From: Candidatus Uhrbacteria bacterium
GTDB lineage: Bacteria > Patescibacteriota > Patescibacteriia > GWA2-47-26
Assembly (NCBI GenBank): GCA_016187515.1
Contig: JACPJN010000006.1
Coordinates: 257,556-321,555, forward strand
DNA length: 64,000 nt
Reading direction: 5' to 3'
In this document: positions 1 to 64,000 of the stretch, piece after piece
How positions within the stretch are numbered: position 1 is the stretch's first letter
How the letters are laid out: each line of letters begins with the position of its first letter
Notes under the pieces: generated by a model
The model's database searches: none
What the model was told of the DNA's origin: nothing
What the model saw: the letters and a program-made list of their open reading frames with translations, nothing else
Program-made: the position numbers and the translations under genes

Positions 1-454
1 TTTTCAGCGTAGGACGAACAGAAAACGAAACTAGGAAACTTCCCTCACCATCAATGAACCCGGTAATATAGGACGCGATCTCCATAGACTATTTGTTTTA
101 AGTAAGAGCCGACGTGTTGGCCCGAGCATTCTCCATTCTCGGACCCTTCCCTTTCGGGTCAGTCGTTACGGGGTCACTCCGATATCCATCGGAGGACTTC
201 CCACGGTATTGTCCTCGCACCTCGTTCCACTCGGCGCTCTGTGTACGAATCAACAAATATCACTACAAATCCAACGAATTTGTATTATTCGTAGGATTCG
301 TGCAAGATTCGTAATTCGTAACGGAGTGCGGAGCAAAAGCGACGCACGATAGGATTCCACCGTTATGAGTCGGCGTACTTATGCCGTGTTACCACAGCAT
401 TCGGGCGAGTGTTCCCGACCGGAAACATTTTTTCACCCGACAAGGGATTACGCT

Positions 455-769
455 CATTTTGTTACTCCATCTTTATGGAGGCATAGTCATTTCTGCCATG
501 CTCTGCATGTCGCCATGTCCCGACGATATTTGATATATCGGGACTCCGATTTTACATCGGAGCAGTTCGGACTATATCTTGTCCGACGCTGAGTCGGACT
601 CTGGCGTATAGTCTCTACGGACTCTCTCAACACTTTCGTGTTAAGGTTGCCTCGGTATTGTCTCGATGCTTATCGAGATGTTTACCGATATAGCCAGATT
701 TTCTTCTACCTCTTTGCAATGGCTGCAAAGTTCGAAGGAGGTCTTCCACCTCACTAAGGCAGCAATTCC
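455..769 (-). ncRNA. ORF-less group I intron in the 23S rRNA at the E. coli U1931/A1932 site
   Basis: An insertion of about 315 nt splits GTCCTAAGGU | AGCGUAAUCCCUUGUCGGGU. The 5' exon ends in U and the intron ends in G (…GUAACAAAAUG|AGCG). The internal core GAGACUAUACGCC…GUCCGACUCAGCGUCGGAC…AAGAUAUAGUCCGAAC matches the group I P7/P3 core (compare Tetrahymena CAGACUAAAUGUCGGUCGG…AAGAUAUAGUCGGACC). There is no ORF inside. Confidence 0.55.
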
Positions 770-845
770 ACCTTAGGACGATTATAGTTATCGCCGGCGT
801 TCATCAGCGCTTCGGTTCAAAGCTTCGCGCGCTCCGCGCGCAGCC

Positions 846-925
846 TATAGCATAGGGCATAGAGCAAAGGGCATAGAGATTGTTTTCTCTACGCTCTAAG
901 CTATAAGCTCTTAGCTCTAAGCTGC
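846..925. repeat. Heptamer-unit hairpin insertion (GCATAGA/GCTAAGA family) inside the 23S rRNA gene
   Basis: catagggcatagagcaaagggcatagag – loop – ctctacgctctaagctataagctcttagctctaagc. It is an imperfect inverted repeat built from tandem 7-mers. Confidence 0.6.
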
Positions 926-1054
926 GTGCGAAGCACGCTAACTTCTCCCCTTAACGTTCTGACACTGGCCAGGCATCAGCCCCTATACATTGCCTTACGG
1001 CTTCGCAGGGACCTGTGTTTTTGGTAAACAGTCGCTTGAGAGACGCTTGCTGCG

Positions 1055-1192
1055 CCCCCACACCTATCAGGTACCTTGCGTAGCACCTTGGCGCCGTACA
1101 ATGACGGTAATTATTGCAAAGTACACACTAACCTGCGTATAGTACGCAAATTGTGTGGCGCTTCGCGCCAAAGTACCTGATAGGTGTGGGGG
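1055..1192. repeat. MITE-like element bounded by 20-bp terminal inverted repeats CCCCCACACCTATCAGGTAC, inserted in the 23S rRNA gene
   Basis: cccccacacctatcaggtac at 1055-1074 and gtacctgataggtgtggggg at 1173-1192 form perfect TIRs around about 100 nt of unrelated sequence. A second copy with the same TIRs lies at 24969-25103. Confidence 0.6.
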
Positions 1193-1381
1193 AGGCCTTA
1201 TCCCGAAGTTACGGCCACTTTTTTGCCGAGTTCCTAAACGAGGGTTCTCTCGTACACCTTGGCACACTTGTGCCCGGGGACCTGTGTCGGTTTACGGTAC
1301 GGATAACCTACGACAAAATCTCAAAGCTTTTCTTGGCTCCTTGTTCATGAGAATTGACTCGACCTTGCGGCTTTGTCTGCA

Positions 1382-1505
1382 GCCGCGCTCCGCGCGGAGT
1401 TCACAGTTGTCAGTCATCAGTTCACAGTAATTGTTGTTTGTTGGACAATCAATTCAACACTGTGAACCGTGAACCGTTGACTGTAGACTCTGTGCGAAGC
1501 ACAGC
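1382..1505. repeat. GTTCACAG-family hairpin insertion in the 23S rRNA gene
   Basis: ggagttcacagttgtcagtcatcagttcacag … cactgtgaaccgtgaaccgttgactgtagactctgtg. The same unit family occurs in yebC (52258-52312) and in the phosphatase gene (41778-41875). Confidence 0.5.
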
Positions 1506-2021
1506 TATGTGCGTAACCATGAGCACACTCTCACTAGTAAGAAGCGCACCTTGAGACGACTCGTAAGCTAGCGCAGGAATATTAACCTGCTGTCCATCGG
1601 CTACGCCTTTCGGCCTCGCCTTAGGCCCGGCTCACCCTGGGTCGATTTGCGTTGCCCAGGAAACCTTCCCCTTACGGTGTGGAGGGTTCTCACCTCCATT
1701 TGTGCTACTTATGCCAACATTCTCTCTTCCTGCCGCTCCACGGCGGCTCGCGCCTACCGCTTCAACGCTGACAAGAATGCTCCCCTACCGCTCGCGCCTC
1801 GCTGCCGCTCGTCACTCGCTTTGTGTACGAATCAACGAATGCCGTTGCGAATACTACGAATTTGAATTTGTATTATTCGTAATATTCGGCAATCATTCGC
1901 AATTCGTACACAGAGTGCCAAACGATAGTGAGGCACGAGCTCTTGTCTTCGGTATACCGCTTAGCCCCGATACATTTTCAGCGCGCAAGGGCTCGACCAG
2001 TGAGCTGTTACGCTTTCTTTA

Positions 2022-2059
<38 letters not shown>

Positions 2060-2639
2060 AGCCTTTACACTTCTTTTCACACTTAGCGGTAATTTAGGGA
2101 CCTTAGACGAAGATCTGGGCTGTTTCCCTTTTGCACGACGGAGCTTAGCCCCCATCTGCTGACTCCCATGGCACCCCTGCGGCATTCGGAGGTTGATTCA
2201 ATTTGACAGCTTGCGCCGCCAAGATCGATTCAGTGCTCTACCTCCGCAGGTAATCCATAGGGCTATACCACAGTATATTTCGGGGAGAACCAGCTATCAC
2301 CCAGTTCGATTGGTATTTCACCTCTAGCCACGGGTCATCCCATAGTGTTGCACGGCTAATGGGTTCGGACCTCCCTCCGCATTTCTGCGGAGTTCATCCT
2401 GCCGATGGCTAGCTCACCGGGTTTCGGGTCTAGTCCACGCTGCTTTTGCACGAATGACTCACGAATGATTTGTGAGCAATTTGTAACAAATTACTCACGA
2501 ATATCAATTTAGTGAGTCATTCGTGCGTTAACGCCCTTTCAGACTTGGTTTCCCTGCGCCTTCGTCCCGTAGGACTTAGACTGGGCAACGCGGAACAAAC
2601 TCGTTGGCTCATTCTTCAATAGGAACACCATCACCGCGC

Positions 2640-2760
2640 ACAGCGCGGAAGCTCCAAATTCCAATTTCCAAATCACAAACAAATTCGAAATCCCAACATT
2701 CAAATCCCAAGTTTGTAATTTGGAATTTGTAATTTGGGTATTGTTTGTAATTTGGTGCTT
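2640..2760. repeat. CAAATTCCAAAT / ATTTGGAATTTG hairpin insertion in the 23S rRNA gene
   Basis: ccaaattccaatttccaaatcacaaacaaattcgaaatcccaac…caagtttgtaatttggaatttgtaatttgggtattgtttgtaatttgg. The same family is found in-frame in leuS at 62879-63060. Confidence 0.55.
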
Positions 2761-4081
2761 GGTTATTGGATATTCCGTGCTATGCACGGCTCTGATTCCT
2801 TGTAAGCGTATGGTTTCAGGTTCTATTTCACCGGCCTCACCGGCCTACTTTTCACCTTTCCCTCACGGTACTGGTTCGCTATCGGTTAGAGAGGAGTATT
2901 TAGCCTTGGCGCATAGTCGCGCCGGATTCCCACGGGATTTCACGAGTCCCGCGGTACTCAAGTATGATCATAGTAAGGCGATAACCCCTTTCGCGTACGG
3001 GACTATCACCCTCTTTGGTTGGCCTTTCCAGACCATTCTACTAGGGAAGTTACGCTACGTATACCTTACCTCACTATCAAGGCAGTGATCATGACCATCT
3101 TACAACTGCGCTCATCTTTTTAACCCTTGAGTCTTCCACAAAGCGCGTGACACTGCATCTTTCGATGAAGCGCCCGCCTCTCCGCTTTAAGATGAGGGCT
3201 CTAGGCTCATCCCCGTTCGCTCGCCGCTACTAAGGGAATACACGAATGACTCGCCAATGGAGTTACGAATTACCCACAAATAAATTCGTGAGCTATTCGT
3301 CTGCCATTAGTGAGCTATTCGCAATTAGTTTCTTTTCCTCTGGTTACTGAGATGTTTCACTTCACCAGGTTTACTTCTTGCATATTGCTATACAAGATGA
3401 TCCGATGTTAATCGGACCGGGTTGCCCCATTCGGATACCCACGGATCAAAGCTTGCTTGCCAGCTCCCCGTGGCTTATCGCAGGCTGCTGCGTCCTTCAT
3501 CGTCTCTCTCTACCAAGGCATCCACCATACGCCCTTTTGGCACTGAAGCACAAATTTGGATATATGCGCGAATACGCGCGAATCGTCACGTCCCGGTCGC
3601 AAAGCGACCGAGGATCCTCGGCAAAGCCGGGACTTGGACAATCGCGAATAAACGCGAATATGTTATTGCTTGGGTTACTAGTCGAAACTAGCAACTCGTT
3701 TTAGATGCGATTACTCTATATTCAATTGTCAATGGACTCGATAGCGCAGATGGCTACCGCCCGCTGGTTTCGCAGAATCACTATCTGCGCGATCCGCGGC
3801 CGAAAGGCATCTGTGTAATCAAAGGGCCTCGCTTCCAAGCGAGGCCCCAAAATTACACCGAAAAAACACGGCTACCCGCTTGGAAAGATTAATTTCAAGG
3901 TTTTTGCCATATTTTGGCTAAAACTTAGGGCCTCCGGCTACTTCTTATTATCACTCCTACTATGCCACACCCCCAAAATCGTGTCAAGTGCGGCTCCTCC
4001 ACAGGGTATAAACACAAAAAAGAAGCTCCACCTTCGGGTGGAGCAACAAAGGAGCTGGGTCTGTTTTGCATCGAGAGAGAT

Positions 4082-5275
4082 CTAACTCCAATCTTCCTCC
4101 AGGTCCCCCGGCTGATCGCCGACCCGCGCTTGATGAATGGCGAGGTAAGCCCGACACTTAAGCCGCAGTGTTCCCACCTGTTCAGCAACACGCCGGGCGC
4201 GGCTAAACTCATTATGATGAACAAGAGCTTGTACAAGACAGAGGCGTGCCGTATCAACTGCCGGCGTAGCGATCTTCTCGTATGTGTGCACTGCCTCATC
4301 AAGATCAGTACTCATACCTCCTTGGCTTGCCGCAATCTCCGCGAACAGAATACAGCGTTCGGTAGCATGTGGGCGAGACTTAGCAAACTGCCGTGCGGCA
4401 TTAAGTTTCCCACACTTTGCAAACGATGCTACAAGAAAATGCAGCCCTTTTACGCGCAACTTAGGACATGCTTGTGCCTCTTTTAGTAAGGTTCGCAAGT
4501 CATCCACTTCTCCCGAGTGTTGTACTATTATCGCCCATGCTGCCACTCTGGCTTCAGACAACTGCGCGGATGCAGCAAGTGCTCTCGCCCGAACCAGTTC
4601 CCCTGCTTCACTAAAGGCACGGATGAGTGGCAATTGCAACCATGCTACCGCTCTTGCGCTGTCGGCATTTCTGGCGAACGCATCCCGAACCTCGGTTGCG
4701 AGCTGTAAATCTCCGGATTCACCGGACATCGCAGCAACAAGACCACAACATCGAAATTTTTCATCCAGGCGTTGCGTGCTTTGAGTACAACGGCGAGCCT
4801 CCTCCAGTATCTCATAAAGATTACTCTCCTTAAAGATCTGAAGGAGCGCCCTTGCTCTAGATGAGGAGTCTGGGATGAGGCGTGCGATCCTTAATGCTTC
4901 CTGTATATTCCCGCAGGACAAATATGCACGCGATGTCGCTATGTATGTTTCTCCTGGAGTAGAGGGACCCTCTGGCAAGCTGGCCGCCTCTTCTACAACT
5001 CGCTCGAGGTCAAGCGGGTTACGAGTAACTGCGGCAATATCGGCGAGTCCACACACTAGCTCCTGGATATGCGTTTTGGCAGTAAAGACCTGCCGAGCCA
5101 AAATGAGCTCGTCGGTGACCGCAAATACAACTCCTGGATTTGCGAGATAACGCCGCAGGCTCGCAAGAGATACTCGACCCTCTTTGTAAAGTCTGGCCAG
5201 TACTTGGATGAAAGGAGCTAGGTCAGAAATTACTTCAATTGCAACCGTATTTTTCTGGCTCATGGCCTCCTCCAT
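4082..5275 (-). CDS. hypothetical alpha-helical repeat (TPR/HEAT-like) protein, 397 aa
   Basis: An intact 397-aa ORF rich in A/L/R/E with repeated helical segments. A strong GGAGGAGG RBS precedes the ATG. A terminator-like hairpin lies at 3822-3850 downstream. No family could be assigned by eye. Confidence 0.5.
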   Translation of the reverse strand: MEEAMSQKNTVAIEVISDLAPFIQVLARLYKEGRVSLASLRRYLANPGVVFAVTDELILARQVFTAKTHIQELVCGLADIAAVTRNPLDLERVVEEAASLPEGPSTPGETYIATSRAYLSCGNIQEALRIARLIPDSSSRARALLQIFKESNLYEILEEARRCTQSTQRLDEKFRCCGLVAAMSGESGDLQLATEVRDAFARNADSARAVAWLQLPLIRAFSEAGELVRARALAASAQLSEARVAAWAIIVQHSGEVDDLRTLLKEAQACPKLRVKGLHFLVASFAKCGKLNAARQFAKSRPHATERCILFAEIAASQGGMSTDLDEAVHTYEKIATPAVDTARLCLVQALVHHNEFSRARRVAEQVGTLRLKCRAYLAIHQARVGDQPGDLEEDWS

Positions 5276-5452
5276 GTTCCTGTTCCTCCCTGCTCATTTG
5301 GCGCCTATTCGCCAGATGGCAGTAATAAAGCATACACCAAAGCTACTACATCGGTCAAGGGGCGGGTATGACACACTGCCACAGGGTGTAGACAAAAAAA
5401 GGCGCTCCACCCTGAGCAAGGGAGGAGCTAGAAAGCGGTTTCGGGAACAAAC

Positions 5453-5872
5453 TCAGGGGGAAGAAGTGTGGCGACTGATCGGCTCTCCACTATCTCGTCC
5501 ACCACTTGGCCGATCGAGATATGACGCCGGTACGCCCGAGTGATCGACTGCCCGCAGAAGGCAGATCTCCACCCTGCTGCTAGTGAACGCGCGCGCCGCG
5601 GTTGCCCATCCAATAAGTGCTGACACGTGGCTGGCCGGGAGCGCATGGATAAGACGCTGCCAAATCTCGGAGGCGCGCGTTTCCTGCCGCTCAACCTCCT
5701 CCTCGACGCAGCGCAGACAAGCGGTGGTGTCATCTGCAAATCCCATGTGGGGTGCCTCTAAATGAGTATAGAAAAAAACAACCACCCGCTCCCCAAGCAG
5801 GTGGTTTACGATCTCACTCAACGAAATGTACAAGCGCGATGCACTTACTTGCCGGCGGTGCTCATTGCGCAT
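5453..5872 (-). CDS. hypothetical protein (frame uncertain in GC-rich DNA)
   Basis: A 139-aa ORF downstream in the same direction with no clear RBS. A 103-aa ORF in another frame (5428-5739) is an alternative. Confidence 0.25.
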   Translation of the reverse strand: MRNEHRRQVSASRLYISLSEIVNHLLGERVVVFFYTHLEAPHMGFADDTTACLRCVEEEVERQETRASEIWQRLIHALPASHVSALIGWATAARAFTSSRVEICLLRAVDHSGVPASYLDRPSGGRDSGEPISRHTSSP

Positions 5873-6054
5873 CGAAATTCAAACCATCGCGCAGTCAACC
5901 ACGATGTCCAACAAAAGAACGTGAAAGCGAGTGCGAGACTATTCGTGTCTCGATCGGAAACCAAAACACGACATGTCACAAGGAGTACAAGACTCCCCAG
6001 CGCAAATACTCGCGCGACCTTCGCGATCTGGGAAAACCGATGTGCGAATCTCAT
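5845..6054 (-). CDS. small predicted membrane protein, 69 aa
   Basis: An AGGAGG RBS lies 7 nt before the ATG (MRFAHRF…). There are two hydrophobic segments. The ORF overlaps the stop of the upstream Cys-rich gene, which suggests an operon. Confidence 0.4.
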   Translation of the reverse strand: MRFAHRFSQIAKVARVFALGSLVLLVTCRVLVSDRDTNSLALAFTFFCWTSWLTARWFEFRCAMSTAGK

Positions 6055-6056
6055 GT

Positions 6057-6338
6057 TCACTTCCTCCTGGCCCGCCGCGACCGCGGGCCTACGTAGATCA
6101 CCTGGTCGACCTGCGCTTCCCCGTGCCTTCTCGCGTATTCTTCCACACAGGTCACAAGGCGCATACCACTCACACTCAGCCGTGCTCTCCAGTTACCACA
6201 GAAAACATGCCTGCGACACTTGCTAGCCCACGCCCATCCTGGTGTGAGACGACGCTTACAGCAACTACATTTCCTGCGCCTTCCTACATAGCGTGGAGTC
6301 GTGCCTGTTTCATCGTCAACGAGTACGGCTTGTCTCAT
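6057..6338 (-). CDS. small Cys-rich (zinc-ribbon-like) hypothetical protein, 93 aa
   Basis: The start MRQAVLV was chosen because AAGGAAGCAGGAGGTG sits 8 nt upstream. The protein contains C-x-CC…C…C and an Arg-rich tail. Confidence 0.45.
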   Translation of the reverse strand: MRQAVLVDDETGTTPRYVGRRRKCSCCKRRLTPGWAWASKCRRHVFCGNWRARLSVSGMRLVTCVEEYARRHGEAQVDQVIYVGPRSRRARRK

Positions 6339-6514
6339 GGGAACACCTCCTGCTTCCTTTTTACCACACCCAATCATATAGCACAACTTCCAAAATAAAA
6401 ATTACCTCCCCCGCGTGCGACCATACCCCTCCTTGCTTTGACTATTTTGACAGGATCAGCTATACTCACCCCGTCATCCCTTCACACGCAATCCAACAAC
6501 GAAAGGAAAATGTC

Positions 6515-7387
6515 ATGGGAGACCTAGCTCCTTCTCAAATGGTGCGCGAGGCAGTCGAGTCTCTGCGGCTCAAGCTTGGCGCTCGTCGCCCGACGATCGG
6601 CCTGGTGCTCGGCTCCGGCTTGGGCGCTTACGCGGAAACCGTCCGCGATCCGGTTTCGGTTCCCTACGCCGAGATCCCGCACTTCCTGGTCCCGGCTGTC
6701 GCAGGACACGCCGGAATGCTCTGGTGCGGAACGATCGGAGAACAAACGGTCGTCGCCCTCCAAGGCCGCTGCCACCCGTACGAGGGTTACTCCATGGCGG
6801 ACCTCGTGCATCCGGTGCGCACCCTGATCGGTCTTGGCTGTCGCACGATCATCCTCACCAACGCCGCGGGCGGCATCAACCCGGCCTACCAAGCCGGCGA
6901 TCTGGTGCTCATGAGCGATCACCTCAACCTGCTTGGGCAACACCCGCTCAAGGGCCAAAACGATGACGCTCTTGGTCCGCGGTTCCCGGATATGACCGAG
7001 GTGTACTCGGCCCGACTGCGCAACCATGCGCGGGTCTGCGCCGAGATCGCTGGTCTGAAGCGGGGAGGCACGGACACAATCCGCCAATTGCCCAAGGATG
7101 GCGTGTACGCGGCCATGGCCGGCCCCAGCTACGAAACTCCGGCGGAGATCCGGATGCTTCAAGCGATGGGCGCGGACCTCGTGGGCATGTCCACCGTGCA
7201 CGAAGCCATCGCGGCGCGGCACATGGGCGCCGAGGTCATCGGAATCTCGTGCGTGACCAACCTCGCGGCCGGCATCTCGCCGACTCCGCTCTCGCACGAC
7301 GAGGTCAAGGCCGCGGCGGATGAGGCCAGGCCCCGACTTGTGGCGTGGCTGAACGAAATCATCGGCCGGCTCCCGCAGGCCGCCTAG
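6515..7387 (+). CDS. purine nucleoside phosphorylase (PNP/MTAP family)
   Basis: The protein has GLVLGSGLG, HAGML, GRCHPYEG, MSTVHEAI and ISCVTN motifs. The start was moved to MGDLAPSQ at 6515, which has GAAAGGAAAA upstream. Confidence 0.85.
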   Translation: MGDLAPSQMVREAVESLRLKLGARRPTIGLVLGSGLGAYAETVRDPVSVPYAEIPHFLVPAVAGHAGMLWCGTIGEQTVVALQGRCHPYEGYSMADLVHPVRTLIGLGCRTIILTNAAGGINPAYQAGDLVLMSDHLNLLGQHPLKGQNDDALGPRFPDMTEVYSARLRNHARVCAEIAGLKRGGTDTIRQLPKDGVYAAMAGPSYETPAEIRMLQAMGADLVGMSTVHEAIAARHMGAEVIGISCVTNLAAGISPTPLSHDEVKAAADEARPRLVAWLNEIIGRLPQAA

Positions 7388-7575
7388 TCGCACCTTAGCA
7401 ACCACACGGGCTTCAAGTCCGCACACATTAAGGAGACGCTCTTGCGCCGCCGCCGATCAGCACGATCGGTCGCGGCGCCGTTTTTTTAAAAATCACGGCG
7501 GTTCAAGTACAAGCCCGAGTTCGGGTCTTGTCTTAAATCGCCGTTTGGTTGTGGAACGAATTTTTTCGGGCTCTC

Positions 7576-8997
7576 TTACGCGGTGAGTGCACGCTCGAAC
7601 TCTTCGCGCGCCATCCGCACGAGCTCATCTGCTCTCTCCTGCGTGCGGGCATCGGAGTACGCGCGTACGACCGGTTCGGTTCCCGACGGGCGCAGAAGTA
7701 GCCATGCGCCGCTCTTCATGAACCACTTGGTTCCGTCGGTCGTGTCCGTCCACACGATCTCTTCTACGAGACTCGCGCGAAGCGATTCGGTCGCCACGGC
7801 AACCACGGCTTCCTTACGCGCATCCGGAACTTCAATTCGCACCGCCGCCTGATAGCAGCGAGGCAAGTCCGCGGCAAGCTCGGCGAGCGACTTGCCGGTC
7901 TTCGCCATGATCGCAAGCATCTTGAGCGCTGCGTAGACCCCGTCGTAACAGCACTCGAATTCCCGGAAGCCGTACTTGCCGGCGTTGGCTTCAAAAGCAA
8001 ACACCGCCTTGTGTGTGCGCACGGCCGTGTCGGTTGCGGGCTGACCAATGCGGCAATACTTCACAAGCGCGACACGTTCGCGGCAGATCTCTTCAATCAT
8101 GCCGCTCGCGTTTACCGGCGTGACCACGACATCATCGGCCTGAAGCAGGTGCCGCGCGAAGATGCCAGCCACCACGTCGTCTTGGAGCATGACGCCTTCC
8201 GGAGTGATGAACTTCACGCGATCCGCGTCGCCGTCAAAGCACGCGCCGAGCGTGAACCCTCCGTCGCGCGTGCGCGCAATCGCCTCGGCGCAGTTTTCCG
8301 GCGTGCATTCGCTCCGGCGATCCGGGATCGGCTTGGGGTCGCTGTTCAAGACCGTGTGCGTGAGCCGCAGCACCCCGAGAAGATGCTGCGAGATTTCTCC
8401 AGCGGTCCCGTTTCCGGGATCGAGGATCACACGGAACCCGGCGCCCTTGATCGCAATCCAGTCCCGCCCGAACGCGCGACAGACACTGTCTGCGTAGCGA
8501 GGAAGGCCGTTCTCGCTGGTCATGCCACCGATGTGTTCATGTCCGACAAGATACCGCCCCCGCGTGTGCTCCTCTTCCAAGAGCACATCGATCGTCGCAA
8601 GCCGAATCTCGATCGGATCGGTTACATCACGGTCGGCGTAGTGACCATTTCCGAGCATCGGAATGATCCCGATGCGCTCGGGTCTCATGTGCGAGCCGGT
8701 GACGAGAATCCCGCCGTCGAAATTTCCTTCGCGCATGTACACGCAGTACACGCCGGTCGGTACCATGCCGAGCATGACGACGTCAACGCCGACCGCCTGG
8801 AATCCGGCGATCACGGAATTGGCGAGCATGTCGGCGCCAAAGCGCTGATCGTGTCCGACAAGTACGCGCACACGCTTGCCACCTTTGGCTGATTTCAAAT
8901 TCAAGCCGTAGCATAGCGCGATACAAAACGCGAGCATGGGGGTGATCTCGAGGTTCGTTTTTCCACGAGCGCCGGAAGTGCCAAAGAGCTTTGCCAT
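7576..8997 (-). CDS. phosphohexomutase (phosphomannomutase/phosphoglucomutase, alpha-D-phosphohexomutase superfamily)
   Basis: The N-terminus reads MAKLFGTSGARG. A GHDQRF block and a TPEGV…DGDADR metal-binding loop are present. The start was trimmed to the M that follows a GGAGGAAAAACC RBS. Confidence 0.8.
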   Translation of the reverse strand: MAKLFGTSGARGKTNLEITPMLAFCIALCYGLNLKSAKGGKRVRVLVGHDQRFGADMLANSVIAGFQAVGVDVVMLGMVPTGVYCVYMREGNFDGGILVTGSHMRPERIGIIPMLGNGHYADRDVTDPIEIRLATIDVLLEEEHTRGRYLVGHEHIGGMTSENGLPRYADSVCRAFGRDWIAIKGAGFRVILDPGNGTAGEISQHLLGVLRLTHTVLNSDPKPIPDRRSECTPENCAEAIARTRDGGFTLGACFDGDADRVKFITPEGVMLQDDVVAGIFARHLLQADDVVVTPVNASGMIEEICRERVALVKYCRIGQPATDTAVRTHKAVFAFEANAGKYGFREFECCYDGVYAALKMLAIMAKTGKSLAELAADLPRCYQAAVRIEVPDARKEAVVAVATESLRASLVEEIVWTDTTDGTKWFMKSGAWLLLRPSGTEPVVRAYSDARTQERADELVRMAREEFERALTA

Positions 8998-9225
8998 GGT
9001 TTTTCCTCCACTTCGCACCTTATCATTTTTATTCTTTTCGTGCAACCTCCAAATAAAAAAGCGGGCCGGAGTTGACGCTGTAACCCAAGACCACCGCTGC
9101 ATCGCTTTTAGGAAGCGCCGAAATTGTAGCGCCGGAATCAATAATTAAAAACAGAGAAACCAGTTCCCCGTCTTTATGTGGGAAATGAAACTTCCGCGGC
9201 AGGAAATAGAGCGACTCTTCCGCCC

Positions 9226-9459
9226 TCACGCAGAGTAATCCCGTACGGAAATATCTGAGGCATAATAGATAACCGAAAGCGTTCGGGGTACGGAAAGTAT
9301 TTTGATCTCCGCAAGAGGCCGCGTCGGGACACGTTGCTTCGCATTTCGCATTACCTCTTGCAAGGTGTCCCCGGTTGCGATAATTTTGCCGTCGAGCACG
9401 GCCACCTGCTTGCCGCCATATTGTTGCACATCAATTGTGGGAATATTATTCGAGTCCAT
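9226..9459 (-). CDS. small hypothetical protein, 77 aa (DUF5678-like?)
   Basis: This is an intact ORF (…KQVAVLDGKIIATGDTLQEVMRNAK…). The family assignment is a guess. Confidence 0.3.
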   Translation of the reverse strand: MDSNNIPTIDVQQYGGKQVAVLDGKIIATGDTLQEVMRNAKQRVPTRPLAEIKILSVPRTLSVIYYASDISVRDYSA

Positions 9460-9576
9460 ACGTTTACATCATACTACGCCTCCACACCTCTTGTCAATCA
9501 TCAATCGTATACTTAAAAATAAACCTCGAAACCTTGCGGTCCGAGGCGCGTTGAAGAACACAATCCCTCCTTTTGA

Positions 9577-10458
9577 CTACTCCCCCATTGCAAACGCGGG
9601 AAACTCGCGGATGTAGGTAAGCACGCGACCGCGCGGATGTTGCGCCAGAAACGGAAGCTCGTAGGCCGGGGTACGCTCGCTCGCAAGTAGCGCCACTCGC
9701 GCGCCAAGGGTAAGCGGAAGCGCGAGATCCATCTCGAAGATGTCGCCGCCGACAACCAGATCTTCGAAGCGCGCGCTGTGCCGTTGCCGAATCGCATCAA
9801 GCGTGCGGAAGTAGCGCGGGCGGTGAAGCTGCACCGGCCGATTGAGCCCGGGAAGCTCTAGTACCGCAGGCACGCTCCAGCTCACCTCTTGCCCAGCAAC
9901 CTCGTCCGGGTCGTACTTTTTCGCGCCGCCCACTACATGAGCAGAAAGCCACTCTTCCAAACCTTCGAGCGGACCTACGAGCGCGCAAATCTTGTCGCAC
10001 ACGGCATCGGCAGCCGAGTTGGTCACGACGTAGAGGGTGTCGCGACCGTATGCCCACAACGCGAGAAACGCTTCGCGCGCGCCGGGTCGGAACACGATCT
10101 TCGTCTTCTTGTAGTGGCTCTCGTAAAGGAAGTTGAGAACGACCTCCCGATCTTGCGGATCCATAAACCTTCCGACGCGATCAAACATCAACCGCGCCAC
10201 CGCCATCATCCGCATGTAGGGATCTACCCGAGCCGGAGCCACGATCACGCGGTGCGACAACCAGCCGTGCTTGTCCGGTTCCGCGGCAATCCTGGCTTCG
10301 AACTCGACCGCGAGTCGAGCAACTTCCTGCTCGTCAAACCCGGTCAGCTTCGCCAGGTCCGCCAGGTAGGCCGCGACGAATGGTCCGCCTTCTTGCTCGG
10401 CATCGGAAAAGAACCCGTCCCAGTCGCAGACCACAACGCGATCACGTTGGCTATCCAT
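9577..10458 (-). CDS. HAD-superfamily hydrolase
   Basis: An N-terminal VVVCDWDGFF (DxD motif I) is present. A GAGGAGG RBS precedes the ATG. Confidence 0.7.
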   Translation of the reverse strand: MDSQRDRVVVCDWDGFFSDAEQEGGPFVAAYLADLAKLTGFDEQEVARLAVEFEARIAAEPDKHGWLSHRVIVAPARVDPYMRMMAVARLMFDRVGRFMDPQDREVVLNFLYESHYKKTKIVFRPGAREAFLALWAYGRDTLYVVTNSAADAVCDKICALVGPLEGLEEWLSAHVVGGAKKYDPDEVAGQEVSWSVPAVLELPGLNRPVQLHRPRYFRTLDAIRQRHSARFEDLVVGGDIFEMDLALPLTLGARVALLASERTPAYELPFLAQHPRGRVLTYIREFPAFAMGE

Positions 10459-10627
10459 GTACTCCTCCTCGGTTGGATAGTGCCGCCCCAGCGTATCACA
10501 GAATGTAAGAAACTACCAGCTAACCCATCGTTTGACAAAACTGCTATATATGAAGTAAGGTAAAGGCGGTCTTAGAACCAAAATGTTCGTTTCACTCATC
10601 CCCTGATGGGATGGAAAGAGGTGACCA

Positions 10628-12103
10628 ATGAATGCACCGCAGCACGCTTGGCAATTCCGTCTTCGACGAGCCCTGAACTGGCTCCCGCTGGGACTGGCCT
10701 ACGCGTTCATGTACATGGGCCGCTACAACCTGACTGTCGCCCAGAAGGCGCTCGGAGACAAGCTCATGCCCCCCGATGATTTCGGCTGGATCTTCGGGAT
10801 CGGCGCCTGGGTGTACGCGCTCTCCTTCCTGATAAACGGCCCGCTGACCGATCGAATCGGCGGCCGGCGCGCCATGCTCTTGGGTACCTTGGGGACGCTG
10901 TCGGCCAACGCGCTCATGGGCTTGACGCTCTACGGCAATACCCACTGGGGGTGGGAGTTCCCGATCTTTGGGACGTTTGTCGCGCTCTACTCGCTCAACA
11001 TGTACTTCCAGAACTTCGGCGCGATCGCGATCGTCACCACCAAGGCGCCCTGGTTCCATGTGGCCGAGCGCGGCACGTTCTCCACCATCTTCGGCGTGAT
11101 CATCTCGCTGGGCATCTTCTTCGCCTTTGACTGGGGCTTCGCGATCGTGGAAGCCACGCGCGGAACGTTCAAGGGCGAACTCGGTTTCTGGGCCAGCGTG
11201 TTCCAAACGCTTGCGGGAACCGGCGGTACCGGAGTCAATCAGAACTGGTGGCTGTTCTTCGCGCCCTCGATTCTTCTGGGGACGATGTGGATCGCCATGG
11301 CGCTCTGGTTGCGCAACAGTCCGGCCGAAGCGGGGTTCAGCAACTTCGCCACTGGCGAAGCCACGCTCTCGACGCACGGTGAGCGCGAACCGGCCCGCGC
11401 AGTGTTTCTCAAACTCTGGCAACACCCCGTGATTCGCATCGTGTGTCTGGTGGAGTTCTGCTCCGGAGTATTGCGCAACGGCGTCATGCACTGGTACCCC
11501 ATGTTCGCCGCCGACGTCGGCTTCAAGAAGGCCTTCCTCGTAACCGCAAACTGGGGACTGACGCTCCTGATCTGCGGCACGATCGGGGCAATTCTCACTG
11601 GCTGGTGCTCGGACAAGCTGTTCCAGTCGCGTCGTGCGCCCATGGCCGGCATCTGCTACGGCCTCATGATCGGTGCGGTAATTCTGCTCATGACCACGCT
11701 TGCGGGCAACCTCTGGTACGCCGGGATCGCCGTGATCCTGATTTCCACGAGCGTGATCGGCGTACACGGAATCTTCTCGGGTACTGCCACAGCGGACTTT
11801 GCCGGAACCAAGAACACCGGCGCGGCCGTCGGCATCGTGGACGGCATGGTGTACTTGGGAACCGGTTTGCAGGCAATCGTGATCGGCCAAATCGTTCCCC
11901 AAGGAGCGGCAGCCAAAGTGGCGGGAAACTGGGGCTGGTGGCCGACCGTACTGCTGCCGTTTACCATCCTCGGCCTGATCCTCGCGCTCCGCATCTGGAA
12001 CGCGAAGCCACAAGCGAAGGCCACGGTAGTGTCCGGCTCGGACGCGAACTGGCAGATCGCGCGCGGAAAAAATGACGGGAGAGGAATCGAACCCGTAGCG
12101 TAG
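10628..12103 (+). CDS. MFS transporter
   Basis: The 491-aa protein has about 12 hydrophobic segments. It carries MYMGRYNLTVAQ and DRIGGRR signatures. A GAAAGAGGTG RBS is present. The gene is very GC-rich. Confidence 0.8.
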   Translation: MNAPQHAWQFRLRRALNWLPLGLAYAFMYMGRYNLTVAQKALGDKLMPPDDFGWIFGIGAWVYALSFLINGPLTDRIGGRRAMLLGTLGTLSANALMGLTLYGNTHWGWEFPIFGTFVALYSLNMYFQNFGAIAIVTTKAPWFHVAERGTFSTIFGVIISLGIFFAFDWGFAIVEATRGTFKGELGFWASVFQTLAGTGGTGVNQNWWLFFAPSILLGTMWIAMALWLRNSPAEAGFSNFATGEATLSTHGEREPARAVFLKLWQHPVIRIVCLVEFCSGVLRNGVMHWYPMFAADVGFKKAFLVTANWGLTLLICGTIGAILTGWCSDKLFQSRRAPMAGICYGLMIGAVILLMTTLAGNLWYAGIAVILISTSVIGVHGIFSGTATADFAGTKNTGAAVGIVDGMVYLGTGLQAIVIGQIVPQGAAAKVAGNWGWWPTVLLPFTILGLILALRIWNAKPQAKATVVSGSDANWQIARGKNDGRGIEPVA

Positions 12104-12136
12104 CGAGGACTACGGGCCCGCAAAAATCGTACAACC

Positions 12137-12186
12137 GGCGGACGGCTGTGGGGCGCCCAAATGCCCCATCACCGTCCGCTTATTAA
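12137..12186. terminator. bidirectional hairpin terminator between the convergent MFS and tsaD genes
   Basis: ggcggacggctgtggggcgcccaaatgccccatcaccgtccgc is followed by TTATTAAATTT. Confidence 0.4.
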
Positions 12187-12188
12187 AT

Positions 12189-13520
12189 TTACCGCGGCAG
12201 CGGGCTGAATTTTTGTCCAAGTTCCCAATTCGGATCCACATCCAGTTTTTGCCACGGGGTAAACCCCCACACCAAAGGCCGCCGTTTTCCCCGTTTTGGT
12301 GTGGGGGTAAATTGTTTTGCCTGCGCCATAAAATAGCCGGCCACGGCAATCATGGCGGCGTTGTCCGTCGCGTATGCGACGGATGGCATAGAGCATAGAG
12401 CAGATGGCGTATGGCGTTTTATGGCTTCTACCAACCGCTGGCGTAATCTGGCGTTCGCTGCTACGCCGCCACCGAGGAGAACGGTTTTTACTTTGTATTT
12501 TTTTGCGGCACGAATGGTTTTTGAAACCAATACATCCACCACCGCCTCTTGAAATGCATAACACAAGGAAGCTAAGAGCTTAGGGCTAAGGGCATAGAGT
12601 TTTGCTCTATGCTCTATGCTCTGCGCTCTAAGCCAATAGAGTACGGCGGTCTTAAGACCGGAAAAACTAAAATCAAAATCCGGAGAATCAATCATGGGGC
12701 GAGGGAAAGTTAGGTGATTAGGTACGTAGGTAGTTAGGTACGTAGGTTTGTTTCCCGCGTACCTTCGTACCTTAGTACCTTCGTACCATTTCTCGGCTTC
12801 CCGAGAAATGGCCGGCCCTCCCGGGTAGCCGAGATTAAGCATCTTCGCCACTTTATCAAACGCCTCTCCGGCCGCATCGTCGCGCGTCTCACCAACAATT
12901 TTAAAATCCAAATGTCCGCGCATGAGCACCAGTTCAGTGTGGCCACCACTCACAATCAGCGCAAGCGCTGGGAATTGCATAGGGCTTAGGGCGTAGTGCG
13001 TAGGGTTTTGCTCTATGCTATATGCTCTATGCTCTATGCTGCGAATTTTCTCTCCGAGAAAATTCGCATACACATGTCCCGCCAAATGATTAACCGCCAC
13101 CACTGGTTTTTTCCAAAGCCAAGAAAGAGTGCGGGCCACCTCCACCCCCACAAGCAATGAGGTTGCCAATCCCGGACCGGCAGTAACGGCAATGGCGTCA
13201 ATTGAAGAAGACCAAGCGACTAAGCGACTAAGCGACTGGGTCGTTTGCTTTTTCTTAATCTCTTCATTTCTTAATCCCTTAATCGCTCTTTCAATCACCG
13301 GAATAATCTTCTCCACATGCGCCCGCGCCGCCACCTCCGGAACCACTCCGCCCGTTTTCGCATGAATTTTAATCTGGGACGCTATAATGTTACTTAAAAC
13401 TGAACAACGAAACGACTGAACAACCGGTTGTTTCGTTGTTTCGTTGCTCCGTCGTTCAGTTATCTCCACCACCGCCGCCGCCGTCTCATCACAACTCGTT
13501 TCAATCCCCAAAATTCTCAT
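12189..13520 (-). CDS. tsaD: tRNA N6-adenosine threonylcarbamoyltransferase TsaD (Kae1/Gcp), lengthened by about 100 aa of in-frame repeat insertions
   Basis: MRILGIETSCDETAAAVV…, HLAGH, GGGVAAN. The protein is 443 aa against about 340 aa typical. The extra segments coincide with hairpin repeat blocks at 12381-12425, 12571-12633, 12711-12811, 12977-13067 and 13201-13300. Confidence 0.85.
   Translation of the reverse strand: MRILGIETSCDETAAAVVEITERRSNETTKQPVVQSFRCSVLSNIIASQIKIHAKTGGVVPEVAARAHVEKIIPVIERAIKGLRNEEIKKKQTTQSLSRLVAWSSSIDAIAVTAGPGLATSLLVGVEVARTLSWLWKKPVVAVNHLAGHVYANFLGEKIRSIEHRAYSIEQNPTHYALSPMQFPALALIVSGGHTELVLMRGHLDFKIVGETRDDAAGEAFDKVAKMLNLGYPGGPAISREAEKWYEGTKVRRYAGNKPTYLTTYVPNHLTFPRPMIDSPDFDFSFSGLKTAVLYWLRAQSIEHRAKLYALSPKLLASLCYAFQEAVVDVLVSKTIRAAKKYKVKTVLLGGGVAANARLRQRLVEAIKRHTPSALCSMPSVAYATDNAAMIAVAGYFMAQAKQFTPTPKRGKRRPLVWGFTPWQKLDVDPNWELGQKFSPLPR
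12571..12633. repeat. heptamer hairpin (GCTAAGA/GCATAGA family) in-frame in tsaD
   Basis: gctaagagcttagggctaagggcatagag-tttt-gctctatgctctatgctctgcgctctaagc. Confidence 0.65.
12711..12811. repeat. octamer hairpin (AGGTACGT units) followed by a second short hairpin, in-frame in tsaD
   Basis: aggtacgtaggtagttaggtacgtagg – tttgtttcccgcg – taccttcgtaccttagtaccttcgtacc, then ccatttctcggcttcccgagaaatgg. Confidence 0.6.
12977..13067. repeat. heptamer hairpin followed by a short hairpin, in-frame in tsaD
   Basis: gcatagggcttagggcgtagtgcgtagggttttgctctatgctatatgctctatgctctatgc, then gcgaattttctctccgagaaaattcgc. Confidence 0.6.
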
Positions 13521-13522
13521 AT

Positions 13523-14842
13523 TTAAAAACTTTTTCTTTCTTTTAAAATCTTTCCTTCACTATACCACCTTTTCCGGAGTTCACCAGCCAAAAAGAATGA
13601 CCCGGTTACCAATACCAGATCATCTGCAAGCACGGCGGCAAGTGCGGCCGAAAGCGCATCGCGGCAATCCATATCTACTTCCGCGCGCGTTCCACGCTTT
13701 GCATACTTTTTTACAACCCGCAGTAATTCACGCGGATGCGCGCACTTGCGTAGCGGCATATCAAATCGCGTTATATAGATTTGGTCAGCTTCCGGCGCAA
13801 TCACTTTGCAAATACCGTCAATATCTTTATCAGCCGCGATCGCAAGGACTAGGTGTAATTTTCTAAACTTCACGCGTTCCACATTCGCTACTGTGGCTCT
13901 CATTTTACTGACACTATGCGCGCCATCAAGTATCACCAACGGTCTCTTCCGCATTCCTTCAAATCGACACGGCAAACGCGCTTTCTTAATCCCTTTGATA
14001 ATCGCACGTTCCGGAATTTTAAAATACTTCGCAATCTCCCATACGAGCGCCGTATTCTTTCCCTTATAATCCATCCCCAACTGCAATGTTTTAATGCTTT
14101 CATGTTTTAATGCTTTAATATCCATCACCTTCGCCCCTTTCTGCTTCCCCATCTTCTCAAACATCCGCGTGAGCTGCGGGCGCGCCTCGGCCGTAAAAAA
14201 CGGTACGCCACGGCGCATAATTCCGGCTTTTTCGCGCCCGATTTTAGTGAGCGTAGACCCGAGCAGGTGAGTATGATCATAGTCCACGTTGGTCAGCACC
14301 GTAGCTACGCATCCATTAATCAGTACACCCGGATCATATTTTCCGCCCAGTCCTACTTCCAAAACCACCCACTTACACTTTTGCCGTAAAAAATACTTTA
14401 CCGCAATCGCAAACCAAATTTCAAAATACGACGGTCCGCCGTATGGCGACTTTAAATAGGCGCGCGTAATGTATGGCTTAAGCTCATCCACGATATGCGC
14501 CAACTCTTGCGGAGAAATGTATTGGTCACCAACGCGAATCTTTTCAATGGAAGTGGTGGTGAACGGGGTGCTAAAAGAACCCACGCGCCTGCCGGCCGCG
14601 CGCAAAACCTCATGCAGCATGGCAGTTACAGACCCTTTTCCGGAAGTCCCGGCAATATGAATGAACTTGAACTGCGTCTGATTTAAAATACCAATCAATT
14701 CAAAAAAATACCTCATTCGCTTGAGGTATTTCTCCGGCTCGTTCCTATCCCGCATGTAATCCTTCTGCCCTGGAACATTTTTCAGACCCTCAAGAAACCG
14801 AATTGTCTCAAAATACGCCTCAAACTTTTTGTCCATATACAT
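13523..14842 (-). CDS. folC: folylpolyglutamate synthase / dihydrofolate synthase (Mur ligase family)
   Basis: HIAGTSGKGS P-loop, VLEVGLGG, and a Mur-ligase C-terminal region. Confidence 0.8.
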   Translation of the reverse strand: MYMDKKFEAYFETIRFLEGLKNVPGQKDYMRDRNEPEKYLKRMRYFFELIGILNQTQFKFIHIAGTSGKGSVTAMLHEVLRAAGRRVGSFSTPFTTTSIEKIRVGDQYISPQELAHIVDELKPYITRAYLKSPYGGPSYFEIWFAIAVKYFLRQKCKWVVLEVGLGGKYDPGVLINGCVATVLTNVDYDHTHLLGSTLTKIGREKAGIMRRGVPFFTAEARPQLTRMFEKMGKQKGAKVMDIKALKHESIKTLQLGMDYKGKNTALVWEIAKYFKIPERAIIKGIKKARLPCRFEGMRKRPLVILDGAHSVSKMRATVANVERVKFRKLHLVLAIAADKDIDGICKVIAPEADQIYITRFDMPLRKCAHPRELLRVVKKYAKRGTRAEVDMDCRDALSAALAAVLADDLVLVTGSFFLAGELRKRWYSEGKILKERKSF

Positions 14843-15503
14843 ACCTCGGGTTCACCAGAAACTCCCACCGCACGATCTGCCTCTTCACCAGGAAAGCGAG
14901 TGCATTATTCAAAACCACATAAGTTACCGCGATTCCAAGCGCAAAAAGCGCGCGTTCCATGGCCACCACCGGAATAAGACCGACCCAGACCGCTTTGGGA
15001 AGCGCAAACACCCAAATCCAAAGCGCGCCGCCAACCGCGTGGGCGGAAAATGTCGCGCCTAACGCACGGGCCAATAAAAATCTATCGCGCGCGAAATACA
15101 TAACAATAGGAATAAGCCAAAACATCGCGTAGTACCAAACGGTTCGTCCAATTGGGTGCGCAAGCCAAGCGGCAATCGCCAGTACCGGCACAATCCAGTT
15201 AAACCGACTTTTGCTTCCAAAATACCACGCCGCGAATAACATCGGGAAAAAACGAATAATCGTCCCGGCATCAACCGCTTGCGCGCCATGAATTAAAAAA
15301 TTTATAAACTGCATCAGAAACACCGCGATTATTCCAGGCAATGTTCCAATAAAACCAGTGGCGACCGGCCCAAAAAAATCAAACAGCGTAAACTTCGCTT
15401 TTGAGCCGGCCAGTTGCGTCACCGGAACCTGGAGCGCAAGGAGGCCGAGTACGGCAAAGAGTGCGATGAATAAGATGTTGCGTTTGGTGAAGTGTTTTTT
15501 CAT
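14820..15503 (-). CDS. integral membrane protein (possible ECF-type vitamin/folate substrate-binding S component)
   Basis: About 227 aa with 5-6 TM helices. The start was set at MKKHF. The gene lies directly downstream of folC. The function is inferred from context only. Confidence 0.45.
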   Translation of the reverse strand: MKKHFTKRNILFIALFAVLGLLALQVPVTQLAGSKAKFTLFDFFGPVATGFIGTLPGIIAVFLMQFINFLIHGAQAVDAGTIIRFFPMLFAAWYFGSKSRFNWIVPVLAIAAWLAHPIGRTVWYYAMFWLIPIVMYFARDRFLLARALGATFSAHAVGGALWIWVFALPKAVWVGLIPVVAMERALFALGIAVTYVVLNNALAFLVKRQIVRWEFLVNPRYVYGQKV

Positions 15504-15579
15504 ACTCTCTCTAACGTCATCCCCGCGGAAGCGGGGATCCATGGATTCCCGATCAAGTCGGGAATGACAACGGATTATG

Positions 15580-16368
15580 TTAAAATTCCTTTGCCTTACC
15601 AAGCTCCATTTTTACAAATTCAATGCCGCTTCCCGCCAGTCCGGTTTCAAAAATTTTGTACCACGGTACTTCCGGCCATTTTACCATAGCGTCGTGAATG
15701 GGGATAGCATATTTAGGTTTGACTTTTTTTACAAATTCCAATCCTTCCCGCACCGCCATCCATGGCGCCACCACTGGTACGGCCAGAATCTCGGCCTGTA
15801 CTTCTTCTGACGGCGTAACACAATCGCCCGGGTGGAATAATTTGCCCGCAATGAGAAAGCCGACATTTTCCACGCGCGGGAAATGATCCGCAATATGGCC
15901 GTGGTCACAGGCAATAGCACGAATAGTTACTCCCTGCACCGTACGAATCTCGCCTGGCTTCAAAATCTCAATCTTAAATTTAATACCATTCTCCGTAAGC
16001 ACCTTTTTTACTCCCTCATTCGTCAGTATCAACCCTGATTCTTGATTCATGATTCCTGATTCATAAATCTGCTTCAGCGCCTCCGGATCCGTATGATCCG
16101 CGTGCTCATGTGTCAAAAGTAAAACATTGCACTGCGGCAAATCCTCCGGCTTCAATAATTTCCGCGTGGTTCCGCGTACGGCCGCATGGTAAGCGCATGA
16201 ATGATCACACCCCATGCCGCGGCCGCCTTCCGCGTGGTTCCGCGAAGCCGTGGAAAAAGAAATTTCTCCATCATTGCCTTTAAACACATAACTGCCCGGG
16301 TCAATCAAAATCCGCGCGGTTCCTTCCTCAATAAACAAACACGAATGTCCGTATTTAGTAACACGCAT
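15580..16368 (-). CDS. MBL-fold metallo-hydrolase
   Basis: VLLLTHEHADHTD (HxHxDH) and a CDHGH motif. Confidence 0.75.
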   Translation of the reverse strand: MRVTKYGHSCLFIEEGTARILIDPGSYVFKGNDGEISFSTASRNHAEGGRGMGCDHSCAYHAAVRGTTRKLLKPEDLPQCNVLLLTHEHADHTDPEALKQIYESGIMNQESGLILTNEGVKKVLTENGIKFKIEILKPGEIRTVQGVTIRAIACDHGHIADHFPRVENVGFLIAGKLFHPGDCVTPSEEVQAEILAVPVVAPWMAVREGLEFVKKVKPKYAIPIHDAMVKWPEVPWYKIFETGLAGSGIEFVKMELGKAKEF

Positions 16369-16488
16369 AGTTTTGTTCTGGTATGGTTATACAACCAAAA
16401 ACCGAACCTATTTTGAACGGAATTGACTAATTGCCGCTGAACGAAGTTCCAACATTCTTTGGACAAAACCAGATAATAAGGAAGTCCG

Positions 16489-18777
16489 CTAATGCTGATG
16501 ATTATACGCTCCGGACATAATGAATTGTCTGGCTTCTTGCGCATTACGAGGATGTAAGCCGGGTTTTAATTCTTTCGCATAAACTGTATCTGCAAAATCC
16601 CATGTAACTTTTTTATCTTTGTCTAATATGCCTCGCCACAAGCCCCGACCGCAGGTACATGCGTATATTTCTTTAAAATCAGATGAGGATCCCAAGCAAT
16701 AAGCGTAATTATGAATATTTCCCGGCACCATTTGTTCCGGCAATGATTTTTCCCAGGTGGCGCCGCCATCGCGCGTTACGACAATATTTTCTCCATGATG
16801 TCCGACAATTAAATGATTGGCGTCTTTAGGATCAATCAAAACCATTTCGTAGTTTGGCATATGGCCAAAATTATAGAGCCAGCCGATAAAATCTATTGGC
16901 TGATCCTCTCCATATTTGCGAATGCCAGCGGTGATTTCCTGCCAGGTTTTCCCGCCGTCCTTGCTTTGGAAAATACCCCCGTATTTGCCGGAAGTTTGCT
17001 CCTCGGTTGAAAGCTGGGCAAAAAATACATTTGAAATAGCCACGAGCACGTTTGAATCGCCGGCAGACATTGCCAAACGATAAGTATATTTGAGCGAGTT
17101 ATCGCCAAGCGGCGCGAAATTACGCCCGCTATCATTGCTTTTGAACACTCCGGAGCCCAAGGCGGACGCGTACACAATGTTTGAATTATCAGGATGGAAT
17201 AATATAGAATAGACCGCGAAATCATCTATGCCTTCCGCGCGAGTCCAGCTTTGCCCTTGATCGCGCGACTCCCATAATCCCTCGCCAGACGGCGTTTCGG
17301 CTGTTTCCATGCTTACGCCAACAAGTATATGTCGGGAATCTTTTGGGTCAACCGCGATTGATTTTATGAGAGTTCCTTCGCCCCCCGGTTTATTTTTTTC
17401 AATAAATTTTCCTCCAGCTTTGGAAACGTTTCCGACAATAAATTGATCGCCTCCCAAATATACGCGCGCAAAATCGTTTGGATCAGGCCGCATAGTAATA
17501 ATATTATAATCCAAAGCCATACGTTTATATGTTTTGCCGCCATTTTTTGACCAATAAAAACCCAGCCGATCCCAGGTGCCGACATATATTTCATTCTCAT
17601 CGTTTGGATTTACATGTACTTCTCTTGTGGCAACAGAAACCATGCCGTTGTTTAATTCCCCAAAAGTTTCGCCGCCATCAGCAGAAACATAGATACCATT
17701 TCCGTGTACTCCAACATATATTTTGGAACTCAAACTTACAATTTCGCCGATCCAACTTTGCGGCAGGCCTTGTGAATTTTTTTTGTCAAAAGTAAAGCCA
17801 TCGTTTGAGGATAATAGTAACGAATCTCCTGTTCCAACGAATAGGGTTTCATTATCTGTTCCGATGCCGGTAATATTTTTTAAAGCATCTACCCTTACCC
17901 ATGATGACGCATCCTTACTCAATGCATATACACCACCGCCTTCTCTCGAATTAAATTGCAAACGTGACCCCAGCAAGTACAAGTTATTTTTGAAATTTAG
18001 AAACCGCGTGGTAGTCAAATTGTCTAATCCCGCATTAAGTGCTGCCCAGCTTTTACCCTTATCCGCGGACACCAGCACCCCGTCTTCAACCGTGCCAAGA
18101 TACATTTTTGAATTGAAAAAATAAAGATGGTTGAAGTCGTAATGCCGGTCAAACACAAAACGCCTTTCCCAATTATTCCCGCCGTCGATAGAAACGACAA
18201 GCATACTTACGCCATCATGCGTATCGCCGGGAACATATATTATTTTTGAGTCAGCCGGATCAAGCGCCGATGTATGCGCGCTGAAATTATCCGCCTGGAT
18301 ATCGCTAAGCATGTTGCCGCACAGCCCTGCCCAGCGCGCGCCGTTATTTTCCGTCTTGGAGATACAGGCGATCATTTCCGGAACATAGGCGATATTCTTA
18401 TTAACCGGATCCGCCACAATATCAAATCCGCGGTTTTCTGAAATTCCGCGTCCAATTCCGATCTGCTTCCACGAATTATTTTTTTGCAGTTCATACACTC
18501 CGCCGGAATACAAAGACGCCCAAACTGTGCCTTGATGCGGGATCATTCTAATCACCGTTCCGCCGAGCGGCCCCGATGATTGCGCCCAACCGAATTGGTC
18601 AGGATCAGCCGGAATATCAAAAGACGGATCATCAAAAACCGACTCAGACGATGGCCCGTTGATTGTTCCACCCAATCTCAATGGATGATTTCGCGCCAAG
18701 AAAAAATAGAACGCCACCAGTCCTAATACGGCTATACCTATAATCAGTGTTATTAAAATTGGCGATTTTATTTTCAT
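16489..18777 (-). CDS. secreted/membrane-anchored BNR/Asp-box repeat beta-propeller protein (sortilin/Ycf48-like)
   Basis: N-terminal TM segment (ILITLIIGIAVLGLVAFYFFLA). At least 8 Asp-box S-x-D-x-G-x-T-W motifs (SIDGGNNWERR, SADKGKSWAAL, SADGGETFGEL, SKNGGKTYKRM, SRDQGQSWTRA, SKDGGKTWQEI, TRDGGATWEKS). AT-rich codon usage. Confidence 0.7.
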   Translation of the reverse strand: MKIKSPILITLIIGIAVLGLVAFYFFLARNHPLRLGGTINGPSSESVFDDPSFDIPADPDQFGWAQSSGPLGGTVIRMIPHQGTVWASLYSGGVYELQKNNSWKQIGIGRGISENRGFDIVADPVNKNIAYVPEMIACISKTENNGARWAGLCGNMLSDIQADNFSAHTSALDPADSKIIYVPGDTHDGVSMLVVSIDGGNNWERRFVFDRHYDFNHLYFFNSKMYLGTVEDGVLVSADKGKSWAALNAGLDNLTTTRFLNFKNNLYLLGSRLQFNSREGGGVYALSKDASSWVRVDALKNITGIGTDNETLFVGTGDSLLLSSNDGFTFDKKNSQGLPQSWIGEIVSLSSKIYVGVHGNGIYVSADGGETFGELNNGMVSVATREVHVNPNDENEIYVGTWDRLGFYWSKNGGKTYKRMALDYNIITMRPDPNDFARVYLGGDQFIVGNVSKAGGKFIEKNKPGGEGTLIKSIAVDPKDSRHILVGVSMETAETPSGEGLWESRDQGQSWTRAEGIDDFAVYSILFHPDNSNIVYASALGSGVFKSNDSGRNFAPLGDNSLKYTYRLAMSAGDSNVLVAISNVFFAQLSTEEQTSGKYGGIFQSKDGGKTWQEITAGIRKYGEDQPIDFIGWLYNFGHMPNYEMVLIDPKDANHLIVGHHGENIVVTRDGGATWEKSLPEQMVPGNIHNYAYCLGSSSDFKEIYACTCGRGLWRGILDKDKKVTWDFADTVYAKELKPGLHPRNAQEARQFIMSGAYNHQH

Positions 18778-18782
18778 ATTAT

Positions 18783-18917
18783 TTATCTCAACAATTTCTC
18801 AATAGAAACTTTTAATGCTTTGGCAATTTTTGCCATAGTTTGAACGCTCGGCTTATTAACTGTGCCGCTTTCGACTGCTTTCTTTATATTTTCGCTGATT
18901 ATTCTTTCACTTGTCAT
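18783..18917 (-). CDS. possible truncated XRE-family HTH fragment, 44 aa
   Basis: MTSERIISENIKKAVESGTVNKPSVQTMAKIAKALKVSIEKLLR matches only the C-terminal half of Cro/XRE HTH domains. It abuts the left end of the IS30 element. Confidence 0.25.
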   Translation of the reverse strand: MTSERIISENIKKAVESGTVNKPSVQTMAKIAKALKVSIEKLLR

Positions 18918-18981
18918 ATTAGTAAAGTTTTGGTACTTATTGTAGTAAGTATGATTATTACCTATATTGCTATACTAGGCG

Positions 18982-20049
18982 GTCTCTAGAATCTAACGCA
19001 ATAGTAAGTTAAATGCTTCATAAGGCGTTGCGTAATCAAGAACCTTTCGAGGCCTGCCGTTGAGAAGGTGTTGCACATGCTTCACTTCTCGGCGGGAGAT
19101 CTTTGAAAAGTCAGTGCCTTTCGGAAAGAACTGTCGGATCAGGCCGTTGGTATTCTCATTCGTGCCGCGCTCCCATGGGCTCGCGGGATGAGCAAAGTAC
19201 ACCTGCATCTTCGTGTCTCCCGTGAACAGTTTATGCTCGGCCATCTCTCGGCCTTGATCGTAGGTCATGGAAAGGCGCATATGGGCAGGCAACTTCTTTG
19301 CCTCTTTGGCAAACGCTTTCCGTACCGTTTCCGCAGTTCTGTTCTTCAGGGGCACCAGAATCGTGGTGCGTGTGGTGCGTTCCACAAGGGAGCCAAGCGC
19401 GGATTGTCGGTTCTTGCCAATCAGGAGATCGCCTTCCCAGTGACCCGGGATTATCCGATCTGCAACTTCTGCCGGACGCTCTTCTATGGAGAGCATATCC
19501 TCCAGTTTCCGCTCAAAGACGGGCGTTTCTCCGTGGCGCCGTTTGTGCCGTCGCTTCCTCTCGCGCCTCAGACAGGCCAGGAGCTCTTTCTTGAGAGCAC
19601 CCTTTGGCAGAACATAGAGGTATGAGTAAATCGCTTCCGGAGATATGCGCATAGTCATATCTAGAGGATACTCCTTGGCAATCTTGCGAGCAATTTCCTC
19701 AGGTGACCAACGCAGGCGAAGTTTCGCATACACATACCGGCGAATACGGGGCTGCAGCAGGATCTTGCGTTTCCACAGCTTTCTCTTTCTGGCTTTTCGA
19801 CGGGCACGCCTGTGAGCAGTGGCTGCGCGGTACACATACCGATTGCATCCTCCTGCCGAGACCTCATGACTGATGGTGCTCACAGACCTGCCAAGGAAAC
19901 GGGCAATATCTCCAAATGAACATCCTTGGGCGAGCATTCTGCTGATCTCCTCTCGCTCACCCTCACTTAAACGATGATAATTCATAGGTCTAACGCGTTA
20001 CTGATAATACCGGAACGGTATCATAAGTGTTGCGTTAGATTCTAGAGTC
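18982..20049. mobile_element. IS30-family insertion sequence
   Basis: 20-bp terminal inverted repeats (g[t/a]ctctagaatctaacgcaa, one mismatch) at 18982-19001 and 20030-20049 enclose a single DDE transposase ORF. Confidence 0.8.
18993..19985 (-). CDS. IS30-family DDE transposase
   Basis: The N-terminal HTH reads EGEREEISRMLAQGCSFGDIARFLGRSVSTISHE. The C-terminal integrase-like core reads …MTYDQGREMAEH…AHPASPWERGTNENTNGLIRQFFPKGTDF…. Confidence 0.85.
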   Translation of the reverse strand: MNYHRLSEGEREEISRMLAQGCSFGDIARFLGRSVSTISHEVSAGGCNRYVYRAATAHRRARRKARKRKLWKRKILLQPRIRRYVYAKLRLRWSPEEIARKIAKEYPLDMTMRISPEAIYSYLYVLPKGALKKELLACLRRERKRRHKRRHGETPVFERKLEDMLSIEERPAEVADRIIPGHWEGDLLIGKNRQSALGSLVERTTRTTILVPLKNRTAETVRKAFAKEAKKLPAHMRLSMTYDQGREMAEHKLFTGDTKMQVYFAHPASPWERGTNENTNGLIRQFFPKGTDFSKISRREVKHVQHLLNGRPRKVLDYATPYEAFNLLLR

Positions 20050-20163
20050 TAACTTACTAAATAAAATGAAAATAATCAAACAAATTTCTTGGCGGCGCAT
20101 TTCGCAAAGCGAAATACAAAATTCGGCGGCGGCAAAAAAGCGAGGGCGGGCCTAGGCCGCACT

Positions 20164-20220
20164 CCGCGCGGTTCCTTCTTCAATAAATAAACACGAATGC
20201 CCGTACTTTGTAATGCGCAT
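20164..20220 (-). pseudogene. diverged duplicate of the 5' end (start codon plus about 19 codons) of the MBL-hydrolase gene
   Basis: 57 bp at about 88% identity to 16312-16368. It encodes MRITKYGHSCLFIEEGTAR, against MRVTKYGHSCLFIEEGTAR in the original. Confidence 0.6.
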
Positions 20221-20221
20221 A

Positions 20222-20905
20222 TTAGCAATTTTCGCAAAGCCCTTCGATATATCCTTTAATCCTATAAAAAAGAACCCGTTTATTAATTCTAATGCTGACC
20301 GTGCCGAATGGAAGTGATCGCTTTGGCCGCTTTAATCTACTTGCACTGCTAAGCTGTTGTGTAATGTAAAATATATCAACCGGCAATTTGGTGACTTTTG
20401 ACCAGAATATCTTTGCTTCTTCAATATCGAGATTGGGATGAACCTGGATTTGTGCGCGTATCAATTCATCAGGAACATTTAGCACCTCCCTTACAAAACG
20501 CATAAATAACGCAATGAGGCGCGGGTCGGAATTTGCAATGGCTACACGAATGTTTTTCCGACTGTGCTCGCTTTTGGTACCCTCTCCCCAGTACAAGGCA
20601 GCTCCAATGAGCAACAATTCTCTTCGTGACAAATCACCAATCTCCTCCATCGCGCGAGTATGAGCAGTTTTATTTTCTTGTAAGATAGCTTCGGTGCGAT
20701 CTTTATTGTATTGCAATAAACCGCGCTCCTGCGCAAGCAATACATTGTGCTCAAGCCGTTTCTTTGCTTCGGTTGGTAGTACAAGATCCCGAAACCAATA
20801 GCTCAATGTACCCTTCGAAGGAATACTGAGTATTTTTCTGATTTCATTATAACTCTTCCCTTGTAATCGGAGGGCTATAGCTTGTTGTTTTTCTAATCGT
20901 CTCAT
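20222..20905 (-). CDS. HTH-domain protein with a LAGLIDADG-like (homing-endonuclease-like) domain
   Basis: The N-terminal HTH reads LRLQGKSYNEIRKILSIPSKGTLSYW. The central segment LLLIGAALYWGEGTK…IRVAIANSDPRLIALFMRFVRE resembles the LAGLIDADG_3 pattern. The assignment is tentative. Confidence 0.4.
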   Translation of the reverse strand: MRRLEKQQAIALRLQGKSYNEIRKILSIPSKGTLSYWFRDLVLPTEAKKRLEHNVLLAQERGLLQYNKDRTEAILQENKTAHTRAMEEIGDLSRRELLLIGAALYWGEGTKSEHSRKNIRVAIANSDPRLIALFMRFVREVLNVPDELIRAQIQVHPNLDIEEAKIFWSKVTKLPVDIFYITQQLSSASRLKRPKRSLPFGTVSIRINKRVLFYRIKGYIEGLCENC

Positions 20906-20974
20906 ATTTGTACAGCTGTATCTACTCTATCACGGATTACTACAGCGGTACAAATCCTACTCTGCTAAAACTTC

Positions 20975-21049
20975 TGACCCCACCGGGATTTGAACCCGGG
21001 TTAGCTGGCTGAAAACCAGCTGTCCTAGACCAGGCTAGACGATGGGGTC
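20975..21049 (-). tRNA. tRNA-Glu (anticodon UUC)
   Basis: The reverse complement GACCCCATCGTCTAGCCTGGTCTAGGACAGCTGGTTTTCAGCCAGCTAACCCGGGTTCAAATCCCGGTGGGGTCA folds as a cloverleaf with a 7/7 acceptor stem and a GTTCAAATC T-loop. No CCA is encoded. Confidence 0.8.
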
Positions 21050-21104
21050 ATAATAGTATAAGATTGTACTAAGGATACCTTATTTTTGAAGTGCTGTCAA
21101 TAAT

Positions 21105-21413
21105 ATGGTGAATGAGGAGCGCATCAGAGAACTGGCCAAAGCCATGTCTAGAAAACTGGCAGGTGGTATGGACTATGGAGAGGCACAAAAGCAAGTCTTT
21201 CACGGCTTACGAGGTGATGAACGCGCTGAGTATCTATCCGCGGTGGGAAGCCGGCTCAGCATGAGCGGTCATCTTCAGCGGGCGCGGGAATTGCCTAACG
21301 TACCGCCACCGCCGAAAGATACACCCGCGACCACTGCCACAGAACAACTCGGATTTGGTTTTGGCGAAGGTCCGCGGCGGAAAATCCGCCCGCCTACGCG
21401 GCGTCACTTGTAA
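21105..21413 (+). CDS. hypothetical protein, 102 aa
   Basis: An intact ORF with a Pro-rich C-terminal half. No family recognised. Confidence 0.4.
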   Translation: MVNEERIRELAKAMSRKLAGGMDYGEAQKQVFHGLRGDERAEYLSAVGSRLSMSGHLQRARELPNVPPPPKDTPATTATEQLGFGFGEGPRRKIRPPTRRHL

Positions 21414-21482
21414 AGGCGAGTTGCATTTTTGAAATATACACGCTACACTAAAGCAATTGCCATAACCCCTCCTACCCTTATC

Positions 21483-21516
21483 TTTCCGCCCGAGGCGGAT
21501 CCGCCTCGGGCGGAAA
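21483..21516. promoter_or_regulatory. perfect 34-bp palindrome immediately upstream of the Hsp20 gene (candidate operator or terminator)
   Basis: tttccgcccgaggcggatccgcctcgggcggaaa. It does not match the CIRCE consensus. Confidence 0.3.
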
Positions 21517-21537
21517 GGGGAGGAAATAAAAGAAATT

Positions 21538-21939
21538 ATGCCTGAACTAGAATTTCTACGTCCCGAAGTCAGCCAACACGCCGAGTCCTGGCAGCTCTCG
21601 CGCGATGAGGGGGAGCTTGCGGTGGACGTCTATGAGCTGGGCAAAGCAATCTACATCAAAACCGCGATCGCCGGGGTGCGTCCGGAACATTTAAAAATTT
21701 CTCTCTCTTCCGATATGCTGACCATCCGCGGGGTACGCCATGAAGAGGAGGCCAGCGCAGAAGAGAAACGCTATCTTTGCCAAGAATGCCACTGGGGCCC
21801 GTTTTCAAGAACCATCATCTTACCCGCGGAAATTGACGCGGCCAAAGCCGAGGCCACTTTTAAAAGCGGGCTTTTGGTAATCAAGCTTCCCAAAACAAAA
21901 AAGAAAAACGAAATTAAAGTCCGGGTGGAGGAGGAATAA
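21538..21939 (+). CDS. Hsp20/alpha-crystallin family small heat-shock protein
   Basis: The alpha-crystallin domain contains …DMLTIRGVRHEE…GPFSRTIILPAEID…FKSGLLVIKLPK. Confidence 0.85.
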   Translation: MPELEFLRPEVSQHAESWQLSRDEGELAVDVYELGKAIYIKTAIAGVRPEHLKISLSSDMLTIRGVRHEEEASAEEKRYLCQECHWGPFSRTIILPAEIDAAKAEATFKSGLLVIKLPKTKKKNEIKVRVEEE

Positions 21940-22006
21940 TGCCGCGGAACCTACACTGAACTACAGCGGAACATACCCGGAATCCCGCGTATGTTCTGAA
22001 ATTTAT

Positions 22007-22216
22007 ATGCGAGCAATTATTGACCGCATGGAGGGCGCCTCGGTAGTATTGCGCGTGGATGGCCAAGAACTTTTAGTGCCCCGCGAGGAATTACCCAAAG
22101 ACGCCAAAGAGGGGTCCGCGCTTTTTTTAATTATTTCGCCAAGCGCTTCCGAAGAAGAAGCGCGCGAAAAACTAGCCAAATCAATTTTGAATGAGATTCT
22201 AAATAACGAAAAATAA
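22007..22216 (+). CDS. DUF3006-like small protein
   Basis: MRAIIDRMEGASVVLRVDGQELLVPREELPKDAKEGSALFL matches the DUF3006 pattern (compare MKAIIDRFEGDYAVLE…LP..AKEGDVL). Confidence 0.5.
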   Translation: MRAIIDRMEGASVVLRVDGQELLVPREELPKDAKEGSALFLIISPSASEEEAREKLAKSILNEILNNEK

Positions 22217-22217
22217 C

Positions 22218-22889
22218 ATGAGGGAAGGTTATCGAATAGAACCCGTGAACTGGGAACACGATCGCGATGAATTTTCGAAACGGCTCCGACAAGATACCCG
22301 ATTTTACTCCCGCGATCAGTATGCAAAAGTGTACCGTCCCGCACTAGAATACTGGGGTGTGAATTCCCCTGCTTTCATTTATCCAAAAGGGGCATTCCGG
22401 TTTAATCCATATCCCGAAACATTGCCTACCGATATTCAAGGCGACATACTAATCGCAGTAGATCGTGAGAGCGTTCCTGATCCTGACTACCTAAAGTATT
22501 TAGTCAAACATGAATACTGGGAAATTTATATTGAACGCAAACGGGGATTTAAGCTACAGACACAAGAAGCCCTGGATAGACAATTGCCAATCATCGAGCG
22601 CGATAGACCCGCTCATCGTTTTGCAACACTTAAAGAACTTGAAGCGGCTCGTGCGGATGAAAAACTTGATGCTTACATGGCTTGGTGGCAAGAATTCTAC
22701 AGGACCAACATTGAACAGATACGACGACTGCCCGAAGGGGATATTGCGCGCATTTCTTCACATTATGGTCCACATGCGACACGCGAGATGATAATCAGAA
22801 GGATAAAAGACAATCTTATATTAAAAGAAGAGTTATACGAACGAGTGAAGAATGCTCGCTTAGTAAAACCAGGACGACGTGCCGCTTAA
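22218..22889 (+). CDS. hypothetical protein, 223 aa
   Basis: An intact ORF with a 1-nt gap to the upstream gene (operonic). Contains HEYWE. No family recognised. Confidence 0.45.
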   Translation: MREGYRIEPVNWEHDRDEFSKRLRQDTRFYSRDQYAKVYRPALEYWGVNSPAFIYPKGAFRFNPYPETLPTDIQGDILIAVDRESVPDPDYLKYLVKHEYWEIYIERKRGFKLQTQEALDRQLPIIERDRPAHRFATLKELEAARADEKLDAYMAWWQEFYRTNIEQIRRLPEGDIARISSHYGPHATREMIIRRIKDNLILKEELYERVKNARLVKPGRRAA

Positions 22890-22897
22890 CCACTGGT

Positions 22898-24814
22898 ATG
22901 GACAGACCAACGACATGGTTAAAAAATATTCCTTCTACCACGCGACGATTCGTCGGGCTCGCCGTTTTCGCCACGCTTCTTATAGGAATACCATTTCTGG
23001 ACGCTATTGCGACCAAAGGATTGATTTATCCGGGCGTGTCGGTTGCTGGAGTAGAGCTGGGCGGTCAGACCGCCGAAGAAGCGCGCGCCGCCCTGAAGCG
23101 CGCCACCGCGCAGTATCTTAATGAGGCCTTTCCTTTTGTGGCGGAGGAATTACGGGCCGCTTTGCCGCTGCCTTCCTTTCTGGTCTTTGATGTGGAGGAA
23201 ACCGTACGCCGGGCGCAAACCCTGGGCGCCACCGGTTCGTTTTTTGAACGCGCCCAAGACCGCGTGAAACTCCGTACCTCGGGAATGAGCATTGATCCCG
23301 TATTTATTGTGGACGAAACGGTCTTGAATGATCTTTTGAAACAGGCCTTCAAATTACGCGAGGCACAATCCCAAAACGCGCAATTTGTATTTGCTTTTGA
23401 TAAAAAAACCCCCGCCATCACGATCAAACCGGAGGAGGCCGGTACCGCTATTGACCTTTCCGCGGCTCGGCGCGAGCTTGATGCTCGCGCGGTCGCTCTG
23501 CGCCGCGATCCAATCAACCTAACGCTTGCCCAGCGCTCGGCCACTATTTTAGCCACGGACTTGGAACCGCTTCAAAGCGCAGTGGAGGCGATCTTCAGCC
23601 GACCAATCCCGGAAATTAAACTGAAAGAAAAACACTGGACTATTCCTAAAGAAACGCTCGCCCTGTGGATCACCGCAAAAAAAAGCGGGAACAGCGTAGC
23701 GCTGGCGCTGGAGGAAAATCTCATTGCCAAATGGCTGGACGGACTGGCCAAGGAAATCGAGCGGCCACCGGAAGATGCCGTATTTGAACTGGCGCCGGAT
23801 GAAAAAAGAGTAACCAAATTTTCTTTGGGCGTTCCCGGGATCGGCCTACCCCGTAAAGAAAATGCCGCGGCAATTGCGCGTGCAATTTTACAGAACGAAC
23901 CCGCATATCTCACCGTCAACGAAACGCCGCCGAAAGTCCTTAATCCGCAGGGCGCCGAACTCGCCGAAAAGTACGGCATTAAAGAACTCGTGGGCTCCGG
24001 CACCACTGATTTTAAGGGCAGCCCGCCAAATCGGGTCAAGAATATCAAGCGCGGGGCCGATCTTTTAAATGGAACCCTCATCGCGGCTGGGGAAGAGTTT
24101 TCCTTGCTTGACCATCTGCGCCCGTTCACCCTGGAAAATGGCTATCTTCCGGAGCTCGTGATCAAAGCCGCGGAAGGACGGACTACTCCGGAGATCGGCG
24201 GCGGGCTATGCCAGATTGGCACGACCATGTTCCGCACCGTCCTTAATGCGGGTCTTCCGATTACCGCGCGCCGCAATCATTCTTACCGCGTCTCCTACTA
24301 TGAACCGCCGGTCGGAATGGATGCCACCATCTATGATCCCGCGCCGGATTTCAAATTTCTAAATGACACTGGCAGTTGGCTGCTCTTAACCGCTTATGTT
24401 GATGTGAAGGCAATGCGGATTACCTTTGAATTATGGGGTACAAAAGACCAGCGCGCCGTTACGGTTTCGGAACCGAAAATTTCCAATCTAAGAAAACCTC
24501 CGGAAAAGAAAATCATTGAAACCACCGACCTTCCTCCCGGTAAAGTAAAGTGTACGGAAAAAGCCCATGTGGGCTCCGATGCCGAGTTTACCTATACGGT
24601 AACTTATCCGGACGGACGCGTGGAGGAAAACGTATTTAAGAGCCGCTATCGTCCTTGGCAAGAGGTCTGCCTGGTGGGAGTGGAGAAAAAAGCCGAGACC
24701 GCTGAAGCGCCCGTTATCCTGCCCAGCCCGGATGCCACCACCGTGCCTTCGGCTGATACCTTGGGGGTCATCGGAGATAGCGAGATCGCTCCGCCAAACC
24801 AATCGCAAAACTAA
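22898..24814 (+). CDS. VanW-family protein with an N-terminal membrane anchor
   Basis: The N-terminal TM segment reads FVGLAVFATLLIGIPFL. The VanW core reads GGGLCQIGTTMFRTVLNAGLPI…NHSYRVSYYEP…DATIYDP. Confidence 0.75.
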   Translation: MDRPTTWLKNIPSTTRRFVGLAVFATLLIGIPFLDAIATKGLIYPGVSVAGVELGGQTAEEARAALKRATAQYLNEAFPFVAEELRAALPLPSFLVFDVEETVRRAQTLGATGSFFERAQDRVKLRTSGMSIDPVFIVDETVLNDLLKQAFKLREAQSQNAQFVFAFDKKTPAITIKPEEAGTAIDLSAARRELDARAVALRRDPINLTLAQRSATILATDLEPLQSAVEAIFSRPIPEIKLKEKHWTIPKETLALWITAKKSGNSVALALEENLIAKWLDGLAKEIERPPEDAVFELAPDEKRVTKFSLGVPGIGLPRKENAAAIARAILQNEPAYLTVNETPPKVLNPQGAELAEKYGIKELVGSGTTDFKGSPPNRVKNIKRGADLLNGTLIAAGEEFSLLDHLRPFTLENGYLPELVIKAAEGRTTPEIGGGLCQIGTTMFRTVLNAGLPITARRNHSYRVSYYEPPVGMDATIYDPAPDFKFLNDTGSWLLLTAYVDVKAMRITFELWGTKDQRAVTVSEPKISNLRKPPEKKIIETTDLPPGKVKCTEKAHVGSDAEFTYTVTYPDGRVEENVFKSRYRPWQEVCLVGVEKKAETAEAPVILPSPDATTVPSADTLGVIGDSEIAPPNQSQN

Positions 24815-24968
24815 AAGAGCGCTGTGGAGGGCTCAAGAAGATTAGTTAGAGGGGAAGCCGAGTCGAAGACCAAGCTACCCTGTAAACTAACCCCCATGCT
24901 TGTCGTGAGCCCACCAAAGCGCTCTTTGAATTTGAATTAGAAATAACAAAACTGGGCGGTCCCCCTTA

Positions 24969-25103
24969 CCCCCACACCTTTCAGGCACCCCTTGCTCGGG
25001 CATGTCTGTCTTATTCAACTGGCAGCTGTCCATTCAACACGAGATCCTCCTTTTTAGAAGATAATGCGGCATAAAATGCCGACGTGCCTGATAGGTGTGG
25101 GGG
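24969..25103. repeat. second copy of the TIR-bounded element (CCCCCACACCT[T/A]TCAGGCAC), intergenic
   Basis: cccccacacctttcaggcac at 24969-24988 and gtgcctgataggtgtggggg at 25084-25103. The internal sequence differs from the 23S copy. Confidence 0.55.
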
Positions 25104-25158
25104 TGGGATCCTCCCAGCTTTAATTTTCAACACTTCACTATAACACACCTTTCCAAAC

Positions 25159-26628
25159 TTGTCAAGCCCCTGTACAATAAGCCATTATATGGCCTCGCTT
25201 ACCCGGCTGATCGCGCGCAATACTGCCATCCATACGACGGGCAAACTTCTCAATCTGCCGATCGTGCTTATCGTCGTGGCCGTGATGACCCGCGCGCTTG
25301 GTCCCGAGGGCTTTGGCGGATATTCCACCATTATCGCCTTTTTGCAATTTTTCGGCATCACCGCCAATTTCGGCCTGCTGCTGACGGCCAACCGGCTCTT
25401 GGGAGAAACCGCGACGGAAACCGCGCGCAGCCGGCTAATGTCGAATTTATTCACCCTCCGGTTCTTTTCCTCGCTTATCTTTTTGTCCCTGGCTCCGCTC
25501 CTGGCCCTTTTATTCCCCTACCCCGCCGCGGTTAAGCAGGGCATGTTCATTACGGCGCTCTCGTTTTTAGCCATCAGCTTGGCCGAGACCTTGGTACCCG
25601 TCTTCCAAAGAGAGCTGCGCATGGGTTATGTGGCGGCCGCCGAACTGGCCGCCCGCTTCACCTTGCTTGCCGGAGTGGCGCTAACGGCGTATTTTCACGC
25701 CGGACTATTGTGGTTTTTGGCCGCGATTGTCGCTGGCAGCGCGATGCAATTCCTCATGATGCGGATCTTTACGGGAAAATTTATTGAACTGCATCTGGCC
25801 TTCGATTGGACGGTGTGGCGCAAAATTATCGGCATTTCCTGGCCCATTGGCCTATCTATCCTTTTCAATTTAATCTACCTTAAAGCCGACACCATTATTC
25901 TCTCGGCCTTGCGCACCCAGACCGAAGTGGGTTTTTACGGGGCCGCTTATCGGGTGCTGGATCAGCTGACCGGGTTTGCCACCATGTTTATCGGACTGCT
26001 CATGGTCCCGCTTACCGCCGCTTGGGTGGCCCGCGATCAAACCAGATTTCGGCGCATTTACCAGCGGGCTTTTGATGCCTACGCGGTCGTGGCCTGGCCG
26101 CTGTTAGTCGGGGCCTGGCTGATTGGCGAGCGACTGATGATTTTCGTCGCTGGCAGCGCGTTTGCGGCTTCGGGAAAAATTCTGGCGATCCTGATGATTG
26201 GGATGACTTTTGTATTTTTCTCCACGCTGTTTGGCCATGTAGTGGTGGTCGTAGACAAACAGCGCCCGATGATTTGGGGTTATGTGATTACCGCGGTAGC
26301 CGGTTTCAGCGCCTACGCGCTTACGATTCCGCGCTTTGGAATTTGGGGCGCGGCTTGGTCTACGGTTGGCGCTGAAGCCCTGATCATGATCTTAACCGCG
26401 GCCATGGTCTGGCGCGCCACCCGCGCGCCGCTGGAATTGTCTATCTTTTCCAAAGGATTGCTGGCTTCCATTATTTTAGGGCTATTCTTATACTTCACCC
26501 GCGTCTTCCCGCTGGCTATTCCATTATTTGGCGGCGCGCTCATCTACTTTGCCGCCCTCTACGCTTTCGGTGGAATTAAAAAAGAACTTATCCGCGATAT
26601 TGTTTCCTTACGCAATTCCCCCTCTTAA
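25159..26628 (+). CDS. polysaccharide biosynthesis protein / oligosaccharide flippase (MOP/Wzx-like)
   Basis: 489 aa with about 14 TM helices, typical of Wzx/MurJ-like exporters. The start could instead be 25189. Confidence 0.7.
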   Translation: MSSPCTISHYMASLTRLIARNTAIHTTGKLLNLPIVLIVVAVMTRALGPEGFGGYSTIIAFLQFFGITANFGLLLTANRLLGETATETARSRLMSNLFTLRFFSSLIFLSLAPLLALLFPYPAAVKQGMFITALSFLAISLAETLVPVFQRELRMGYVAAAELAARFTLLAGVALTAYFHAGLLWFLAAIVAGSAMQFLMMRIFTGKFIELHLAFDWTVWRKIIGISWPIGLSILFNLIYLKADTIILSALRTQTEVGFYGAAYRVLDQLTGFATMFIGLLMVPLTAAWVARDQTRFRRIYQRAFDAYAVVAWPLLVGAWLIGERLMIFVAGSAFAASGKILAILMIGMTFVFFSTLFGHVVVVVDKQRPMIWGYVITAVAGFSAYALTIPRFGIWGAAWSTVGAEALIMILTAAMVWRATRAPLELSIFSKGLLASIILGLFLYFTRVFPLAIPLFGGALIYFAALYAFGGIKKELIRDIVSLRNSPS

Positions 26629-26711
26629 GATAAGAGGGGTAGGGGGAGTTATGAATAGTTCGTAACCCCTCCCAACCTCCCCTTAACCTAAGGGGAGGAG
26701 ATCGGGTTATT

Positions 26712-28121
26712 ATGCTCTACTTACTACTTACTACTTACTACTTACTTTTCGCCCTCCTGGCCTGGAAACGGCTTCACTGGGCGGTACTTTTGATTATTGC
26801 TACCCTTCCAAGCTACCTAATCCGTTTTCATCTAGGACCAATCCCGATTACACTGCTTGAGGGAATGATACTCATTGTCGTCGCAGTATGGCTGCTACGA
26901 CAGCTTAGAGCTAAGGGCTTAGAGCTAAGGGCATTTGAAACTCTACGCTCTACGCTCTACGCCCTACGCTGGCCGCTTGCGCTATTTTTAATAGCGGCCA
27001 CCGCGGCCATGTTCGTTGCTCCGGATTGGCGCGCTGCGGCCGGTATTTGGAAGGCCTACTTTATTGAACCGACTATTTTCTTCTTGATCTTGCTTGATCT
27101 CAAACTTCACCACCCCGCCCTTCTTGATAACAACAAAATTATCCGCGCACTTTCTGTTTCCGCTCTCCTGCTTTCCGTCTACGCTATCTGCCAGCGCTTG
27201 ACCGGCTTTGGAATTCCTGCGCCATGGGACGCGGAGCTGCGGGTTACCAGCATTTTCCCATATCCCAACGCGCTTGGCCTTTTCCTTGCGCCTCTTATAC
27301 CGCTGATGATTGGAATGTTGATAGAATCTAGAAGCTGGAAAATAGAAAATAGAAAATTCTACTTACTACTTACTACTTACTACTTACTCGCAATTATCTC
27401 TTCAATAATTGCGATCGCTTTCGCCAAATCCACCGGCGCGCTGGTGGGAATCGGGGCAGGATTAATTACTATGGGTATTTTGTGGTTGCGGCAAAAATCG
27501 TGCGGCCGCACTCAATCTACCGTAGTCGCTTTGGGAATATTTGCTACACTTGCGGCACTACTTCTCATATTCTCTCTTCCAGCGCGAGATGAACTTCTTC
27601 TCCGCGACTGGTCCGGCCATGTCCGCCGCACGCAGTGGAGCGAGACCATTGTCATGCTCAAAGACCACCCACTACTTGGCGCCGGACTCGCGGGCTACCC
27701 CGAAACACTCAAACCATACCACAAGGCAACATACATCGAGATTTTTCAGTATCCGCACAACATCGTGCTCAATTTCTGGTCCGAAACCGGCCTGCTTGGC
27801 CTTCTTGCCTTTGCATGGCTTACTATCATATTTTTCCGCATAGCACTACTCAACACTCGTAACCCCTCCCAACCTCCCCTTACCCTAAGGGGAGGAGACA
27901 AAACAATCCCCCCTCTTAAGGTAAGAGGGGGCGGGGGGAGTTATGAACTCATCCCCATCGCAGCCATGGCAAGTATGACCGTGCTCCTCGTCCATGGTCT
28001 GGTTGACGTTCCCTACTTCAAGAATGACCTTGCCATTTTGTTCTGGATCGTGTATGCTTTGGGCGTTGTAAATAATAAGAACTCTTATGCAACATCTAAC
28101 CAAACTCTTCAAACTCATTGA
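26712..28121 (+). CDS. O-antigen ligase / polymerase-like (Wzy_C domain) membrane protein, with in-frame repeat insertions
   Basis: Polytopic membrane protein with HNIVLNFWSETGLLGLLAF (Wzy_C). Repeat blocks lie at 26715-26750, 26904-26968, 27355-27390 and 27859-27945. Confidence 0.7.
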   Translation: MLYLLLTTYYLLFALLAWKRLHWAVLLIIATLPSYLIRFHLGPIPITLLEGMILIVVAVWLLRQLRAKGLELRAFETLRSTLYALRWPLALFLIAATAAMFVAPDWRAAAGIWKAYFIEPTIFFLILLDLKLHHPALLDNNKIIRALSVSALLLSVYAICQRLTGFGIPAPWDAELRVTSIFPYPNALGLFLAPLIPLMIGMLIESRSWKIENRKFYLLLTTYYLLAIISSIIAIAFAKSTGALVGIGAGLITMGILWLRQKSCGRTQSTVVALGIFATLAALLLIFSLPARDELLLRDWSGHVRRTQWSETIVMLKDHPLLGAGLAGYPETLKPYHKATYIEIFQYPHNIVLNFWSETGLLGLLAFAWLTIIFFRIALLNTRNPSQPPLTLRGGDKTIPPLKVRGGGGSYELIPIAAMASMTVLLVHGLVDVPYFKNDLAILFWIVYALGVVNNKNSYATSNQTLQTH

Positions 28122-28725
28122 ACTTACCCGCTCGCAGCCGCAGTATGGTTACGCGCTTACCGGAATTCCAAAGCACGACCTCTCTGACTTGGCCGCGCAC
28201 CATTATTTAGTCGCGTTCATGGCTTGGCAGATTGCTCGTGAGCTCAATCGCGCCGGGGCAAAACTTAATGTTGAAAAAGTATTGGAATTTTCGCTGACCC
28301 ATGATTTGGGCGAACTTTTTGGCGGCGACATTTCCATGCCGTATGCTGCCATCAATCCGCGGGCGCGCCGCTTGGCCAAAGCCTTTGAAGAAGAAAATCA
28401 GCGCTTCTTTGCGCGGTTTTTTGGAGAGGACCGTGGTCATATAAAAGCGCTGACCAAAGAAATCCTTAGCGCGAAGTCGGACGAGGCACTCGTGTGTAAA
28501 GTGGCAGACTATTTGGAATGCACACACTACAAACTTTACGTGGGTTACTTGCACGATAAGCGCGACATTCCTCTCAATGTCAGCAAGCTTGCCAAAATGG
28601 TAGCCAAAATTAAAGATAAGGTTGCCAAACGCGAACTTGCAAAATTCCTCAAAGAATGGGCCAAAGAGCTGCTGAATGGCGATACATTAGATGTGCTTTG
28701 GGAAAAAGCAAAAAAGAAAAAATAG
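28087..28725 (+). CDS. HD-domain phosphohydrolase (YfbR-like)
   Basis: HD motifs: LAAHHYLVAFMAW … LTHDLGE. Confidence 0.75.
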   Translation: MQHLTKLFKLIELTRSQPQYGYALTGIPKHDLSDLAAHHYLVAFMAWQIARELNRAGAKLNVEKVLEFSLTHDLGELFGGDISMPYAAINPRARRLAKAFEEENQRFFARFFGEDRGHIKALTKEILSAKSDEALVCKVADYLECTHYKLYVGYLHDKRDIPLNVSKLAKMVAKIKDKVAKRELAKFLKEWAKELLNGDTLDVLWEKAKKKK

Positions 28726-28726
28726 T

Positions 28727-28808
28727 GGAGGGTTCGCCTAATGGCATGGCACCGCACTCGAAATGCGGCGGGAGCAATCCCTTAGAGGTTCGACTCCTCT
28801 ACCCTCCG
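28727..28808 (+). tRNA. tRNA-Ser (anticodon CGA), long variable arm
   Basis: GGAGGGTTCGCCTAATGGCATGGCACCGCACTCGAAATGCGGCGGGAGCAATCCCTTAGAGGTTCGACTCCTCTACCCTCCG. The anticodon loop is CUCGAAA. It starts 1 nt after the HD gene's stop codon. Confidence 0.9.
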
Positions 28809-28837
28809 AAATTGAACAAAGTGAAATTGAGGGCGAA

Positions 28838-28859
28838 GCCGACTCCTCTACCCTACGCC
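28838..28859 (+). repeat. partial duplicate of the tRNA-Ser 3' end (T-arm plus acceptor)
   Basis: gccgactcctctaccctacgcc against the tRNA segment ttcgactcctctaccctccg, 30 nt downstream of the intact tRNA. Confidence 0.45.
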
Positions 28860-28989
28860 AGTTGGGAAATGAAGTCATTGGCTCGCCAAATTTGCTAAAA
28901 CATTGGGTATTCACGTTAAAGATTTGCTGAAATAATATGGAGGGTCAAACAATAACTTTCGGAGTAATAATTTAATAAATGGATAAACT

Positions 28990-29301
28990 ATGAAATCAAT
29001 TATTAAGAAGAGTTTCGCATCCCCGGACGAGGTTTACAATCCAAAAGAAACGATGAGGATTGAAATTCTTGATATGGGAGAGGGTCTTAAATTGCAGAGG
29101 AATACGGCACAGCCGGAGTATCATGGGGAAGATTGTCCATATGACCATGTGCTATACGTGGTCTCAGGTAAATTCCATGTCCGCATGCCCGGTGGCGCTG
29201 AAATTGAATTTGGCCCCGGCGAAGTCGGAGTAATACCCGCCGGACACAATTTACGGGTTACCAGCAGTGAACCCGCCGTCTGGTTGGAAATCAAGCGCTA
29301 A
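28990..29301 (+). CDS. cupin-domain protein
   Basis: At 103 aa it is cupin-sized, with HVLYVVSGKF…GPGEVGVIPAGHNL. Confidence 0.6.
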   Translation: MKSIIKKSFASPDEVYNPKETMRIEILDMGEGLKLQRNTAQPEYHGEDCPYDHVLYVVSGKFHVRMPGGAEIEFGPGEVGVIPAGHNLRVTSSEPAVWLEIKR

Positions 29302-29364
29302 AGTATTATTGCCGCCAAACCCCAGTAGTAGAAGCTTCGCTTCACTACGGGGCAGGGAAAATCT

Positions 29365-30084
29365 ATGGAAATTCTATACATCTCACTCCTAACCCTCATC
29401 GCCGCCGCTATTGGAACAATCACAGGTTTCGGAACTTCCACGCTGATGATTCCAGTGCTGGTGATATTTTTCCCGCCCATGGAGGCGATATTTTTGGTAG
29501 CCATTATTCATTGGTTTGGCAACATTTGGAAAGTTACCTTGTTTCGCTCCGGTTTTAACTTGCGTCTCCTCGTACTTTTTGGTGTTGTCGGTCTTGCGAC
29601 AAGTTATCTCGGCGCGTATATCTCACTCGGAGCGAATGAGCAAATTCTGCTCCGCTTTCTCGGCGCGTTTCTCGCGGGCTATGCGCTCTTTTTGATATTT
29701 CAATCCAAATTTAAGATTCACGCCGGAAACCTAACCGCACTGTCCGGCGGAGCATTGTCGGGATTTTTTGCCGGAATGTTTGGTATCGGCGGAGCAATCC
29801 GCAGTATGTTTTTGACCGCCTTTGATTTACCGAAAGCGGTTTACATCGCCACTGCCGGAGCAATCGGGCTATTGGTTGACTCAACACGTATCATTACCTA
29901 TTTTACCGGCGGCGCGACATTACCAAAAGAACTTTGGTACGGATTGTTGCTGTTTATTCCAATTTCGTTTTTGGGAGCTCAGCTCGCGAAAAGAATTGTG
30001 GACAAAATCCCGCAAAACCAATTTCGCCTCGTGATTGCTGTATTCCTTTTTGTAACCGGATTAAAATTGCTTGTGTGGCCGTAA
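29365..30084 (+). CDS. TauE/SafE (DUF81) family sulfite/anion exporter-like membrane protein
   Basis: 239 aa with 7-8 TM helices. The GFGTSTLMIPVL and FGIGGA duplicated half-motifs are typical of TauE/SafE. Confidence 0.75.
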   Translation: MEILYISLLTLIAAAIGTITGFGTSTLMIPVLVIFFPPMEAIFLVAIIHWFGNIWKVTLFRSGFNLRLLVLFGVVGLATSYLGAYISLGANEQILLRFLGAFLAGYALFLIFQSKFKIHAGNLTALSGGALSGFFAGMFGIGGAIRSMFLTAFDLPKAVYIATAGAIGLLVDSTRIITYFTGGATLPKELWYGLLLFIPISFLGAQLAKRIVDKIPQNQFRLVIAVFLFVTGLKLLVWP

Positions 30085-30186
30085 TTCTGAATGGATCGGA
30101 TATTTTCAAACAAACACCGCCAGATTATATGAAACTCGCCGCCGTGCAGAAAATGATTGCCTTTTGATATGGGTAATATGTAAAAT

Positions 30187-30639
30187 ATGCGTATACCTTA
30201 CTACAAGCAAGAAAATTTGTGGAGTTGCGGGGCGGCCGCGATGAAAATGGCCCTGGGGGCGCTGGGAATTAAAAGATCGGAAGCACAGCTCCGCCGCCTG
30301 CTTCATACCAACCAGCGCTTCGGCACTCCCAATCGCGCCTTTCCGGCGCTGGCGGAACGTTTACGGCTTTCCTATCGGGTGGCGCGCCGCGCGCGCATCC
30401 AGGATATTAAAAATATGCTGCGGCAGGGCTTTGTGGTAATTGTCGGCTTTACCTATCCGGAAGATAAAGAAGGCCATTTTGCGGTGGTGCGTTCAGTTGA
30501 ACGCGGCAAAATTCGTCTGCTTGATCCCAGCGCTGGCCCAAATACCAGCTACCCGCATACCAAGTTTCAAAAAATCTGGAAAAGTTTTTTTGGACAAGAT
30601 CAGCGGGACCAGCGCTGGTTTATTGCGCTTAAACCCTAA
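30187..30639 (+). CDS. stand-alone peptidase C39-like (papain-fold, bacteriocin-processing type) domain protein
   Basis: YYKQENLWSCGAAAMKMAL is the Q…C active-site motif. GHFAVV (His) and LDPS (Asp) are also present. Confidence 0.6.
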   Translation: MRIPYYKQENLWSCGAAAMKMALGALGIKRSEAQLRRLLHTNQRFGTPNRAFPALAERLRLSYRVARRARIQDIKNMLRQGFVVIVGFTYPEDKEGHFAVVRSVERGKIRLLDPSAGPNTSYPHTKFQKIWKSFFGQDQRDQRWFIALKP

Positions 30640-30847
30640 AACGCGCGAGATAATATGAGACCGTTGAACAATTGATTATTTGTGCACATTCGTCAGGCCG
30701 CATGGGGCAGACAGCGCAGTAAACCCAGGGTTTTGCGGCCGTCTATTCGTGTATATTCGTGTGAACCGTCGAAGGTGTTAATCCTTCAACACTCTCAATA
30801 CATAATCCGGTTGCGCGGCGGTTGACTTCCTGCTACAATAGCGGGAT

Positions 30848-31858
30848 ATGTCGGAGAAACGCGCTATTCCCGAAATTGAAGCGCCGGATGACCAGGTCTT
30901 TGATTATACCCTGCGTCCGCGCACACTTTTGGAATTTGTGGGTCAGCAAGAGATCAAGGATAATCTGGGGATCCTCATGGGCGCAGCAAGGCACCGCAAG
31001 GAACCAATCGAGCACGTTTTGCTTTACGGCAATCCCGGACTGGGAAAAACCACGCTTGCCCACATTATTGCGCACGAGATGGGGAGCGCGATCCGCACGA
31101 CTTCCGGCCCAACGATTGAGCGGGTCGGTGACTTAGCCGCCATCCTCACTAATCTTACCCCCAACGACGCGCTATTTATTGATGAGATTCATCGCTTAAG
31201 CAAATCCGTAGAAGAAGTCCTTTACAGCGCCATGGAAGAATATGCGCTTGACCTGGTTGTCGGTAAAGGCCCGGCCGCGCGCACGCTTCGTCTTGATCTG
31301 CCGCGCTTCACGCTTATTGGCGCGACAACTCGGATGTCGCTCCTTTCCTCGCCGCTGCGCGACCGTTTCGGCGCGACTTATCATCTGACTTTCTATACCC
31401 AAGAGGATATTGAGAGAATACTTAACCGCAGCGCAAAGCTGTTGCAAGTCAAGGCCGATGCCGAGGCCTTAACTGAAATTTCCAAACGCGCGAGGCATAC
31501 CCCGCGAATTGCCAACCGCTTGCTGCGCCGTGTACGCGACTTTGCGCAAGTTAAATCCAAAGCGGCCATAACCCGCGATGTTGCCCTTGAAGCCCTCGGC
31601 TACTTAAATGTTGATCCGCATGGACTAGATGAAATTGATCGGCGCTTACTTTCTACCATCATTGAAAAATTCGCCGGCGGCCCGGTTGGACTTAATGCCT
31701 TGGCCGCCGCGACCGCGGAAGAAGAAGCAACCATTGAAGAAATTTATGAGCCCTATCTTATGCAGTTGGGACTTTTGGATCGCACCCCGCGAGGAAGAGT
31801 GGCCACTACCCGCGCTTATGAACATCTGGGAATTAAAAAATTAGGAACAATCTTATGA
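30848..31858 (+). CDS. ruvB: Holliday junction branch migration ATPase RuvB
   Basis: [22 protein letters not shown] (Walker A), DEIHRL, TTR sensor, and a C-terminal winged helix. Confidence 0.9.
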
Positions 31859-32175
31859 ATAACCTAACCGACGCAACGTTTTCTAAAGAAGTTTTAGAGT
31901 CAAAAATTCCGGTCGTCGTGGATTTTTGGGCGCCGTGGTGCGGACCTTGCAAAGTTATGGGGCCGATTTTTGAGGAGCTTTCCAAAGGGTACCCGGCTAC
32001 GGCTCTTAAATTCGCAAAGCTCAACGTGGATGAAAACTCGCAATTCCCTTCCAAATTCGGGGTCATGTCTATCCCCACTCTGATTGTTTTTAAGAACGGG
32101 AAACCGGCTGACCAATTTGTCGGCATCCAGGACAAGGTCCAGCTTAAGAAAAAACTCGACGCGATTATAAAATAG
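31855..32175 (+). CDS. trxA: thioredoxin
   Basis: WAPWCGPCK active site. 106 aa. Confidence 0.85.
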
Positions 32176-32177
32176 CT

Positions 32178-33182
32178 ATGGAGATGCTGATTATCATCGG
32201 TTCCGGGCCGGCCGGATATACGGCGGCGATTTACGCCGCGCGGGCAAACCTTAAGCCGCTTTTATTTGAAGGCAGCGAACCCGGCGGACAGCTCACGACC
32301 ACCTCGGACGTGGAAAATTACCCGGGCTACCCGGATGGCGTGCCCGGTCCAAAAATGATGGAGGATTTAAAAAAGCAAGCCGAAAGATTTGGAACACGGA
32401 TCATGAATAAGACGGTGACGAGAGTTGAGTTTGGTACTCCCACCCCTCCTAACCTCCCCTCGGGCAGGGGAGGAAACAAACCAATTTCTCCCCCTTTTCA
32501 AGGGGGAGTTAGAGGGGGTCTGTTTAAAGTTTGGTGTGGTGAGGAAATGTATGAATCCCGCGCGGTGATAATCGCGACCGGCGCTTCGGCCAAACGGCTG
32601 GGGTTAGAAAATGAAAAAAAATTATACGGGAAAGGGGTCTCGGCCTGCGCAACGTGTGATGGATTTTTTTTCAAAGAAAAAATCGTGGTGGTGGTTGGCG
32701 GCGGAGACACCGCTATGGAAGAATCACTTTTCCTCACGAAATTCGCCAAGAAGGTCTATGTTATACACCGCCGCGATGAATTCCGCGCTTCAAAAATAAT
32801 GCTGGAGCGCGCGCAAAAAAACCCGAAGATTGAATTTATTCTAAATACCGTGGTGGAAGATGTGCTGGGAGCGGATGTTGGCCATGTTACTGGTGTCAAA
32901 CTTAATAACTTAATCACTAAATCACTTAATAACTTGCCCTGTGACGGTGTTTTCGCCGCCATCGGCCACGAGCCCAATACCAAAATCTTTGCCGGACAAA
33001 TTGAACTGGACCAAAAAGGATACGTCGTAACCAAGGCCGGCTCTACTATGACATCTGTTGAAGGAGTGTTTGCCGGCGGCGACTGCGTTGACCACCAGTA
33101 TCGCCAGGCCGTCACCGCCGCCGGACTGGGCTGCGCAGCGGCAATTGATGCGGAGCGCTGGCTGGAAGCTCAAACCCATTAG
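32178..33182 (+). CDS. trxB: thioredoxin-disulfide reductase, with two in-frame repeat insertions
   Basis: IIGSGPAGYTAAIYAAR, CATCDG redox-active site, GGGDTAMEE. The extra segments lie at 32448-32521 and 32897-32934. Confidence 0.85.
   Translation: MEMLIIIGSGPAGYTAAIYAARANLKPLLFEGSEPGGQLTTTSDVENYPGYPDGVPGPKMMEDLKKQAERFGTRIMNKTVTRVEFGTPTPPNLPSGRGGNKPISPPFQGGVRGGLFKVWCGEEMYESRAVIIATGASAKRLGLENEKKLYGKGVSACATCDGFFFKEKIVVVVGGGDTAMEESLFLTKFAKKVYVIHRRDEFRASKIMLERAQKNPKIEFILNTVVEDVLGADVGHVTGVKLNNLITKSLNNLPCDGVFAAIGHEPNTKIFAGQIELDQKGYVVTKAGSTMTSVEGVFAGGDCVDHQYRQAVTAAGLGCAAAIDAERWLEAQTH
32448..32521. repeat. G/C-rich palindromic module (CCTCCCC…GGGGAGG family) in-frame in trxB
   Basis: cccacccctcctaacctcccctcgggcaggggaggaaac … ttctcccccttttcaagggggagttagagggggtc. 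Confidence 0.6.
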
Positions 33183-33186
33183 GACT

Positions 33187-34542
33187 ATGTCCACTTTTCA
33201 ATCTGCCCTTACTCAACTGGAGCGGGCGGCAAAACTGATCAATCTTGATCCGAGAATTTTAAAAGTTTTGGAAACGCCAGAGCATTTGCATGAAAAAACC
33301 CTGACGATAAAAATGGATAACGGATCCGAGCAGGAGTTTCACGCGTATCGGGTACAACATAACAATTCCCGCGGCCCGTACAAAGGCGGCATCCGTTTTC
33401 ATCCGCAAGTTGACATGGACGAAGTCAAGGCGCTCGCGCTCTGGATGACGATTAAAACCGCCGTGGTGGATATTCCATTTGGCGGAGCCAAGGGCGGCAT
33501 CACGGTTGATCCGAAAAAACTCTCTGCCCGTGAACTTGAAGAACTCTCCCGTCAATATGCGCGGGCGTTTTTTGATATTTTAGGTCCGGACAAAGATGTC
33601 CCGGCGCCGGATGTAAATACCAATCCGCAGATTATGGGGTGGATGACGGATGAATATGCAAAATTGGCAAAGGGTGGAGAGCAAAGGGCAAAGGGCTCTA
33701 CGCCATATGCTATAGGCCCTACGCAGCTGCAAGCGACGTTTACCGGAAAATCCATTGCTCATGGAGGATCTGAAGGTCGCGAAGAAGCAACCGGCTATGG
33801 AGGTTTTGTAGTGCTGGAGGCACTCCGTGTTAAACAAAGGGTAAAGAGCTTAGAGCAAAGAGCAAACAACTCTACGCCCTATGCCCTACGCCCTACGCCA
33901 ACAGTTGCCGTTCAGGGTTTTGGAAATGTTGGTTATTTTTTTGCGGAGCACGCGCACCGGGCCGGATACAAACTCATCTCCATCTCCGATTCCCGCGGCG
34001 CAATTTTGGATAAACGCACGCTCGGCATGGATCCGGAAAATATTATGAAGACCAAAAAGGAGCGCGGCACAATTGGCGGATGCTATTGTATCGGCACGGT
34101 TTGCGACTGTGAAAACTATACGCAGATTTCAAATGAAGAAATATTGGAGCTTCCGGTTGATATCTTAGTTCCGGCCGCGCTTGAGGGTGTGCTCCACAAG
34201 GATAACGCGCACAAAGTGAAAGCCAAAATTATACTGGAGATGGCCAATGGCCCAACCACTCCGGAGGCCGAGCGCATACTGCTTGAGCGCGGCACGCTCA
34301 TTGTACCGGACGTACTGGCTAATGCCGGCGGAGTCGCCACTTCGTACTTTGAATGGAAGCAGAATATGGCAGGAGAAAAGTGGAACAAGGCACAAGTGTT
34401 AGCGCAACTGAAGGAAAAATTGGAGTATGCCTTTACCGAGGTCTGGCGTACTGCACAGGAACTCCACACCGATCTCCGCACTGCGGCCTATGCCGTGGCG
34501 CTCGAGCGTTTGAAACAAGCGGTTACAGTTACCAGAACTTGA
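33187..34542 (+). CDS. gdhA: Glu/Leu/Phe/Val dehydrogenase (glutamate dehydrogenase), with two in-frame repeat insertions
   Basis: KGGIRFHP, GGAKGG, GFGNVG (Rossmann). The start was set at MSTFQ (33187). Insertions lie at 33667-33724 and 33841-33900. Confidence 0.85.
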   Translation: MSTFQSALTQLERAAKLINLDPRILKVLETPEHLHEKTLTIKMDNGSEQEFHAYRVQHNNSRGPYKGGIRFHPQVDMDEVKALALWMTIKTAVVDIPFGGAKGGITVDPKKLSARELEELSRQYARAFFDILGPDKDVPAPDVNTNPQIMGWMTDEYAKLAKGGEQRAKGSTPYAIGPTQLQATFTGKSIAHGGSEGREEATGYGGFVVLEALRVKQRVKSLEQRANNSTPYALRPTPTVAVQGFGNVGYFFAEHAHRAGYKLISISDSRGAILDKRTLGMDPENIMKTKKERGTIGGCYCIGTVCDCENYTQISNEEILELPVDILVPAALEGVLHKDNAHKVKAKIILEMANGPTTPEAERILLERGTLIVPDVLANAGGVATSYFEWKQNMAGEKWNKAQVLAQLKEKLEYAFTEVWRTAQELHTDLRTAAYAVALERLKQAVTVTRT

Positions 34543-34665
34543 CAATTTCACTAGCTTATTCTACTATTACATCGTACCTCGTCTTCCTACTGGATGACGT
34601 GGGTGAGGAGGACGAGTTTTTCTTGTCCTTTCACAATGTAATGCAACCACAAAGGAGAATACACC

Positions 34666-36930
34666 ATGGGACGCACATGGAATGCGTTGGTATTCTTGGC
34701 AGTAACACTTTTCTCAGCATTCACCTGGGCTCAGCAGGTTCCGCCTTGCGACCCGGTTGTGGTAGATGGGGCGGAAGTATTCGGTGCTGACACCAATCGC
34801 GTGGAAGCCGCAGCCCAACCACTCATCAACCGCGGGGCAACGGTGCGTATCAGAACAGTGCGCACCTATGGCAGCTACGGAAGTTTGGACCATCTTGAGG
34901 ATTCGATAGAGAAGGCGTGTCCTTCTTGGCAAGCGCCTGGAGGCGGTACGCGCAATGGCCTGATCGTGCTCATGATCGCGGTAGATGACCGTAAGGTAGG
35001 CATCTACTCCGGTGATCAATGGAAGCACGTGGTTGCGTCCAACTGGGACAACATCCAAGACCGCTCTATGAAGCCGCGGTTTCGCGATGGCGATTTCGCC
35101 GGTGGATTTATTGCCGGTATGGAAGCACTCCATCGCTTGATCGAGCAGGCAGAGAGCGCACCAGCAGGCGGCGGTGTGACCGTGGTTCAGCAACCGCCGC
35201 TCGATCTGTCTGGATGTGCGAATGTGGGATGGTTTCTTTGCATCCTCGTGTTCATCGGTTTCCTTGCCTGGGCGGGCTATGACATCCATACCAATCGCAA
35301 GCGTCGCCGCGCTGCGCAGGCCGCAGCCCAATCCAAGAAGAAGGCCGCCGCGACTCGGGTAACCGAGCTTGAAGGCGCACGTGAACTGCTCAAAGCCAAG
35401 GTGGAGATCGCCGCGGCACTGACAGCCGAAACAGACGCAGTTGACTTGTGCCGCGACTTTGGCACCTTTGATGAAGTCATTGGACGCGGATCAGCCGCGT
35501 ACACGGATCTCGGCAACAGCGCAAGCGATCCTGATCGCGGCGGCCGAACGCTTGCAGAGTACCAGCGAGCCGAACACGGCTACGATTCGGTGATTGAGAC
35601 ACTGGAGCGCGCACGGAAGATCAAGGACACGCTTGAGCGTATGATTGCCGAGATTCAGAAGGCGGCGGCAGAGGCGCCAGAGATGATCGCAGAGGCAGAA
35701 GACCGCGTAGTAGAAGCAAATAGCGTGATCACTGCCATGAAAGCCGAGGGATGGAAGACCGGGGACGCAGAGACGCAACTTGCCAGCGCAAGCTCAAAGC
35801 TCGGCGAGGCGCGTGCTGCGCTTGCAGGCAAGCAGGCAGCTGCCGCAACAGCATTTGCCAAGCACGTGATTGCCGCAACCGCAAAAGCGAAGGAGGCCGC
35901 TGAAGGCCTGCCCAAGCGCAAGGCGGCCATTGCCGCGGACTGCGGGAAGATATCCTCCCGTCTTCAGACGGTGCGAGCCGCTATTGAGGAAAGCCGGACG
36001 GTGTTTACGCGGTTGACTGAGGTGTATGCAGAATCCTCGTGGGAGGCGATCGTCGGTAACGGCAGCGAGGCGGAGGAACACGTTGAAGTGGCAGTTGCGG
36101 CGCTTGAGGCATCTCGCGCCGCAGCCACGATGGAGGAGCAGCGGTGGGAAGATGCGGAGCGTGCGGCCAAAGAGGGCAACGACGCACTCGGCCATGCCGA
36201 GGCGCTTGCACGAGCTATCGTGGAGCTCGAGGAGCGCATCAAGGTGGCAGAGCGCGAGGCACCTCGGGAGATTGAGGACGCGCAAGCTGATATCAACCGT
36301 GCGAAAGCGTACGAACAAAAGCACGACGCCGACATAGACGACGCGATGAAAGGCGAGATCCGCAAGGCAGAAACCACGCTTGCGCAGGCACGTGATGAAT
36401 TGGCCAAGACCGTGCCGGATTTCCTCCAAGTGGTCAATTTCGCGCAGAAAGCGAATGCGCATGCGGATCGTATCCTTGAAAATTCGCGCAGCCAGTACGA
36501 GGCCGCAGAGCGCCTTCGCAGGCAAGCGGCAAGTGCGCTTCGGGAAGCCGAAACTGCGGTGTCCCGTGCTCGCAACTACATCGCAAGCCACTCCAGCGAT
36601 GTGGAACATTCGGCACGCGGAACGCTCACAAATGCAGAAGCAAACCTCTCGTCAGCTCAGCGTGCGGACGGTCCAAAGGATCGCCTCACCTACGCAGGGC
36701 GTGCAAAAGCAGATGCAGACGGAGCATACCAGCGGGCGAAGTGTGACGTTGAGGAAGCCGAGGAGGAACGGCGTCGTGCACGCCGAGCCCGCGAAGCAGC
36801 TTTGCGGGCATCGTACTCATCGCGCTCGAGCACGAGTATCGGGTTCGGCGGGGGATTTGGCGGCGGGCGCAGTGGCGGCTCATCTGGTTTCGGCTTTGGC
36901 GGGCGAAGCGGCGGCTCGTCAAAGTGGTAG
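34666..36930 (+). CDS. TPM-domain (YgcG-like) membrane protein with a roughly 470-aa coiled-coil insert and a Gly-rich C-terminus
   Basis: Signal peptide, then a TPM domain (GLIVLMIAVDDRKVGIYSGDQW…MKPRFRDGDFAGGFIAGMEAL), a TM segment (VGWFLCILVFIGFLAWAG), a long A/E/K/R-rich helical region, and a GFGGGFGGGRSGGSSGFGFGG tail as in E. coli YgcG. Confidence 0.7.
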   Translation: MGRTWNALVFLAVTLFSAFTWAQQVPPCDPVVVDGAEVFGADTNRVEAAAQPLINRGATVRIRTVRTYGSYGSLDHLEDSIEKACPSWQAPGGGTRNGLIVLMIAVDDRKVGIYSGDQWKHVVASNWDNIQDRSMKPRFRDGDFAGGFIAGMEALHRLIEQAESAPAGGGVTVVQQPPLDLSGCANVGWFLCILVFIGFLAWAGYDIHTNRKRRRAAQAAAQSKKKAAATRVTELEGARELLKAKVEIAAALTAETDAVDLCRDFGTFDEVIGRGSAAYTDLGNSASDPDRGGRTLAEYQRAEHGYDSVIETLERARKIKDTLERMIAEIQKAAAEAPEMIAEAEDRVVEANSVITAMKAEGWKTGDAETQLASASSKLGEARAALAGKQAAAATAFAKHVIAATAKAKEAAEGLPKRKAAIAADCGKISSRLQTVRAAIEESRTVFTRLTEVYAESSWEAIVGNGSEAEEHVEVAVAALEASRAAATMEEQRWEDAERAAKEGNDALGHAEALARAIVELEERIKVAEREAPREIEDAQADINRAKAYEQKHDADIDDAMKGEIRKAETTLAQARDELAKTVPDFLQVVNFAQKANAHADRILENSRSQYEAAERLRRQAASALREAETAVSRARNYIASHSSDVEHSARGTLTNAEANLSSAQRADGPKDRLTYAGRAKADADGAYQRAKCDVEEAEEERRRARRAREAALRASYSSRSSTSIGFGGGFGGGRSGGSSGFGFGGRSGGSSKW

Positions 36931-36995
36931 TAGTTATGCCGCAGGAAACGCACAGCGAAACAAAAACGGCCAACAACCAACCCAGGAGGTGACCA

Positions 36996-37754
36996 ATGGC
37001 CAGTTTGTTCAAGAAGATCAGGACCGGAGTGCTCGCGCAGGCGCACAAGCTTGCCGACGCCTTGATTGACCTCGACTCGGTCGCGGCACTCAAGGTCCAC
37101 ATCCGAGACCTGGAGGAAGCACTCGAAGAACTCCAGGATGCGGCTGCGGCCGAGGTCGGCAACGTCCGTACTCTCGAGCAGGCGATCGTCGCGCTTGATG
37201 CGCGCGTGAAGGAGCTCAACTCGAATATCGAGTTCCTGCTTTCGGATGAGGACGAATCCAACGACCACCTGGCCACGCCGCTTCAGGCCAAGCTCGACAT
37301 GCTCAGCCGCGAACTCGCAGCCAAGCGCGAAGAGCTTACGGTGGCACGGCAGACCGCCTCCCAGCTCAGCGAGGCCGCGTCCAACCTCAAGGCCAAGCAC
37401 GCCTCTATGGTGGAGCGGGTGCGCTCGCTCGAGTCCCTCGAGCGGGTCGCAGAGGCCAAGGATCGCGCGGCCGAGGCGATCCGCAGCGCAGGTGCGGCGG
37501 TTGCCGGCAGCGACGGGCCGTCGGTGGACGACGTGGAAGCGCGACTGCGCCGCAAGGCGAACGTGGCCGACGCGCGGTTTACGCGCGCAATGGGCGAGTT
37601 TGCCGGAGGAGTGGAGCAGGACGTGGCGCTGGCCCAGGCCAAGGCCGCAATCGAGAGGCGCAAGGCCGAGATCGCGGCGCGCAAGGCCGCGGCGGACCAG
37701 CCCCAGCCCGTGCCGGCCGCCCCTGGCGAGCCCGCGGCGCCCGCGGCCGGCTAA
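36996..37754 (+). CDS. PspA/IM30 (phage-shock protein A / Vipp1) family protein
   Basis: The N-terminal region MASLFKKIRTGVLAQAHKLADALID…IRDLEEALEELQ aligns with E. coli PspA [25 protein letters not shown]…IQEMEDTLVEV. It is coiled-coil throughout. A strong AGGAGGTG RBS is present. Confidence 0.65.
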   Translation: MASLFKKIRTGVLAQAHKLADALIDLDSVAALKVHIRDLEEALEELQDAAAAEVGNVRTLEQAIVALDARVKELNSNIEFLLSDEDESNDHLATPLQAKLDMLSRELAAKREELTVARQTASQLSEAASNLKAKHASMVERVRSLESLERVAEAKDRAAEAIRSAGAAVAGSDGPSVDDVEARLRRKANVADARFTRAMGEFAGGVEQDVALAQAKAAIERRKAEIAARKAAADQPQPVPAAPGEPAAPAAG

Positions 37755-37784
37755 CCGGAGGAGAGGAAGGGAAAATACATCAAG

Positions 37785-37818
37785 CCCCGCGACGGGAAAC
37801 CATCGCGGGGCGTTTTCA
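37785..37818 (+). terminator. rho-independent terminator after the PspA-family gene
   Basis: ccccgcgacgggaaaccatcgcggggcgttttc. Confidence 0.6.
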
Positions 37819-37902
37819 ATTTGCCTGTGGATAAGGAGTTGTGATAAACTACCGTTTGGTATGTGGACAAATCCGCCACAACTAAACCCGAATGCATAAG
37901 GC

Positions 37903-37931
37903 GTCCCGCCCAAAAGGCGGGCGTTTTTTTG
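37903..37931 (+). terminator. second rho-independent terminator about 85 nt downstream (possible small RNA 3' end)
   Basis: cgtcccgcccaaaaggcgggcgttttttt. Confidence 0.5.
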
Positions 37932-38156
37932 TAAGTGCTTGAAATTTATGAGCGCAAGCGAAATAATTTCCCAGCACTTACAACCCGCCAGCTTGTGGGT
38001 GCCACTGAACCGGAGTCCCGACCGCGGTCGGGACGGAGGCATGCGCGGCGCTGCAAAAGGCGGGTTTGTAGCCCATTCTAAGTCCTCAAAGACATTGATG
38101 GCTTACGCCGGGCCATAAAAGTCCCCAAACCTTATCCGCTCTTTGAGAGGTGGATC

Positions 38157-38798
38157 ATGACACCTGCTGCTGCCCAAGCTGTACGCGCTGTACCCAAGCT
38201 TCCCCGTGATCTTCAGTCCGAAGATCTGCCGACCATCAAACCGCCACCGGTGCCCTCCGCGCTGGAGATCATCACACGCGCCTACGACGGAAACCACACT
38301 CTGGAGTGGTTTATCGTCGAGACGATCTTGCGCACGGTTGCCCAGGCCTTTCCGTACTTTTCCGAGGCCAAGCGCTTGCGGCAGTGGGCACAAGCGCGCG
38401 TCAATCTCAATCTGCTACGCGATCCGCCGCCTGAAGGATGTGTACTGCTCAATACTCCGGCTCTTGAACTCAAACACCCGGAGCTTCCCAAAGGCCGCAC
38501 CTACTTGCTGGTTCCGGGCGGCGCAGGTCGCGAAACGTACTGCGTGGTAGTCCTGGACCATGCCCATCTGGCACAAGCAAATCAAGAAAGCCGCCCGGTC
38601 GCGTTCAACTCCTTCCACATCGCCGCGCTGGGAATCGGCACGATATTTGCGCCCGCGATCTGCCGGCTCGTCTTTGAAACAGTCGGCAAGGCCGCGATAT
38701 TCACGGAAGCCCACATTACCTACCGGGTCTCCGCGGCGCTGCGCGTCCTGGAAGAAGAGCTCAAGCAGTTGTGGACCCTGCGCGGCCTAACTTGGTAG
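38157..38798 (+). CDS. hypothetical protein, 213 aa
   Basis: Intact GC-rich ORF with a GAGAGGTGG RBS. No family recognised. Confidence 0.45.
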   Translation: MTPAAAQAVRAVPKLPRDLQSEDLPTIKPPPVPSALEIITRAYDGNHTLEWFIVETILRTVAQAFPYFSEAKRLRQWAQARVNLNLLRDPPPEGCVLLNTPALELKHPELPKGRTYLLVPGGAGRETYCVVVLDHAHLAQANQESRPVAFNSFHIAALGIGTIFAPAICRLVFETVGKAAIFTEAHITYRVSAALRVLEEELKQLWTLRGLTW

Positions 38799-38895
38799 CC
38801 CGCCCTTTTCCCCTGCCGCCCACCGGCCCCAAAGTCGGTGGTTTTTTATTTTTGGGTATTTTTTAGCCAATTGTTTCGCAAGAGGTCTATACCCA

Positions 38896-38924
38896 TTGAC
38901 AAGCTCTCCTTTTTGTGATATAGT
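38896..38924 (+). promoter_or_regulatory. sigma70-type promoter
   Basis: TTGACA – 17 bp – TATAGT, located about 100 bp upstream of the 39028 ORF. Confidence 0.55.
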
Positions 38925-39027
38925 GTGCTGTGGCGCTGAAATAACGCAGGTTAAACTCCTGCCCTTGCCGCCCAACTACAACCTTCCCGACCGCAATCGG
39001 GGAACTACCTGAAAAGGAGAAAAGATC

Positions 39028-39414
39028 ATGGAAGGCATGCCAATGCCGGAAGTAAGAAGGGAAACGAAGCATTTCCAGGTGCTCGCCCGCCACCCGGTCC
39101 CGGGCACGAGCGAAGTGATCGCCATCGAAATCCGAGAATTCCTCGACCGCGCCGGTCGTCTGATCCGCGGGGCCGCGATCACGATCAGGTCCGGAGGGTG
39201 GTTCACGGTGGGACTGTTCGATCGCGCCTGCGGAAGCGGCGATGCGTCCAACCGCGCGGTGTACCTCTATTCCGCGCCGGACGGGGGAATGTGGGTGCTG
39301 TTCAAGCGGCCCACCGTGCCCGCGCTCCTGTCGCTTTCGGCCGCGCAGGTGGAGGCCATCGCGGACACCCTCGACAATCTGGAGCAGCGCGGCGCGATCG
39401 GACGCGCCGCGTAG
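39028..39414 (+). CDS. hypothetical protein, 128 aa
   Basis: A GAAAAGGAGAAAAG RBS is present, and a consensus promoter lies upstream. Confidence 0.45.
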   Translation: MEGMPMPEVRRETKHFQVLARHPVPGTSEVIAIEIREFLDRAGRLIRGAAITIRSGGWFTVGLFDRACGSGDASNRAVYLYSAPDGGMWVLFKRPTVPALLSLSAAQVEAIADTLDNLEQRGAIGRAA

Positions 39415-39488
39415 ATAAGGGGCAAAGTTCTTCAACCCGTGTTGCTCGCGCCCCATTTGCGAGTACACATTACACAGGAGCTCTCACC

Positions 39489-40373
39489 ATGACGACCCGT
39501 CTGGTCACGCTGTCTCTCGTCCTCGCCGCGTGCGCGATCGGGCCTGACCCGAAGGTGGAGTTCAGGACGATCGGTGCTCCCGAGCCGGCTGCCCCCGCGG
39601 TCGCGCCGGTCCGCGACGACTGTCCCAACGGCACGGCGCCGCTTTCCAACGTGCATGGCACGGCCTGCTGGCCGCGCAGTGAGCAAAACCCGCCCGCGGA
39701 GCACTGCCGTCCGGAGCGCTGTCCGGCAACCGGCTACATGCTCTGGGACTGTCCAGTGCCAACTCCGGCCCGCGACGCGCAGGGCAAGCTGATCCTCGAG
39801 GAAGCAGTCGAGCCCGAGCCCATGGTCGTGCGGCGGGAAAACCCGGACAAGATCCATGTCCAACAGCCGCGGGAAGACGAAGGGCCGTGGCTCACGTCGC
39901 GTGTCGTTGGCCCGCCGCTGGATTACAAGCCCGCGTATCTCGTGAATGCTGAAGGATCGTTCAAGTGCGAGTGTGCCACGACCCAGAGCGGCAAGACCCT
40001 GTGCCAGAACTGCAGGCTAGAGTCTGCGCAGGCGGCGGTGGATCCGAAACCGCAGGCCAAGCTCGCCGCGGAGATGCGGACATATCAGTGCCTCCTGCGC
40101 ATGGGACCGCAGCTAGTGCGCAAGGTCGCGTTCAAGGGCGCGCCTGGCAAGTTCCGGGCTCACCACGGTACCCCCAGGCGAGGTTCGGACGGTCGTCCAA
40201 GATTCACGGACGACGGCGGACACTCGTACACAGGGGCTGCGGGCGAGATCTACTTCTGCCCGTTCCGGCCGGACTGCGACGTCAGCGCCGGTCCCAACCA
40301 TTACGAGGACTGTCTGGACTTCGCCAGCTGTGAGGAGATGTGTATGGATCCGCAAGGAAAGCCCATCCGGTGA
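39489..40373 (+). CDS. Cys-rich lipoprotein (16 Cys)
   Basis: The start was chosen at MTTRLVTLSLVLAACAIG, which has a lipobox LAAC and an AGGAG RBS. The longer ORF 39198-40373 was rejected. Confidence 0.5.
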   Translation: MTTRLVTLSLVLAACAIGPDPKVEFRTIGAPEPAAPAVAPVRDDCPNGTAPLSNVHGTACWPRSEQNPPAEHCRPERCPATGYMLWDCPVPTPARDAQGKLILEEAVEPEPMVVRRENPDKIHVQQPREDEGPWLTSRVVGPPLDYKPAYLVNAEGSFKCECATTQSGKTLCQNCRLESAQAAVDPKPQAKLAAEMRTYQCLLRMGPQLVRKVAFKGAPGKFRAHHGTPRRGSDGRPRFTDDGGHSYTGAAGEIYFCPFRPDCDVSAGPNHYEDCLDFASCEEMCMDPQGKPIR

Positions 40374-40529
40374 ACTGTTCCATGGCCGTGGGGTTTGTGT
40401 GTGTTTGCGCCTCAAGCGCGACGCACGACCCCCGGCTATTTTTTATTTCCCCCGGTTTTCCAAGCGCGTACCGCTCTGGTAAGTATTCCTTGACAGGAGC
40501 GTCTATCTTGATAGGGTAGAAGTGATCCT

Positions 40530-43322
40530 ATGAAACGCATTGGCATCCTCTTTACTTTGATATTTATCCTTATCTCCGCGCTGTGGCGCGCGCCTTTGGT
40601 ATCCGCGACCATGCCGGAACAGCTTCGTCTTTCCTGGCAAAACGATCCGAAAACCACCATGACGGTAATGTGGCGGACCGATGAGCAACAGCCGTCGCCG
40701 CGCGCGCAGTACGGGACCGACGCGCAATATGGCAGTGCAGCCGAAGGCGCCACTATTCCGGCAGTTTTTCCCGGATATTTTTATCACACCGTGGAGATTA
40801 CCGGTCTTACCCCGGGCACGACCTATCACTATCGGGTAAGCAAACCTCAAGGCACCTGGTCTAACGATTTTACTTTTCGCACCGCGCCCGCCGGCCCGGT
40901 TGACTTTACCTTTACCGCGTTTGGCGACAATGGCAGCAGTACGGCTTCGGGTGATCGCGCTTTGCGCGTGCAATCGCGCGCGGTTGAGCAAAATCCGTCC
41001 CTGCATCTTGTGGCGGGTGATTTGACTTACGCGGACAAAGAAAAATGCGACGCGTCGGAAAAATGCGTGGAACGTTCCTGGGAGCAGTGGTTTTCCGAGA
41101 TGCAGCAGATTTCCGCCCAGGTACCGGTCATGACCGCGATTGGCAATCATGAAAAACATCGCAAAGTAAAGTTTGAAAATGGCGATCTATTTTACAATCG
41201 TTCGCTTGCGCTTCCTCCGGCGCATAATGAATTATATTATTCCTTTGATTATGGCGATGTGCATTTTACCATACTGGACTCCGTGAGCGCCGGACAGTTT
41301 CGCCGCGGAAAAGAGCAGTATAATTTTGTGGAGCAGGATTTGGCCGCCACCAGCAAGACCTTCAAAGTCGTGGTGTTCCACCATCTCCCTTATACTTCCG
41401 GCCATTCCCACAACGCGGATCGCCGCATTCAGGAAGAATTAACCCCGCTTTTGGAACGCTTTAATGTGGACTTGGTTATTGTTGGACACAATCATCACTA
41501 CGAACGCACCTATCCGCTAAAATACAAAGCGCCAAATGATCCGGAAATTACCTCCACTGGTTCGGAATATACAACTGCGGATGGTATTGTGTATGTGGTA
41601 ACCGGAGGCGGGGGCAGAAGCGTTTATAAATTTGGGACTGAAAAACCGGCCTGGTCCGCGGTGCGCTGCGAGTGTCATGAAATCGTACGCGTGGATGTAG
41701 ACGACGCCGGGATTCTTACGGTACGCGCGATTGATATTGACGGGAACGAAGTGGATAGATTTACAATCAGTAAAAATAGTTCACAGTCGTCGGTTCACAG
41801 TGCACAGCCGCCCACCCAACCCACCGCACTGCCTCAACCTAATAACTCAATAACCCAATCACTTAATAACTCTCAATCCATCCGCGGTTTCAACTACGCG
41901 GTTTGGTGGCACGACTCTTTGGGCAAGCCGGAGGCGCGCCGCTCGCTTGACGATCTAAAAGCTACCGGCGCGAATTACGCGGCGTTTGCGCCCTTCTGGT
42001 ACCAAGACGCGAAAACCAGCACGGCGATCGCGCGCGACGGCCGCAAGAGCGCCACCGACGAGTCGCTCACCTCCGCCATCCGCTATGCCAAATCAATCGG
42101 TTTGCGGGTCGCGTTCAAGCCCATGGTGGACTCGCGCGATGGTACTTGGCGGGGAAAGTTTGAGCCGGCTGACGCTGACGCTTGGTTTGCCAGTTACCAG
42201 GACTTTATTTTGCACTACGCCAGCCTGGCCGACGCGGAAGGCATTGACTATTTTGTGGTCGGCACGGAATTTGCTTCGCTGACCCGGCCGCAATACACGG
42301 AAAAATGGCGGGAAATTATTCGCGAGACGCGCGCGGCCTATGACGGGCCGATCACTTACGCCGCCAACTGGGGCAAGCGTCATGAAGGCGAGTATTATCA
42401 GGTGGAGTTCTGGGATGCGCTGGACGCGATTGGCATTGACGCGTATTTTCCGGTCTCCCGCGATGAAAATCCGGACGTGGCCGGAGTGCAAAACGCCTGG
42501 ACTTTTATTCATACCGGTAATCAAAATCAAAATTGGTTCGCGGATATCCGCGCCAAGCATGAGGAATTTCAAAAGCCGGTGCTTTTCACCGAGATTGGAT
42601 TTTTAAGCTGCAACGGCGCGGGTATTGAGCCATGGAAATACCCGTGTGAGCGCGGAATTGATCTGGACGAGCAAGCCGCGCTTTATGAGGGGACCATGCG
42701 ATTTTGGAAAGATGTGGATTGGATGCAAGGATTTTTGTGGTGGAGGTGGGATGTGGATCCGGACAAAGGCGGCCCCCAAGATGGCGATTATCTGGCGCAG
42801 AACAAAGCGCCGACTATTGATGCGCTAAAAAGATTTTGGTTGGCGTTTGCGCCGAGTTTGCCGTCTGCTTTGCCGCCTTCAGCCCCGCTGTCCCCTGTAG
42901 TCGAGGCCCCGACCGTGAGCATTGGAAATTCCGGTGGCGGCGCGGCGGGACTGGTAACCACTCCTTCTTCAACCGTCCCCACCTTCCCAACTTCTTCTGT
43001 TCGTCTGCCAACACCTAATTACCTAATTACCCAATCACCCAATTACCTCCGCCCATTTGCTTACAACCAACCCCGCCTGCGCTCGCTTGATGAAGAACGC
43101 GCGCGCGCCTGGGAGCTTGCGCAAGCGCTCCATCCGCGATTTCAAGGCCGGATTCCCCTGCACCGCCAGCATTGGCCGATTTACATCAATGCCTACATCT
43201 ACGGCGGCTATCCGGCAGACGCGATTTACCGTTCCATTCAACTTAGCGGCAAAACCGTGCATACCTCCATCCCCTGGAGCGCGTGGAGAAAATCCGCCGA
43301 ATACCAAAGCTATATGCGTTGA
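40530..43322 (+). CDS. secreted purple-acid-phosphatase-like metallophosphoesterase fused to a TIM-barrel glycoside-hydrolase-like domain
   Basis: Signal peptide. PAP N-terminal domain. All five PAP motifs are present: FGDNG, GDLTYAD, GNHE, VVFHH, GHNHHYE. The C-terminal half reads FNYAVWWHD…GANYAAFAPFWYQ…GLRVAFKPMVD…YFVVGTEFAS…YAANWG…DAIGIDAYFP, which is GH5/GH113-like. There are two in-frame repeat insertions at 41778-41875 and 43011-43050. Confidence 0.65.
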   Translation: MKRIGILFTLIFILISALWRAPLVSATMPEQLRLSWQNDPKTTMTVMWRTDEQQPSPRAQYGTDAQYGSAAEGATIPAVFPGYFYHTVEITGLTPGTTYHYRVSKPQGTWSNDFTFRTAPAGPVDFTFTAFGDNGSSTASGDRALRVQSRAVEQNPSLHLVAGDLTYADKEKCDASEKCVERSWEQWFSEMQQISAQVPVMTAIGNHEKHRKVKFENGDLFYNRSLALPPAHNELYYSFDYGDVHFTILDSVSAGQFRRGKEQYNFVEQDLAATSKTFKVVVFHHLPYTSGHSHNADRRIQEELTPLLERFNVDLVIVGHNHHYERTYPLKYKAPNDPEITSTGSEYTTADGIVYVVTGGGGRSVYKFGTEKPAWSAVRCECHEIVRVDVDDAGILTVRAIDIDGNEVDRFTISKNSSQSSVHSAQPPTQPTALPQPNNSITQSLNNSQSIRGFNYAVWWHDSLGKPEARRSLDDLKATGANYAAFAPFWYQDAKTSTAIARDGRKSATDESLTSAIRYAKSIGLRVAFKPMVDSRDGTWRGKFEPADADAWFASYQDFILHYASLADAEGIDYFVVGTEFASLTRPQYTEKWREIIRETRAAYDGPITYAANWGKRHEGEYYQVEFWDALDAIGIDAYFPVSRDENPDVAGVQNAWTFIHTGNQNQNWFADIRAKHEEFQKPVLFTEIGFLSCNGAGIEPWKYPCERGIDLDEQAALYEGTMRFWKDVDWMQGFLWWRWDVDPDKGGPQDGDYLAQNKAPTIDALKRFWLAFAPSLPSALPPSAPLSPVVEAPTVSIGNSGGGAAGLVTTPSSTVPTFPTSSVRLPTPNYLITQSPNYLRPFAYNQPRLRSLDEERARAWELAQALHPRFQGRIPLHRQHWPIYINAYIYGGYPADAIYRSIQLSGKTVHTSIPWSAWRKSAEYQSYMR

Positions 43323-43392
43323 ACTTGAACCCCTAACCCAGGTATGGTATTATGAGAGTGTTGAATAATAAACATACGAAAGCAGGAGCGAT

Positions 43393-45867
43393 ATGCCGGC
43401 GTTAATAAAAATCAGCGCATTCTCAAAAACGCTTTTTATCGCGGCAAGCATATTGGCAGTATTTATTGCTTTTGGATATGCCGCGCCAAACGCGCAAGCG
43501 GCTAATCATCAGCTTCCGGATCTGGTAGTGGAACGGGTGACTTTTAATCAAAACCGCCAAGCCACGGCAATCATCAAAAACGTTGGTAACGCCGCCGCGC
43601 CGCTGACCAATCCCCGCGGCTATATTTACATGCGCTGGTGGCACCCGAATAACACCCCCTCTGGCGCCGGGTACCAAGTTCGCGAGCTTTTGCCGCTTGA
43701 ACCCGGAGATACCATGGCGGCATTTTGGCCGCCCGCCTCTCCGGTCCCCTCCGGAGAAAATCTGGAGCTGCGCGCCCAGATTGTCATTCCGCCGGTCTGG
43801 AACGCGGAGCAGAATAGGTTTGATCCTATACTTCAGGAGTCGGACGCTACCAATAACACGACAACCGTCCGGCCAAGATCCGAACCGCGCATTGCGGAGG
43901 TTACCTTTGATCCGGATACGGACGTGCCCCGGGTTATAATTATCAATGCCGGAACAATGGCGCAACCAGTGACCGCTCCGCCGCTGCGTTTGACTTATCG
44001 CTGGTTTTCTACTCAAGCCCCGGGGGTGCGAGAAGAATCCCGGGATCTGCCTTATATCTTGCAGCCCGGATCACCTCGGATTGTTGAATATTCCGGAGAC
44101 CCTGAAAATGTTCCCGGATACCAGTATGGCGGCGGGCGGCTGCGGCTTTCTCTTCAACAGTCCGGAGCTGCGCTTGATGAACGCACTGTTGATACGCCCT
44201 CCCTGGCTATCAATTTGAGCGGGCATTTTGTTCCCGGTCTTCCTCCTTTGGTTACTGTTCACAATGACGGTACGGCCACCCTATCGCAAACCTCGCCTGA
44301 TTTACGCATTCGCCTGGTTTGGCATACCGGTGGCTTTCCCCCACTCCGCATCTCTCAAACCGAACTGTTATTTCCTTATTCCCTGCGGCCGGATGAAAAC
44401 CGGTCGGTCTCCGCTCCATTAAATTATACTGTCCCCGCCGACGCGCGACTGGCAAATGTCAGTTTAATTGAACCGGCCACTGGACGTACTCTGCGGCAGG
44501 TCTTGCTCACGGTAGTGCGCCCCGAGGATTCGGCTGAAGAGGTGGCGGAGCAAGAAGAGCATACGGTTGTATTCCTGATTGACAGCGCAATGCAGGCGGA
44601 TGAAGAGCCGGAAGCGCGTCCGGTTGGAGAAATTTCCACCCCGCGCTATGAAGTAACGCCCTTTGAACCCCGCGAGGAAGAAAGCGGCGTTTCGCGGGAA
44701 GAATTAAGCGCGCAAGAACGGCCGGCGCCGGCCGGGCGCGCCGCGGCTCCGGCCCCGCGGATTTTACCGGGTAATCCATTGTATGCTTTCCGTACCCTGG
44801 GTCGGGAATTGCGCGCGCTGTTCACTTTTGATCCGCAAAAAGACGCGCGGCTGCGCCTGCGCTTTGCCAGCGAAAAGATATTGGAGGCCAACGCGCTTGC
44901 CGATCGCGGGCAAACCGAACGCGCGGCAAGACACTTGCGCAGCTATAATCGCGAACTGACCAAACAGCGCGTTGCCCTTTCCGCCGTAGAAAAGCGCGAC
45001 GCGGATTCGGCCAAAGCGCTGAACACCCAAGCCATAAAAACCGAACTGTTGCACCAGGTCATCGTGAGCAAAGTGGAAAGAAAAGCGCCGGAGCACGCGC
45101 GGGCCGAAATACAGGAAACCAAAAGCGCCATTGCTCAAAACTTGGCGGAAAATATCGCGCGCGTTCCCGAGCCGGAGCGTGCCGCGCAAATCGTGTCCGA
45201 GGCGCTGGATATAAGCGGCAGCCCTTTCAGCCAGTTGCGCAATCTGGAGGTGCTCAAGGCCTTGGAAGAAAAAGTTCCGGAACAGGCCAAAAAAGCAATT
45301 GTAAAGGCGCAGGAAAACGCGGCTGAAAATCTCTCCCGCCAGATTCAGGTTTTGCCCGAATCCCAGCGCGTCTTGATTGGAGAATACGCCGGCAAGGTTG
45401 GCGGCGATAAAACGGAAACCATTAAAACCATTGACCAAATCATCACGCCGGAAACCCCTCCGGCCGTAAAAGAAACGCTGAACGCGGTTAAAGAAAAAAT
45501 TCTGGAGCAAATCGCTAAACCGGAAGCATCTCCGCCGGCCCCATCTGCTCCGGATATGCCGATAGCGCCGGCAAGCCCGAAATCCGAAGAAACCAAAATA
45601 GTCATCTGCACGCAGGAATATAATCCGGTCTGCGGCGCGGACGGCAAAACCTATCCCAACCGCTGTGTGGCGGAAAAACAAAAATTGGTTAAAGTAAATT
45701 ACGAAGGAGAGTGTAAAAAAGAGGTGGAGCAAAAACCAATACCGGAATCCATCAAAGAACCTTTGCCAGCAAAAGAACCGGCTGAATCAACCGCCAAACC
45801 CGCTCCTGCGCCGGCAACCATCACGCCCGCCAAAGAGGATGCTTCAGCTCAAAAAACCATCAAATAA
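43393..45867 (+). CDS. large secreted protein with CARDB-like N-terminal domains, a DUF5667-like region and a C-terminal Kazal-type inhibitor domain
   Basis: Signal peptide. LPDLVVERVTFNQNRQATAIIKNVGNAAAP (CARDB-like). PGNPLYAFRTLGRELRALFTFDPQKDARLRLRFASEKILEA (DUF5667-like). CTQEYNPVCGADGKTYPNRCVAEKQKLVKVNYEGECK (Kazal). Confidence 0.65.
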   Translation: MPALIKISAFSKTLFIAASILAVFIAFGYAAPNAQAANHQLPDLVVERVTFNQNRQATAIIKNVGNAAAPLTNPRGYIYMRWWHPNNTPSGAGYQVRELLPLEPGDTMAAFWPPASPVPSGENLELRAQIVIPPVWNAEQNRFDPILQESDATNNTTTVRPRSEPRIAEVTFDPDTDVPRVIIINAGTMAQPVTAPPLRLTYRWFSTQAPGVREESRDLPYILQPGSPRIVEYSGDPENVPGYQYGGGRLRLSLQQSGAALDERTVDTPSLAINLSGHFVPGLPPLVTVHNDGTATLSQTSPDLRIRLVWHTGGFPPLRISQTELLFPYSLRPDENRSVSAPLNYTVPADARLANVSLIEPATGRTLRQVLLTVVRPEDSAEEVAEQEEHTVVFLIDSAMQADEEPEARPVGEISTPRYEVTPFEPREEESGVSREELSAQERPAPAGRAAAPAPRILPGNPLYAFRTLGRELRALFTFDPQKDARLRLRFASEKILEANALADRGQTERAARHLRSYNRELTKQRVALSAVEKRDADSAKALNTQAIKTELLHQVIVSKVERKAPEHARAEIQETKSAIAQNLAENIARVPEPERAAQIVSEALDISGSPFSQLRNLEVLKALEEKVPEQAKKAIVKAQENAAENLSRQIQVLPESQRVLIGEYAGKVGGDKTETIKTIDQIITPETPPAVKETLNAVKEKILEQIAKPEASPPAPSAPDMPIAPASPKSEETKIVICTQEYNPVCGADGKTYPNRCVAEKQKLVKVNYEGECKKEVEQKPIPESIKEPLPAKEPAESTAKPAPAPATITPAKEDASAQKTIK

Positions 45868-45871
45868 CAGC

Positions 45872-46813
45872 TTAACTCTTAGCGCTGATGGCTCGGACAA
45901 CATCATCCGCGGCCGAAACATCAATGGTCATGCCCGGGCGCAAATGCCTAGAATCAAAAGCGCCGGTATTGATACCCAATTCTTTATCGCGAATTCCATT
46001 TTGCTCGCAGACGGCTTTAGCGGCCAGCAGGATATCGGCTTTGGAGACCTTCTTTTTAACCTGCGCTTTCAAAATATCCGCGACCACATCCCAAACGCGA
46101 TCGCCCGGCTTCAAAGTATGCAGCCGCTGCCGGTCTTCTTTTTCAGACGCGGCTTCGGCTTCTCCTTCGGCTTCTCCGGCCCGGCCGCGCCCTTTACTCA
46201 ATGCCCCGGTTTCCGGTTTGATGCCGCCTTCATCTGTAAAACGCGCCGCGTGCGGAGCGCCAAGCATCAGCAGTCCCGCGCCAAACGCAGCGGCCCGCCC
46301 CGCCCCTAATACTTTTCTCCATACGCTAAGCGGAACAGTTGGGGCTTGCTTCTCTTTTGGTGAAAGTTGATACTCCGCCTTAAACGGCAATCCCATGTAC
46401 TCATACGCCTTGGCAATTGCTTGTAACTGTTCACCCGCGTTTTTTGCGCCAGCCATGCCAACCAGAAGCGCTTTGAGCCGGTCTTCTTTTTCCCATGAGC
46501 CCGGAACATCCGGCCGCTCCGGATTTTTAAGGTTAAATCTTCCGGCTTTGTCTTTCGTTATACCCAATGACTTAAGCATCTCTTGAACTTCTTCTTCCGA
46601 AGCGGCTCCGGAAATATCGCGCACCGCCTCTTCAAGCGTCTGCTCTTCATACGGCGTGTCCTTAAGGTAACGCGCCGCAAGCTCGTCGCCCACGCGCTCT
46701 TTGTGCGCGCGACGTTCTTCCCTTGACGCGAATTCACGTCCTGGAACTTCAATAACGCCCGGTGCTTCAGGACTGATTCTACTATGATTTTTTTCGAAAG
46801 GTGCTTTGCGCAT
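45872..46813 (-). CDS. hypothetical protein with a C-terminal LysM domain
   Basis: HTLKPGDRVWDVVADIL…LRPGMTIDV near the C-terminus. Confidence 0.5.
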   Translation of the reverse strand: MRKAPFEKNHSRISPEAPGVIEVPGREFASREERRAHKERVGDELAARYLKDTPYEEQTLEEAVRDISGAASEEEVQEMLKSLGITKDKAGRFNLKNPERPDVPGSWEKEDRLKALLVGMAGAKNAGEQLQAIAKAYEYMGLPFKAEYQLSPKEKQAPTVPLSVWRKVLGAGRAAAFGAGLLMLGAPHAARFTDEGGIKPETGALSKGRGRAGEAEGEAEAASEKEDRQRLHTLKPGDRVWDVVADILKAQVKKKVSKADILLAAKAVCEQNGIRDKELGINTGAFDSRHLRPGMTIDVSAADDVVRAISAKS

Positions 46814-46823
46814 AAATCTTAAA

Positions 46824-46897
46824 TGGGCGCGGGAGGAGTCGAACCTCCGACCTTTACATTATCAGTGTAACGCTCTAACCAACTGAGCTACGCGCCC
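46824..46897 (-). tRNA. tRNA-Ile (anticodon GAU)
   Basis: Reverse complement GGGCGCGTAGCTCAGTTGGTTAGAGCGTTACACTGATAATGTAAAGGTCGGAGGTTCGACTCCTCCCGCGCCCA. Confidence 0.9.
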
Positions 46898-46980
46898 ATA
46901 ATCCGAATGATAAAAATAGGATACCATGCTATACTGGACAAATCAAGGGGATTGGGATAGTATGGATTAATTCGTGTTTC

Positions 46981-47052
46981 CGGGCTGTAGTGGATCGGTA
47001 CCACGCTTGGTTTGGGACCAAGAAGCAGTGGGTTCAATTCCCACCAGCCCGA
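46981..47052 (+). tRNA. tRNA-Pro (anticodon UGG)
   Basis: CGGGCTGTAGTGGATCGGTACCACGCTTGGTTTGGGACCAAGAAGCAGTGGGTTCAATTCCCACCAGCCCGA. Confidence 0.85.
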
Positions 47053-47054
47053 TT

Positions 47055-47126
47055 GCGGGTATCGTATAACGGTTATTATCTCAGTTTTCCAAACTGATGA
47101 CGCGGGTTCGACTCCCGCTACCCGCT
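47055..47126 (+). tRNA. tRNA-Gly (anticodon UCC)
   Basis: GCGGGTATCGTATAACGGTTATTATCTCAGTTTTCCAAACTGATGACGCGGGTTCGACTCCCGCTACCCGCT. Discriminator is U. It starts 2 nt after tRNA-Pro. Confidence 0.8.
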
Positions 47127-47167
47127 TTTGCACGAATTGGTTTTCTTGTGCTATACTTTATTGAAAT

Positions 47168-47623
47168 ATGGATCAGGTGATCACAATCCACGAACTGGAA
47201 TTATTTTTGCGGCTTTTTCTTGCTGCGGTTGTTGGCTGGCTGATCGGCTACGAACGCGAAGTGCTGGGCAAAGCCGCCGGCACCCGCACCTTTGGACTGG
47301 TCGCGCTGGGTTCCGCGTTATTTGCGATTGTCTCTTCCGAGGGCTTCACTGAATATATTGGAGAGAGCGCCGCCGATCCCACCCGCGTTACCTCGCTCAT
47401 TGTTTCCGGAATTGGTTTTTTAGGCGCGGGGCTGATTATATTTCGGGGTGACAAAGTGGAAGGGCTTACTACCGCGGCCGGACTTTGGGCAGTTGCGGCA
47501 GTTGGTATGGCCTTTGGCCGCGGTCTCTACACTCTAGGTATCTTTTCCGCTATACTGATCTTGCTTCTGCTTTACACAAGCCGCTGGATACATCCCGAAC
47601 ATCATGACCTTGACAAAAAATAG
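47168..47623 (+). CDS. MgtC/SapB family membrane protein
   Basis: ELFLRLFLAAVVGWLIGYERE…RTFGLVALGSALF…GIGFLGAG…AAGLWAVAAVGMAFG. Confidence 0.8.
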   Translation: MDQVITIHELELFLRLFLAAVVGWLIGYEREVLGKAAGTRTFGLVALGSALFAIVSSEGFTEYIGESAADPTRVTSLIVSGIGFLGAGLIIFRGDKVEGLTTAAGLWAVAAVGMAFGRGLYTLGIFSAILILLLLYTSRWIHPEHHDLDKK

Positions 47624-47729
47624 AGGGTGGTGTAGGATTATAAAATATGTTCACACATTCAGCGCAGATCATCATTATCGGAAAAGGCGCGGGGCAATGA
47701 ATCCCGGATTTTCATTGTTCCACGCCTGG

Positions 47730-47758
47730 CTCCGACTGCAAGGTCGGAGTTTTGGTTT
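47730..47758 (+). terminator. hairpin plus U-tract (terminator or leader attenuator)
   Basis: ctccgactgcaaggtcggagttttggtttt, about 100 nt after mgtC and about 50 nt before the next start. Confidence 0.35.
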
Positions 47759-47806
47759 TAAGTGAGGACTGCTCTTTCAACCCTAATCCAGAAAAGGAAA
47801 AGCGCG

Positions 47807-48820
47807 ATGCCGGAAAAAGTATACATGCTGAATGGGCAGATCGTTCCGGAAGCCGAGGCGCGAATCAGTCCGCTTGGGTCAGACCCGATGTTTGCCTATG
47901 GCATGATTGATCGTCTGCGAACGTTTCGGGGAACAGACGGGCGGATGCGCATGGTGGGATTGGCACAGCACCTGTCCCGCTGTCAGGCAACCGCAGCAGC
48001 GCTCTTTGGAGCGGATATTGGCGATCTGCGCCGCAGCTGGGCTGATCAGCTTGCAAGGGCGGCGCTGGCTACCGAACTTGGGGAGGTCTATCTTCATCTT
48101 GGCTATGGCCAGATGTCCAGCCCGGGGACCATGCTGCAGGGCGCGAGCGCGGGACTCACCACCTTTGTGTTTGCCAAACACGAAGGCCCGCTCTACCAAG
48201 GCCGCGACGGTAACGCGGTTTACGTATCGACTGAGCCGCAGTGGCCGCGGCCGGACGGGCCTTTGACCGCGCATAAGACCCACGGCTATCAAGAATTGCT
48301 TTGGCTCAAGAATAGAGCCCGTGCGCGCAGGCCGGACAAAGACGCGCGCAGTGTGGAAGCGCTGCTGCTGGCGCGGGACTCGTTCAGGTTTGACCGCGAC
48401 AGCAGAAACTGGGTGGTTGCCGAAGACGATCCGCTCACGGCCGAGTGCGGATGCACTTGCGCATTCGCGCTTGACCGGCAGGGCAATCTGCACTTGCCCG
48501 CGCGCGCGGTTCGTTATTTCCGCGGCGTTACGGTGCAGATTGTGGAGGCGCTGTTTCGCGCGTACTTTCCGGACAAACAGGTATTGCATGATTTGCGGCG
48601 CAGTCATCTGCTGCACAATGGCGGCACGGCTGGCACTGCCGGAGGAGTAGTGCCGATTGTGGAAGTAGATAAAAAAACCTGTGAACGCACCGAGCAGTTT
48701 GACGCGCTGGCCGCGCTTTACTGTAAGCTGTGCTGGGGCGAACTCAATCGCCGCGATCTGCAGGAGCAGTGGGCGCCGGTAATCGCAACCGGCATGAGCC
48801 AGCAGGTGGCCGTCGGCTGA
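47807..48820 (+). CDS. aminotransferase class IV-like protein (BCAT / D-Ala AT / ADC-lyase fold)
   Basis: The start was set at MPEKVYMLNGQIVPEAEARISPLG…YG…HLSR. This follows the class IV N-terminal pattern but is divergent. The gene is very GC-rich. Confidence 0.45.
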   Translation: MPEKVYMLNGQIVPEAEARISPLGSDPMFAYGMIDRLRTFRGTDGRMRMVGLAQHLSRCQATAAALFGADIGDLRRSWADQLARAALATELGEVYLHLGYGQMSSPGTMLQGASAGLTTFVFAKHEGPLYQGRDGNAVYVSTEPQWPRPDGPLTAHKTHGYQELLWLKNRARARRPDKDARSVEALLLARDSFRFDRDSRNWVVAEDDPLTAECGCTCAFALDRQGNLHLPARAVRYFRGVTVQIVEALFRAYFPDKQVLHDLRRSHLLHNGGTAGTAGGVVPIVEVDKKTCERTEQFDALAALYCKLCWGELNRRDLQEQWAPVIATGMSQQVAVG

Positions 48821-48840
48821 ACAAAATCATCGGCTCTCAG

Positions 48841-48880
48841 CCGGCAGACCAGGGACAAAACTTCCCGTCTGCCGGTTTTT
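48841..48880 (+). terminator. rho-independent terminator
   Basis: ccggcagaccagggacaaaacttcccgtctgccggtttttt. Confidence 0.6.
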
Positions 48881-48960
48881 TAATTTCGATAATATTTCGC
48901 CGCGTCTTCAGGAGAGATGGGGTTGATGATCAGTCCCGAGCCGATCTCCACCCAGCCCAG
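48880..48960 (-). pseudogene. diverged duplicate of the 3' end (about 23 codons plus stop) of the GalT-like gene
   Basis: Encodes …VEIGSGLIINPISPEDAAKYYRN*. It is about 85% identical to 50373-50454, the true C-terminus …VEIGSGLIINPVSPEDAAKYYRS*. Confidence 0.6.
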
Positions 48961-48978
48961 AGAGGATCGCCGAGTATA

Positions 48979-49692
48979 TTATTTTAGGGCCGCTAGATAA
49001 TTTTTGAGCAGGAAAATCGTTTCTTTTTTTAGATTTTTTTTCACCCACATCTTTTCTTTTTCCTCCAATTGCTCGCCTATTCCTTGTAACAATTGATTAT
49101 CTTTTATTTCTTGAATAAAAGATATGCAGTCCGGTAAATATTCTTTAACCAGCTTACCTGTGCGCGCTTTGACTATTTCCTCGCTGATATCCCAGTTATG
49201 TTTGGCAAAAAAATAGATATCGTAGATATCGCGCATGGCCATTTTTTTGCGTGCTTTCAAGGCGACCAACTTATTGGCAAAGAGGGAGTGCTGTTTTGCC
49301 GCCAGCATAGAAATACCCAAATATTCTTTTAGCTCATAGTATTGTTTGATTGCAAACGGAAACTCTCTTCTGGAGATTTCAATTTTAATATTGTGGTCTT
49401 TATCCCCATAGGAAAGTAGTGCAAAGATAGTATATTTTTTTACATAACTTTCTTTGATATCTCCATAATTTTGGATAATATTCAGAATCTTTTTCAAGAT
49501 ATTTTCCAGACCTTCTTTATCAAGATTAGCAAGCAAATCAAAATCAAGATCTACCGAGAACCGCGTCAATCCATAAAAAAAGTACGCGCAAGTTCCGCCC
49601 TTAAAGCCGAGAAACGGCGCCAGGGAAATGTCCGTATAGATATCCTTGAGAATCTGGCCCATGATGCGCTGATGCCTTGCTTTATCAAGCAT
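48979..49692 (-). CDS. abiEii: AbiEii/AbiGii-family nucleotidyltransferase toxin (type IV TA, DUF1814)
   Basis: GFKGGTCAYFFYGLTRFSVDLDFD is the NTase motif. The length matches the family. The region is AT-rich. Confidence 0.75.
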   Translation of the reverse strand: MLDKARHQRIMGQILKDIYTDISLAPFLGFKGGTCAYFFYGLTRFSVDLDFDLLANLDKEGLENILKKILNIIQNYGDIKESYVKKYTIFALLSYGDKDHNIKIEISRREFPFAIKQYYELKEYLGISMLAAKQHSLFANKLVALKARKKMAMRDIYDIYFFAKHNWDISEEIVKARTGKLVKEYLPDCISFIQEIKDNQLLQGIGEQLEEKEKMWVKKNLKKETIFLLKNYLAALK

Positions 49693-50269
49693 AGAGCTTG
49701 TGATAGGAATTAAGACGATTGATCAATTGTTTACTTTGATAAAGTGTTACTAACTGAAAGCATTTCTCCCATTGTAAACTTTTGAGATTATCAAAGTAGT
49801 ACTCCGGGAAAAGATATATCATATCCAAAAATGCGCGCTCTGGGCTGGCAATACTATAGGCGCCCCGATGAACTATACCATTAGGATTGTAGAGTATCTC
49901 ATCTTTGAGTTTTCTGAAGACAAAGCGGGAATGATCACAAATGACCTTTCGCGAAAACCGGCTTGCGAAAAAAATGGCCTGATAATATTGAAAAATTATA
50001 CCCGCTTCCCGCAATACGGTTTCAAAACTCATATAAGACGGCGTATAAATTTTGCTCCCGAGCTCCAACACGTCATAATTGTCTTGGTCCTTTACGTATA
50101 TGCCGCGGCGCAACTGATGAAGTTTGCCCTGTTTCACGTAATAATGAATGCGGGCTTTCAGTGTTGACAAATGCTTTTCTCCCCACAAAATGGCGATCTC
50201 TTTTGTGGTTAGTACGGTATTTTTAGCTCGATATAGCTCCAAAATATCAAACTTTTTCAATTTTTTCAT
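49685..50269 (-). CDS. abiEi: AbiEi-family antitoxin / transcriptional regulator
   Basis: The N-terminal winged HTH reads VLTTKEIAILWGEKHLSTLKARIHYYVKQGKLHQLRRGIYV. It overlaps the toxin gene by 8 nt. The size and arrangement are typical of AbiEi. Confidence 0.65.
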   Translation of the reverse strand: MKKLKKFDILELYRAKNTVLTTKEIAILWGEKHLSTLKARIHYYVKQGKLHQLRRGIYVKDQDNYDVLELGSKIYTPSYMSFETVLREAGIIFQYYQAIFFASRFSRKVICDHSRFVFRKLKDEILYNPNGIVHRGAYSIASPERAFLDMIYLFPEYYFDNLKSLQWEKCFQLVTLYQSKQLINRLNSYHKLYA

Positions 50270-50372
50270 AAGATGTGCACTAAAGGTAATAGAAAGTGTT
50301 ACCTTTATTGTACAATATTGCTTAAAACCGTCAATGGAAGCATCCTGTGGATAACCGCAAAAACACGCTGAC

Positions 50373-51293
50373 TCAACTCCGATAATACTTTGCCGCGTCT
50401 TCGGGGGAAACCGGATTGATGATAAGTCCCGAGCCGATCTCCACCCCAGCCCAAATTGAGCCGCGGGGGGTGATTTTCATGTAAAGATGCTGATCTTCGT
50501 CATGGATAACTTGGTGGAAGTAGAAATTGTAAGGAAGGTTAAGCGCGGCGATTTTTTTCAAAATGCGCTTTAGGATTTTTGCCCAAGAGAGCCGTTCGGC
50601 GTCATTTAAGAGCGTCACATTATCCAGGTGCCGGCGCGGCAGAATCCATACTTCGTAATTGTGCATAGAGGCGTAGGGAGTAAAGGCAATCACTTGCGCA
50701 TCCTCAAACACCAGCCGCGGCCCCGTGCGTTCGCGCGCGATCACATCGCAATACACACAACGGCCGGTACGCAGTTTATACGCTTGCACCTTCTGCGACT
50801 TATCAAAGAGGTGCGGAGGCAAGAAATGGGTGGCAAAAATCTGCGAATGCGCATGTTGGATTGAGGCGCCGGCCGGTCCGCCCGCGTTTTTAAAAATGAG
50901 AATGTATTCGATTTTTTTGTCTTTGGCGATAGCGTCCGTGCGCGCCGCATAGGTGGAGAGTAACTTCGCCACGTGTGGATCAGACAACTCTTCGAGATGG
51001 GTGCCATGTTTAGGGGTTTCCACCACGACTTCCTGCACGCCGTAGGCCTTGGGATTTTCCAAAGAGACGGCGGGGAATTTATTAGGGACGACTTTTATTT
51101 GCCACACTTTATTTCCTCCAACTTCCAGGACATATCCCTCCTGATCCAATTTTTCCGGGCAAAATCGGCAAGGAGGCGGCACCACTTTTTGCGGCGCAGT
51201 TGGCGCAACCTCATGCGGCCGCACCCCCCGCCTAGGCGCAATGATCACGTACTTGTCTTGAATATAATCTTTGCGGATCTCGGATCCCAGCAT
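50373..51293 (-). CDS. galactose-1-phosphate uridylyltransferase-like (GalT / HIT superfamily) protein
   Basis: CRFCPE zinc motif near the N-terminus. The HxHxQ active site reads SIQHAHSQ. Confidence 0.7.
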   Translation of the reverse strand: MLGSEIRKDYIQDKYVIIAPRRGVRPHEVAPTAPQKVVPPPCRFCPEKLDQEGYVLEVGGNKVWQIKVVPNKFPAVSLENPKAYGVQEVVVETPKHGTHLEELSDPHVAKLLSTYAARTDAIAKDKKIEYILIFKNAGGPAGASIQHAHSQIFATHFLPPHLFDKSQKVQAYKLRTGRCVYCDVIARERTGPRLVFEDAQVIAFTPYASMHNYEVWILPRRHLDNVTLLNDAERLSWAKILKRILKKIAALNLPYNFYFHQVIHDEDQHLYMKITPRGSIWAGVEIGSGLIINPVSPEDAAKYYRS

Positions 51294-51528
51294 AGGGCGT
51301 AGAGCATAGAGCTAAGAGTTAAGAATTGAGGGTGCTCCGAAAAGTTCTGATTCGCTTAGCTAATATTTCTCCCTCATTATACAGTTCTCGATATAACGGT
51401 TCTTTGATTAACCCTTTCTTGTAAGCAACGGTAAGTCCGTAAATGGTTTCGAAGATTGACCGTATCGCTATATCTAAAGTCTCGAATCTGAACATATTAC
51501 TCTATGCTCTTAGCTCTAAGCTCTATGC
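51291..51528. repeat. about 240-bp intergenic element bounded by inverted heptamer-repeat arms
   Basis: The left arm is gcatagggcgtagagcatagagctaagagttaag. The right arm is ctctatgctcttagctctaagctctatgc. It lies between the galT start and the ruvC stop. Confidence 0.5.
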
Positions 51529-51993
51529 CGGCAGCCGTGCTCCTGCCAGCGCGATTGCCAGTGCGTCAGCCGCGTCGTCGGGCTTGGGGATTTCTTTTAG
51601 TTTCAACAGTAATTGTACCATGCGCTGTATCTGCTGTTTATCGGCGCCTCCGTAGCCGGTCAGCGCTTGCTTTACTTCTTTGGGAGAGATTTCCACGCAA
51701 GGCACCTGAAGTTTCGCGCAAGTCATGAGTATCACTCCGCGCGCCTCGCCAACTTGTAGCGCCGTCTTTACGTTTTTCGAAAAAAATAATTTTTCTACTG
51801 CAATTTTAACCGGTCGGTATTTTTTAATAAGTTGCGTGAGCTCTTTATGGATTGTGGCAAGCCGGTTAGCGTGGCTCATGGTGGATGGTGTCTCAAAGCA
51901 TCCGTAGGTCACCGCACGCGGGACATTCTTTATTTCTTCCACTATTCCATAACCCAGCCGTGCCACACCCGGATCAATGCCAAGGATAATCAT
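51523..51993 (-). CDS. ruvC: crossover junction endodeoxyribonuclease RuvC
   Basis: MIILGIDPGVARLGYGIVEE…, with D/E catalytic residues conserved. Confidence 0.9.
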   Translation of the reverse strand: MIILGIDPGVARLGYGIVEEIKNVPRAVTYGCFETPSTMSHANRLATIHKELTQLIKKYRPVKIAVEKLFFSKNVKTALQVGEARGVILMTCAKLQVPCVEISPKEVKQALTGYGGADKQQIQRMVQLLLKLKEIPKPDDAADALAIALAGARLPA

Positions 51994-52718
51994 ATAGTAG
52001 CATTAGTATAGTATTCTGACACGTCCTCCATTTCATCAAGCGCGTCTTCTAGTGCCGCGAACTGATTTTGGGCTGCGGGTGGCGCAGTAATTTTTTCTTT
52101 TGGGACCCAAGCCAGGCCGGCATATTCCGGCGTGAGTCCGGCGGCACGGAGTTTTTCTTCAGTGGATTTAAGGGCTTCTGGTTTGGTATATACCGTGAGG
52201 CCCTCATCTTCTGGCACAATATCCTCCGCGCCGGCATCAATGAGTTTGAGTTCGAAATCACTGTGAACTGACGACTGTGAACTGCTGACTGCGAGGCGAA
52301 TTACGCCTCGCTTTTGAAACATCCACGCCACGCTGCCGCTTCCGCCTAAATTTCCTTGATGCTCCGCAAAAGTGTGCTTAAGTTCCTGATACGCGCGATT
52401 TTTATTATCCGTAACCACTTCCACCATAAACGCCACCCCGCCCGGTCCAAAACCCTCGTAGGTCTCCTGAATTAATTGCGCGCCGTCTTTGTCCGCCCCG
52501 CTCCCTTTGGCAATCGCGCGTTCAATATTGTCTTTGGGCATCTCCGCGGCTTTGGCCGTGTCAATCGCCATGCGCAGTTTAAAATTGGCGCCGGGGTCGC
52601 CGCCTTCCCGCGCCGTGAGCGTAATCGCGCGCGTGAGTTTTGAAAAAAGCACGCCTTTCTTTTTATCCGCAACGCCTTTCGGCCCTTTAATTTTGCTCCA
52701 TTTGCTATGTCTGCTCAT
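51990..52718 (-). CDS. yebC: YebC/PmpR family DNA-binding regulator, with an in-frame repeat insertion
   Basis: MSRHSKWSKIKGPKGVADKKKGVLFSKLTRAI…. The start was set at MSRHSKW. Insert …SSSQSSVHSDFELKLI… sits at 52258-52312. Confidence 0.85.
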   Translation of the reverse strand: MSRHSKWSKIKGPKGVADKKKGVLFSKLTRAITLTAREGGDPGANFKLRMAIDTAKAAEMPKDNIERAIAKGSGADKDGAQLIQETYEGFGPGGVAFMVEVVTDNKNRAYQELKHTFAEHQGNLGGSGSVAWMFQKRGVIRLAVSSSQSSVHSDFELKLIDAGAEDIVPEDEGLTVYTKPEALKSTEEKLRAAGLTPEYAGLAWVPKEKITAPPAAQNQFAALEDALDEMEDVSEYYTNATI

Positions 52719-52820
52719 AGTGAAAAAGTATAACAAAAAAGAGCGCGCATTGCAACGGCTCAAAGAAAAAACGACGGGTAGCCAAAGGCGCAACCCGTCG
52801 CGGCCGGTGGGAGCAAAGAA

Positions 52821-53351
52821 TCAGTGATCAAGAAAGACGGCGACCATGTACTGAACAAAATAGAGGGCCGTCTGCTTCCCCACGTTAACCCCTCGCGGTC
52901 CTTTGCGCGTTTTCCGCGGGAAGACCACACTCGATCGAGACAGCTCTCGATATACCTGCCTATACCGGATGCCCTCCCCATCGATCCAGCAGGACCAGCG
53001 GTGCGTGCTCGCGTCGTACGTCACCCCGCCATAGATACCACCTTCGTCCTGCAAGGCGATCGATGCGCTGGGCGACGAGCTGTCAGCGCAAACCTCCACC
53101 GTGAGGTATACCCCATCCGCTCGTACGATCTGTCGGCCAAGCGGATCCGGACGCTTTTCGTCCGCGCGGTACATGCCCTCGACGGCGTACCCAGCTGGCA
53201 GAAGTTCCCGAAACATTTGGAAGGCCTGCAGCGCTTCCACCAGATCGTCGCGCATCTTGTGGACATAACGATGGAAGTGATGCACCTGGCCGCGGGCAAC
53301 AGCTTTCAGTACCTCTTCCGGCGTTTTCTTGACAGGGAGATCTCTGCGCAT
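52821..53351 (-). CDS. hypothetical protein (strand and frame uncertain)
   Basis: A 176-aa ORF from MRRDLPVKKTPEE…. A competing plus-strand ORF, 52824-53450, looks less protein-like. Confidence 0.3.
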   Translation of the reverse strand: MRRDLPVKKTPEEVLKAVARGQVHHFHRYVHKMRDDLVEALQAFQMFRELLPAGYAVEGMYRADEKRPDPLGRQIVRADGVYLTVEVCADSSSPSASIALQDEGGIYGGVTYDASTHRWSCWIDGEGIRYRQVYRELSRSSVVFPRKTRKGPRGVNVGKQTALYFVQYMVAVFLDH

Positions 53352-53712
53352 TGGCGTGCCCCTCCTTTGGGCGTGAGAATGGTTTGCAAAACCTTTGGCA
53401 GCCGAGGTCAAGGAACAATCATCCTTGTCGGCCGCCGTGTAAATGTATGAGATACATGCACTTGCATGGCGGTCGAATAGCACTGCTTTCCATTGTAAAG
53501 AACGACAAATAACTATACCACACTTTTGCGCATTTGTCAAGTCCGGAATGTCTCAACAGAGGCAAAATGCTTTAAATAAGGGTTTTCATAACCCACCCTA
53601 CCCTCCCTTATCTTAAGGGAGGGATTGGAGACGCAAAAGGCGGCCTTTTTCAGGCCGCCCATTCGTGAGTCATTCGTTTATATTCGCGCGCTATTTGTTT
53701 TAAGTTCGTGAG

Positions 53713-56700
53713 CTATTTGTCTTTCCCTGGTTTAAACCCGGTTCCCGCCGGAATCAGCCGTCCGATAATCACATTCTCCTTCAAGCCATCCAGCCGATCC
53801 ACTTTTCCGGTTACGGCCGCGTTGATTAAGACGCGGGCGGTTTCTTGGAACGACGCGGCCGAAAGGAAGCTGCGGGTGGAAAGCGCCACTTTAGTAATTC
53901 CGAGCAAAAGTTCATCGCCAACCGAGACATTACCCTTCTGGCCCACCCCTTCATTTTCTTCATCAAACTCCGCGCGCTCCACCACCTCTCCCGGCAAGAG
54001 ATTCGTATCGCCCGGATTTTTAACCAGCACGCGCGAGAACATTTGCCGCACAATAACTTCAATGTGTTTATCGTTAAGCTTTTGTCCTTGCGAAGAGTAA
54101 ATCCCTTGCACCTCCTTAAGCATATACCACTCCACGGCTGAACGTCCGCGCAAAATATACAGCTCGTGGGGATCCAGCGCGCCTTCGGTAAGCTGGGTGC
54201 CAACCTCCACCCGATCGCCGTCTTTGACCCACAGCACATATCCCGGCGGAATAAGATATTCCTTGATTTCGCCGCTGTCTTGAGTAATCTTAATCACCTT
54301 TTGCCCGGCTTGGCCAACCAGCCGCTTCTCTGTCCCGGTCTCAATCAAGCGTTCACCGGTTTCAATGGTAACTTTACCGGAGGCGTCCGTCATAAAGGCC
54401 TTCTTTTTGGGCATGCGCGCTTCAAAAAGTTCCTCCACCCGCGGCAAACCTTGAGTAATATCCAGTCCGGCCACTCCTCCGGTGTGGAAGGTCCGCATGG
54501 TCAGCTGGGTACCGGGCTCGCCGATGGATTGCGCGGCAATCACTCCCACCGCCGTGCCGATTTTAACATCCGCGTTGTATCCCAGATCATAACCGTAGCA
54601 CTTTACGCAGAGTCCCTTGCGCGTTTTACAGCGCAACACCGACCGCACCCGCACGGCTTCAATATCCGCTCCGGCGATTTGCCGCGCCACCGCGTCGGAA
54701 ATGGCCTCGCCCTTCTTAACCGCGGTTTTGCGTCCCACTTTAACATCCTGAAGCGTATACCGGCCGATCAGGCGCGCCGCGAGCGTCTCGCCCATTTCCT
54801 CGGAATCGGCCCGCGTCAAGATCATTCCTTCCGTCTCTCCGCAGTCCGGCTCATGAATCACGACGTCCTGGGAAACATCCACCAATCGCCGGGTTAGGTA
54901 TCCGGCATTGGCCGTGCGCAGCGCGGTGTCCGAAAGACCTTTTCGCGAACCGTGGGTGGAAATGAAATATTCCAGTACTTTAAATCCTTCTTTAAACGAG
55001 GCCTTGACCGGCAGTTCAATAATATCGCCGGCCGGATTAGCCACCAGACCCTTCATGCCCACCATCTGGGTGAGCTGTCCCCAGGATCCGCGAGCGCCGG
55101 ACTCAATCATGGAGTATACCGAACCGGTTTTGTCCATTGATGATTTTGCCATTTTTACGATTTCGTCCTTAATCTCGGTCCAAATTTCAATAATTTTAGT
55201 ATGGCGCTCCGAAGCCGTTAACAGCCCGGTCTCATATTGCTCTTCCACCTCATCAACGCGCCCTTGTCCCGCGCCAAGCAGTTCTTGTTTGCGTTTAAGG
55301 TCCGGCAGGTCGGCCATTGACCAAGAAAATCCCGATCGGGTAATCGCCTTAAATCCCAGCTCTTTAATCTCGTCTAAAAGTTCGGCGGTCTTGTCCGTGC
55401 CATAGATTTCCATACAGAGCCGGACCATCTCTCCCAAACGCTTGACATCCATTTGCTGGTTGTAATAAGGAAGTTTCGGATAAAGCACGCGGTTGAAAAT
55501 AATTCGCCCGACCGTGGTCTCAAAAAGCTCTTCTTCATTATGCTTAACTTTGCGCACCTTGATCAGCTCCTGAAGACCGATTTTTTTGAACTCATAGGCC
55601 AAGACCGCGTCTTCCGGACTGCTAAAGTACTTTTTGGAGGGCGCGGCGTTAATCGCAATCGCCGTTAAATAAAAACATCCCCAAGCAATGTCTTTATTGG
55701 GCATCGCGACCGGATTGCCATGCGCCGGTTTCAATAAGTTCTTGGAGGCCAGCATAATCTCGCGGGCTTCTTGTTTTGCCTCATCGGTAAGCGGCACGTG
55801 CACCGCCATTTGGTCGCCGTCAAAATCAGCGTTGAACGCCGGACACACCAGCGGGTGGATTTGAATGGCCTTACCTTCAATCAAAATCGGCTGAAAGGCC
55901 TGAATGCCCAGCCGGTGCAAGGTCGGCGCGCGATTGAGCATCACGTGCGCGCCGCGGGTAACTTCTTCAAGAATATCCCAAATCTCCGCGCGGCCGGATT
56001 CGATAAAACGCGTGGCGGAACGAATGTTATGCACTAATTGCCGGCCAATCAACTGCGAGATTACATAGGGCTTGAAGAGCTCCAGCGCCATGCGCTTGGG
56101 AAGACCGCACTGATGAAGTTTTAAGCCGGGACCAACCACAATCACCGAGCGGCCGGAGTAATCCGTGCGCTTGCCAAGCAGATTCTGCCGGAAGCGTCCT
56201 TGCTTGCCTTTTAAAATATCGGCCAGTGAGCGCAGTTGGCGTCGGCCGCCGGTGGTGGAAGCGACGGTTTTCGCGTGGCGCGCGGAATTGTCAATCAGGG
56301 CGTCCATCGCTTCTTGCAGCATGCGCTTCTCATTGCGCACAATCACCTCGGGCGCGTTCAACTCCAGCAAGCGCTTCAAGCGATTATTGCGATTGATTAC
56401 TCGCCGATAAAGATCATTCAGATCCGAAGTGGCGAATCTACCGCCGTCCAGGGCGACCATCGGGCGCAGCTCCGGAGGGATCACCGGGATGCTTGAAATT
56501 ATCATCCAAGACGGCCTGATCTTGGTCGCCAGAAAAGCGCGCAATACTTTGATGCGCCGCACGATCTTGTCGTATTTCTGCGCCGGCGCCCCCTTCAGCT
56601 CTTCTTCCAGATTTTCCACCGTCGCGGTCAAATCCAGATGTTCGAGGAGATAGCGGATGGCCTCGGCGCCAATCCCGGCCTCAAAAATATGGCCATACTT

Positions 56701-57450
56701 CAAAGACAGCTCGTGAAAACGCTGTTCGGAAAGAATAGTGAGGGGCTCCAGCTCTTTAATCTCGCCCTCTACCGCGCTAAATTCGCCATTCAGGAGAACC
56801 AGCTTCTCACTCTCCTCCCCGGAAAGCGCGCGCAGACGGCCCGCGTCTTTTTCCGGACTCAAAGTTAACCGCGCGCGATCGTACTCGGCTTTGATCGATT
56901 TTTTCTTGCCCTTAAGCTCTTCCCGCGCCTTCTCCAGCGTCTCCTTCTTTAATTTTTCATCCACCGCGGTGATGACATAAGCGGTAAAGTACAAGATCCG
57001 CTCCAGATTTTGGACCGAGAGATCCAAAGCAAGCCCAATGCGGGAGGGCACGCCCCGCAGAAACCAGATATGCGCCACCGGCGCTTTGAGTTCAATATGG
57101 CCCATGCGCTCGCGCCGGGTGAGCGAACTGGTAACTTCCACTCCGCATTTGTCGCAAATAATCCCTTTGTAGCGGATCTTCTTATACTTGCCGCAATAGC
57201 ACTCCCAATCCTTGGTCGGACCAAAAATGCGCTCGTCAAAGAGTCCGTCTTTCTCTGGTTTTTGCGTGCGGTAATTAATGGTCTCCGGCTTGGTAATCTC
57301 GCCATGCGACCAAGAGCGGATTATTTCGGCGGAAGCGAGGCGCAGCCGAATGGAATCAAAATCCAGCACCTCGGGTTCGGACCTAAAGGACCGTTCCGGG
57401 CGCGGCGGACGGTCCAGCGCGGCGGTTGATTTTGTTGATTCTTCCAACAT
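53713..57450 (-). CDS. rpoC: DNA-directed RNA polymerase subunit beta'
   Basis: Zinc-binding CDKCGVEV, NADFDGDQM catalytic loop, and trigger loop. 1245 aa. Confidence 0.95.
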   Translation of the reverse strand: MLEESTKSTAALDRPPRPERSFRSEPEVLDFDSIRLRLASAEIIRSWSHGEITKPETINYRTQKPEKDGLFDERIFGPTKDWECYCGKYKKIRYKGIICDKCGVEVTSSLTRRERMGHIELKAPVAHIWFLRGVPSRIGLALDLSVQNLERILYFTAYVITAVDEKLKKETLEKAREELKGKKKSIKAEYDRARLTLSPEKDAGRLRALSGEESEKLVLLNGEFSAVEGEIKELEPLTILSEQRFHELSLKYGHIFEAGIGAEAIRYLLEHLDLTATVENLEEELKGAPAQKYDKIVRRIKVLRAFLATKIRPSWMIISSIPVIPPELRPMVALDGGRFATSDLNDLYRRVINRNNRLKRLLELNAPEVIVRNEKRMLQEAMDALIDNSARHAKTVASTTGGRRQLRSLADILKGKQGRFRQNLLGKRTDYSGRSVIVVGPGLKLHQCGLPKRMALELFKPYVISQLIGRQLVHNIRSATRFIESGRAEIWDILEEVTRGAHVMLNRAPTLHRLGIQAFQPILIEGKAIQIHPLVCPAFNADFDGDQMAVHVPLTDEAKQEAREIMLASKNLLKPAHGNPVAMPNKDIAWGCFYLTAIAINAAPSKKYFSSPEDAVLAYEFKKIGLQELIKVRKVKHNEEELFETTVGRIIFNRVLYPKLPYYNQQMDVKRLGEMVRLCMEIYGTDKTAELLDEIKELGFKAITRSGFSWSMADLPDLKRKQELLGAGQGRVDEVEEQYETGLLTASERHTKIIEIWTEIKDEIVKMAKSSMDKTGSVYSMIESGARGSWGQLTQMVGMKGLVANPAGDIIELPVKASFKEGFKVLEYFISTHGSRKGLSDTALRTANAGYLTRRLVDVSQDVVIHEPDCGETEGMILTRADSEEMGETLAARLIGRYTLQDVKVGRKTAVKKGEAISDAVARQIAGADIEAVRVRSVLRCKTRKGLCVKCYGYDLGYNADVKIGTAVGVIAAQSIGEPGTQLTMRTFHTGGVAGLDITQGLPRVEELFEARMPKKKAFMTDASGKVTIETGERLIETGTEKRLVGQAGQKVIKITQDSGEIKEYLIPPGYVLWVKDGDRVEVGTQLTEGALDPHELYILRGRSAVEWYMLKEVQGIYSSQGQKLNDKHIEVIVRQMFSRVLVKNPGDTNLLPGEVVERAEFDEENEGVGQKGNVSVGDELLLGITKVALSTRSFLSAASFQETARVLINAAVTGKVDRLDGLKENVIIGRLIPAGTGFKPGKDK

Positions 57451-57456
57451 ATGGGG

Positions 57457-60400
57457 CTAGCGTTTCAAACGGGTAGTTTTTACCTTGGCGGCGGCGCTTT
57501 GAGTCGCCGGGAGCGGCTTGCCGTCTTTTAAAAGCTCCACGTCCAAACATAATCCTTTAAGTTCTCGGATCAGCACTTGGAAGGCCTCGGGAATGTGCTT
57601 CTTTTGCACCGGATCGCCTTTGATAATTGACTCATACGCTTTGGATCGTCCGGTTACGTCGTCGGATTTGATCGTCAGAATTTCTTGAAGCGTATGGGCC
57701 GCGCCGTAGGCCTCGAGCGCCCAGACCTCCATTTCCCCAAACCGCTGACCGCCAAACTGGGCTTTTCCGCCCAAGGGCTGCTGGGTGATCAAGGAGTAAG
57801 GGCCGATCGAGCGCTGGTGGATCTTGTCTTCCACCATGTGCACCAGTTTCATCATATAGATGTACCCGACCGTACTCTGGCTATCAAATGCTTCTCCGCT
57901 TTTTCCGTCATAAAGCTGCACCATGCCATTTGCCGAAAATCCGGCGTTGATCAGCTCTTCTCTAATGCGCACTTCGTTGACCCCGTTTAGCGCCGGGGTA
58001 ACCACCCGGAAACCGCCGGCGTTAGCCGCGAGTCCCAGGTGGGTTTCCAGAATTTGTCCCAGATTCATCCGCGAGACCACGCCCAAGGGTGAAAGCACCA
58101 CATCCACGGGAGTTCCATCGTTTAGAAAAGGCATATCCTCCACGGCCACCACTTTTGAAATCACGCCTTTGTTGCCATGCCGGCCGGCCATTTTGTCTCC
58201 CACCTGAAGTTTCCGCATATCGGCCACGGAAATCTGGATTGACCGGGTCACGCCCGGCGGGAGTTTATCGCCGGCCTCGGCCGAAAACATTTTTATGTCA
58301 ATCACCTTGCCATGCTCGCCATGTTCCAGATATAAACTTGAGTCGCGCACGTCCCGAGCTTTTTCACCGAAAATCGCCCGCAGCAGCCGCTCTTCCGCGG
58401 AAAGTTCCGTCTCCCCTTTGGGCGTGATTTTCCCCACCAGAATATCTCCGGAGATCACCGAAGCGCCGACGCGCACGATTCCGCGTTCATCAAGATTGCG
58501 CAGTTTCTCCTCGGCAATATTGGGAATATCCGAAGTCACCACTTCCGGACCAAGTTTGGTTTCCCGCACGTCAATCGTATAGTGTTCAATGTGAATTGAG
58601 GTATAGCGATCTTGCTCAACCACCCGCTCGGAAATGATAATCGCGTCCTCATAATTGTATCCTTCCCAACTGATGAACGAAACGAGGATATTCTGACCGA
58701 GCGCCAGTTCCCCCTGATCCATCCCCGGGCCATCGGCCACTACCTGGCCGGCTGAAACCCGCGCTCCGAGCGCGACAATCGGAATCTGGTTAAGACAAGT
58801 GGAGGCATTGGAACGCAAAAATTTAGTCAGCGGAAGATTATACTCTTTTCCCGCGTCGCTTCGGATTACCACGTGCTGGCCGTCAACGGCGGAAACCACG
58901 CCGTCGGCCGGCGCGGTGACGAGGTGGCCGGAATCATAAGCCGCCCGGGACTCGACCCCGGTTCCCACGAGCGGCGCCTGCGGTCGAACGCAAGGGACCG
59001 CTTGCCGCTGCATGTTGGTGCCCATTAAGGCGCGCACCGCGTCATCATGTTCCAAAAAAGGAATCAGCGCGGTGGCAATGGAAACAATCTGGGTGGAGGA
59101 AACATCCATGTAATCAATCTCGGAGACGGGTGAGACGGCCGGCTCGCCATGCCGGCGCACATCCGCGCGCTCCGCCGCAATATAGCCCTGCTCATCAGTC
59201 GGCGTGTTTACCGAGGTGGTCGTCACGCGCTCCTCCTGGAAGGCATTGAGGTAATCCACTTCATCAGTAACCCGCATCCGCACGCTGCCGTCCGGCTGTT
59301 CCTCTTTGACGACTTTACGATAGGGCGTTTCCAGAAATCCATACTCATTGATCCGCACATAAGAGGCCAGGTGCCCCACCAGTCCGATATTGGGTCCCTC
59401 CGGGGTAGCAATCGGGCAAATGCGTCCGTAGTGCGTCGGGTGCACATCGCGCACGTCAAATCCCGCGCGCTCGCGGGAAAGTCCGCCCGGACCCATGGCC
59501 GATAATCGGCGTTTGTGTTCCAGCTCGGCCAAGGGATTGGTCTGATCCATGAATTGCGAAAGCTGGGAAGAAGTAAAGAATTCGCGAATCGCGCCCATGA
59601 CCGGACGCGCGTTAATAAGCTTTGCCGGAGTTAACAGCGCCAAATCCATGGTGGACATCCGGTCGCGCACAATCCGCTCCATGCGCATCAGCCCCACGCG
59701 AAAACGATTTTGAACCAATTCGCCGACCGGGCGGACGCGGCGATTGCCCAGATGGTCAATGTCATCCGGGTCCTCTTGAGTAACATTAAGACGAATGAGT
59801 TCGCGGACAATCGCCACGATATCTTCTTTTTTTAAAATACGCTCCTCGCGGGATTCAATCGCCGCTTTTCTGGTGATCCCCTCCGGCGCGCCGAATTTCT
59901 GCAGGAATTTATAGCGCCCGACCTTGCCGAGATCATACCGATCAAAGTTGAAAAACATGTTGTAGATCAAACTTTTGGCATTATCAACCGTCGCGAGGTC
60001 CCCCGGGCGGATGCGCTTGTACACTTCGATCAGTCCCTCATCCATATTTTTCGCGACATCTTTAGTCAGGGTTACGTCAATGTATTTCAGATTGGTGCGG
60101 GTATCCATATCGCCAAACAAACTCCGCAGCTCCTCTTCTTTCTCATATCCAAACGCGCGCAAAAGCGAGGTGACCGCCACTTTCCGTTTGCGATCGATCT
60201 TTACCCAAATTACCCCGTTCATGTCGGTCTCAAATTCCAGCCACGCTCCGCGGTTGGGAATGAGCTTCGCGCCATAATGCCGCCGACCGCGCAAAAATTC
60301 CGAGGTAAAAAATACTCCGGCCGACCGAATGAGCTGGGAAACGACCGTGCGCTCCACGCCATTAATAATAAAAGTGCCGCGGGGCGTCATTAGCGGAAGA

Positions 60401-60762
60401 TCCCCCAGATATACTTCTTGGGTCTTGACTTCTCCGCTGCGCTTATTTTGCAAACGTGCCTTGACCCGCAGCGGCGCTTCAAAAGTGACGTTTTTTACAT
60501 GCGAAGTTACCTCATCAAACTTGGGCTCGTCAAAATAATATTCATCAAACCAAAGTTCCAGATCGCGGCCGGTAAAATCTTTCATTGGCGAGACCTCTTC
60601 AAACAACTCTTTGATGCCGTGCTCAAAAAACCAGCGATAAGAATCCTTCTGGATCTCGGTAAGATCCGGAAGGACAACCTGTTCGGGAGCGGCGCCAAAA
60701 AATTTCGGCCTTTTTTCGCGGACCGGCTGGGGGGCGAAAAGTGATTTTTGCAAAGCAGGCAT
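57457..60762 (-). CDS. rpoB: DNA-directed RNA polymerase subunit beta
   Basis: 1101 aa with conserved rifampicin-cluster and catalytic regions. It sits 6 nt upstream of rpoC. Confidence 0.95.
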   Translation of the reverse strand: MPALQKSLFAPQPVREKRPKFFGAAPEQVVLPDLTEIQKDSYRWFFEHGIKELFEEVSPMKDFTGRDLELWFDEYYFDEPKFDEVTSHVKNVTFEAPLRVKARLQNKRSGEVKTQEVYLGDLPLMTPRGTFIINGVERTVVSQLIRSAGVFFTSEFLRGRRHYGAKLIPNRGAWLEFETDMNGVIWVKIDRKRKVAVTSLLRAFGYEKEEELRSLFGDMDTRTNLKYIDVTLTKDVAKNMDEGLIEVYKRIRPGDLATVDNAKSLIYNMFFNFDRYDLGKVGRYKFLQKFGAPEGITRKAAIESREERILKKEDIVAIVRELIRLNVTQEDPDDIDHLGNRRVRPVGELVQNRFRVGLMRMERIVRDRMSTMDLALLTPAKLINARPVMGAIREFFTSSQLSQFMDQTNPLAELEHKRRLSAMGPGGLSRERAGFDVRDVHPTHYGRICPIATPEGPNIGLVGHLASYVRINEYGFLETPYRKVVKEEQPDGSVRMRVTDEVDYLNAFQEERVTTTSVNTPTDEQGYIAAERADVRRHGEPAVSPVSEIDYMDVSSTQIVSIATALIPFLEHDDAVRALMGTNMQRQAVPCVRPQAPLVGTGVESRAAYDSGHLVTAPADGVVSAVDGQHVVIRSDAGKEYNLPLTKFLRSNASTCLNQIPIVALGARVSAGQVVADGPGMDQGELALGQNILVSFISWEGYNYEDAIIISERVVEQDRYTSIHIEHYTIDVRETKLGPEVVTSDIPNIAEEKLRNLDERGIVRVGASVISGDILVGKITPKGETELSAEERLLRAIFGEKARDVRDSSLYLEHGEHGKVIDIKMFSAEAGDKLPPGVTRSIQISVADMRKLQVGDKMAGRHGNKGVISKVVAVEDMPFLNDGTPVDVVLSPLGVVSRMNLGQILETHLGLAANAGGFRVVTPALNGVNEVRIREELINAGFSANGMVQLYDGKSGEAFDSQSTVGYIYMMKLVHMVEDKIHQRSIGPYSLITQQPLGGKAQFGGQRFGEMEVWALEAYGAAHTLQEILTIKSDDVTGRSKAYESIIKGDPVQKKHIPEAFQVLIRELKGLCLDVELLKDGKPLPATQSAAAKVKTTRLKR

Positions 60763-60798
60763 GTCGGTAGGCGGAAAACCGCGGACAAAAACAAACTA

Positions 60799-60826
60799 CC
60801 CTTCGCAAGGGGAAGGGAGTTTTTTT
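60799..60826 (+). terminator. hairpin plus T-run upstream of rpoB (terminator or attenuator of antisense read-through)
   Basis: cccttcgcaaggggaagggagttttttt. Confidence 0.35.
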
Positions 60827-61042
60827 GATTTAGGCTGGGGTATGAAGGTAAAAAATACGCTTCACGGCAAGGATTTATATCGCGTAATCCTTTTGGTATG
60901 GAAGACCGGCGGAATTTTCGCTAATTTCAGCCCAAATTCAGGTGAGGCGTGCCACTAAACAGCAAAGTATCCCTACTCTACCAGATTGGGTTGTTCTTGT
61001 CAAGTTTAGGAAACCGTGATAAGTTATCCACAGGAGGAATTC

Positions 61043-61855
61043 ATGGCCAAAAAGCCGGCAAAAAAGAAGAAGGAAACCCAGTCGCCCGCGCAAGCTCTGG
61101 AAGAGGCCTTTCAAGAGCTTGGAAAGTTGCTCGGCGGTACTGCCGCGTTTACGGATGAAGATGATAAAGATGGGGAAGTGCCGGCGATTTCCGGCGAAGC
61201 GCGCGCAGCAGATGTTGCGCGGCTGGTCCTGCGGCTGCGCTCCGTCATCAACACGCTTGGACGGCCAAACAGACAACTGACGAAAGTCCTGCGTCAGTTT
61301 GTCGCGCAAAATCCAACTGGCTGGATTCAGGCGGCCACGGTTGAAAAACAGCATCTTTGCTGGATTACTCCGGATGGCACGATCAAGGTTGTTTTGGTGG
61401 ATAGCCCGACCCATGGGCTGCCGGTAGACGATTTGTTGGCGCTTGTGGGGCTGAAGCAGGCCTTGCCGTTTCTCAAAGTGGATTACACCGCTGTTTGCAA
61501 AGCCGCCGAGAGTGACCAGCTTCGAAATGGCGAGGATGTGCTCGTGGCTGTTGAGGAGATATTGGCACGCCGCGTGCGCGAGCCGCGTGAAAAGCGGGTG
61601 GATATTGACTCGCTTGATCCTGCCGATACCACGCCGCTCGTGGCCGTGATTGATCCGGAAATCGCGCGGGAGCGTCTGGAAGAGCTGGAGTCGCTCGGAC
61701 TTTCGGCTGCGACCATCACCGCGCTTCGCAAAAACGGTATCAATGCCGCGTGGGACCTGCGTCACCTTTCCGGCGAAGAGATCGCTGCGCTGGAAGGCAT
61801 TGGCGAAAAGCGTGCCGCCGAAATCATGGCCGCGATTATCAAGCGCGTGAAGTAA
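61043..61855 (+). CDS. hypothetical Lys-rich protein with a C-terminal helix-hairpin-helix motif
   Basis: The start was set at MAKKPAKKKK, which has an AGGAGG RBS. The C-terminal region LRHLSGEEIAALEGIGEKRAAEIMAAI is HhH-like. Confidence 0.45.
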   Translation: MAKKPAKKKKETQSPAQALEEAFQELGKLLGGTAAFTDEDDKDGEVPAISGEARAADVARLVLRLRSVINTLGRPNRQLTKVLRQFVAQNPTGWIQAATVEKQHLCWITPDGTIKVVLVDSPTHGLPVDDLLALVGLKQALPFLKVDYTAVCKAAESDQLRNGEDVLVAVEEILARRVREPREKRVDIDSLDPADTTPLVAVIDPEIARERLEELESLGLSAATITALRKNGINAAWDLRHLSGEEIAALEGIGEKRAAEIMAAIIKRVK

Positions 61856-62121
61856 TGTATCGGCGGAAACCGAAACGCAAGGGAAAAGGCCCGCGCACCT
61901 GGGGGGAAGTGTATCGCGAGCTTGCGGCGATTGGGGCCAGGGCGGATGAGCTCTTTGCGCGGTGGAGTACGCGGATGGAGGAGGCGCTCGCGCGGGCGGG
62001 CTGTTGCATCACGATTGCCGAGATCCTCCGCGAGTTTCGCGCTCGCGCCTGGGCTCGCGCGGTGCGCGAACAGGAACAGGGTCAAAACCCGCGCAGAAGT
62101 AAACAGCTTACGTTGTTTTAG
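61855..62121 (+). CDS. small basic hypothetical protein, 88 aa
   Basis: An intact ORF that starts at the stop of the previous gene. A terminator-like hairpin follows at about 62126-62170. Confidence 0.35.
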   Translation: MYRRKPKRKGKGPRTWGEVYRELAAIGARADELFARWSTRMEEALARAGCCITIAEILREFRARAWARAVREQEQGQNPRRSKQLTLF

Positions 62122-62188
62122 GGGTATTGCTCGCTTGGGCAACCCCCTTTCTTTTTTATGGATTTGATGTTAAAATACACGATACGTT

Positions 62189-64000
62189 ATGCAAAAATAT
62201 GATCACAAGAAAATAGAAAAAAAGTGGCAGAAACGCTGGGAAAAGGAAAGCGTGTTTGCGGCCAAGGATTTTATCAAGCAGCCAACATTTTACGCGCTGG
62301 TGGAGTTTCCCTATCCTTCCGGAGAGGGCTTGCATGTTGGCCATCCGCGTTCTTATACGGCGATGGATATTGTCGCGCGTAAGCGGAGAATGGAAGGATA
62401 TAATGTTTTGTATCCGATTGGATTTGATTCGTTTGGATTGCCCACGGAAAATTACGCGATAAAAACCGGACGGCCGCCGGCGGAAATAACGCGCGAGAAC
62501 ATCGCCAATTTTACACGGCAGTTAAAAATGCTCGGTTTTAGTTTTGACTGGGCCCGGACTGTAACGACCAGCGACCCGGCGTATTATAAATGGACGCAAT
62601 GGATTTTTTTGCAATTGTTTAAACACGGACTAGCGTACAAAAAAAAGATGGCAATTAATTGGTGTTTGTCTTGCAAAATCGGTTTGGCTAATGAAGAAGT
62701 AGTGGACGGCGCCTGCGAGCGCTGTGGCGCGTCGGTTGAAAAGCGCGAAAAAGAGCAATGGATGCTCGCGATTACCAAATACGCTGACAAATTACTCGAA
62801 GGTCTTAAAGAAGTGGACTATATTGAGCGCGCGAAGGTACAGCAGGAAAATTGGATTGGACGGAGCGAAGGAGCCATTTTGAAATTCCAAATTACAAATC
62901 CCAAATCACAAACAAATTCCAAATCTCAAATTCCAAATTCCAAACTTGAGATTGAAGTGTTTACCACACGCCCTGATACGCTTTATGGGGCGACATATTT
63001 GGTGCTGGCGCCGGAGCATCCGGTGATTGGAAATTTGAAATTAGAAACTAGAAATTTGAAAGAAGTGGCGAAATATATAGAGATAGTGAAAAAGAAAACG
63101 GAAGCGGAGCGGATGAGTGTGGAGCGCGAGAAAACTGGGGTGGAACTCAAAGGAATAAAAGCAATAAACCCGGCAACCAAAGAAGCAATTCCGATTTGGG
63201 TGGCGGATTATGTGCTTGCCGGATATGGCACTGGCGCGATCATGGCCGTCCCGGCGCATGACGAGCGGGATTTTGAGTTTGCGAAAAAGTATAATCTTCC
63301 CGTGAGACATGTAGTAATGCCGAGTCTTGTTGATGGAACAAACCCGCCGAAGGACGGAAAGGAAGATACCTTTCGCAATATGATTCTCGCGATTCTGTAT
63401 GACCCGAAGGCGAATAAATATCTTACCTTGAAATGGAAGACACAGCCGTGGAGAACATTTGTCACAGGCGGCATTGAAGAAGGAGAAGATTCGGCGGCAT
63501 CGGCGCGCCGAGAGATTGCCGAAGAAACCGGATACACCAACGTGCGTTTAGTTAGAAGCTTAGGTATGACCGAGGCATTTTTCTTTGCGGCCCATAAAAA
63601 CGTGAATCGCAAAGTTCATGGGAACCACTTTTTGTTCGAGCTGATAGATGACACGCGAGTATCTATCAGCGACAAAGAAAAAGACCAGTACGATATCCAG
63701 TGGCTCTCTCCTGAAGAGCTGCGCGCGACGCATATGCAGCATGCCGAATTTGATATTCTTTGGGACCGTATTCAAACTGGCAGCGATGTATATACAGGTC
63801 CAGGCATTCTCGTAAACTCTGGGCAGTTCAATGGACTAGAACATGAAACCGCCAAATGGAAAATCACCGAAGCAGTGGGTGGTCAGCGAAAAGTTACCTA
63901 CAAACTCCGCGATTGGGTGTTTTCCAGGCAAAGATATTGGGGCGAACCCATCCCGCTGGTGTTCTGCGAACACTGCGCGGGAATAACCAATAACCAAGAA
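62189..64000 (+). CDS. leuS: leucyl-tRNA synthetase (partial, continues past the window) carrying an embedded Nudix hydrolase domain and an in-frame repeat insertion
   Basis: Class I HIGH motif (PYPSGEGLHVGH), FDSFGLP, a zinc knuckle, EVFTTRPDTLYGATYLVLAPEHP, MAVPAHDERDFEFAKKYNLP, then about 150 aa with a perfect Nudix box GGIEEGEDSAASARREIAEETGY, then GILVNSGQFNGLEHE…RDWVFSRQRYWGEPIP. Confidence 0.9.
   Translation, partial: MQKYDHKKIEKKWQKRWEKESVFAAKDFIKQPTFYALVEFPYPSGEGLHVGHPRSYTAMDIVARKRRMEGYNVLYPIGFDSFGLPTENYAIKTGRPPAEITRENIANFTRQLKMLGFSFDWARTVTTSDPAYYKWTQWIFLQLFKHGLAYKKKMAINWCLSCKIGLANEEVVDGACERCGASVEKREKEQWMLAITKYADKLLEGLKEVDYIERAKVQQENWIGRSEGAILKFQITNPKSQTNSKSQIPNSKLEIEVFTTRPDTLYGATYLVLAPEHPVIGNLKLETRNLKEVAKYIEIVKKKTEAERMSVEREKTGVELKGIKAINPATKEAIPIWVADYVLAGYGTGAIMAVPAHDERDFEFAKKYNLPVRHVVMPSLVDGTNPPKDGKEDTFRNMILAILYDPKANKYLTLKWKTQPWRTFVTGGIEEGEDSAASARREIAEETGYTNVRLVRSLGMTEAFFFAAHKNVNRKVHGNHFLFELIDDTRVSISDKEKDQYDIQWLSPEELRATHMQHAEFDILWDRIQTGSDVYTGPGILVNSGQFNGLEHETAKWKITEAVGGQRKVTYKLRDWVFSRQRYWGEPIPLVFCEHCAGITNNQE
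62879..63060. repeat. split hairpin repeat (CAAATTCCAAAT family) in-frame in leuS, with the two arms flanking a conserved catalytic-core segment
   Basis: The left arm gaaattccaaattacaaatcccaaatcacaaacaaattccaaatctcaaattccaaattccaaac is at 62879-62943. The right arm ggaaatttgaaattagaaactagaaatttgaaag is at 63026-63060. The LeuS segment EIEVFTTRPDTLYGATYLVLAPEHPVIG lies between them. Confidence 0.6.

What the first reader, a model, noticed from the sequence alone, without database searches (positions are those of the whole stretch)
48880..50454. The AbiEi/AbiEii toxin-antitoxin cassette was inserted with a roughly 80-bp direct duplication of the 3' end of the neighbouring galT-like gene
A 1.4-kb AT-rich block holds an AbiEii nucleotidyltransferase toxin and an AbiEi antitoxin. 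The block is flanked by two about 85%-identical copies of the last about 25 codons plus stop of the GalT-like gene (48880-48960 and 50373-50454). The intact gene end borders the cassette on one side, and a decaying pseudo-copy borders it on the other. The block lies between a GC-rich aminotransferase gene, which has its own terminator at 48841-48880, and galT. The duplication marks the insertion boundaries and implies a recombination mechanism that copies the target gene end, such as site-specific integration into the gene's 3' end or a homology-assisted gene-cassette insertion.
Basis: seen in the sequence. Interest (0 to 1): 0.6.

Follow-up and report, generated by a model that had tools for sequence, protein, structure and literature searches.

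The report
Toxin cassette beside displaced gene end
A 1.4-kb AbiE toxin-antitoxin cassette in a Candidatus Uhrbacteria genome sits between two versions of the last ~26 codons of a galT-like gene; the two versions are different alleles, not a fresh copy and its decaying twin, and this matches a known but mechanistically unexplained way ('insertion with long target duplication') in which addiction gene pairs enter genomes without carrying a recombinase.

Summary
The repeat is real. Positions 48880-48960 and 50373-50454 align at 85-86% (blastn E=8e-20) and bracket an intact AbiEi/AbiEii operon of 38-40% GC.

The downstream copy is not decaying. Ten of 13 differences are at third codon positions (pN/pS 0.11). 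It keeps its stop codon and is joined to a native-type terminator. It is therefore an allelic galT end that was functional until recently.

Related genomes show:
- an empty site (L089);
- the same galT-end+AbiE unit in another lineage (L086, 78% nt identity, synonymous sites saturated);
- a different PIN toxin cassette in the same site with the same duplication (L087);
- a 50-nt mini-insert (L090).

Related AbiE cassettes in other CPR genomes are flanked by 61-270-nt imperfect repeats of other targets (ndk end, glycosyltransferase end, an intergenic region). One locus (L010) holds a two-cassette array with three copies of a gene end. Pooled pN/pS across six repeat pairs is 0.12.

No integrase was found in the cassette or in the window.

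Best reading: homology-anchored recombination between cassette-bearing and cassette-free lineages. This is a TA/CPR instance of the 'insertion with long target duplication' described for restriction-modification systems. The enzymology and the direction of transfer remain unresolved.

The parts
50373..51293 (-). GalT-like HIT-family nucleotidyltransferase gene (DUF4931), intact, 306 aa, TGA stop
   Evidence: Listed as an ORF. Pfam hits GalP_UDP_transf 9e-12 and DUF4931_N 5e-9. 100% identical to NCBI MBI2552171.1, Candidatus Uhrbacteria.
50373..50454 (-). Upper repeat copy: the functional last ~26 codons plus TGA of galT ('cassette-linked' end, ...YYRS*)
   Evidence: Lineage L086 shares the same ...CGG AGT TGA ending followed by a homologous leader. 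It is closest to the L086 end, with 7/51 differences.
50270..50372 (-). Leader between the galT stop and AbiEi. It holds TTATCCACAGG (50344-50354), promoter-like TTGACG-16-TACAAT (50334-50307) and a 16-nt inverted repeat at 50274-50289/50299-50314 (candidate AbiEi operator).
   Evidence: (I12). The leader is 80% identical to the L086 leader.
49685..50269 (-). AbiEi antitoxin/regulator, 194 aa
   Evidence: PADLOC AbiEi 1.4e-58. Pfam AbiEi_4 scores 0.0022, below the curated cut-off.
48979..49692 (-). AbiEii nucleotidyltransferase toxin, 237 aa; overlaps AbiEi by 8 nt
   Evidence: Pfam PF08843 1.3e-19. PADLOC 5.9e-66. Full length, with all family-invariant residues present.
48961..48978 (-). 18-nt junction spacer between the AbiEii TAA stop and the displaced galT end; no detectable homology to galT
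48880..48960 (-). Lower repeat copy: displaced, allelic galT 3' end (VEIGSGLIINPISPEDAAKYYRN*, TAA). It has a 1-nt deletion at its 5' edge. Its 5' 30 nt are nearly identical to the upper copy; its 3' 48 nt carry 12 of the 13 substitutions.
   Evidence: The uneven distribution of differences gives Fisher p=0.013. It is closest to the displaced end of L087, 8/51 differences. Alignments to L089 and L087 run past its stop codon into the terminator.
48839..48881 (+). Hairpin plus U6 terminator of the convergent AT4-like gene. The U-tract overlaps the displaced stop codon. This TAA + A-run + hairpin context is of the native type also seen at the empty site.
   Evidence: -25.9 kcal/mol, z -4.7. Comparison with L089, L087 and L090.
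47762..48820 (+). Class-IV-aminotransferase-like gene (AT4), GC 56-64%. It is ancestral neighbour of galT in this clade and is not part of the insertion.
   Evidence: Pfam 1.1e-5, below cut-off. Only 3 homologues were found, all next to MgtC and, where the contig reaches that far, galT. A remnant is present in L006. Synonymous divergence to L087 is half that of the flanking genes.
16311..16369 (-). Second case in the window: functional 5' end (first 19 codons) of an MBL-fold gene (15580-16368)
20163..20221 (-). Displaced allelic copy of that 5' end (88% identical; 7 differences, 6 synonymous). It sits directly after the stop of the upstream ORF (20222-20905). The two copies bracket a 3.85-kb block: IS30, a small HTH ORF and a 762-aa BNR protein.

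Best explanation
The repeat is the joint left by homology-anchored recombination between two related Uhrbacteria lineages. One lineage carried the unit [galT terminus (...AGT TGA) - leader/promoter - AbiEi - AbiEii]. The other carried the plain locus [galT terminus (TAA) - terminator - AT4].

Recombination within or next to the conserved last ~80 nt of galT left the gene with the cassette-linked terminus. The other lineage's terminus, still attached to its own terminator, ended up downstream of the toxin gene. No copying of the target at insertion is needed: the two repeat copies are donor and recipient alleles.

The same outcome recurs in CPR genomes, with different cargo at galT, different target termini for related AbiE cassettes, and serial arrays. 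It corresponds to the 'insertion with long target duplication' described for restriction-modification gene complexes.

Shown here: the architecture, the allelic nature of the copies, an empty site, recurrence, and the absence of a recombinase gene.

Inferred: host homologous recombination does the work, either as one-sided homology plus an illegitimate joint (HFIR), or as Campbell-type integration of a circle excised through the direct repeats, after DNA uptake. Also inferred: the addictive TA pair helps the insertion persist.

Unresolved: which side was the recipient.
For: (1) The repeat pair is allelic. Ten of 13 differences are at third codon positions (p=0.0016). pS is 0.51 and pN is 0.055. 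A stop codon is retained at the homologous position in both copies, TGA in the gene and TAA in the displaced copy.

(2) The pooled estimate agrees. Across six independent repeat pairs (W galT, W MBL 5' end, L172 ndk, L181 GT2, L010 DUF155, L087 galT; 181 codons) pN/pS is 0.12, 95% CI 0.07-0.20. About 0.5 or more is expected if one copy had been neutral since a duplication.

(3) The displaced copy carries the native-type context, TAA + A-run + hairpin, as in empty site L089 and in the displaced copies of L087 and L090. Alignments to those loci run past its stop codon. The functional end plus leader is shared with L086.

(4) The W-L086 unit is as diverged as the galT body: pS is 0.59-0.67 in AbiEi/AbiEii and 0.70 in galT. 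The cassette-galT linkage is therefore old. If the displaced copy dated from that time it should carry at least ~11 nonsynonymous changes; 3 are seen.

(5) The displaced copy looks chimeric: 1 difference in its 5' 30 nt against 12 in its 3' 48 nt (p=0.013). This is what a crossover inside the repeat would give.

(6) The architecture recurs:
- L087: a PIN-toxin cassette between two galT ends.
- L090: a 50-nt insert plus a 33-nt second end.
- L172-174: ndk end, 132-142 nt, 92-94% identical.
- L181: GT2 end, 61 nt.
- L177-180: ~200-270 nt of intergenic sequence.
- L010/L099: an array DUF155-end / NYN gene / end / AbiEi-AbiEii / end.

(7) No integrase or resolvase was found in any cassette or among 43 window ORFs. 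RuvB and RuvC are present. No relatives of this AbiEii family were found in IMG/VR viral contigs.

(8) Literature. Furuta et al. 2010 (PMC2853133) define the class: an addiction gene pair, an insert under 20 kb, repeats over 30 bp (46-423 bp, imperfect), no mobility genes, an empty site in a relative, and occurrence mostly in competent species.
Against: - The direction of transfer is not resolved. The AT4 tract is unusually close to L087 (pS 0.33, against 0.68-0.72 for MgtC and galT). The displaced end and its flank could therefore be the incoming piece, with the cassette resident.
- Three different cargos or junctions (at -33, -80 and at least -95 nt) all lie within the last ~100 nt of one gene in one clade. 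That could also mean a site-specific enzyme acting in trans.
- No excised circle, empty-site allele or hybrid GalT of this strain was found.
- Competence and RecA were not examined.
- One other case (L035) has 108 identical nt, which fits a copy-at-insertion mechanism equally well.
- Four AbiE loci show no flanking repeat (L171, L175, L182/183).
- All statistics rest on short segments of 15-56 codons each.
Confidence: 0.55

Rival explanations
1. The cassette is a degraded or non-autonomous site-specific integrative element, comparable to e14/phage 21 in icd or to CIME/IME elements. Its attP would carry a replacement galT 3' end. An integrase encoded elsewhere (in trans, or since lost) would recombine a short core inside galT, producing attL (gene plus element-borne end) and attR (displaced native end).
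For: - The architecture matches icd/e14/icdC: an element-borne terminus with synonymous differences and a displaced C-terminal pseudogene (PMC13626634).
- The galT terminus is used repeatedly, by AbiE, by a PIN cassette and by a mini-insert.
- The repeat pairs contain identical stretches: 22 nt in the window and 16-23 nt shared by all three L010 copies.
- The L010 array resembles tandem accretion.
- The functional ends of the window, L086 and L087 all end in (A/G)GT TGA.
Against: - No integrase or resolvase was found in the cassettes, in the flanks examined, or among the 43 window ORFs.
- Related AbiE cassettes (60-66% aa identity) sit at unrelated targets, which a site-specific enzyme would not allow: ndk, GT2, DUF155 and an intergenic region.
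- Junction positions at galT differ: -33, -80 and at least -95 nt.
- Leader similarity between the AbiE and PIN cassettes is weak (shuffle p~0.03).
- No viral-contig relatives were found.
Confidence: 0.2
2. One reading: the insertion mechanism itself copied about 80 bp of the target (staggered cuts plus fill-in, or replication slippage). The two copies started out identical, and the non-functional one has since been decaying.
For: - The repeat brackets the cassette exactly.
- The displaced copy has a 1-nt frameshift at its 5' edge.
- One other CPR case (L035) has 108 identical nt.
- Older copies in the L010 array show higher pN/pS, 0.30-0.49.
Against: - pN/pS between the copies is 0.11 in the window and 0.12 pooled (CI 0.07-0.20), against an expectation of 0.5 or more.
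- The stop codon is retained.
- The displaced copies of the window and of L087 also differ from each other almost only synonymously.
- The cassette-galT unit predates the window-L086 split, which has saturated synonymous sites. A copy made at that time would be unrecognisable now.
- The two copies have different stop codons and different downstream contexts, matching different lineages.
Confidence: 0.1
3. The cassette and an old displaced end were inherited vertically from the window-L086 ancestor. The displaced end was later 'refreshed' by ordinary homologous recombination with DNA from a cassette-free relative. That imported tract would run from inside the galT end through the terminator. 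On this view the repeat marks an old insertion plus a recent allelic replacement.
For: - The displaced copy is chimeric: its 5' 30 nt match the functional copy and carry the only indel, while its 3' 48 nt are allelic.
- The adjacent AT4 tract has half the synonymous divergence to L087 of its flanks, so recombination tracts do end in this region.
- Cassette and galT have co-diverged between the window and L086.
Against: - The 5' 30 nt of an old neutral copy should also have decayed, yet it shows 1 substitution and 1 indel against 7 or more expected.
- Homology to L087 stops at the AT4 stop codon and does not run continuously into the displaced end.
- This rival differs from the best explanation only in timing and direction, not in mechanism.
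Confidence: 0.15
4. Metagenome assembly chimera: two strain variants of the locus were joined at a shared k-mer.
For: - The window comes from a MAG.
- Several short contigs break at or near the repeat: L004, L086, and the N-gap in L087.
Against: - Contigs from two other samples, assembled independently, span galT, the cassette, the displaced end, AT4 and MgtC identically (L001, L002).
- Analogous structures were assembled by different pipelines for L172-174, L177-180 and L010/L099.
- The 18-nt spacer and the cassette end share no k-mer with galT that could cause a false join.
Confidence: 0.03

Closest known systems
'Insertion with long target duplication' of restriction-modification gene complexes (Nobusato et al. 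2000, cited from my own knowledge; Furuta, Abe & Kobayashi 2010, PMC2853133)
   Same: In both, a small addictive gene pair with no mobility gene is bracketed by long, imperfect direct repeats of the target (46-423 bp there; 33-270 nt here). A related genome holds a single-copy empty site. The repeats often overlap the 3' end of a neighbouring gene. The insert differs in GC from the genome. The mechanism is unresolved.
   Different: The cargo here is a type IV TA pair (AbiE), and in neighbours a PIN toxin or an NYN gene, not R-M. The hosts are CPR/Patescibacteria. Serial arrays occur (L010). The synonymous-only divergence of the repeat copies, indicating donor and recipient alleles, was shown here; the passages of that paper I read do not mention it.
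e14 / phage 21 integration into icd of E. coli (icd + icdC)
   Same: The gene's functional 3' end lies inside the inserted DNA. A displaced C-terminal pseudogene lies at the far end. The two ends differ mainly by synonymous and conservative changes (PMC13626634).
   Different: e14 is a 15-kb prophage with its own integrase and SOS-induced excision. Here the insert is 1.4 kb, has no recombinase, and related cassettes use other targets.
Homology-facilitated illegitimate recombination and 'C-terminal/sequential displacement' arrays (Rhs, CDI and T6SS effector-immunity loci; PMC5361080)
   Same: An incoming module is anchored by the conserved upstream gene sequence. The old 3' parts are pushed downstream and retained as orphans. 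Successive events build arrays. The alleles within one array come from different strains, not from duplication.
   Different: In those systems the displaced parts are variable toxin tips and immunity genes that stay useful. Here the displaced part is a conserved housekeeping terminus with no evident function, and the cargo is a self-contained TA operon.
CIME/IME tandem accretion at the 3' ends of genes (streptococcal ICESt-type elements; PMC5704250 appeared only as a search hit, I did not read it, and the description here is from my own knowledge)
   Same: Integrase-less cassettes are flanked by att-like direct repeats at the end of a housekeeping gene, and arrays form.
   Different: Those repeats are short identical cores recognised by a known tyrosine integrase. 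No such enzyme or fixed core was found here.

Membership tests
AbiE type IV toxin-antitoxin / abortive-infection system | Toxin of the AbiEii (DUF1814) nucleotidyltransferase family | tested here: met
   Pfam PF08843 scores 1.3e-19, 71.5 bits against a 22.5 cut-off. PADLOC AbiEii scores 5.9e-66. The protein is full length and has all columns that are invariant in 22 homologues.
AbiE type IV toxin-antitoxin / abortive-infection system | AbiEi antitoxin with an N-terminal winged-helix regulator domain | tested here: met
   PADLOC AbiEi scores 1.4e-58 over residues 9-187. Pfam AbiEi_4 scores only 18.5 bits, below the 25-bit cut-off.
AbiE type IV toxin-antitoxin / abortive-infection system | Bicistronic operon with the antitoxin first, and a promoter with inverted-repeat operator for autoregulation | tested here: inconclusive
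   Gene order and an 8-nt overlap are seen. A promoter-like site lies at 50334-50307, and a 16-nt inverted repeat at 50274-50289/50299-50314 overlaps it. Binding was not testable.
AbiE type IV toxin-antitoxin / abortive-infection system | Toxicity of AbiEii and its neutralisation by AbiEi; phage defence | not testable with these tools
   This requires expression experiments.
Insertion with long target duplication (criteria of Furuta et al. 2010) | Insert under 20 kb containing the complete addiction pair and no mobility gene | tested here: met
   The unique insert between the two repeat copies (48961-50372) is 1,412 nt; the start-to-start spacing of the copies is 1,493 nt. It holds only AbiEi and AbiEii.
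Insertion with long target duplication (criteria of Furuta et al. 2010) | Direct repeat longer than 30 bp flanking the insert | tested here: met
   The repeat is about 81 nt at 85-86% identity, E=8e-20.
Insertion with long target duplication (criteria of Furuta et al. 2010) | A related genome holds a single copy of the repeat at an empty site with matching flanks | tested here: met
   L089 has MgtC>AT4><GalT with one galT end and a terminator. L006, L007 and L008 also lack the cassette.
Integrase-mediated integrative element (prophage/ICE/IME) | Tyrosine or serine recombinase gene inside or adjacent to the element | tested here: not met
   No such Pfam domain was found in the cassette or in 43 window ORFs of 120 aa or more. 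The only DDE enzyme is an IS30 transposase 29 kb away.
Integrase-mediated integrative element (prophage/ICE/IME) | One conserved target/core site for related elements | tested here: not met
   Related AbiE cassettes are flanked by repeats of ndk, GT2, DUF155 and an intergenic region. Junctions at galT vary in position.
Integrase-mediated integrative element (prophage/ICE/IME) | Element supplies a replacement gene terminus and the native terminus is displaced | tested here: met
Integron gene cassette | attC recombination site 3' of the ORF and an intI/attI platform | tested here: not met
   Only 18 nt separate the AbiEii stop from the displaced end, which is too short for an attC as I know it (own knowledge). 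No integrase was found.
Homology-facilitated illegitimate recombination | Homologous anchor on one side and an illegitimate (microhomology) joint on the other | tested here: inconclusive
   An anchor (galT) is present. The right joint at 48961-48978 shows no homology. However, the chimeric pattern of the displaced copy suggests a crossover inside the repeat instead.
Homology-facilitated illegitimate recombination | Natural competence / DNA uptake in the host | not tested
   Competence genes were not searched for. Only RuvB and RuvC were seen in the window.

The most novel reading that the evidence does not exclude
TA and other small accessory cassettes in CPR bacteria may move by a recombinase-free, self-perpetuating cycle. 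The cassette would carry a portable copy of a conserved housekeeping-gene terminus as its homology arm. It would loop out as a circle by recombination between the flanking repeats, be taken up by a relative, and re-enter by RecA-dependent Campbell integration into that gene's terminus. Each re-entry would recreate the repeat and hand the gene a foreign but functional end. Serial events would build arrays such as the one in L010. If so, this would be a main route of accessory-gene flux in genomes that carry few classical mobile elements, and it would also explain the unexplained 'long target duplication' of R-M systems.
Probability: 0.3. Interest if true: 0.75.

Novelty: new member of a known kind. 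Interest (0 to 1): 0.55.

Why it matters
How toxin-antitoxin and defence cassettes spread without their own recombinase is poorly understood. The 'insertion with long target duplication' seen for restriction-modification systems has had no established mechanism since 2000.

This locus and its relatives extend that phenomenon to AbiE and PIN cassettes in Candidate Phyla Radiation bacteria. They also add a diagnostic signature: the two repeat copies differ like alleles, with pN/pS around 0.1. That points to homology-anchored recombination between lineages and away from target copying.

The signature gives a simple genomic test that can be run at scale. It also warns annotators that short 'pseudogene' fragments of housekeeping-gene ends next to TA pairs are junction markers.

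Tried and rejected
- Scanned 80 species-representative genomes and 80 JGI metagenome loci with GalT homologues for a second galT end. None was found outside the AT4-bearing clade.
- Searched IMG/VR viral contigs with an AbiEii alignment. No relatives were found.
- Looked up predicted excision products (hybrid GalT C-termini) by exact sequence. They are not in the collection.
- All contigs carrying the identical GalT also carry the cassette.
- Tested for a phylogenetic incongruence of GalT between the window and L087. It disappeared with proper local alignment: 85% identity, the same as to L089 and L006. I dropped that argument.
- Tested leader homology between the AbiE and PIN cassettes. It is only weak (p~0.03) and was not used as evidence.
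- Considered TTATCCACAGG as a recombination core. It is absent from the right junction in the window, so I rejected it as a core and left it unexplained.
- Considered tRNA targets for the intergenic repeat of L177. There is no tRNA.
- Considered readthrough fusion of the toxin to the displaced peptide. The two are in frame in the window and in L087 but not in L172, so I treat this as coincidence.
- The direct repeat in L016 is a tandem paralogue pair, and the one in L013 is a simple-repeat-containing intergenic element. Neither was counted.


Full report
OBSERVATION

On the minus strand the locus reads as follows:
- RuvC (51993-51523)
- a small 23S-IVP-like ORF
- the GalT-like DUF4931/HIT gene (51293-50373, TGA stop)
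- a 103-nt leader
- AbiEi (50269-49685)
- AbiEii (49692-48979)
- an 18-nt spacer
- a second copy of the last ~26 codons plus stop of galT (48960-48880, TAA)
- a hairpin+U6 terminator
- the convergent class-IV-aminotransferase-like gene AT4 (47762-48820, + strand) and then MgtC.

The repeat is 72 nt at 85% identity without gaps. With one 1-nt gap it is ~81 nt. blastn against the whole window gives E=8e-20.

AbiEi and AbiEii are confirmed by PADLOC models (1.4e-58 and 5.9e-66) and by Pfam PF08843. The block has 33-42% GC, against 50-63% in the flanks. The terminator hairpin folds at -25.9 kcal/mol with z=-4.7.

The organism is a Candidatus Uhrbacteria (CPR) MAG. Two independently assembled Logan contigs from other samples span the whole structure identically. 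This rules out an assembly chimera.

THE LOWER COPY IS AN ALLELE, NOT A DECAYING COPY

The lower copy translates to VEIGSGLIINPISPEDAAKYYRN*. The gene's own end is GVEIGSGLIINPVSPEDAAKYYRS*.

- Of 13 substitutions, 10 are at third codon positions (binomial p=0.0016).
- pS is 0.51 and pN is 0.055.
- Even the stop codon changed stop-to-stop.
- The GalT C-terminus is nearly invariant across homologues, so this is the pattern expected of two functional alleles.

Three further observations agree with this.

First, the lower copy is followed by TAA + A-run + hairpin, like the cassette-free site in L089 and like the displaced copies in L087 and L090. Alignments to those loci run past its stop codon. 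The gene's present end is followed instead by a leader.

Second, over the last 51 nt the functional end is closest to that of L086 (7 differences). The displaced end is closest to the displaced end of L087 (8 differences).

Third, the differences are unevenly spread: 1 in the 5' 30 nt against 12 in the 3' 48 nt (Fisher p=0.013). The only indel lies in the 5' part. This suggests a crossover inside the repeat.

RELATIVES

None of 80 species-representative genomes or 80 JGI loci with GalT homologues has a second galT end.

The ancestral synteny is YebC-RuvC-GalT> <MgtC (L007, L008). An AT4 gene lies between GalT and MgtC in the clade nearest the window; it is present as a remnant in L006.

AT4 has only three homologues, and they identify the informative loci:
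- L089 is an empty site: MgtC>AT4><GalT, with GalT 86% identical.
- L087 (AT4 84% identical) carries a different cargo at the same place. A small antitoxin-like ORF and a PIN_3 toxin are followed, 3 nt after the toxin stop, by a second galT end, RGSIWAGVEIGSGLIINPISPEDAAKYYRE*.
- L090 has only ~50 nt between the gene end and a 33-nt second end, PEDAARYYRK*.

The closest AbiEii homologue (80% aa identity) lies on L086. Its 1,777-nt contig aligns colinearly with window 50762-48977 at 78% nt identity: galT 3' part (92% aa), the same ...AGT TGA end, a homologous leader, AbiEi and AbiEii. The contig stops 3 nt after the toxin stop.

Synonymous divergence between the window and L086 is saturated and similar in all three genes: galT body 0.70, AbiEi 0.59, AbiEii 0.67. 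The cassette-galT linkage is therefore old.

A neutral copy made at that time should carry at least ~11 nonsynonymous changes, even using the lowest local rate. Three are seen. The displaced copies of the window and L087 also differ from each other almost only synonymously. Each displacement is therefore recent relative to the divergence of these lineages.

GENERALITY

I examined eight further distinct AbiE loci: seven reached through AbiEii homologues of 60-66% identity, and L010, which came from the GalT scan. Four of the eight show the same architecture:
- L172-174: the last 132-142 nt of ndk, 92-94% identical, 11 synonymous differences against 1 nonsynonymous, TGA versus TAG stops.
- L181: 61 nt of a glycosyltransferase end.
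- L177-180: ~200-270 nt of intergenic sequence.
- L010/L099: an array, DUF155 gene end / NYN gene / second end / AbiEi-AbiEii / third end, with all three copies in frame and carrying stops.

The other four loci (L171, L175, L182, L183) show no flanking repeat.

Pooled over six independent repeat pairs (181 codons), pN/pS is 0.12, with a bootstrap 95% CI of 0.07-0.20.

The window holds a second case with unrelated cargo. The first 19 codons of an MBL-fold gene are duplicated (16311-16369 and 20163-20221; 88% identical; 6 of 7 differences synonymous). The two copies bracket a 3.85-kb block holding IS30, a small HTH ORF and a BNR protein.

MECHANISM

No integrase or resolvase is encoded in any of these cassettes or among 43 ORFs of the window. 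RuvB and RuvC are present. No relatives of this AbiEii family occur in IMG/VR viral contigs.

Four features argue against a dedicated site-specific recombinase and for host homologous recombination anchored in a conserved gene terminus:
- different targets for related cassettes;
- variable repeat lengths (33-270 nt);
- variable junction positions at galT;
- the allelic nature of the copies.

Two routes are possible. One is one-sided homology plus an illegitimate joint (HFIR). The other is Campbell-type integration of a circle formed by recombination between the repeats.

The recurrent use of the galT terminus by three different inserts in one clade keeps a trans-acting site-specific enzyme (a CIME-like element) alive as a rival.

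The direction of the event is unresolved. The AT4 tract is unusually close to L087 (pS 0.33, against 0.68-0.72 in MgtC and galT). The locus is therefore a mosaic, and the displaced end with its flank could be the incoming piece.

COMPARISON WITH KNOWN SYSTEMS

The architecture meets every criterion of 'insertion with long target duplication' as defined for restriction-modification complexes (Furuta et al. 2010, PMC2853133):
- a complete addiction pair;
- an insert under 20 kb;
- a repeat over 30 bp;
- no mobility gene;
- an empty site in a relative.

It works like e14 in icd, where the element supplies a terminus and icdC is displaced (PMC13626634), but without an integrase. It also resembles the HFIR-based sequential displacement proposed for T6SS and Rhs arrays (PMC5361080).

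The AbiE pair itself is an ordinary member of a very large family, with more than 4,700 homologues. AbiE is among the commonest defence families in groundwater bacterial MAGs, present in more than 10% of them (PMC12259885).

VERDICT

Three points need correcting:
- the copies are donor and recipient alleles, not a copy and its decay product;
- the cassette-galT unit is old, while the displacement is recent;
- site-specific integration is not supported.

This is a new (TA, CPR) member of a known but mechanistically open class. The useful new handle is the allele-like divergence of the repeats. Interest is moderate.

Noticed in passing
window 16311-16369 and 20163-20221 (block 16370-20162): The first 19 codons of an MBL-fold gene are duplicated (59 nt, 88% identical, 6 of 7 differences synonymous). 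The two copies bracket a 3.85-kb block holding an IS30 element (perfect 18-nt inverted repeats at 18984-19001/20030-20047), a small HTH ORF and a 762-aa BNR/Sortilin-like protein. This is the 5'-end mirror image of the galT case.
   Followed up: partly
L010 8396-11625 (= L099), Uhrbacteria RIFCSPHIGHO2_02_FULL_57_19: A two-cassette array: DUF155 gene end, NYN-domain gene, second copy of the end, AbiEi-AbiEii, third copy of the end. The copies are 141-172 nt and 82-89% identical, and all are in frame with stop codons. The older copies show higher pN/pS (0.3-0.5).
   Followed up: partly
L087 4977-5802: A PIN_3 toxin with a 67-aa upstream ORF occupies the same galT-terminus site, with its own duplication. 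The scaffold has an N-gap inside the functional galT end, probably caused by the repeat.
   Followed up: partly
window 51296-51529: A 58-aa 23S-rRNA-IVP-like (four-helix-bundle) ORF (51319-51495) is flanked by 23-nt inverted repeats (GGCGTAGAGCATAGAGCTAAGAG / CTCTTAGCTCTAAGCTCTATGCC). It lies between RuvC and galT. It is present in L007 (88% identical) but absent from L006 and L008, so it looks like a small mobile insert.
   Followed up: no
window 12575-12633 and 12981-13039, inside the TsaD ORF 12189-13520: Two copies of a GCTCTATGC-type repeat, the same motif family as the IVP flanks, lie in frame inside an over-long TsaD gene (443 aa). They are translated as ...SIEHRA..YALSP... segments, so repeat elements appear to be tolerated within a coding sequence.
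   Followed up: partly
window 50344-50354, 37824-37834, 61024-61034; L086 408-418; L177 2846-2856 and 4496-4506: The DnaA-box-like 11-mer TTATCCACAGG occurs exactly 3 times in the window. The tool's shuffle expectation is 0.64 for up to one mismatch; for exact matches I estimate ~0.03 from sequence length. It sits 8-12 nt upstream of the -35 of the AbiE promoter in the window, L086 and L177. In L177 it lies at the very edge of the flanking repeat. Its function is unknown.
   Followed up: partly
window 47668-48816 vs L087 2279-3426: The AT4 tract is 86% identical to L087 (pS 0.33), while the flanking MgtC and galT are 76-77% identical (pS 0.68-0.72). This indicates a separate, more recent recombination tract. 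AT4 itself has only 3 homologues among 5.8 billion clusters and is otherwise fast-evolving (52-56% aa identity).
   Followed up: partly
window 48979-48880 and L087 5525-4977: In both genomes the toxin ORF is in the same reading frame as the displaced galT end, separated by one stop codon (plus 6 codons in the window). This is not so in L172, so it is probably coincidence.
   Followed up: partly
window 34600-40400: A GC-rich island: 61% GC against 51-52% elsewhere. It encodes a TPM-domain protein, a PspA/IM30-like protein and several ORFs without Pfam hits. It may be foreign DNA.
   Followed up: no
window 26660-26701 and 27857-27898: A 42-nt repeat (98% identical) containing a palindrome (CCTCCCCTTAACCTAAGGGGAGG in the first copy; the second has one substitution). 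One copy lies upstream of, and the other inside, the O-antigen-ligase-like ORF 26712-28121. It looks like a REP/MITE-like element.
   Followed up: no
L035 7513-7624 and 8171-8282: The last 27 codons plus stop and spacer of the conserved 402-aa ORF 8194-9402 are duplicated over 112 nt, of which the first ~104 nt are identical. The copies flank a 187-aa membrane-protein ORF. This is a case in which the two copies are not allelic.
   Followed up: partly
window 235-320 and 1817-1908: Two ~90-nt direct repeats (79-82% identical) rich in CGAAT/TTCGTA motifs lie 1.58 kb apart in a region without convincing ORFs.
   Followed up: no

Follow-up and report, generated by a model that had tools for sequence, protein, structure and literature searches.

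A Nudix hydrolase domain within the editing domain of leucyl-tRNA synthetase behaves as an exchangeable cassette

A second enzyme inside leucyl-tRNA synthetase

Bacterial aminoacyl-tRNA synthetases are usually viewed as proteins of fixed architecture. What, then, is a Nudix domain doing inside the leucyl-tRNA synthetase (LeuRS) encoded at the end of the 64,000-nucleotide stretch of Candidatus Uhrbacteria DNA analysed here (the window)? The original prediction placed a complete Nudix hydrolase in the catalytic core of this enzyme. The insertion is real, with a Pfam PF00293 match and a Nudix box in the leuS frame, but its location is different: the module occupies a surface loop of the editing domain CP1, outside the Rossmann catalytic core and 15 residues past the AHDERD motif. 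The interpretation first offered is partly supported.

The gene is the housekeeping, bacterial-type leuS of Candidatus Uhrbacteria (Patescibacteria). Its truncated 604-residue product scores 586.6 bits with the NCBIfam model TIGR00396 (leuS_bact, cut-off 548.4) and is 100% identical to a 989-residue NCBI protein from a 356-kb contig (P0058), in which KMSKS occupies residues 758-762. HIGH and KMSKS are both conserved in an alignment with 111 relatives (alignment A4), where H49, G51 and H52 of HVGH are invariant, as are T260, R261, D263 and T264 of FTTRPDT, H357, D358, R360 and D361 of AHDERD (aligned with residues 342-347 of Thermus thermophilus LeuRS), and G539, S544, D575 and W576 of the CP1 remainder (aligned with T. 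thermophilus residues 376-445). The synthetic (HIGH, KMSKS) and editing (TTRPDT, AHDERD) motifs of this LeuRS are intact. The editing-domain profile PF13603 matches residues 220-380 over positions 1-144 of its 185 (E = 2.8e-62). The AF2 model of the full-length protein (pLDDT 91.5, pTM 0.84) aligns in Foldseek with bacterial LeuRS structures (2bte, 4aq7, 7nu3) at TM 0.79-0.84. The backbone resembles that of the T. thermophilus (1H3N/2BYT), Escherichia coli (4AQ7/4ARC) and Neisseria gonorrhoeae (7NU3) enzymes throughout, sharing the HIGH/KMSKS Rossmann core, the Zn modules, CP1 with TTRPDT and AHDERD, the anticodon-binding domain and the C-terminal domain. A scan for promoters and terminators upstream of leuS gave no signal above chance.

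The module lies between AHDERDFEFAKKYNLP (residues 356-371, nucleotides 63254-63301) and GILVNSGQFNGLEHE (from residue 539, nucleotide 63803). We count 167 residues between these two motifs, rather than the 190 or so first estimated. Solved LeuRS structures have 13-25 residues in this loop (13 in T. thermophilus, residues 363-375, and about 20 in N. gonorrhoeae), and none of them carries an accessory hydrolase; in P0081, the closest orthologue without the Nudix module, the loop is 30 residues long. The Nudix box, GGIEEGEDSAASARREIAEETGY, conforms to GX5EX7REUXEEXGU as predicted, and is the only one in the whole window. PF00293 matches residues 399-515 of the window LeuRS (E = 3e-13) and, run on the insert alone, gives 53.9 bits (E = 2.4e-14, cut-off 21.1). 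The insert has the alpha/beta/alpha Nudix fold, and structure prediction, proposed earlier as a check, supports an autonomous fold. At about 165 residues, the in-frame insert amounts to a whole Nudix protein, and it matches a free-standing relative of about 160 residues over its full length.

Could this architecture be an artefact? The frame was predicted to be free of stops, and it runs uninterrupted over 604 codons from the ATG at 62189 to the end of the window. The DNA recurs with 0 mismatches, over the 1812 nucleotides of leuS and 4 kb upstream, in two assemblies that are independent and stem from different sequencing runs. The open frame and the identical assemblies rule out a chimera or a frameshift, while the PF00293 match, the fold match and the short T. 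thermophilus loop rule out a standard LeuRS insertion misread as Nudix. We found nothing in favour of an artefact of any of these kinds, and consider this explanation refuted, with a probability close to nil.

Table 1. Positions of leuS and of its domains and motifs in the window
Feature	Coordinates	Strand	Basis or description
leuS CDS, first 604 of 989 codons	62189..64000	+	Open frame; runs past window end
HIGH signature HVGH (aa 49-52), class I catalytic site	62333..62344	+	Translation
CP1 editing domain, N-terminal three quarters (aa 220-371)	62846..63301	+	Pfam PF13603
FTTRPDT, threonine-rich editing motif (aa 258-264)	62960..62980	+	Translation
AHDERD editing-site motif with conserved editing aspartate (aa 356-361)	63254..63271	+	Conservation, T. 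thermophilus alignment
Nudix module (aa 372-538)	63302..63802	+	N-terminal strand and linker, alpha/beta/alpha Nudix fold, two C-terminal helices
Nudix box (aa 427-449), catalytic/metal-binding motif	63467..63535	+	Sequence
CP1 C-terminal remainder GILVNSG...KVTYKLRD (aa 539-575), returns to catalytic core	63803..63913	+	

Distribution of the fusion

A search of related LeuS sequences had been suggested, and its outcome also speaks against an artefact: 78 of 80 species-representative related genome loci, scanned with a pattern derived from alignment A3, have the LeuRS-Nudix layout, as do 118 of the 120 LeuRS proteins closest to that of the window. Among 1.84e9 representatives, 276 clusters (50% identity, E <= 1e-10) match the Nudix module. 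All the long matches that we examined are LeuS, and none is IleS, ValS or MetS; only about 27 free-standing copies of this Nudix subfamily were recovered. The fusion also occurs in gut 'Bacilli' MAGs, with a distinct Nudix subtype at the identical site. This taxonomic label is based on NCBI names and on long contigs, which reach 523 kb, whereas we distrust the other non-Patescibacteria labels, which are attached to short contigs (Gammaproteobacteria, Bdellovibrionales, Muribaculaceae, Woesearchaeota, Methanosarcinales and 'Candidatus Fimivivens', a Clostridia label borne by a 3-kb contig). The layout is common in such Patescibacteria and in uncultured gut Bacilli. Our literature search returned no paper on a LeuRS-Nudix protein; the earlier statement was that no described case was known.

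Gain, loss and exchange of the module

Two syntenic, 80% identical leuS orthologues (P0081 and P0087) are without the Nudix module, and at one Nudix-less leuS locus (L084) no free-standing Nudix gene adjoins. The existence of such orthologues argues that the module is no part of the aminoacylation or editing chemistry. Other LeuRS have two or three Nudix copies at a second CP1 loop, so that copy number ranges from 1 to 3. In further LeuRS of the same clade, the same loops hold alpha/beta-serine-hydrolase or HAD modules, making three unrelated hydrolase families across three LeuRS loops (CP1, Zn-module), with all Nudix insertions within CP1.

Does the module share the history of its host protein? 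Distances between Nudix modules do not correlate with those between LeuRS backbones (Mantel r = -0.05, p = 0.74, with the same outcome for a second alignment), whereas the N-terminal and C-terminal halves of the backbone correlate well with each other (r = 0.80, p = 0.002). Individual pairs diverge in both directions: P0064 and P0072 are 58% identical in the backbone and 91% in the Nudix module, P0068 and P0177 85% and 41%, respectively. The window LeuRS itself has its nearest relatives in P0082 and P0130 for the backbone and in P0072 and P0064 for the Nudix block, and sliding-window identity gives a mosaic profile with break-points in the conserved CP1 flanks. Nudix copies from the 'pre' loop of one LeuRS are 62-74% identical to 'intra'-loop copies of other LeuRS, for which backbone identity is 41-56%. 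This decoupling of the Nudix history from that of the backbone argues for an exchangeable cassette, and we regard the LeuRS-Nudix architecture and its cassette behaviour as highly probable.

The window leuS also carries short in-frame repeat inserts in loops that hold hydrolase modules elsewhere, which indicates that LeuRS loops tolerate insertions. Short repeat inserts of a similar kind are numerous across the window.

Is the Nudix domain then simply a passenger? It could be a generic house-cleaning enzyme, like the alpha/beta-hydrolase and HAD modules, functionally unlinked to LeuRS. The CP1 and Zn-module loops would be permissive sites for insertion within a gene that is essential, constitutively expressed and part of a reduced genome, and the modules would move from one leuS gene to another by recombination via the strongly conserved motifs on either side. 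The variety of hydrolase families and loops, the presence/absence polymorphism between close orthologues, the variable copy number, the break-points of the mosaic and the tolerated repeat inserts are all in line with this explanation. However, the Nudix subfamily is almost confined to LeuS, has been repeatedly acquired or reacquired there at two sites, and recurs as a distinct subtype at the same site in a second phylum-level group, the gut Bacilli; loops that were merely permissive should also hold a wider range of domain types. We regard an unlinked passenger as unlikely.

Activity and candidate substrates

Residues G427, G428, E433, R441, E442, E445, E446 and G448 of the Nudix box are each at least 90% conserved in alignment A4 and also among 319 LeuRS-embedded copies, which suggests an active pyrophosphohydrolase. 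In the embedded copies the box keeps its complete consensus. Their nearest free-standing relatives usually read GX5Q and replace the box arginine by A or M; since these relatives tolerate substitutions, the strict conservation in the fusions points to catalysis. Judged by these sequence patterns, the module is probably an active hydrolase. Alternatively, the Nudix fold may serve as a nucleotide-binding sensor, or as a structural or tRNA-binding appendage of CP1; the conservation of all catalytic and metal-binding box residues, and its contrast with the free-standing relatives, make this very improbable. In nine gut-Bacilli clusters the Nudix box is gone and a remnant of the module persists, so that catalysis is not always maintained.

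Which substrate could such an enzyme act on? The structure nearest to the module is 2AZW, an uncharacterised MutT/nudix protein of Enterococcus faecalis, followed by the ApnA hydrolases Ndx1 (1VC8) and Rv2985 (9CXX), then by RppH, DDP1 and AvrM14. No curated NCBIfam equivalog matched the module: RppH models (NF001936 and related) gave 24.6-28.1 bits for cut-offs of 116-118, and NudB (NF006961, dihydroneopterin triphosphate diphosphatase) 28.8 bits for a cut-off of 103. In the reading that we prefer, the module would be a Mg2+-dependent pyrophosphohydrolase, an autonomous catalytic unit tethered to CP1. Its substrates would be Ap3A-Ap6A and similar adenine (di)nucleoside polyphosphates, or nucleoside polyphosphates related to them, including the ApnA that synthetases make from aminoacyl-adenylate and ATP, and the cassette would clear these compounds beside LeuRS. 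We put forward a (di)nucleoside polyphosphate as a best guess, and a tentative one; a real kinetic coupling of the Nudix domain to LeuRS seems doubtful. The explanation as a whole, that is, an active cassette clearing nucleoside polyphosphates, comes close to an even chance without quite reaching it. LeuRS is not known as a major source of Ap4A. The serine-hydrolase and HAD modules of the same loops are left unexplained by clearance of ApnA, and the fast turnover and variable copy number of the cassette are unusual in a house-keeping clean-up enzyme.

CP1 binds the terminal A76, and the confinement of Nudix insertions to this domain raises the possibility of an RNA-end substrate. The module might act on a modified tRNA or RNA terminus, removing a toxSAS-type 3'-pyrophosphate from CCA, or a 5' nucleotide cap or triphosphate, and LeuRS would thereby gain a tRNA-end repair activity. 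RNA-decapping Nudix enzymes figure among its structural neighbours (RppH, AvrM14, oomycete WY-Nudix, Dcp2 and g5R). Pyrophosphorylation of the tRNA CCA end by toxSAS toxins is established (bioRxiv 10.1101/2021.04.30.441581; PMC11559606), which also speaks for this explanation, but its known reversal relies on SAH hydrolases rather than Nudix enzymes. The RppH scores far under cut-off, a residue composition that is not markedly basic, and the dispensability of the module in close relatives also speak against an RNA end as target, which we consider improbable.

The turnover of the cassettes could also be that of an arms race. By analogy with other systems, the hydrolase modules of LeuRS (Nudix, serine hydrolase, HAD) might locally destroy nucleotide-type inhibitors directed at LeuRS, for instance compounds of the agrocin-84/TM84 or microcin-C type that mimic leucyl-adenylate. 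GNAT and serine-peptidase enzymes confer immunity to aminoacyl-adenylate antibiotics. LeuRS is a natural target of an adenylate-mimic toxin (PDB 3zgz, LeuRS-TM84), and the curated NCBIfam models include one for an IleRS that bears a GNAT domain (NF040702). Cassettes are replaced independently of the host gene, copy number and domain type vary, and near-identical orthologues show gain or loss; this conflict-like pattern would suit such immunity. On the other hand, we know of no Nudix enzyme that cleaves acyl-phosphoramidate or sulfamoyl adenylates. Moreover, PADLOC gave a single weak match on the Nudix module (PDC-S07, 24.3 bits), which reflects generic Nudix similarity and falls short of a defence model, and the viral contig scan revealed no phage link: its Nudix genes were all remote and generic (31-33% identity), and none was a module of the LeuS type. 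Immunity of this kind has a low probability. PHROGs likewise returned only generic Nudix similarity for the module. Around two free-standing relatives (P0008 and P0010), the neighbouring genes encode TrmB, a glyoxalase and an ABC transporter and show no link to leuS.

A broader proposal would see the LeuRS of these reduced-genome bacteria as a platform displaying exchangeable hydrolase cassettes on its acceptor-end domain, with the Nudix module carrying out a second, LeuRS-coupled reaction of quality control or defence. Repair of 3'-pyrophosphorylated CCA and destruction of adenylate-like inhibitors would be the candidates, and turnover would again reflect an arms race. We view this proposal as distinctly unlikely.

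Comparison with known systems and implications

Compared with the Nudix superfamily at large (PF00293), the domain described here is embedded within a domain of another enzyme. The IleRS with an N-acetyltransferase (ileS_w_GNAT) likewise joins a class Ia synthetase to a domain of a small-molecule-modifying enzyme, although both the synthetase and the enzyme family differ; it is curated as a distinct architecture, whereas LeuS-Nudix has no corresponding curated model. NadM-Nudix is another parallel: a HIGH-motif nucleotidyltransferase whose Nudix partner breaks down a related adenine dinucleotide (PMC7824862). In both proteins a HIGH-superfamily, adenylyl-transferring Rossmann enzyme is covalently joined to a Nudix domain, but NadM-Nudix is an end-to-end fusion of known logic (NAD, ADP-ribose), while that of LeuRS is an internal insertion in the editing domain. 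Rickettsia palindromic elements, which are selfish DNA found in frame in protein-coding genes, are likewise in-frame inserts in surface loops of conserved essential proteins, and the short repeat inserts of the window, including those in the LeuRS loops, are of this kind. The Rickettsia elements encode no enzyme, however, whereas the cassette is a full, conserved catalytic domain.

Within its proofreading domain, an essential synthetase harbours an entire second enzyme. This arrangement recurs in hundreds of lineages of two groups with reduced genomes, the Patescibacteria and the abundant Bacilli of the human and animal gut, and this second enzyme is swapped between leuS genes like a cassette. 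If it is coupled to LeuRS, the fusion would represent a new type of quality control or defence linked to a synthetase. Without such coupling, leuS would offer a clear natural case of how domain cassettes can spread in frame through a gene that is essential, with a bearing on the origin of new multidomain proteins and on protein engineering, for which three permissive LeuRS loops are identified here. The fusion also matters for annotation, as many LeuRS-Nudix proteins are named merely 'class I tRNA ligase family protein' at NCBI.

Position of the Nudix domain in LeuRS

Despite its truncation at the window end, the leuS product scores 586.6 bits against the NCBIfam model for bacterial leucine--tRNA ligase (TIGR00396, cut-off 548.4). 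Pfam recognizes the class I catalytic domain. It also places the LeuRS editing domain PF13603, of whose 185 profile positions only 1-144 are matched, at aa 220-380, and PF00293 (NUDIX) at aa 399-515 with E=3e-13; the insert by itself matches PF00293 with E=2.4e-14 and 53.9 bits (gathering score 21.1). The original prediction, of a continuous reading frame with a canonical Nudix box, holds on both counts, and this box is the only one in the 64-kb window. It also proposed a long insert of about 190 residues between conserved anchors: the insert is there, and 167 residues separate the first anchor motif (aa 356-371) from the second, which starts at aa 539. When aligned to solved LeuRS, the window protein has 157 residues versus 13 in T. 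thermophilus (363-375) and about 20 in N. gonorrhoeae. The location in the catalytic core had to be abandoned, as Pfam and the alignment to solved LeuRS place the insert outside the Rossmann core: it occupies a loop on the surface of the CP1 editing domain, 15 residues past the AHDERD editing-site motif (T. thermophilus 342-347) and ahead of the last CP1 strands.

Neither the synthetic motifs HVGH and KMSKS nor the editing motifs TTRPDT and AHDERD are disrupted, and all four are invariant among 111 relatives. The AlphaFold2 model of the full-length protein is confident (pLDDT 91.5, pTM 0.84) and resembles bacterial LeuRS structures with TM 0.79-0.84, the extra domain being absent from all those matched. 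Modelled by itself (pLDDT 96.3), the module takes up the full Nudix alpha/beta/alpha fold plus two C-terminal helices, so the suggested structure prediction favours an autonomous module. This is an intact house-keeping LeuRS, one CP1 loop of which carries a complete and autonomous Nudix module. Over its entire length, N-terminal linker included, the insert aligns with free-standing proteins of about 160 aa, so a whole Nudix gene has been captured in frame.

An assembly artefact, chimeric or frameshifted at the junction, is excluded. NCBI has an identical full-length protein (P0058, 989 aa) from a 356-kb contig, named 'class I tRNA ligase family protein [Candidatus Uhrbacteria bacterium]', and the window LeuRS is also found on two contigs from independent assemblies of different sequencing runs, which match the window DNA without a difference through the 1812 nt of leuS and the 4 kb upstream of it. 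Both junctions (AHDERDFEFAKKY...Nudix; Nudix...G[IV]L[IV]NSG...YKLRDW.FSRQRYWG) are kept in many sequences of only 35-65% identity.

Coordinates of features in the window and in related loci (window nucleotides unless stated otherwise)
Feature	Position	Strand	Detail
rpoB-like gene	57457-60762	-	
First ORF 5' of leuS	61016-61855	+	279 aa
Second ORF 5' of leuS	~61856-62121	+	~88 aa
leuS open frame	ATG 62189 to window end	+	604 codons, no stop
HVGH synthetic motif	aa 49-52		intact
Nudix box GGIEEGEDSAASARREIAEETGY	63467-63535, aa 427-449	+	fits GX5EX7REUXEEXGU
KMSKS synthetic motif	aa 758-762		intact
In-frame heptamer runs in leuS	62882-62945, 63026-63062, 63982-63997		AAATTCC x9, ATTAGAA x5, AATAACC x2
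Inverted-repeat pair, leuS heptamer family	2653-2736		
tsaD-like ORF	12189-13520	-	~5 array pairs
Example arrays	850-923, 12386-13446, 26717-26746 and 27359-27388, 33666-33899, 51289-51525		
Filler in P0081 leuS	L084 ~4735-4825		imperfect palindrome GTACAAAGCTAAGCTTTGTACAG / CTGTACAAAGCTTAGCTTTG
LeuRS with PF06821 or PF13419 modules beside 1-3 Nudix	L014:3178-8382, L002:1524-5021, L048:3586-7221, L066, L071, L077; P0184, P0188, P0241, P0244		
Box-less gut 'Bacilli' clusters	P0330, P0334, P0335, P0341, P0345-P0349		

Distribution of the module

With each species represented by one genome, scanning turned up 206 relatives in the first 600 pattern matches. In 78 of the best 80 loci, the Nudix match lies within a LeuS ORF (roughly 900-1200 aa, up to 1735 aa in L014) or a fragment cut by the contig end; it is free-standing in only two. 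Among the 120 nearest LeuRS to the window protein, 118 likewise contain PF00293. At one of the 80 loci (L029), the fused ORF is complete only with UGA as a sense codon, consistent with a recoded (code 25-like) lineage. Gene callers split the fused leuS of two relatives, P0026 and P0030, at the Gly of the Nudix box (end ...REVQEET). Given such cuts and UGA recoding, many database entries are artificial fragments.

Searching 1.84 billion cluster representatives with a 202-aa query spanning the junction gave 556 matches at E<=1e-3, 276 at E<=1e-10 and 73 at E<=1e-30; the long matches examined were all LeuS, with no IleS, ValS or MetS. Gut MAGs labelled 'Bacilli bacterium' commonly carry the fusion too (one cluster has 599 members, and contigs reach 523 kb); there, PGAP names the protein 'leucine--tRNA ligase' and a distinct Nudix subtype occupies the same loop. 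Three of the gut clusters (P0363, P0427 and P0434, 1102-1105 aa) have two tandem Nudix domains, the first close to the Patescibacteria type.

Most of 378 proteins with this Nudix hold a single copy in the loop used in the window ('intra-CP1'); a second CP1 loop, past the first CP1 strand, holds about 16 copies, some proteins have tandem copies, and P0178, P0180 and L014 have three Nudix domains each. An alpha/beta serine hydrolase (PF06821, GxSxG kept) is additionally present in about 29 of 403 sequences, either in the second CP1 loop or in a third loop right after RDWxFSRQRYWG...CxxC; this third loop carries a HAD phosphatase (PF13419) in 5/403, and in one sequence there is a further Nudix, different in type. 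The nearest LeuRS to the window backbone, P0081 and P0087 (80% identical), are both without the module. P0081, the syntenic orthologue, shares the order rpoB, two small ORFs, leuS with the window, and its DNA is about 90% identical in the flanks, with block 63296-63793 absent and a 90-nt filler instead. This suggests that the module was replaced by, or lost via, a small palindromic element. The module is thus widespread in LeuRS, dispensable and sometimes multiplied. The two ORFs between the rpoB-like gene and leuS, an order also seen in L084, have no Pfam match on record.

Exchange between leuS genes

Nudix copies that share a protein are only 21-50% identical among themselves, versus 60-79% to copies in other proteins, the other loop included, whose backbones are only 41-56% identical. 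Among 110 full-length relatives, pairwise identities of the Nudix block and of the backbone are uncorrelated (Mantel r = -0.05, p = 0.74), whereas the two backbone halves, N- and C-terminal, do correlate (r = 0.80, p = 0.002); an independent HMM-based alignment reproduced this decoupling. Example pairs are P0064/P0072 (Nudix 91%, backbone 58%) and P0068/P0177 (41% and 85%). The module has evidently been exchanged between leuS genes, and the window LeuRS is a mosaic too: P0082 and P0130 match its catalytic core at 80-90% identity and fall to 20-55% across aa 361-540, and P0072 and P0064 are 65-82% identical to it at aa 321-560 and 23-65% elsewhere.

Possible functions

In 319 embedded copies, conservation of the box residues G, G, E, R, E, E, E and G is 90% or more; the nearest free-standing relatives mostly carry Q at the GX5E position, with A or M replacing the arginine. 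Nine gut 'Bacilli' clusters without a box keep a domain remnant (892-895 aa, about 45 aa shorter). As metal-binding and catalytic residues are strictly conserved, the module is likely to be an active pyrophosphohydrolase; a purely structural role fits poorly with the conservation of the box and seems very improbable.

Homology does not identify its substrate. RppH and NudB scores fall far under the NCBIfam cut-offs, the top structural neighbour is an uncharacterised protein, and the next neighbours, together with conserved basic and aromatic residues (R396, K417, W421, K470, N473, R474, W505), are compatible with a (di)nucleoside polyphosphate. On these grounds we tentatively favour a tethered ApnA or nucleoside-polyphosphate hydrolase, close to the Ap4A hydrolysis first proposed, which is supported in part; that its activity would be coupled to LeuRS is rather doubtful. 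Co-occurring serine-hydrolase and HAD cassettes, variable copy number and turnover keep other readings alive: an unlikely passenger enzyme, functionally unlinked to LeuRS, or, with still lower and equal probability, an enzyme that works on the ends of tRNA or RNA, or an immunity cassette against nucleotide inhibitors directed at LeuRS.

Full-text literature searches returned no paper describing a LeuRS-Nudix protein, in line with the initial view that no such LeuS had been described, and NCBIfam, which includes a curated model for 'IleS with GNAT', offers no LeuS counterpart. Both families are well known; what is undescribed, as far as the searchable literature shows, is their combination, together with its LeuRS-specific distribution and cassette behaviour.

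Short repeats in leuS and the window

The heptamer runs within leuS translate into low-complexity peptides, for example QITNPKSQTNSKSQIPNSK, located in or next to those CP1 and Zn-module loops where other Patescibacteria LeuRS have Nudix, alpha/beta-hydrolase or HAD domains. Across the window there are dozens of short tandem arrays, their units 7 or 8 nt long; frequently two arrays with reverse-complementary units lie side by side as a hairpin-forming pair. Many arrays lie in frame inside conserved genes, as in the tsaD-like ORF, where they encode peptide inserts such as SIEHRAYSIEQNPTHYALSP. These arrays resemble the in-frame palindromic elements of Rickettsia.
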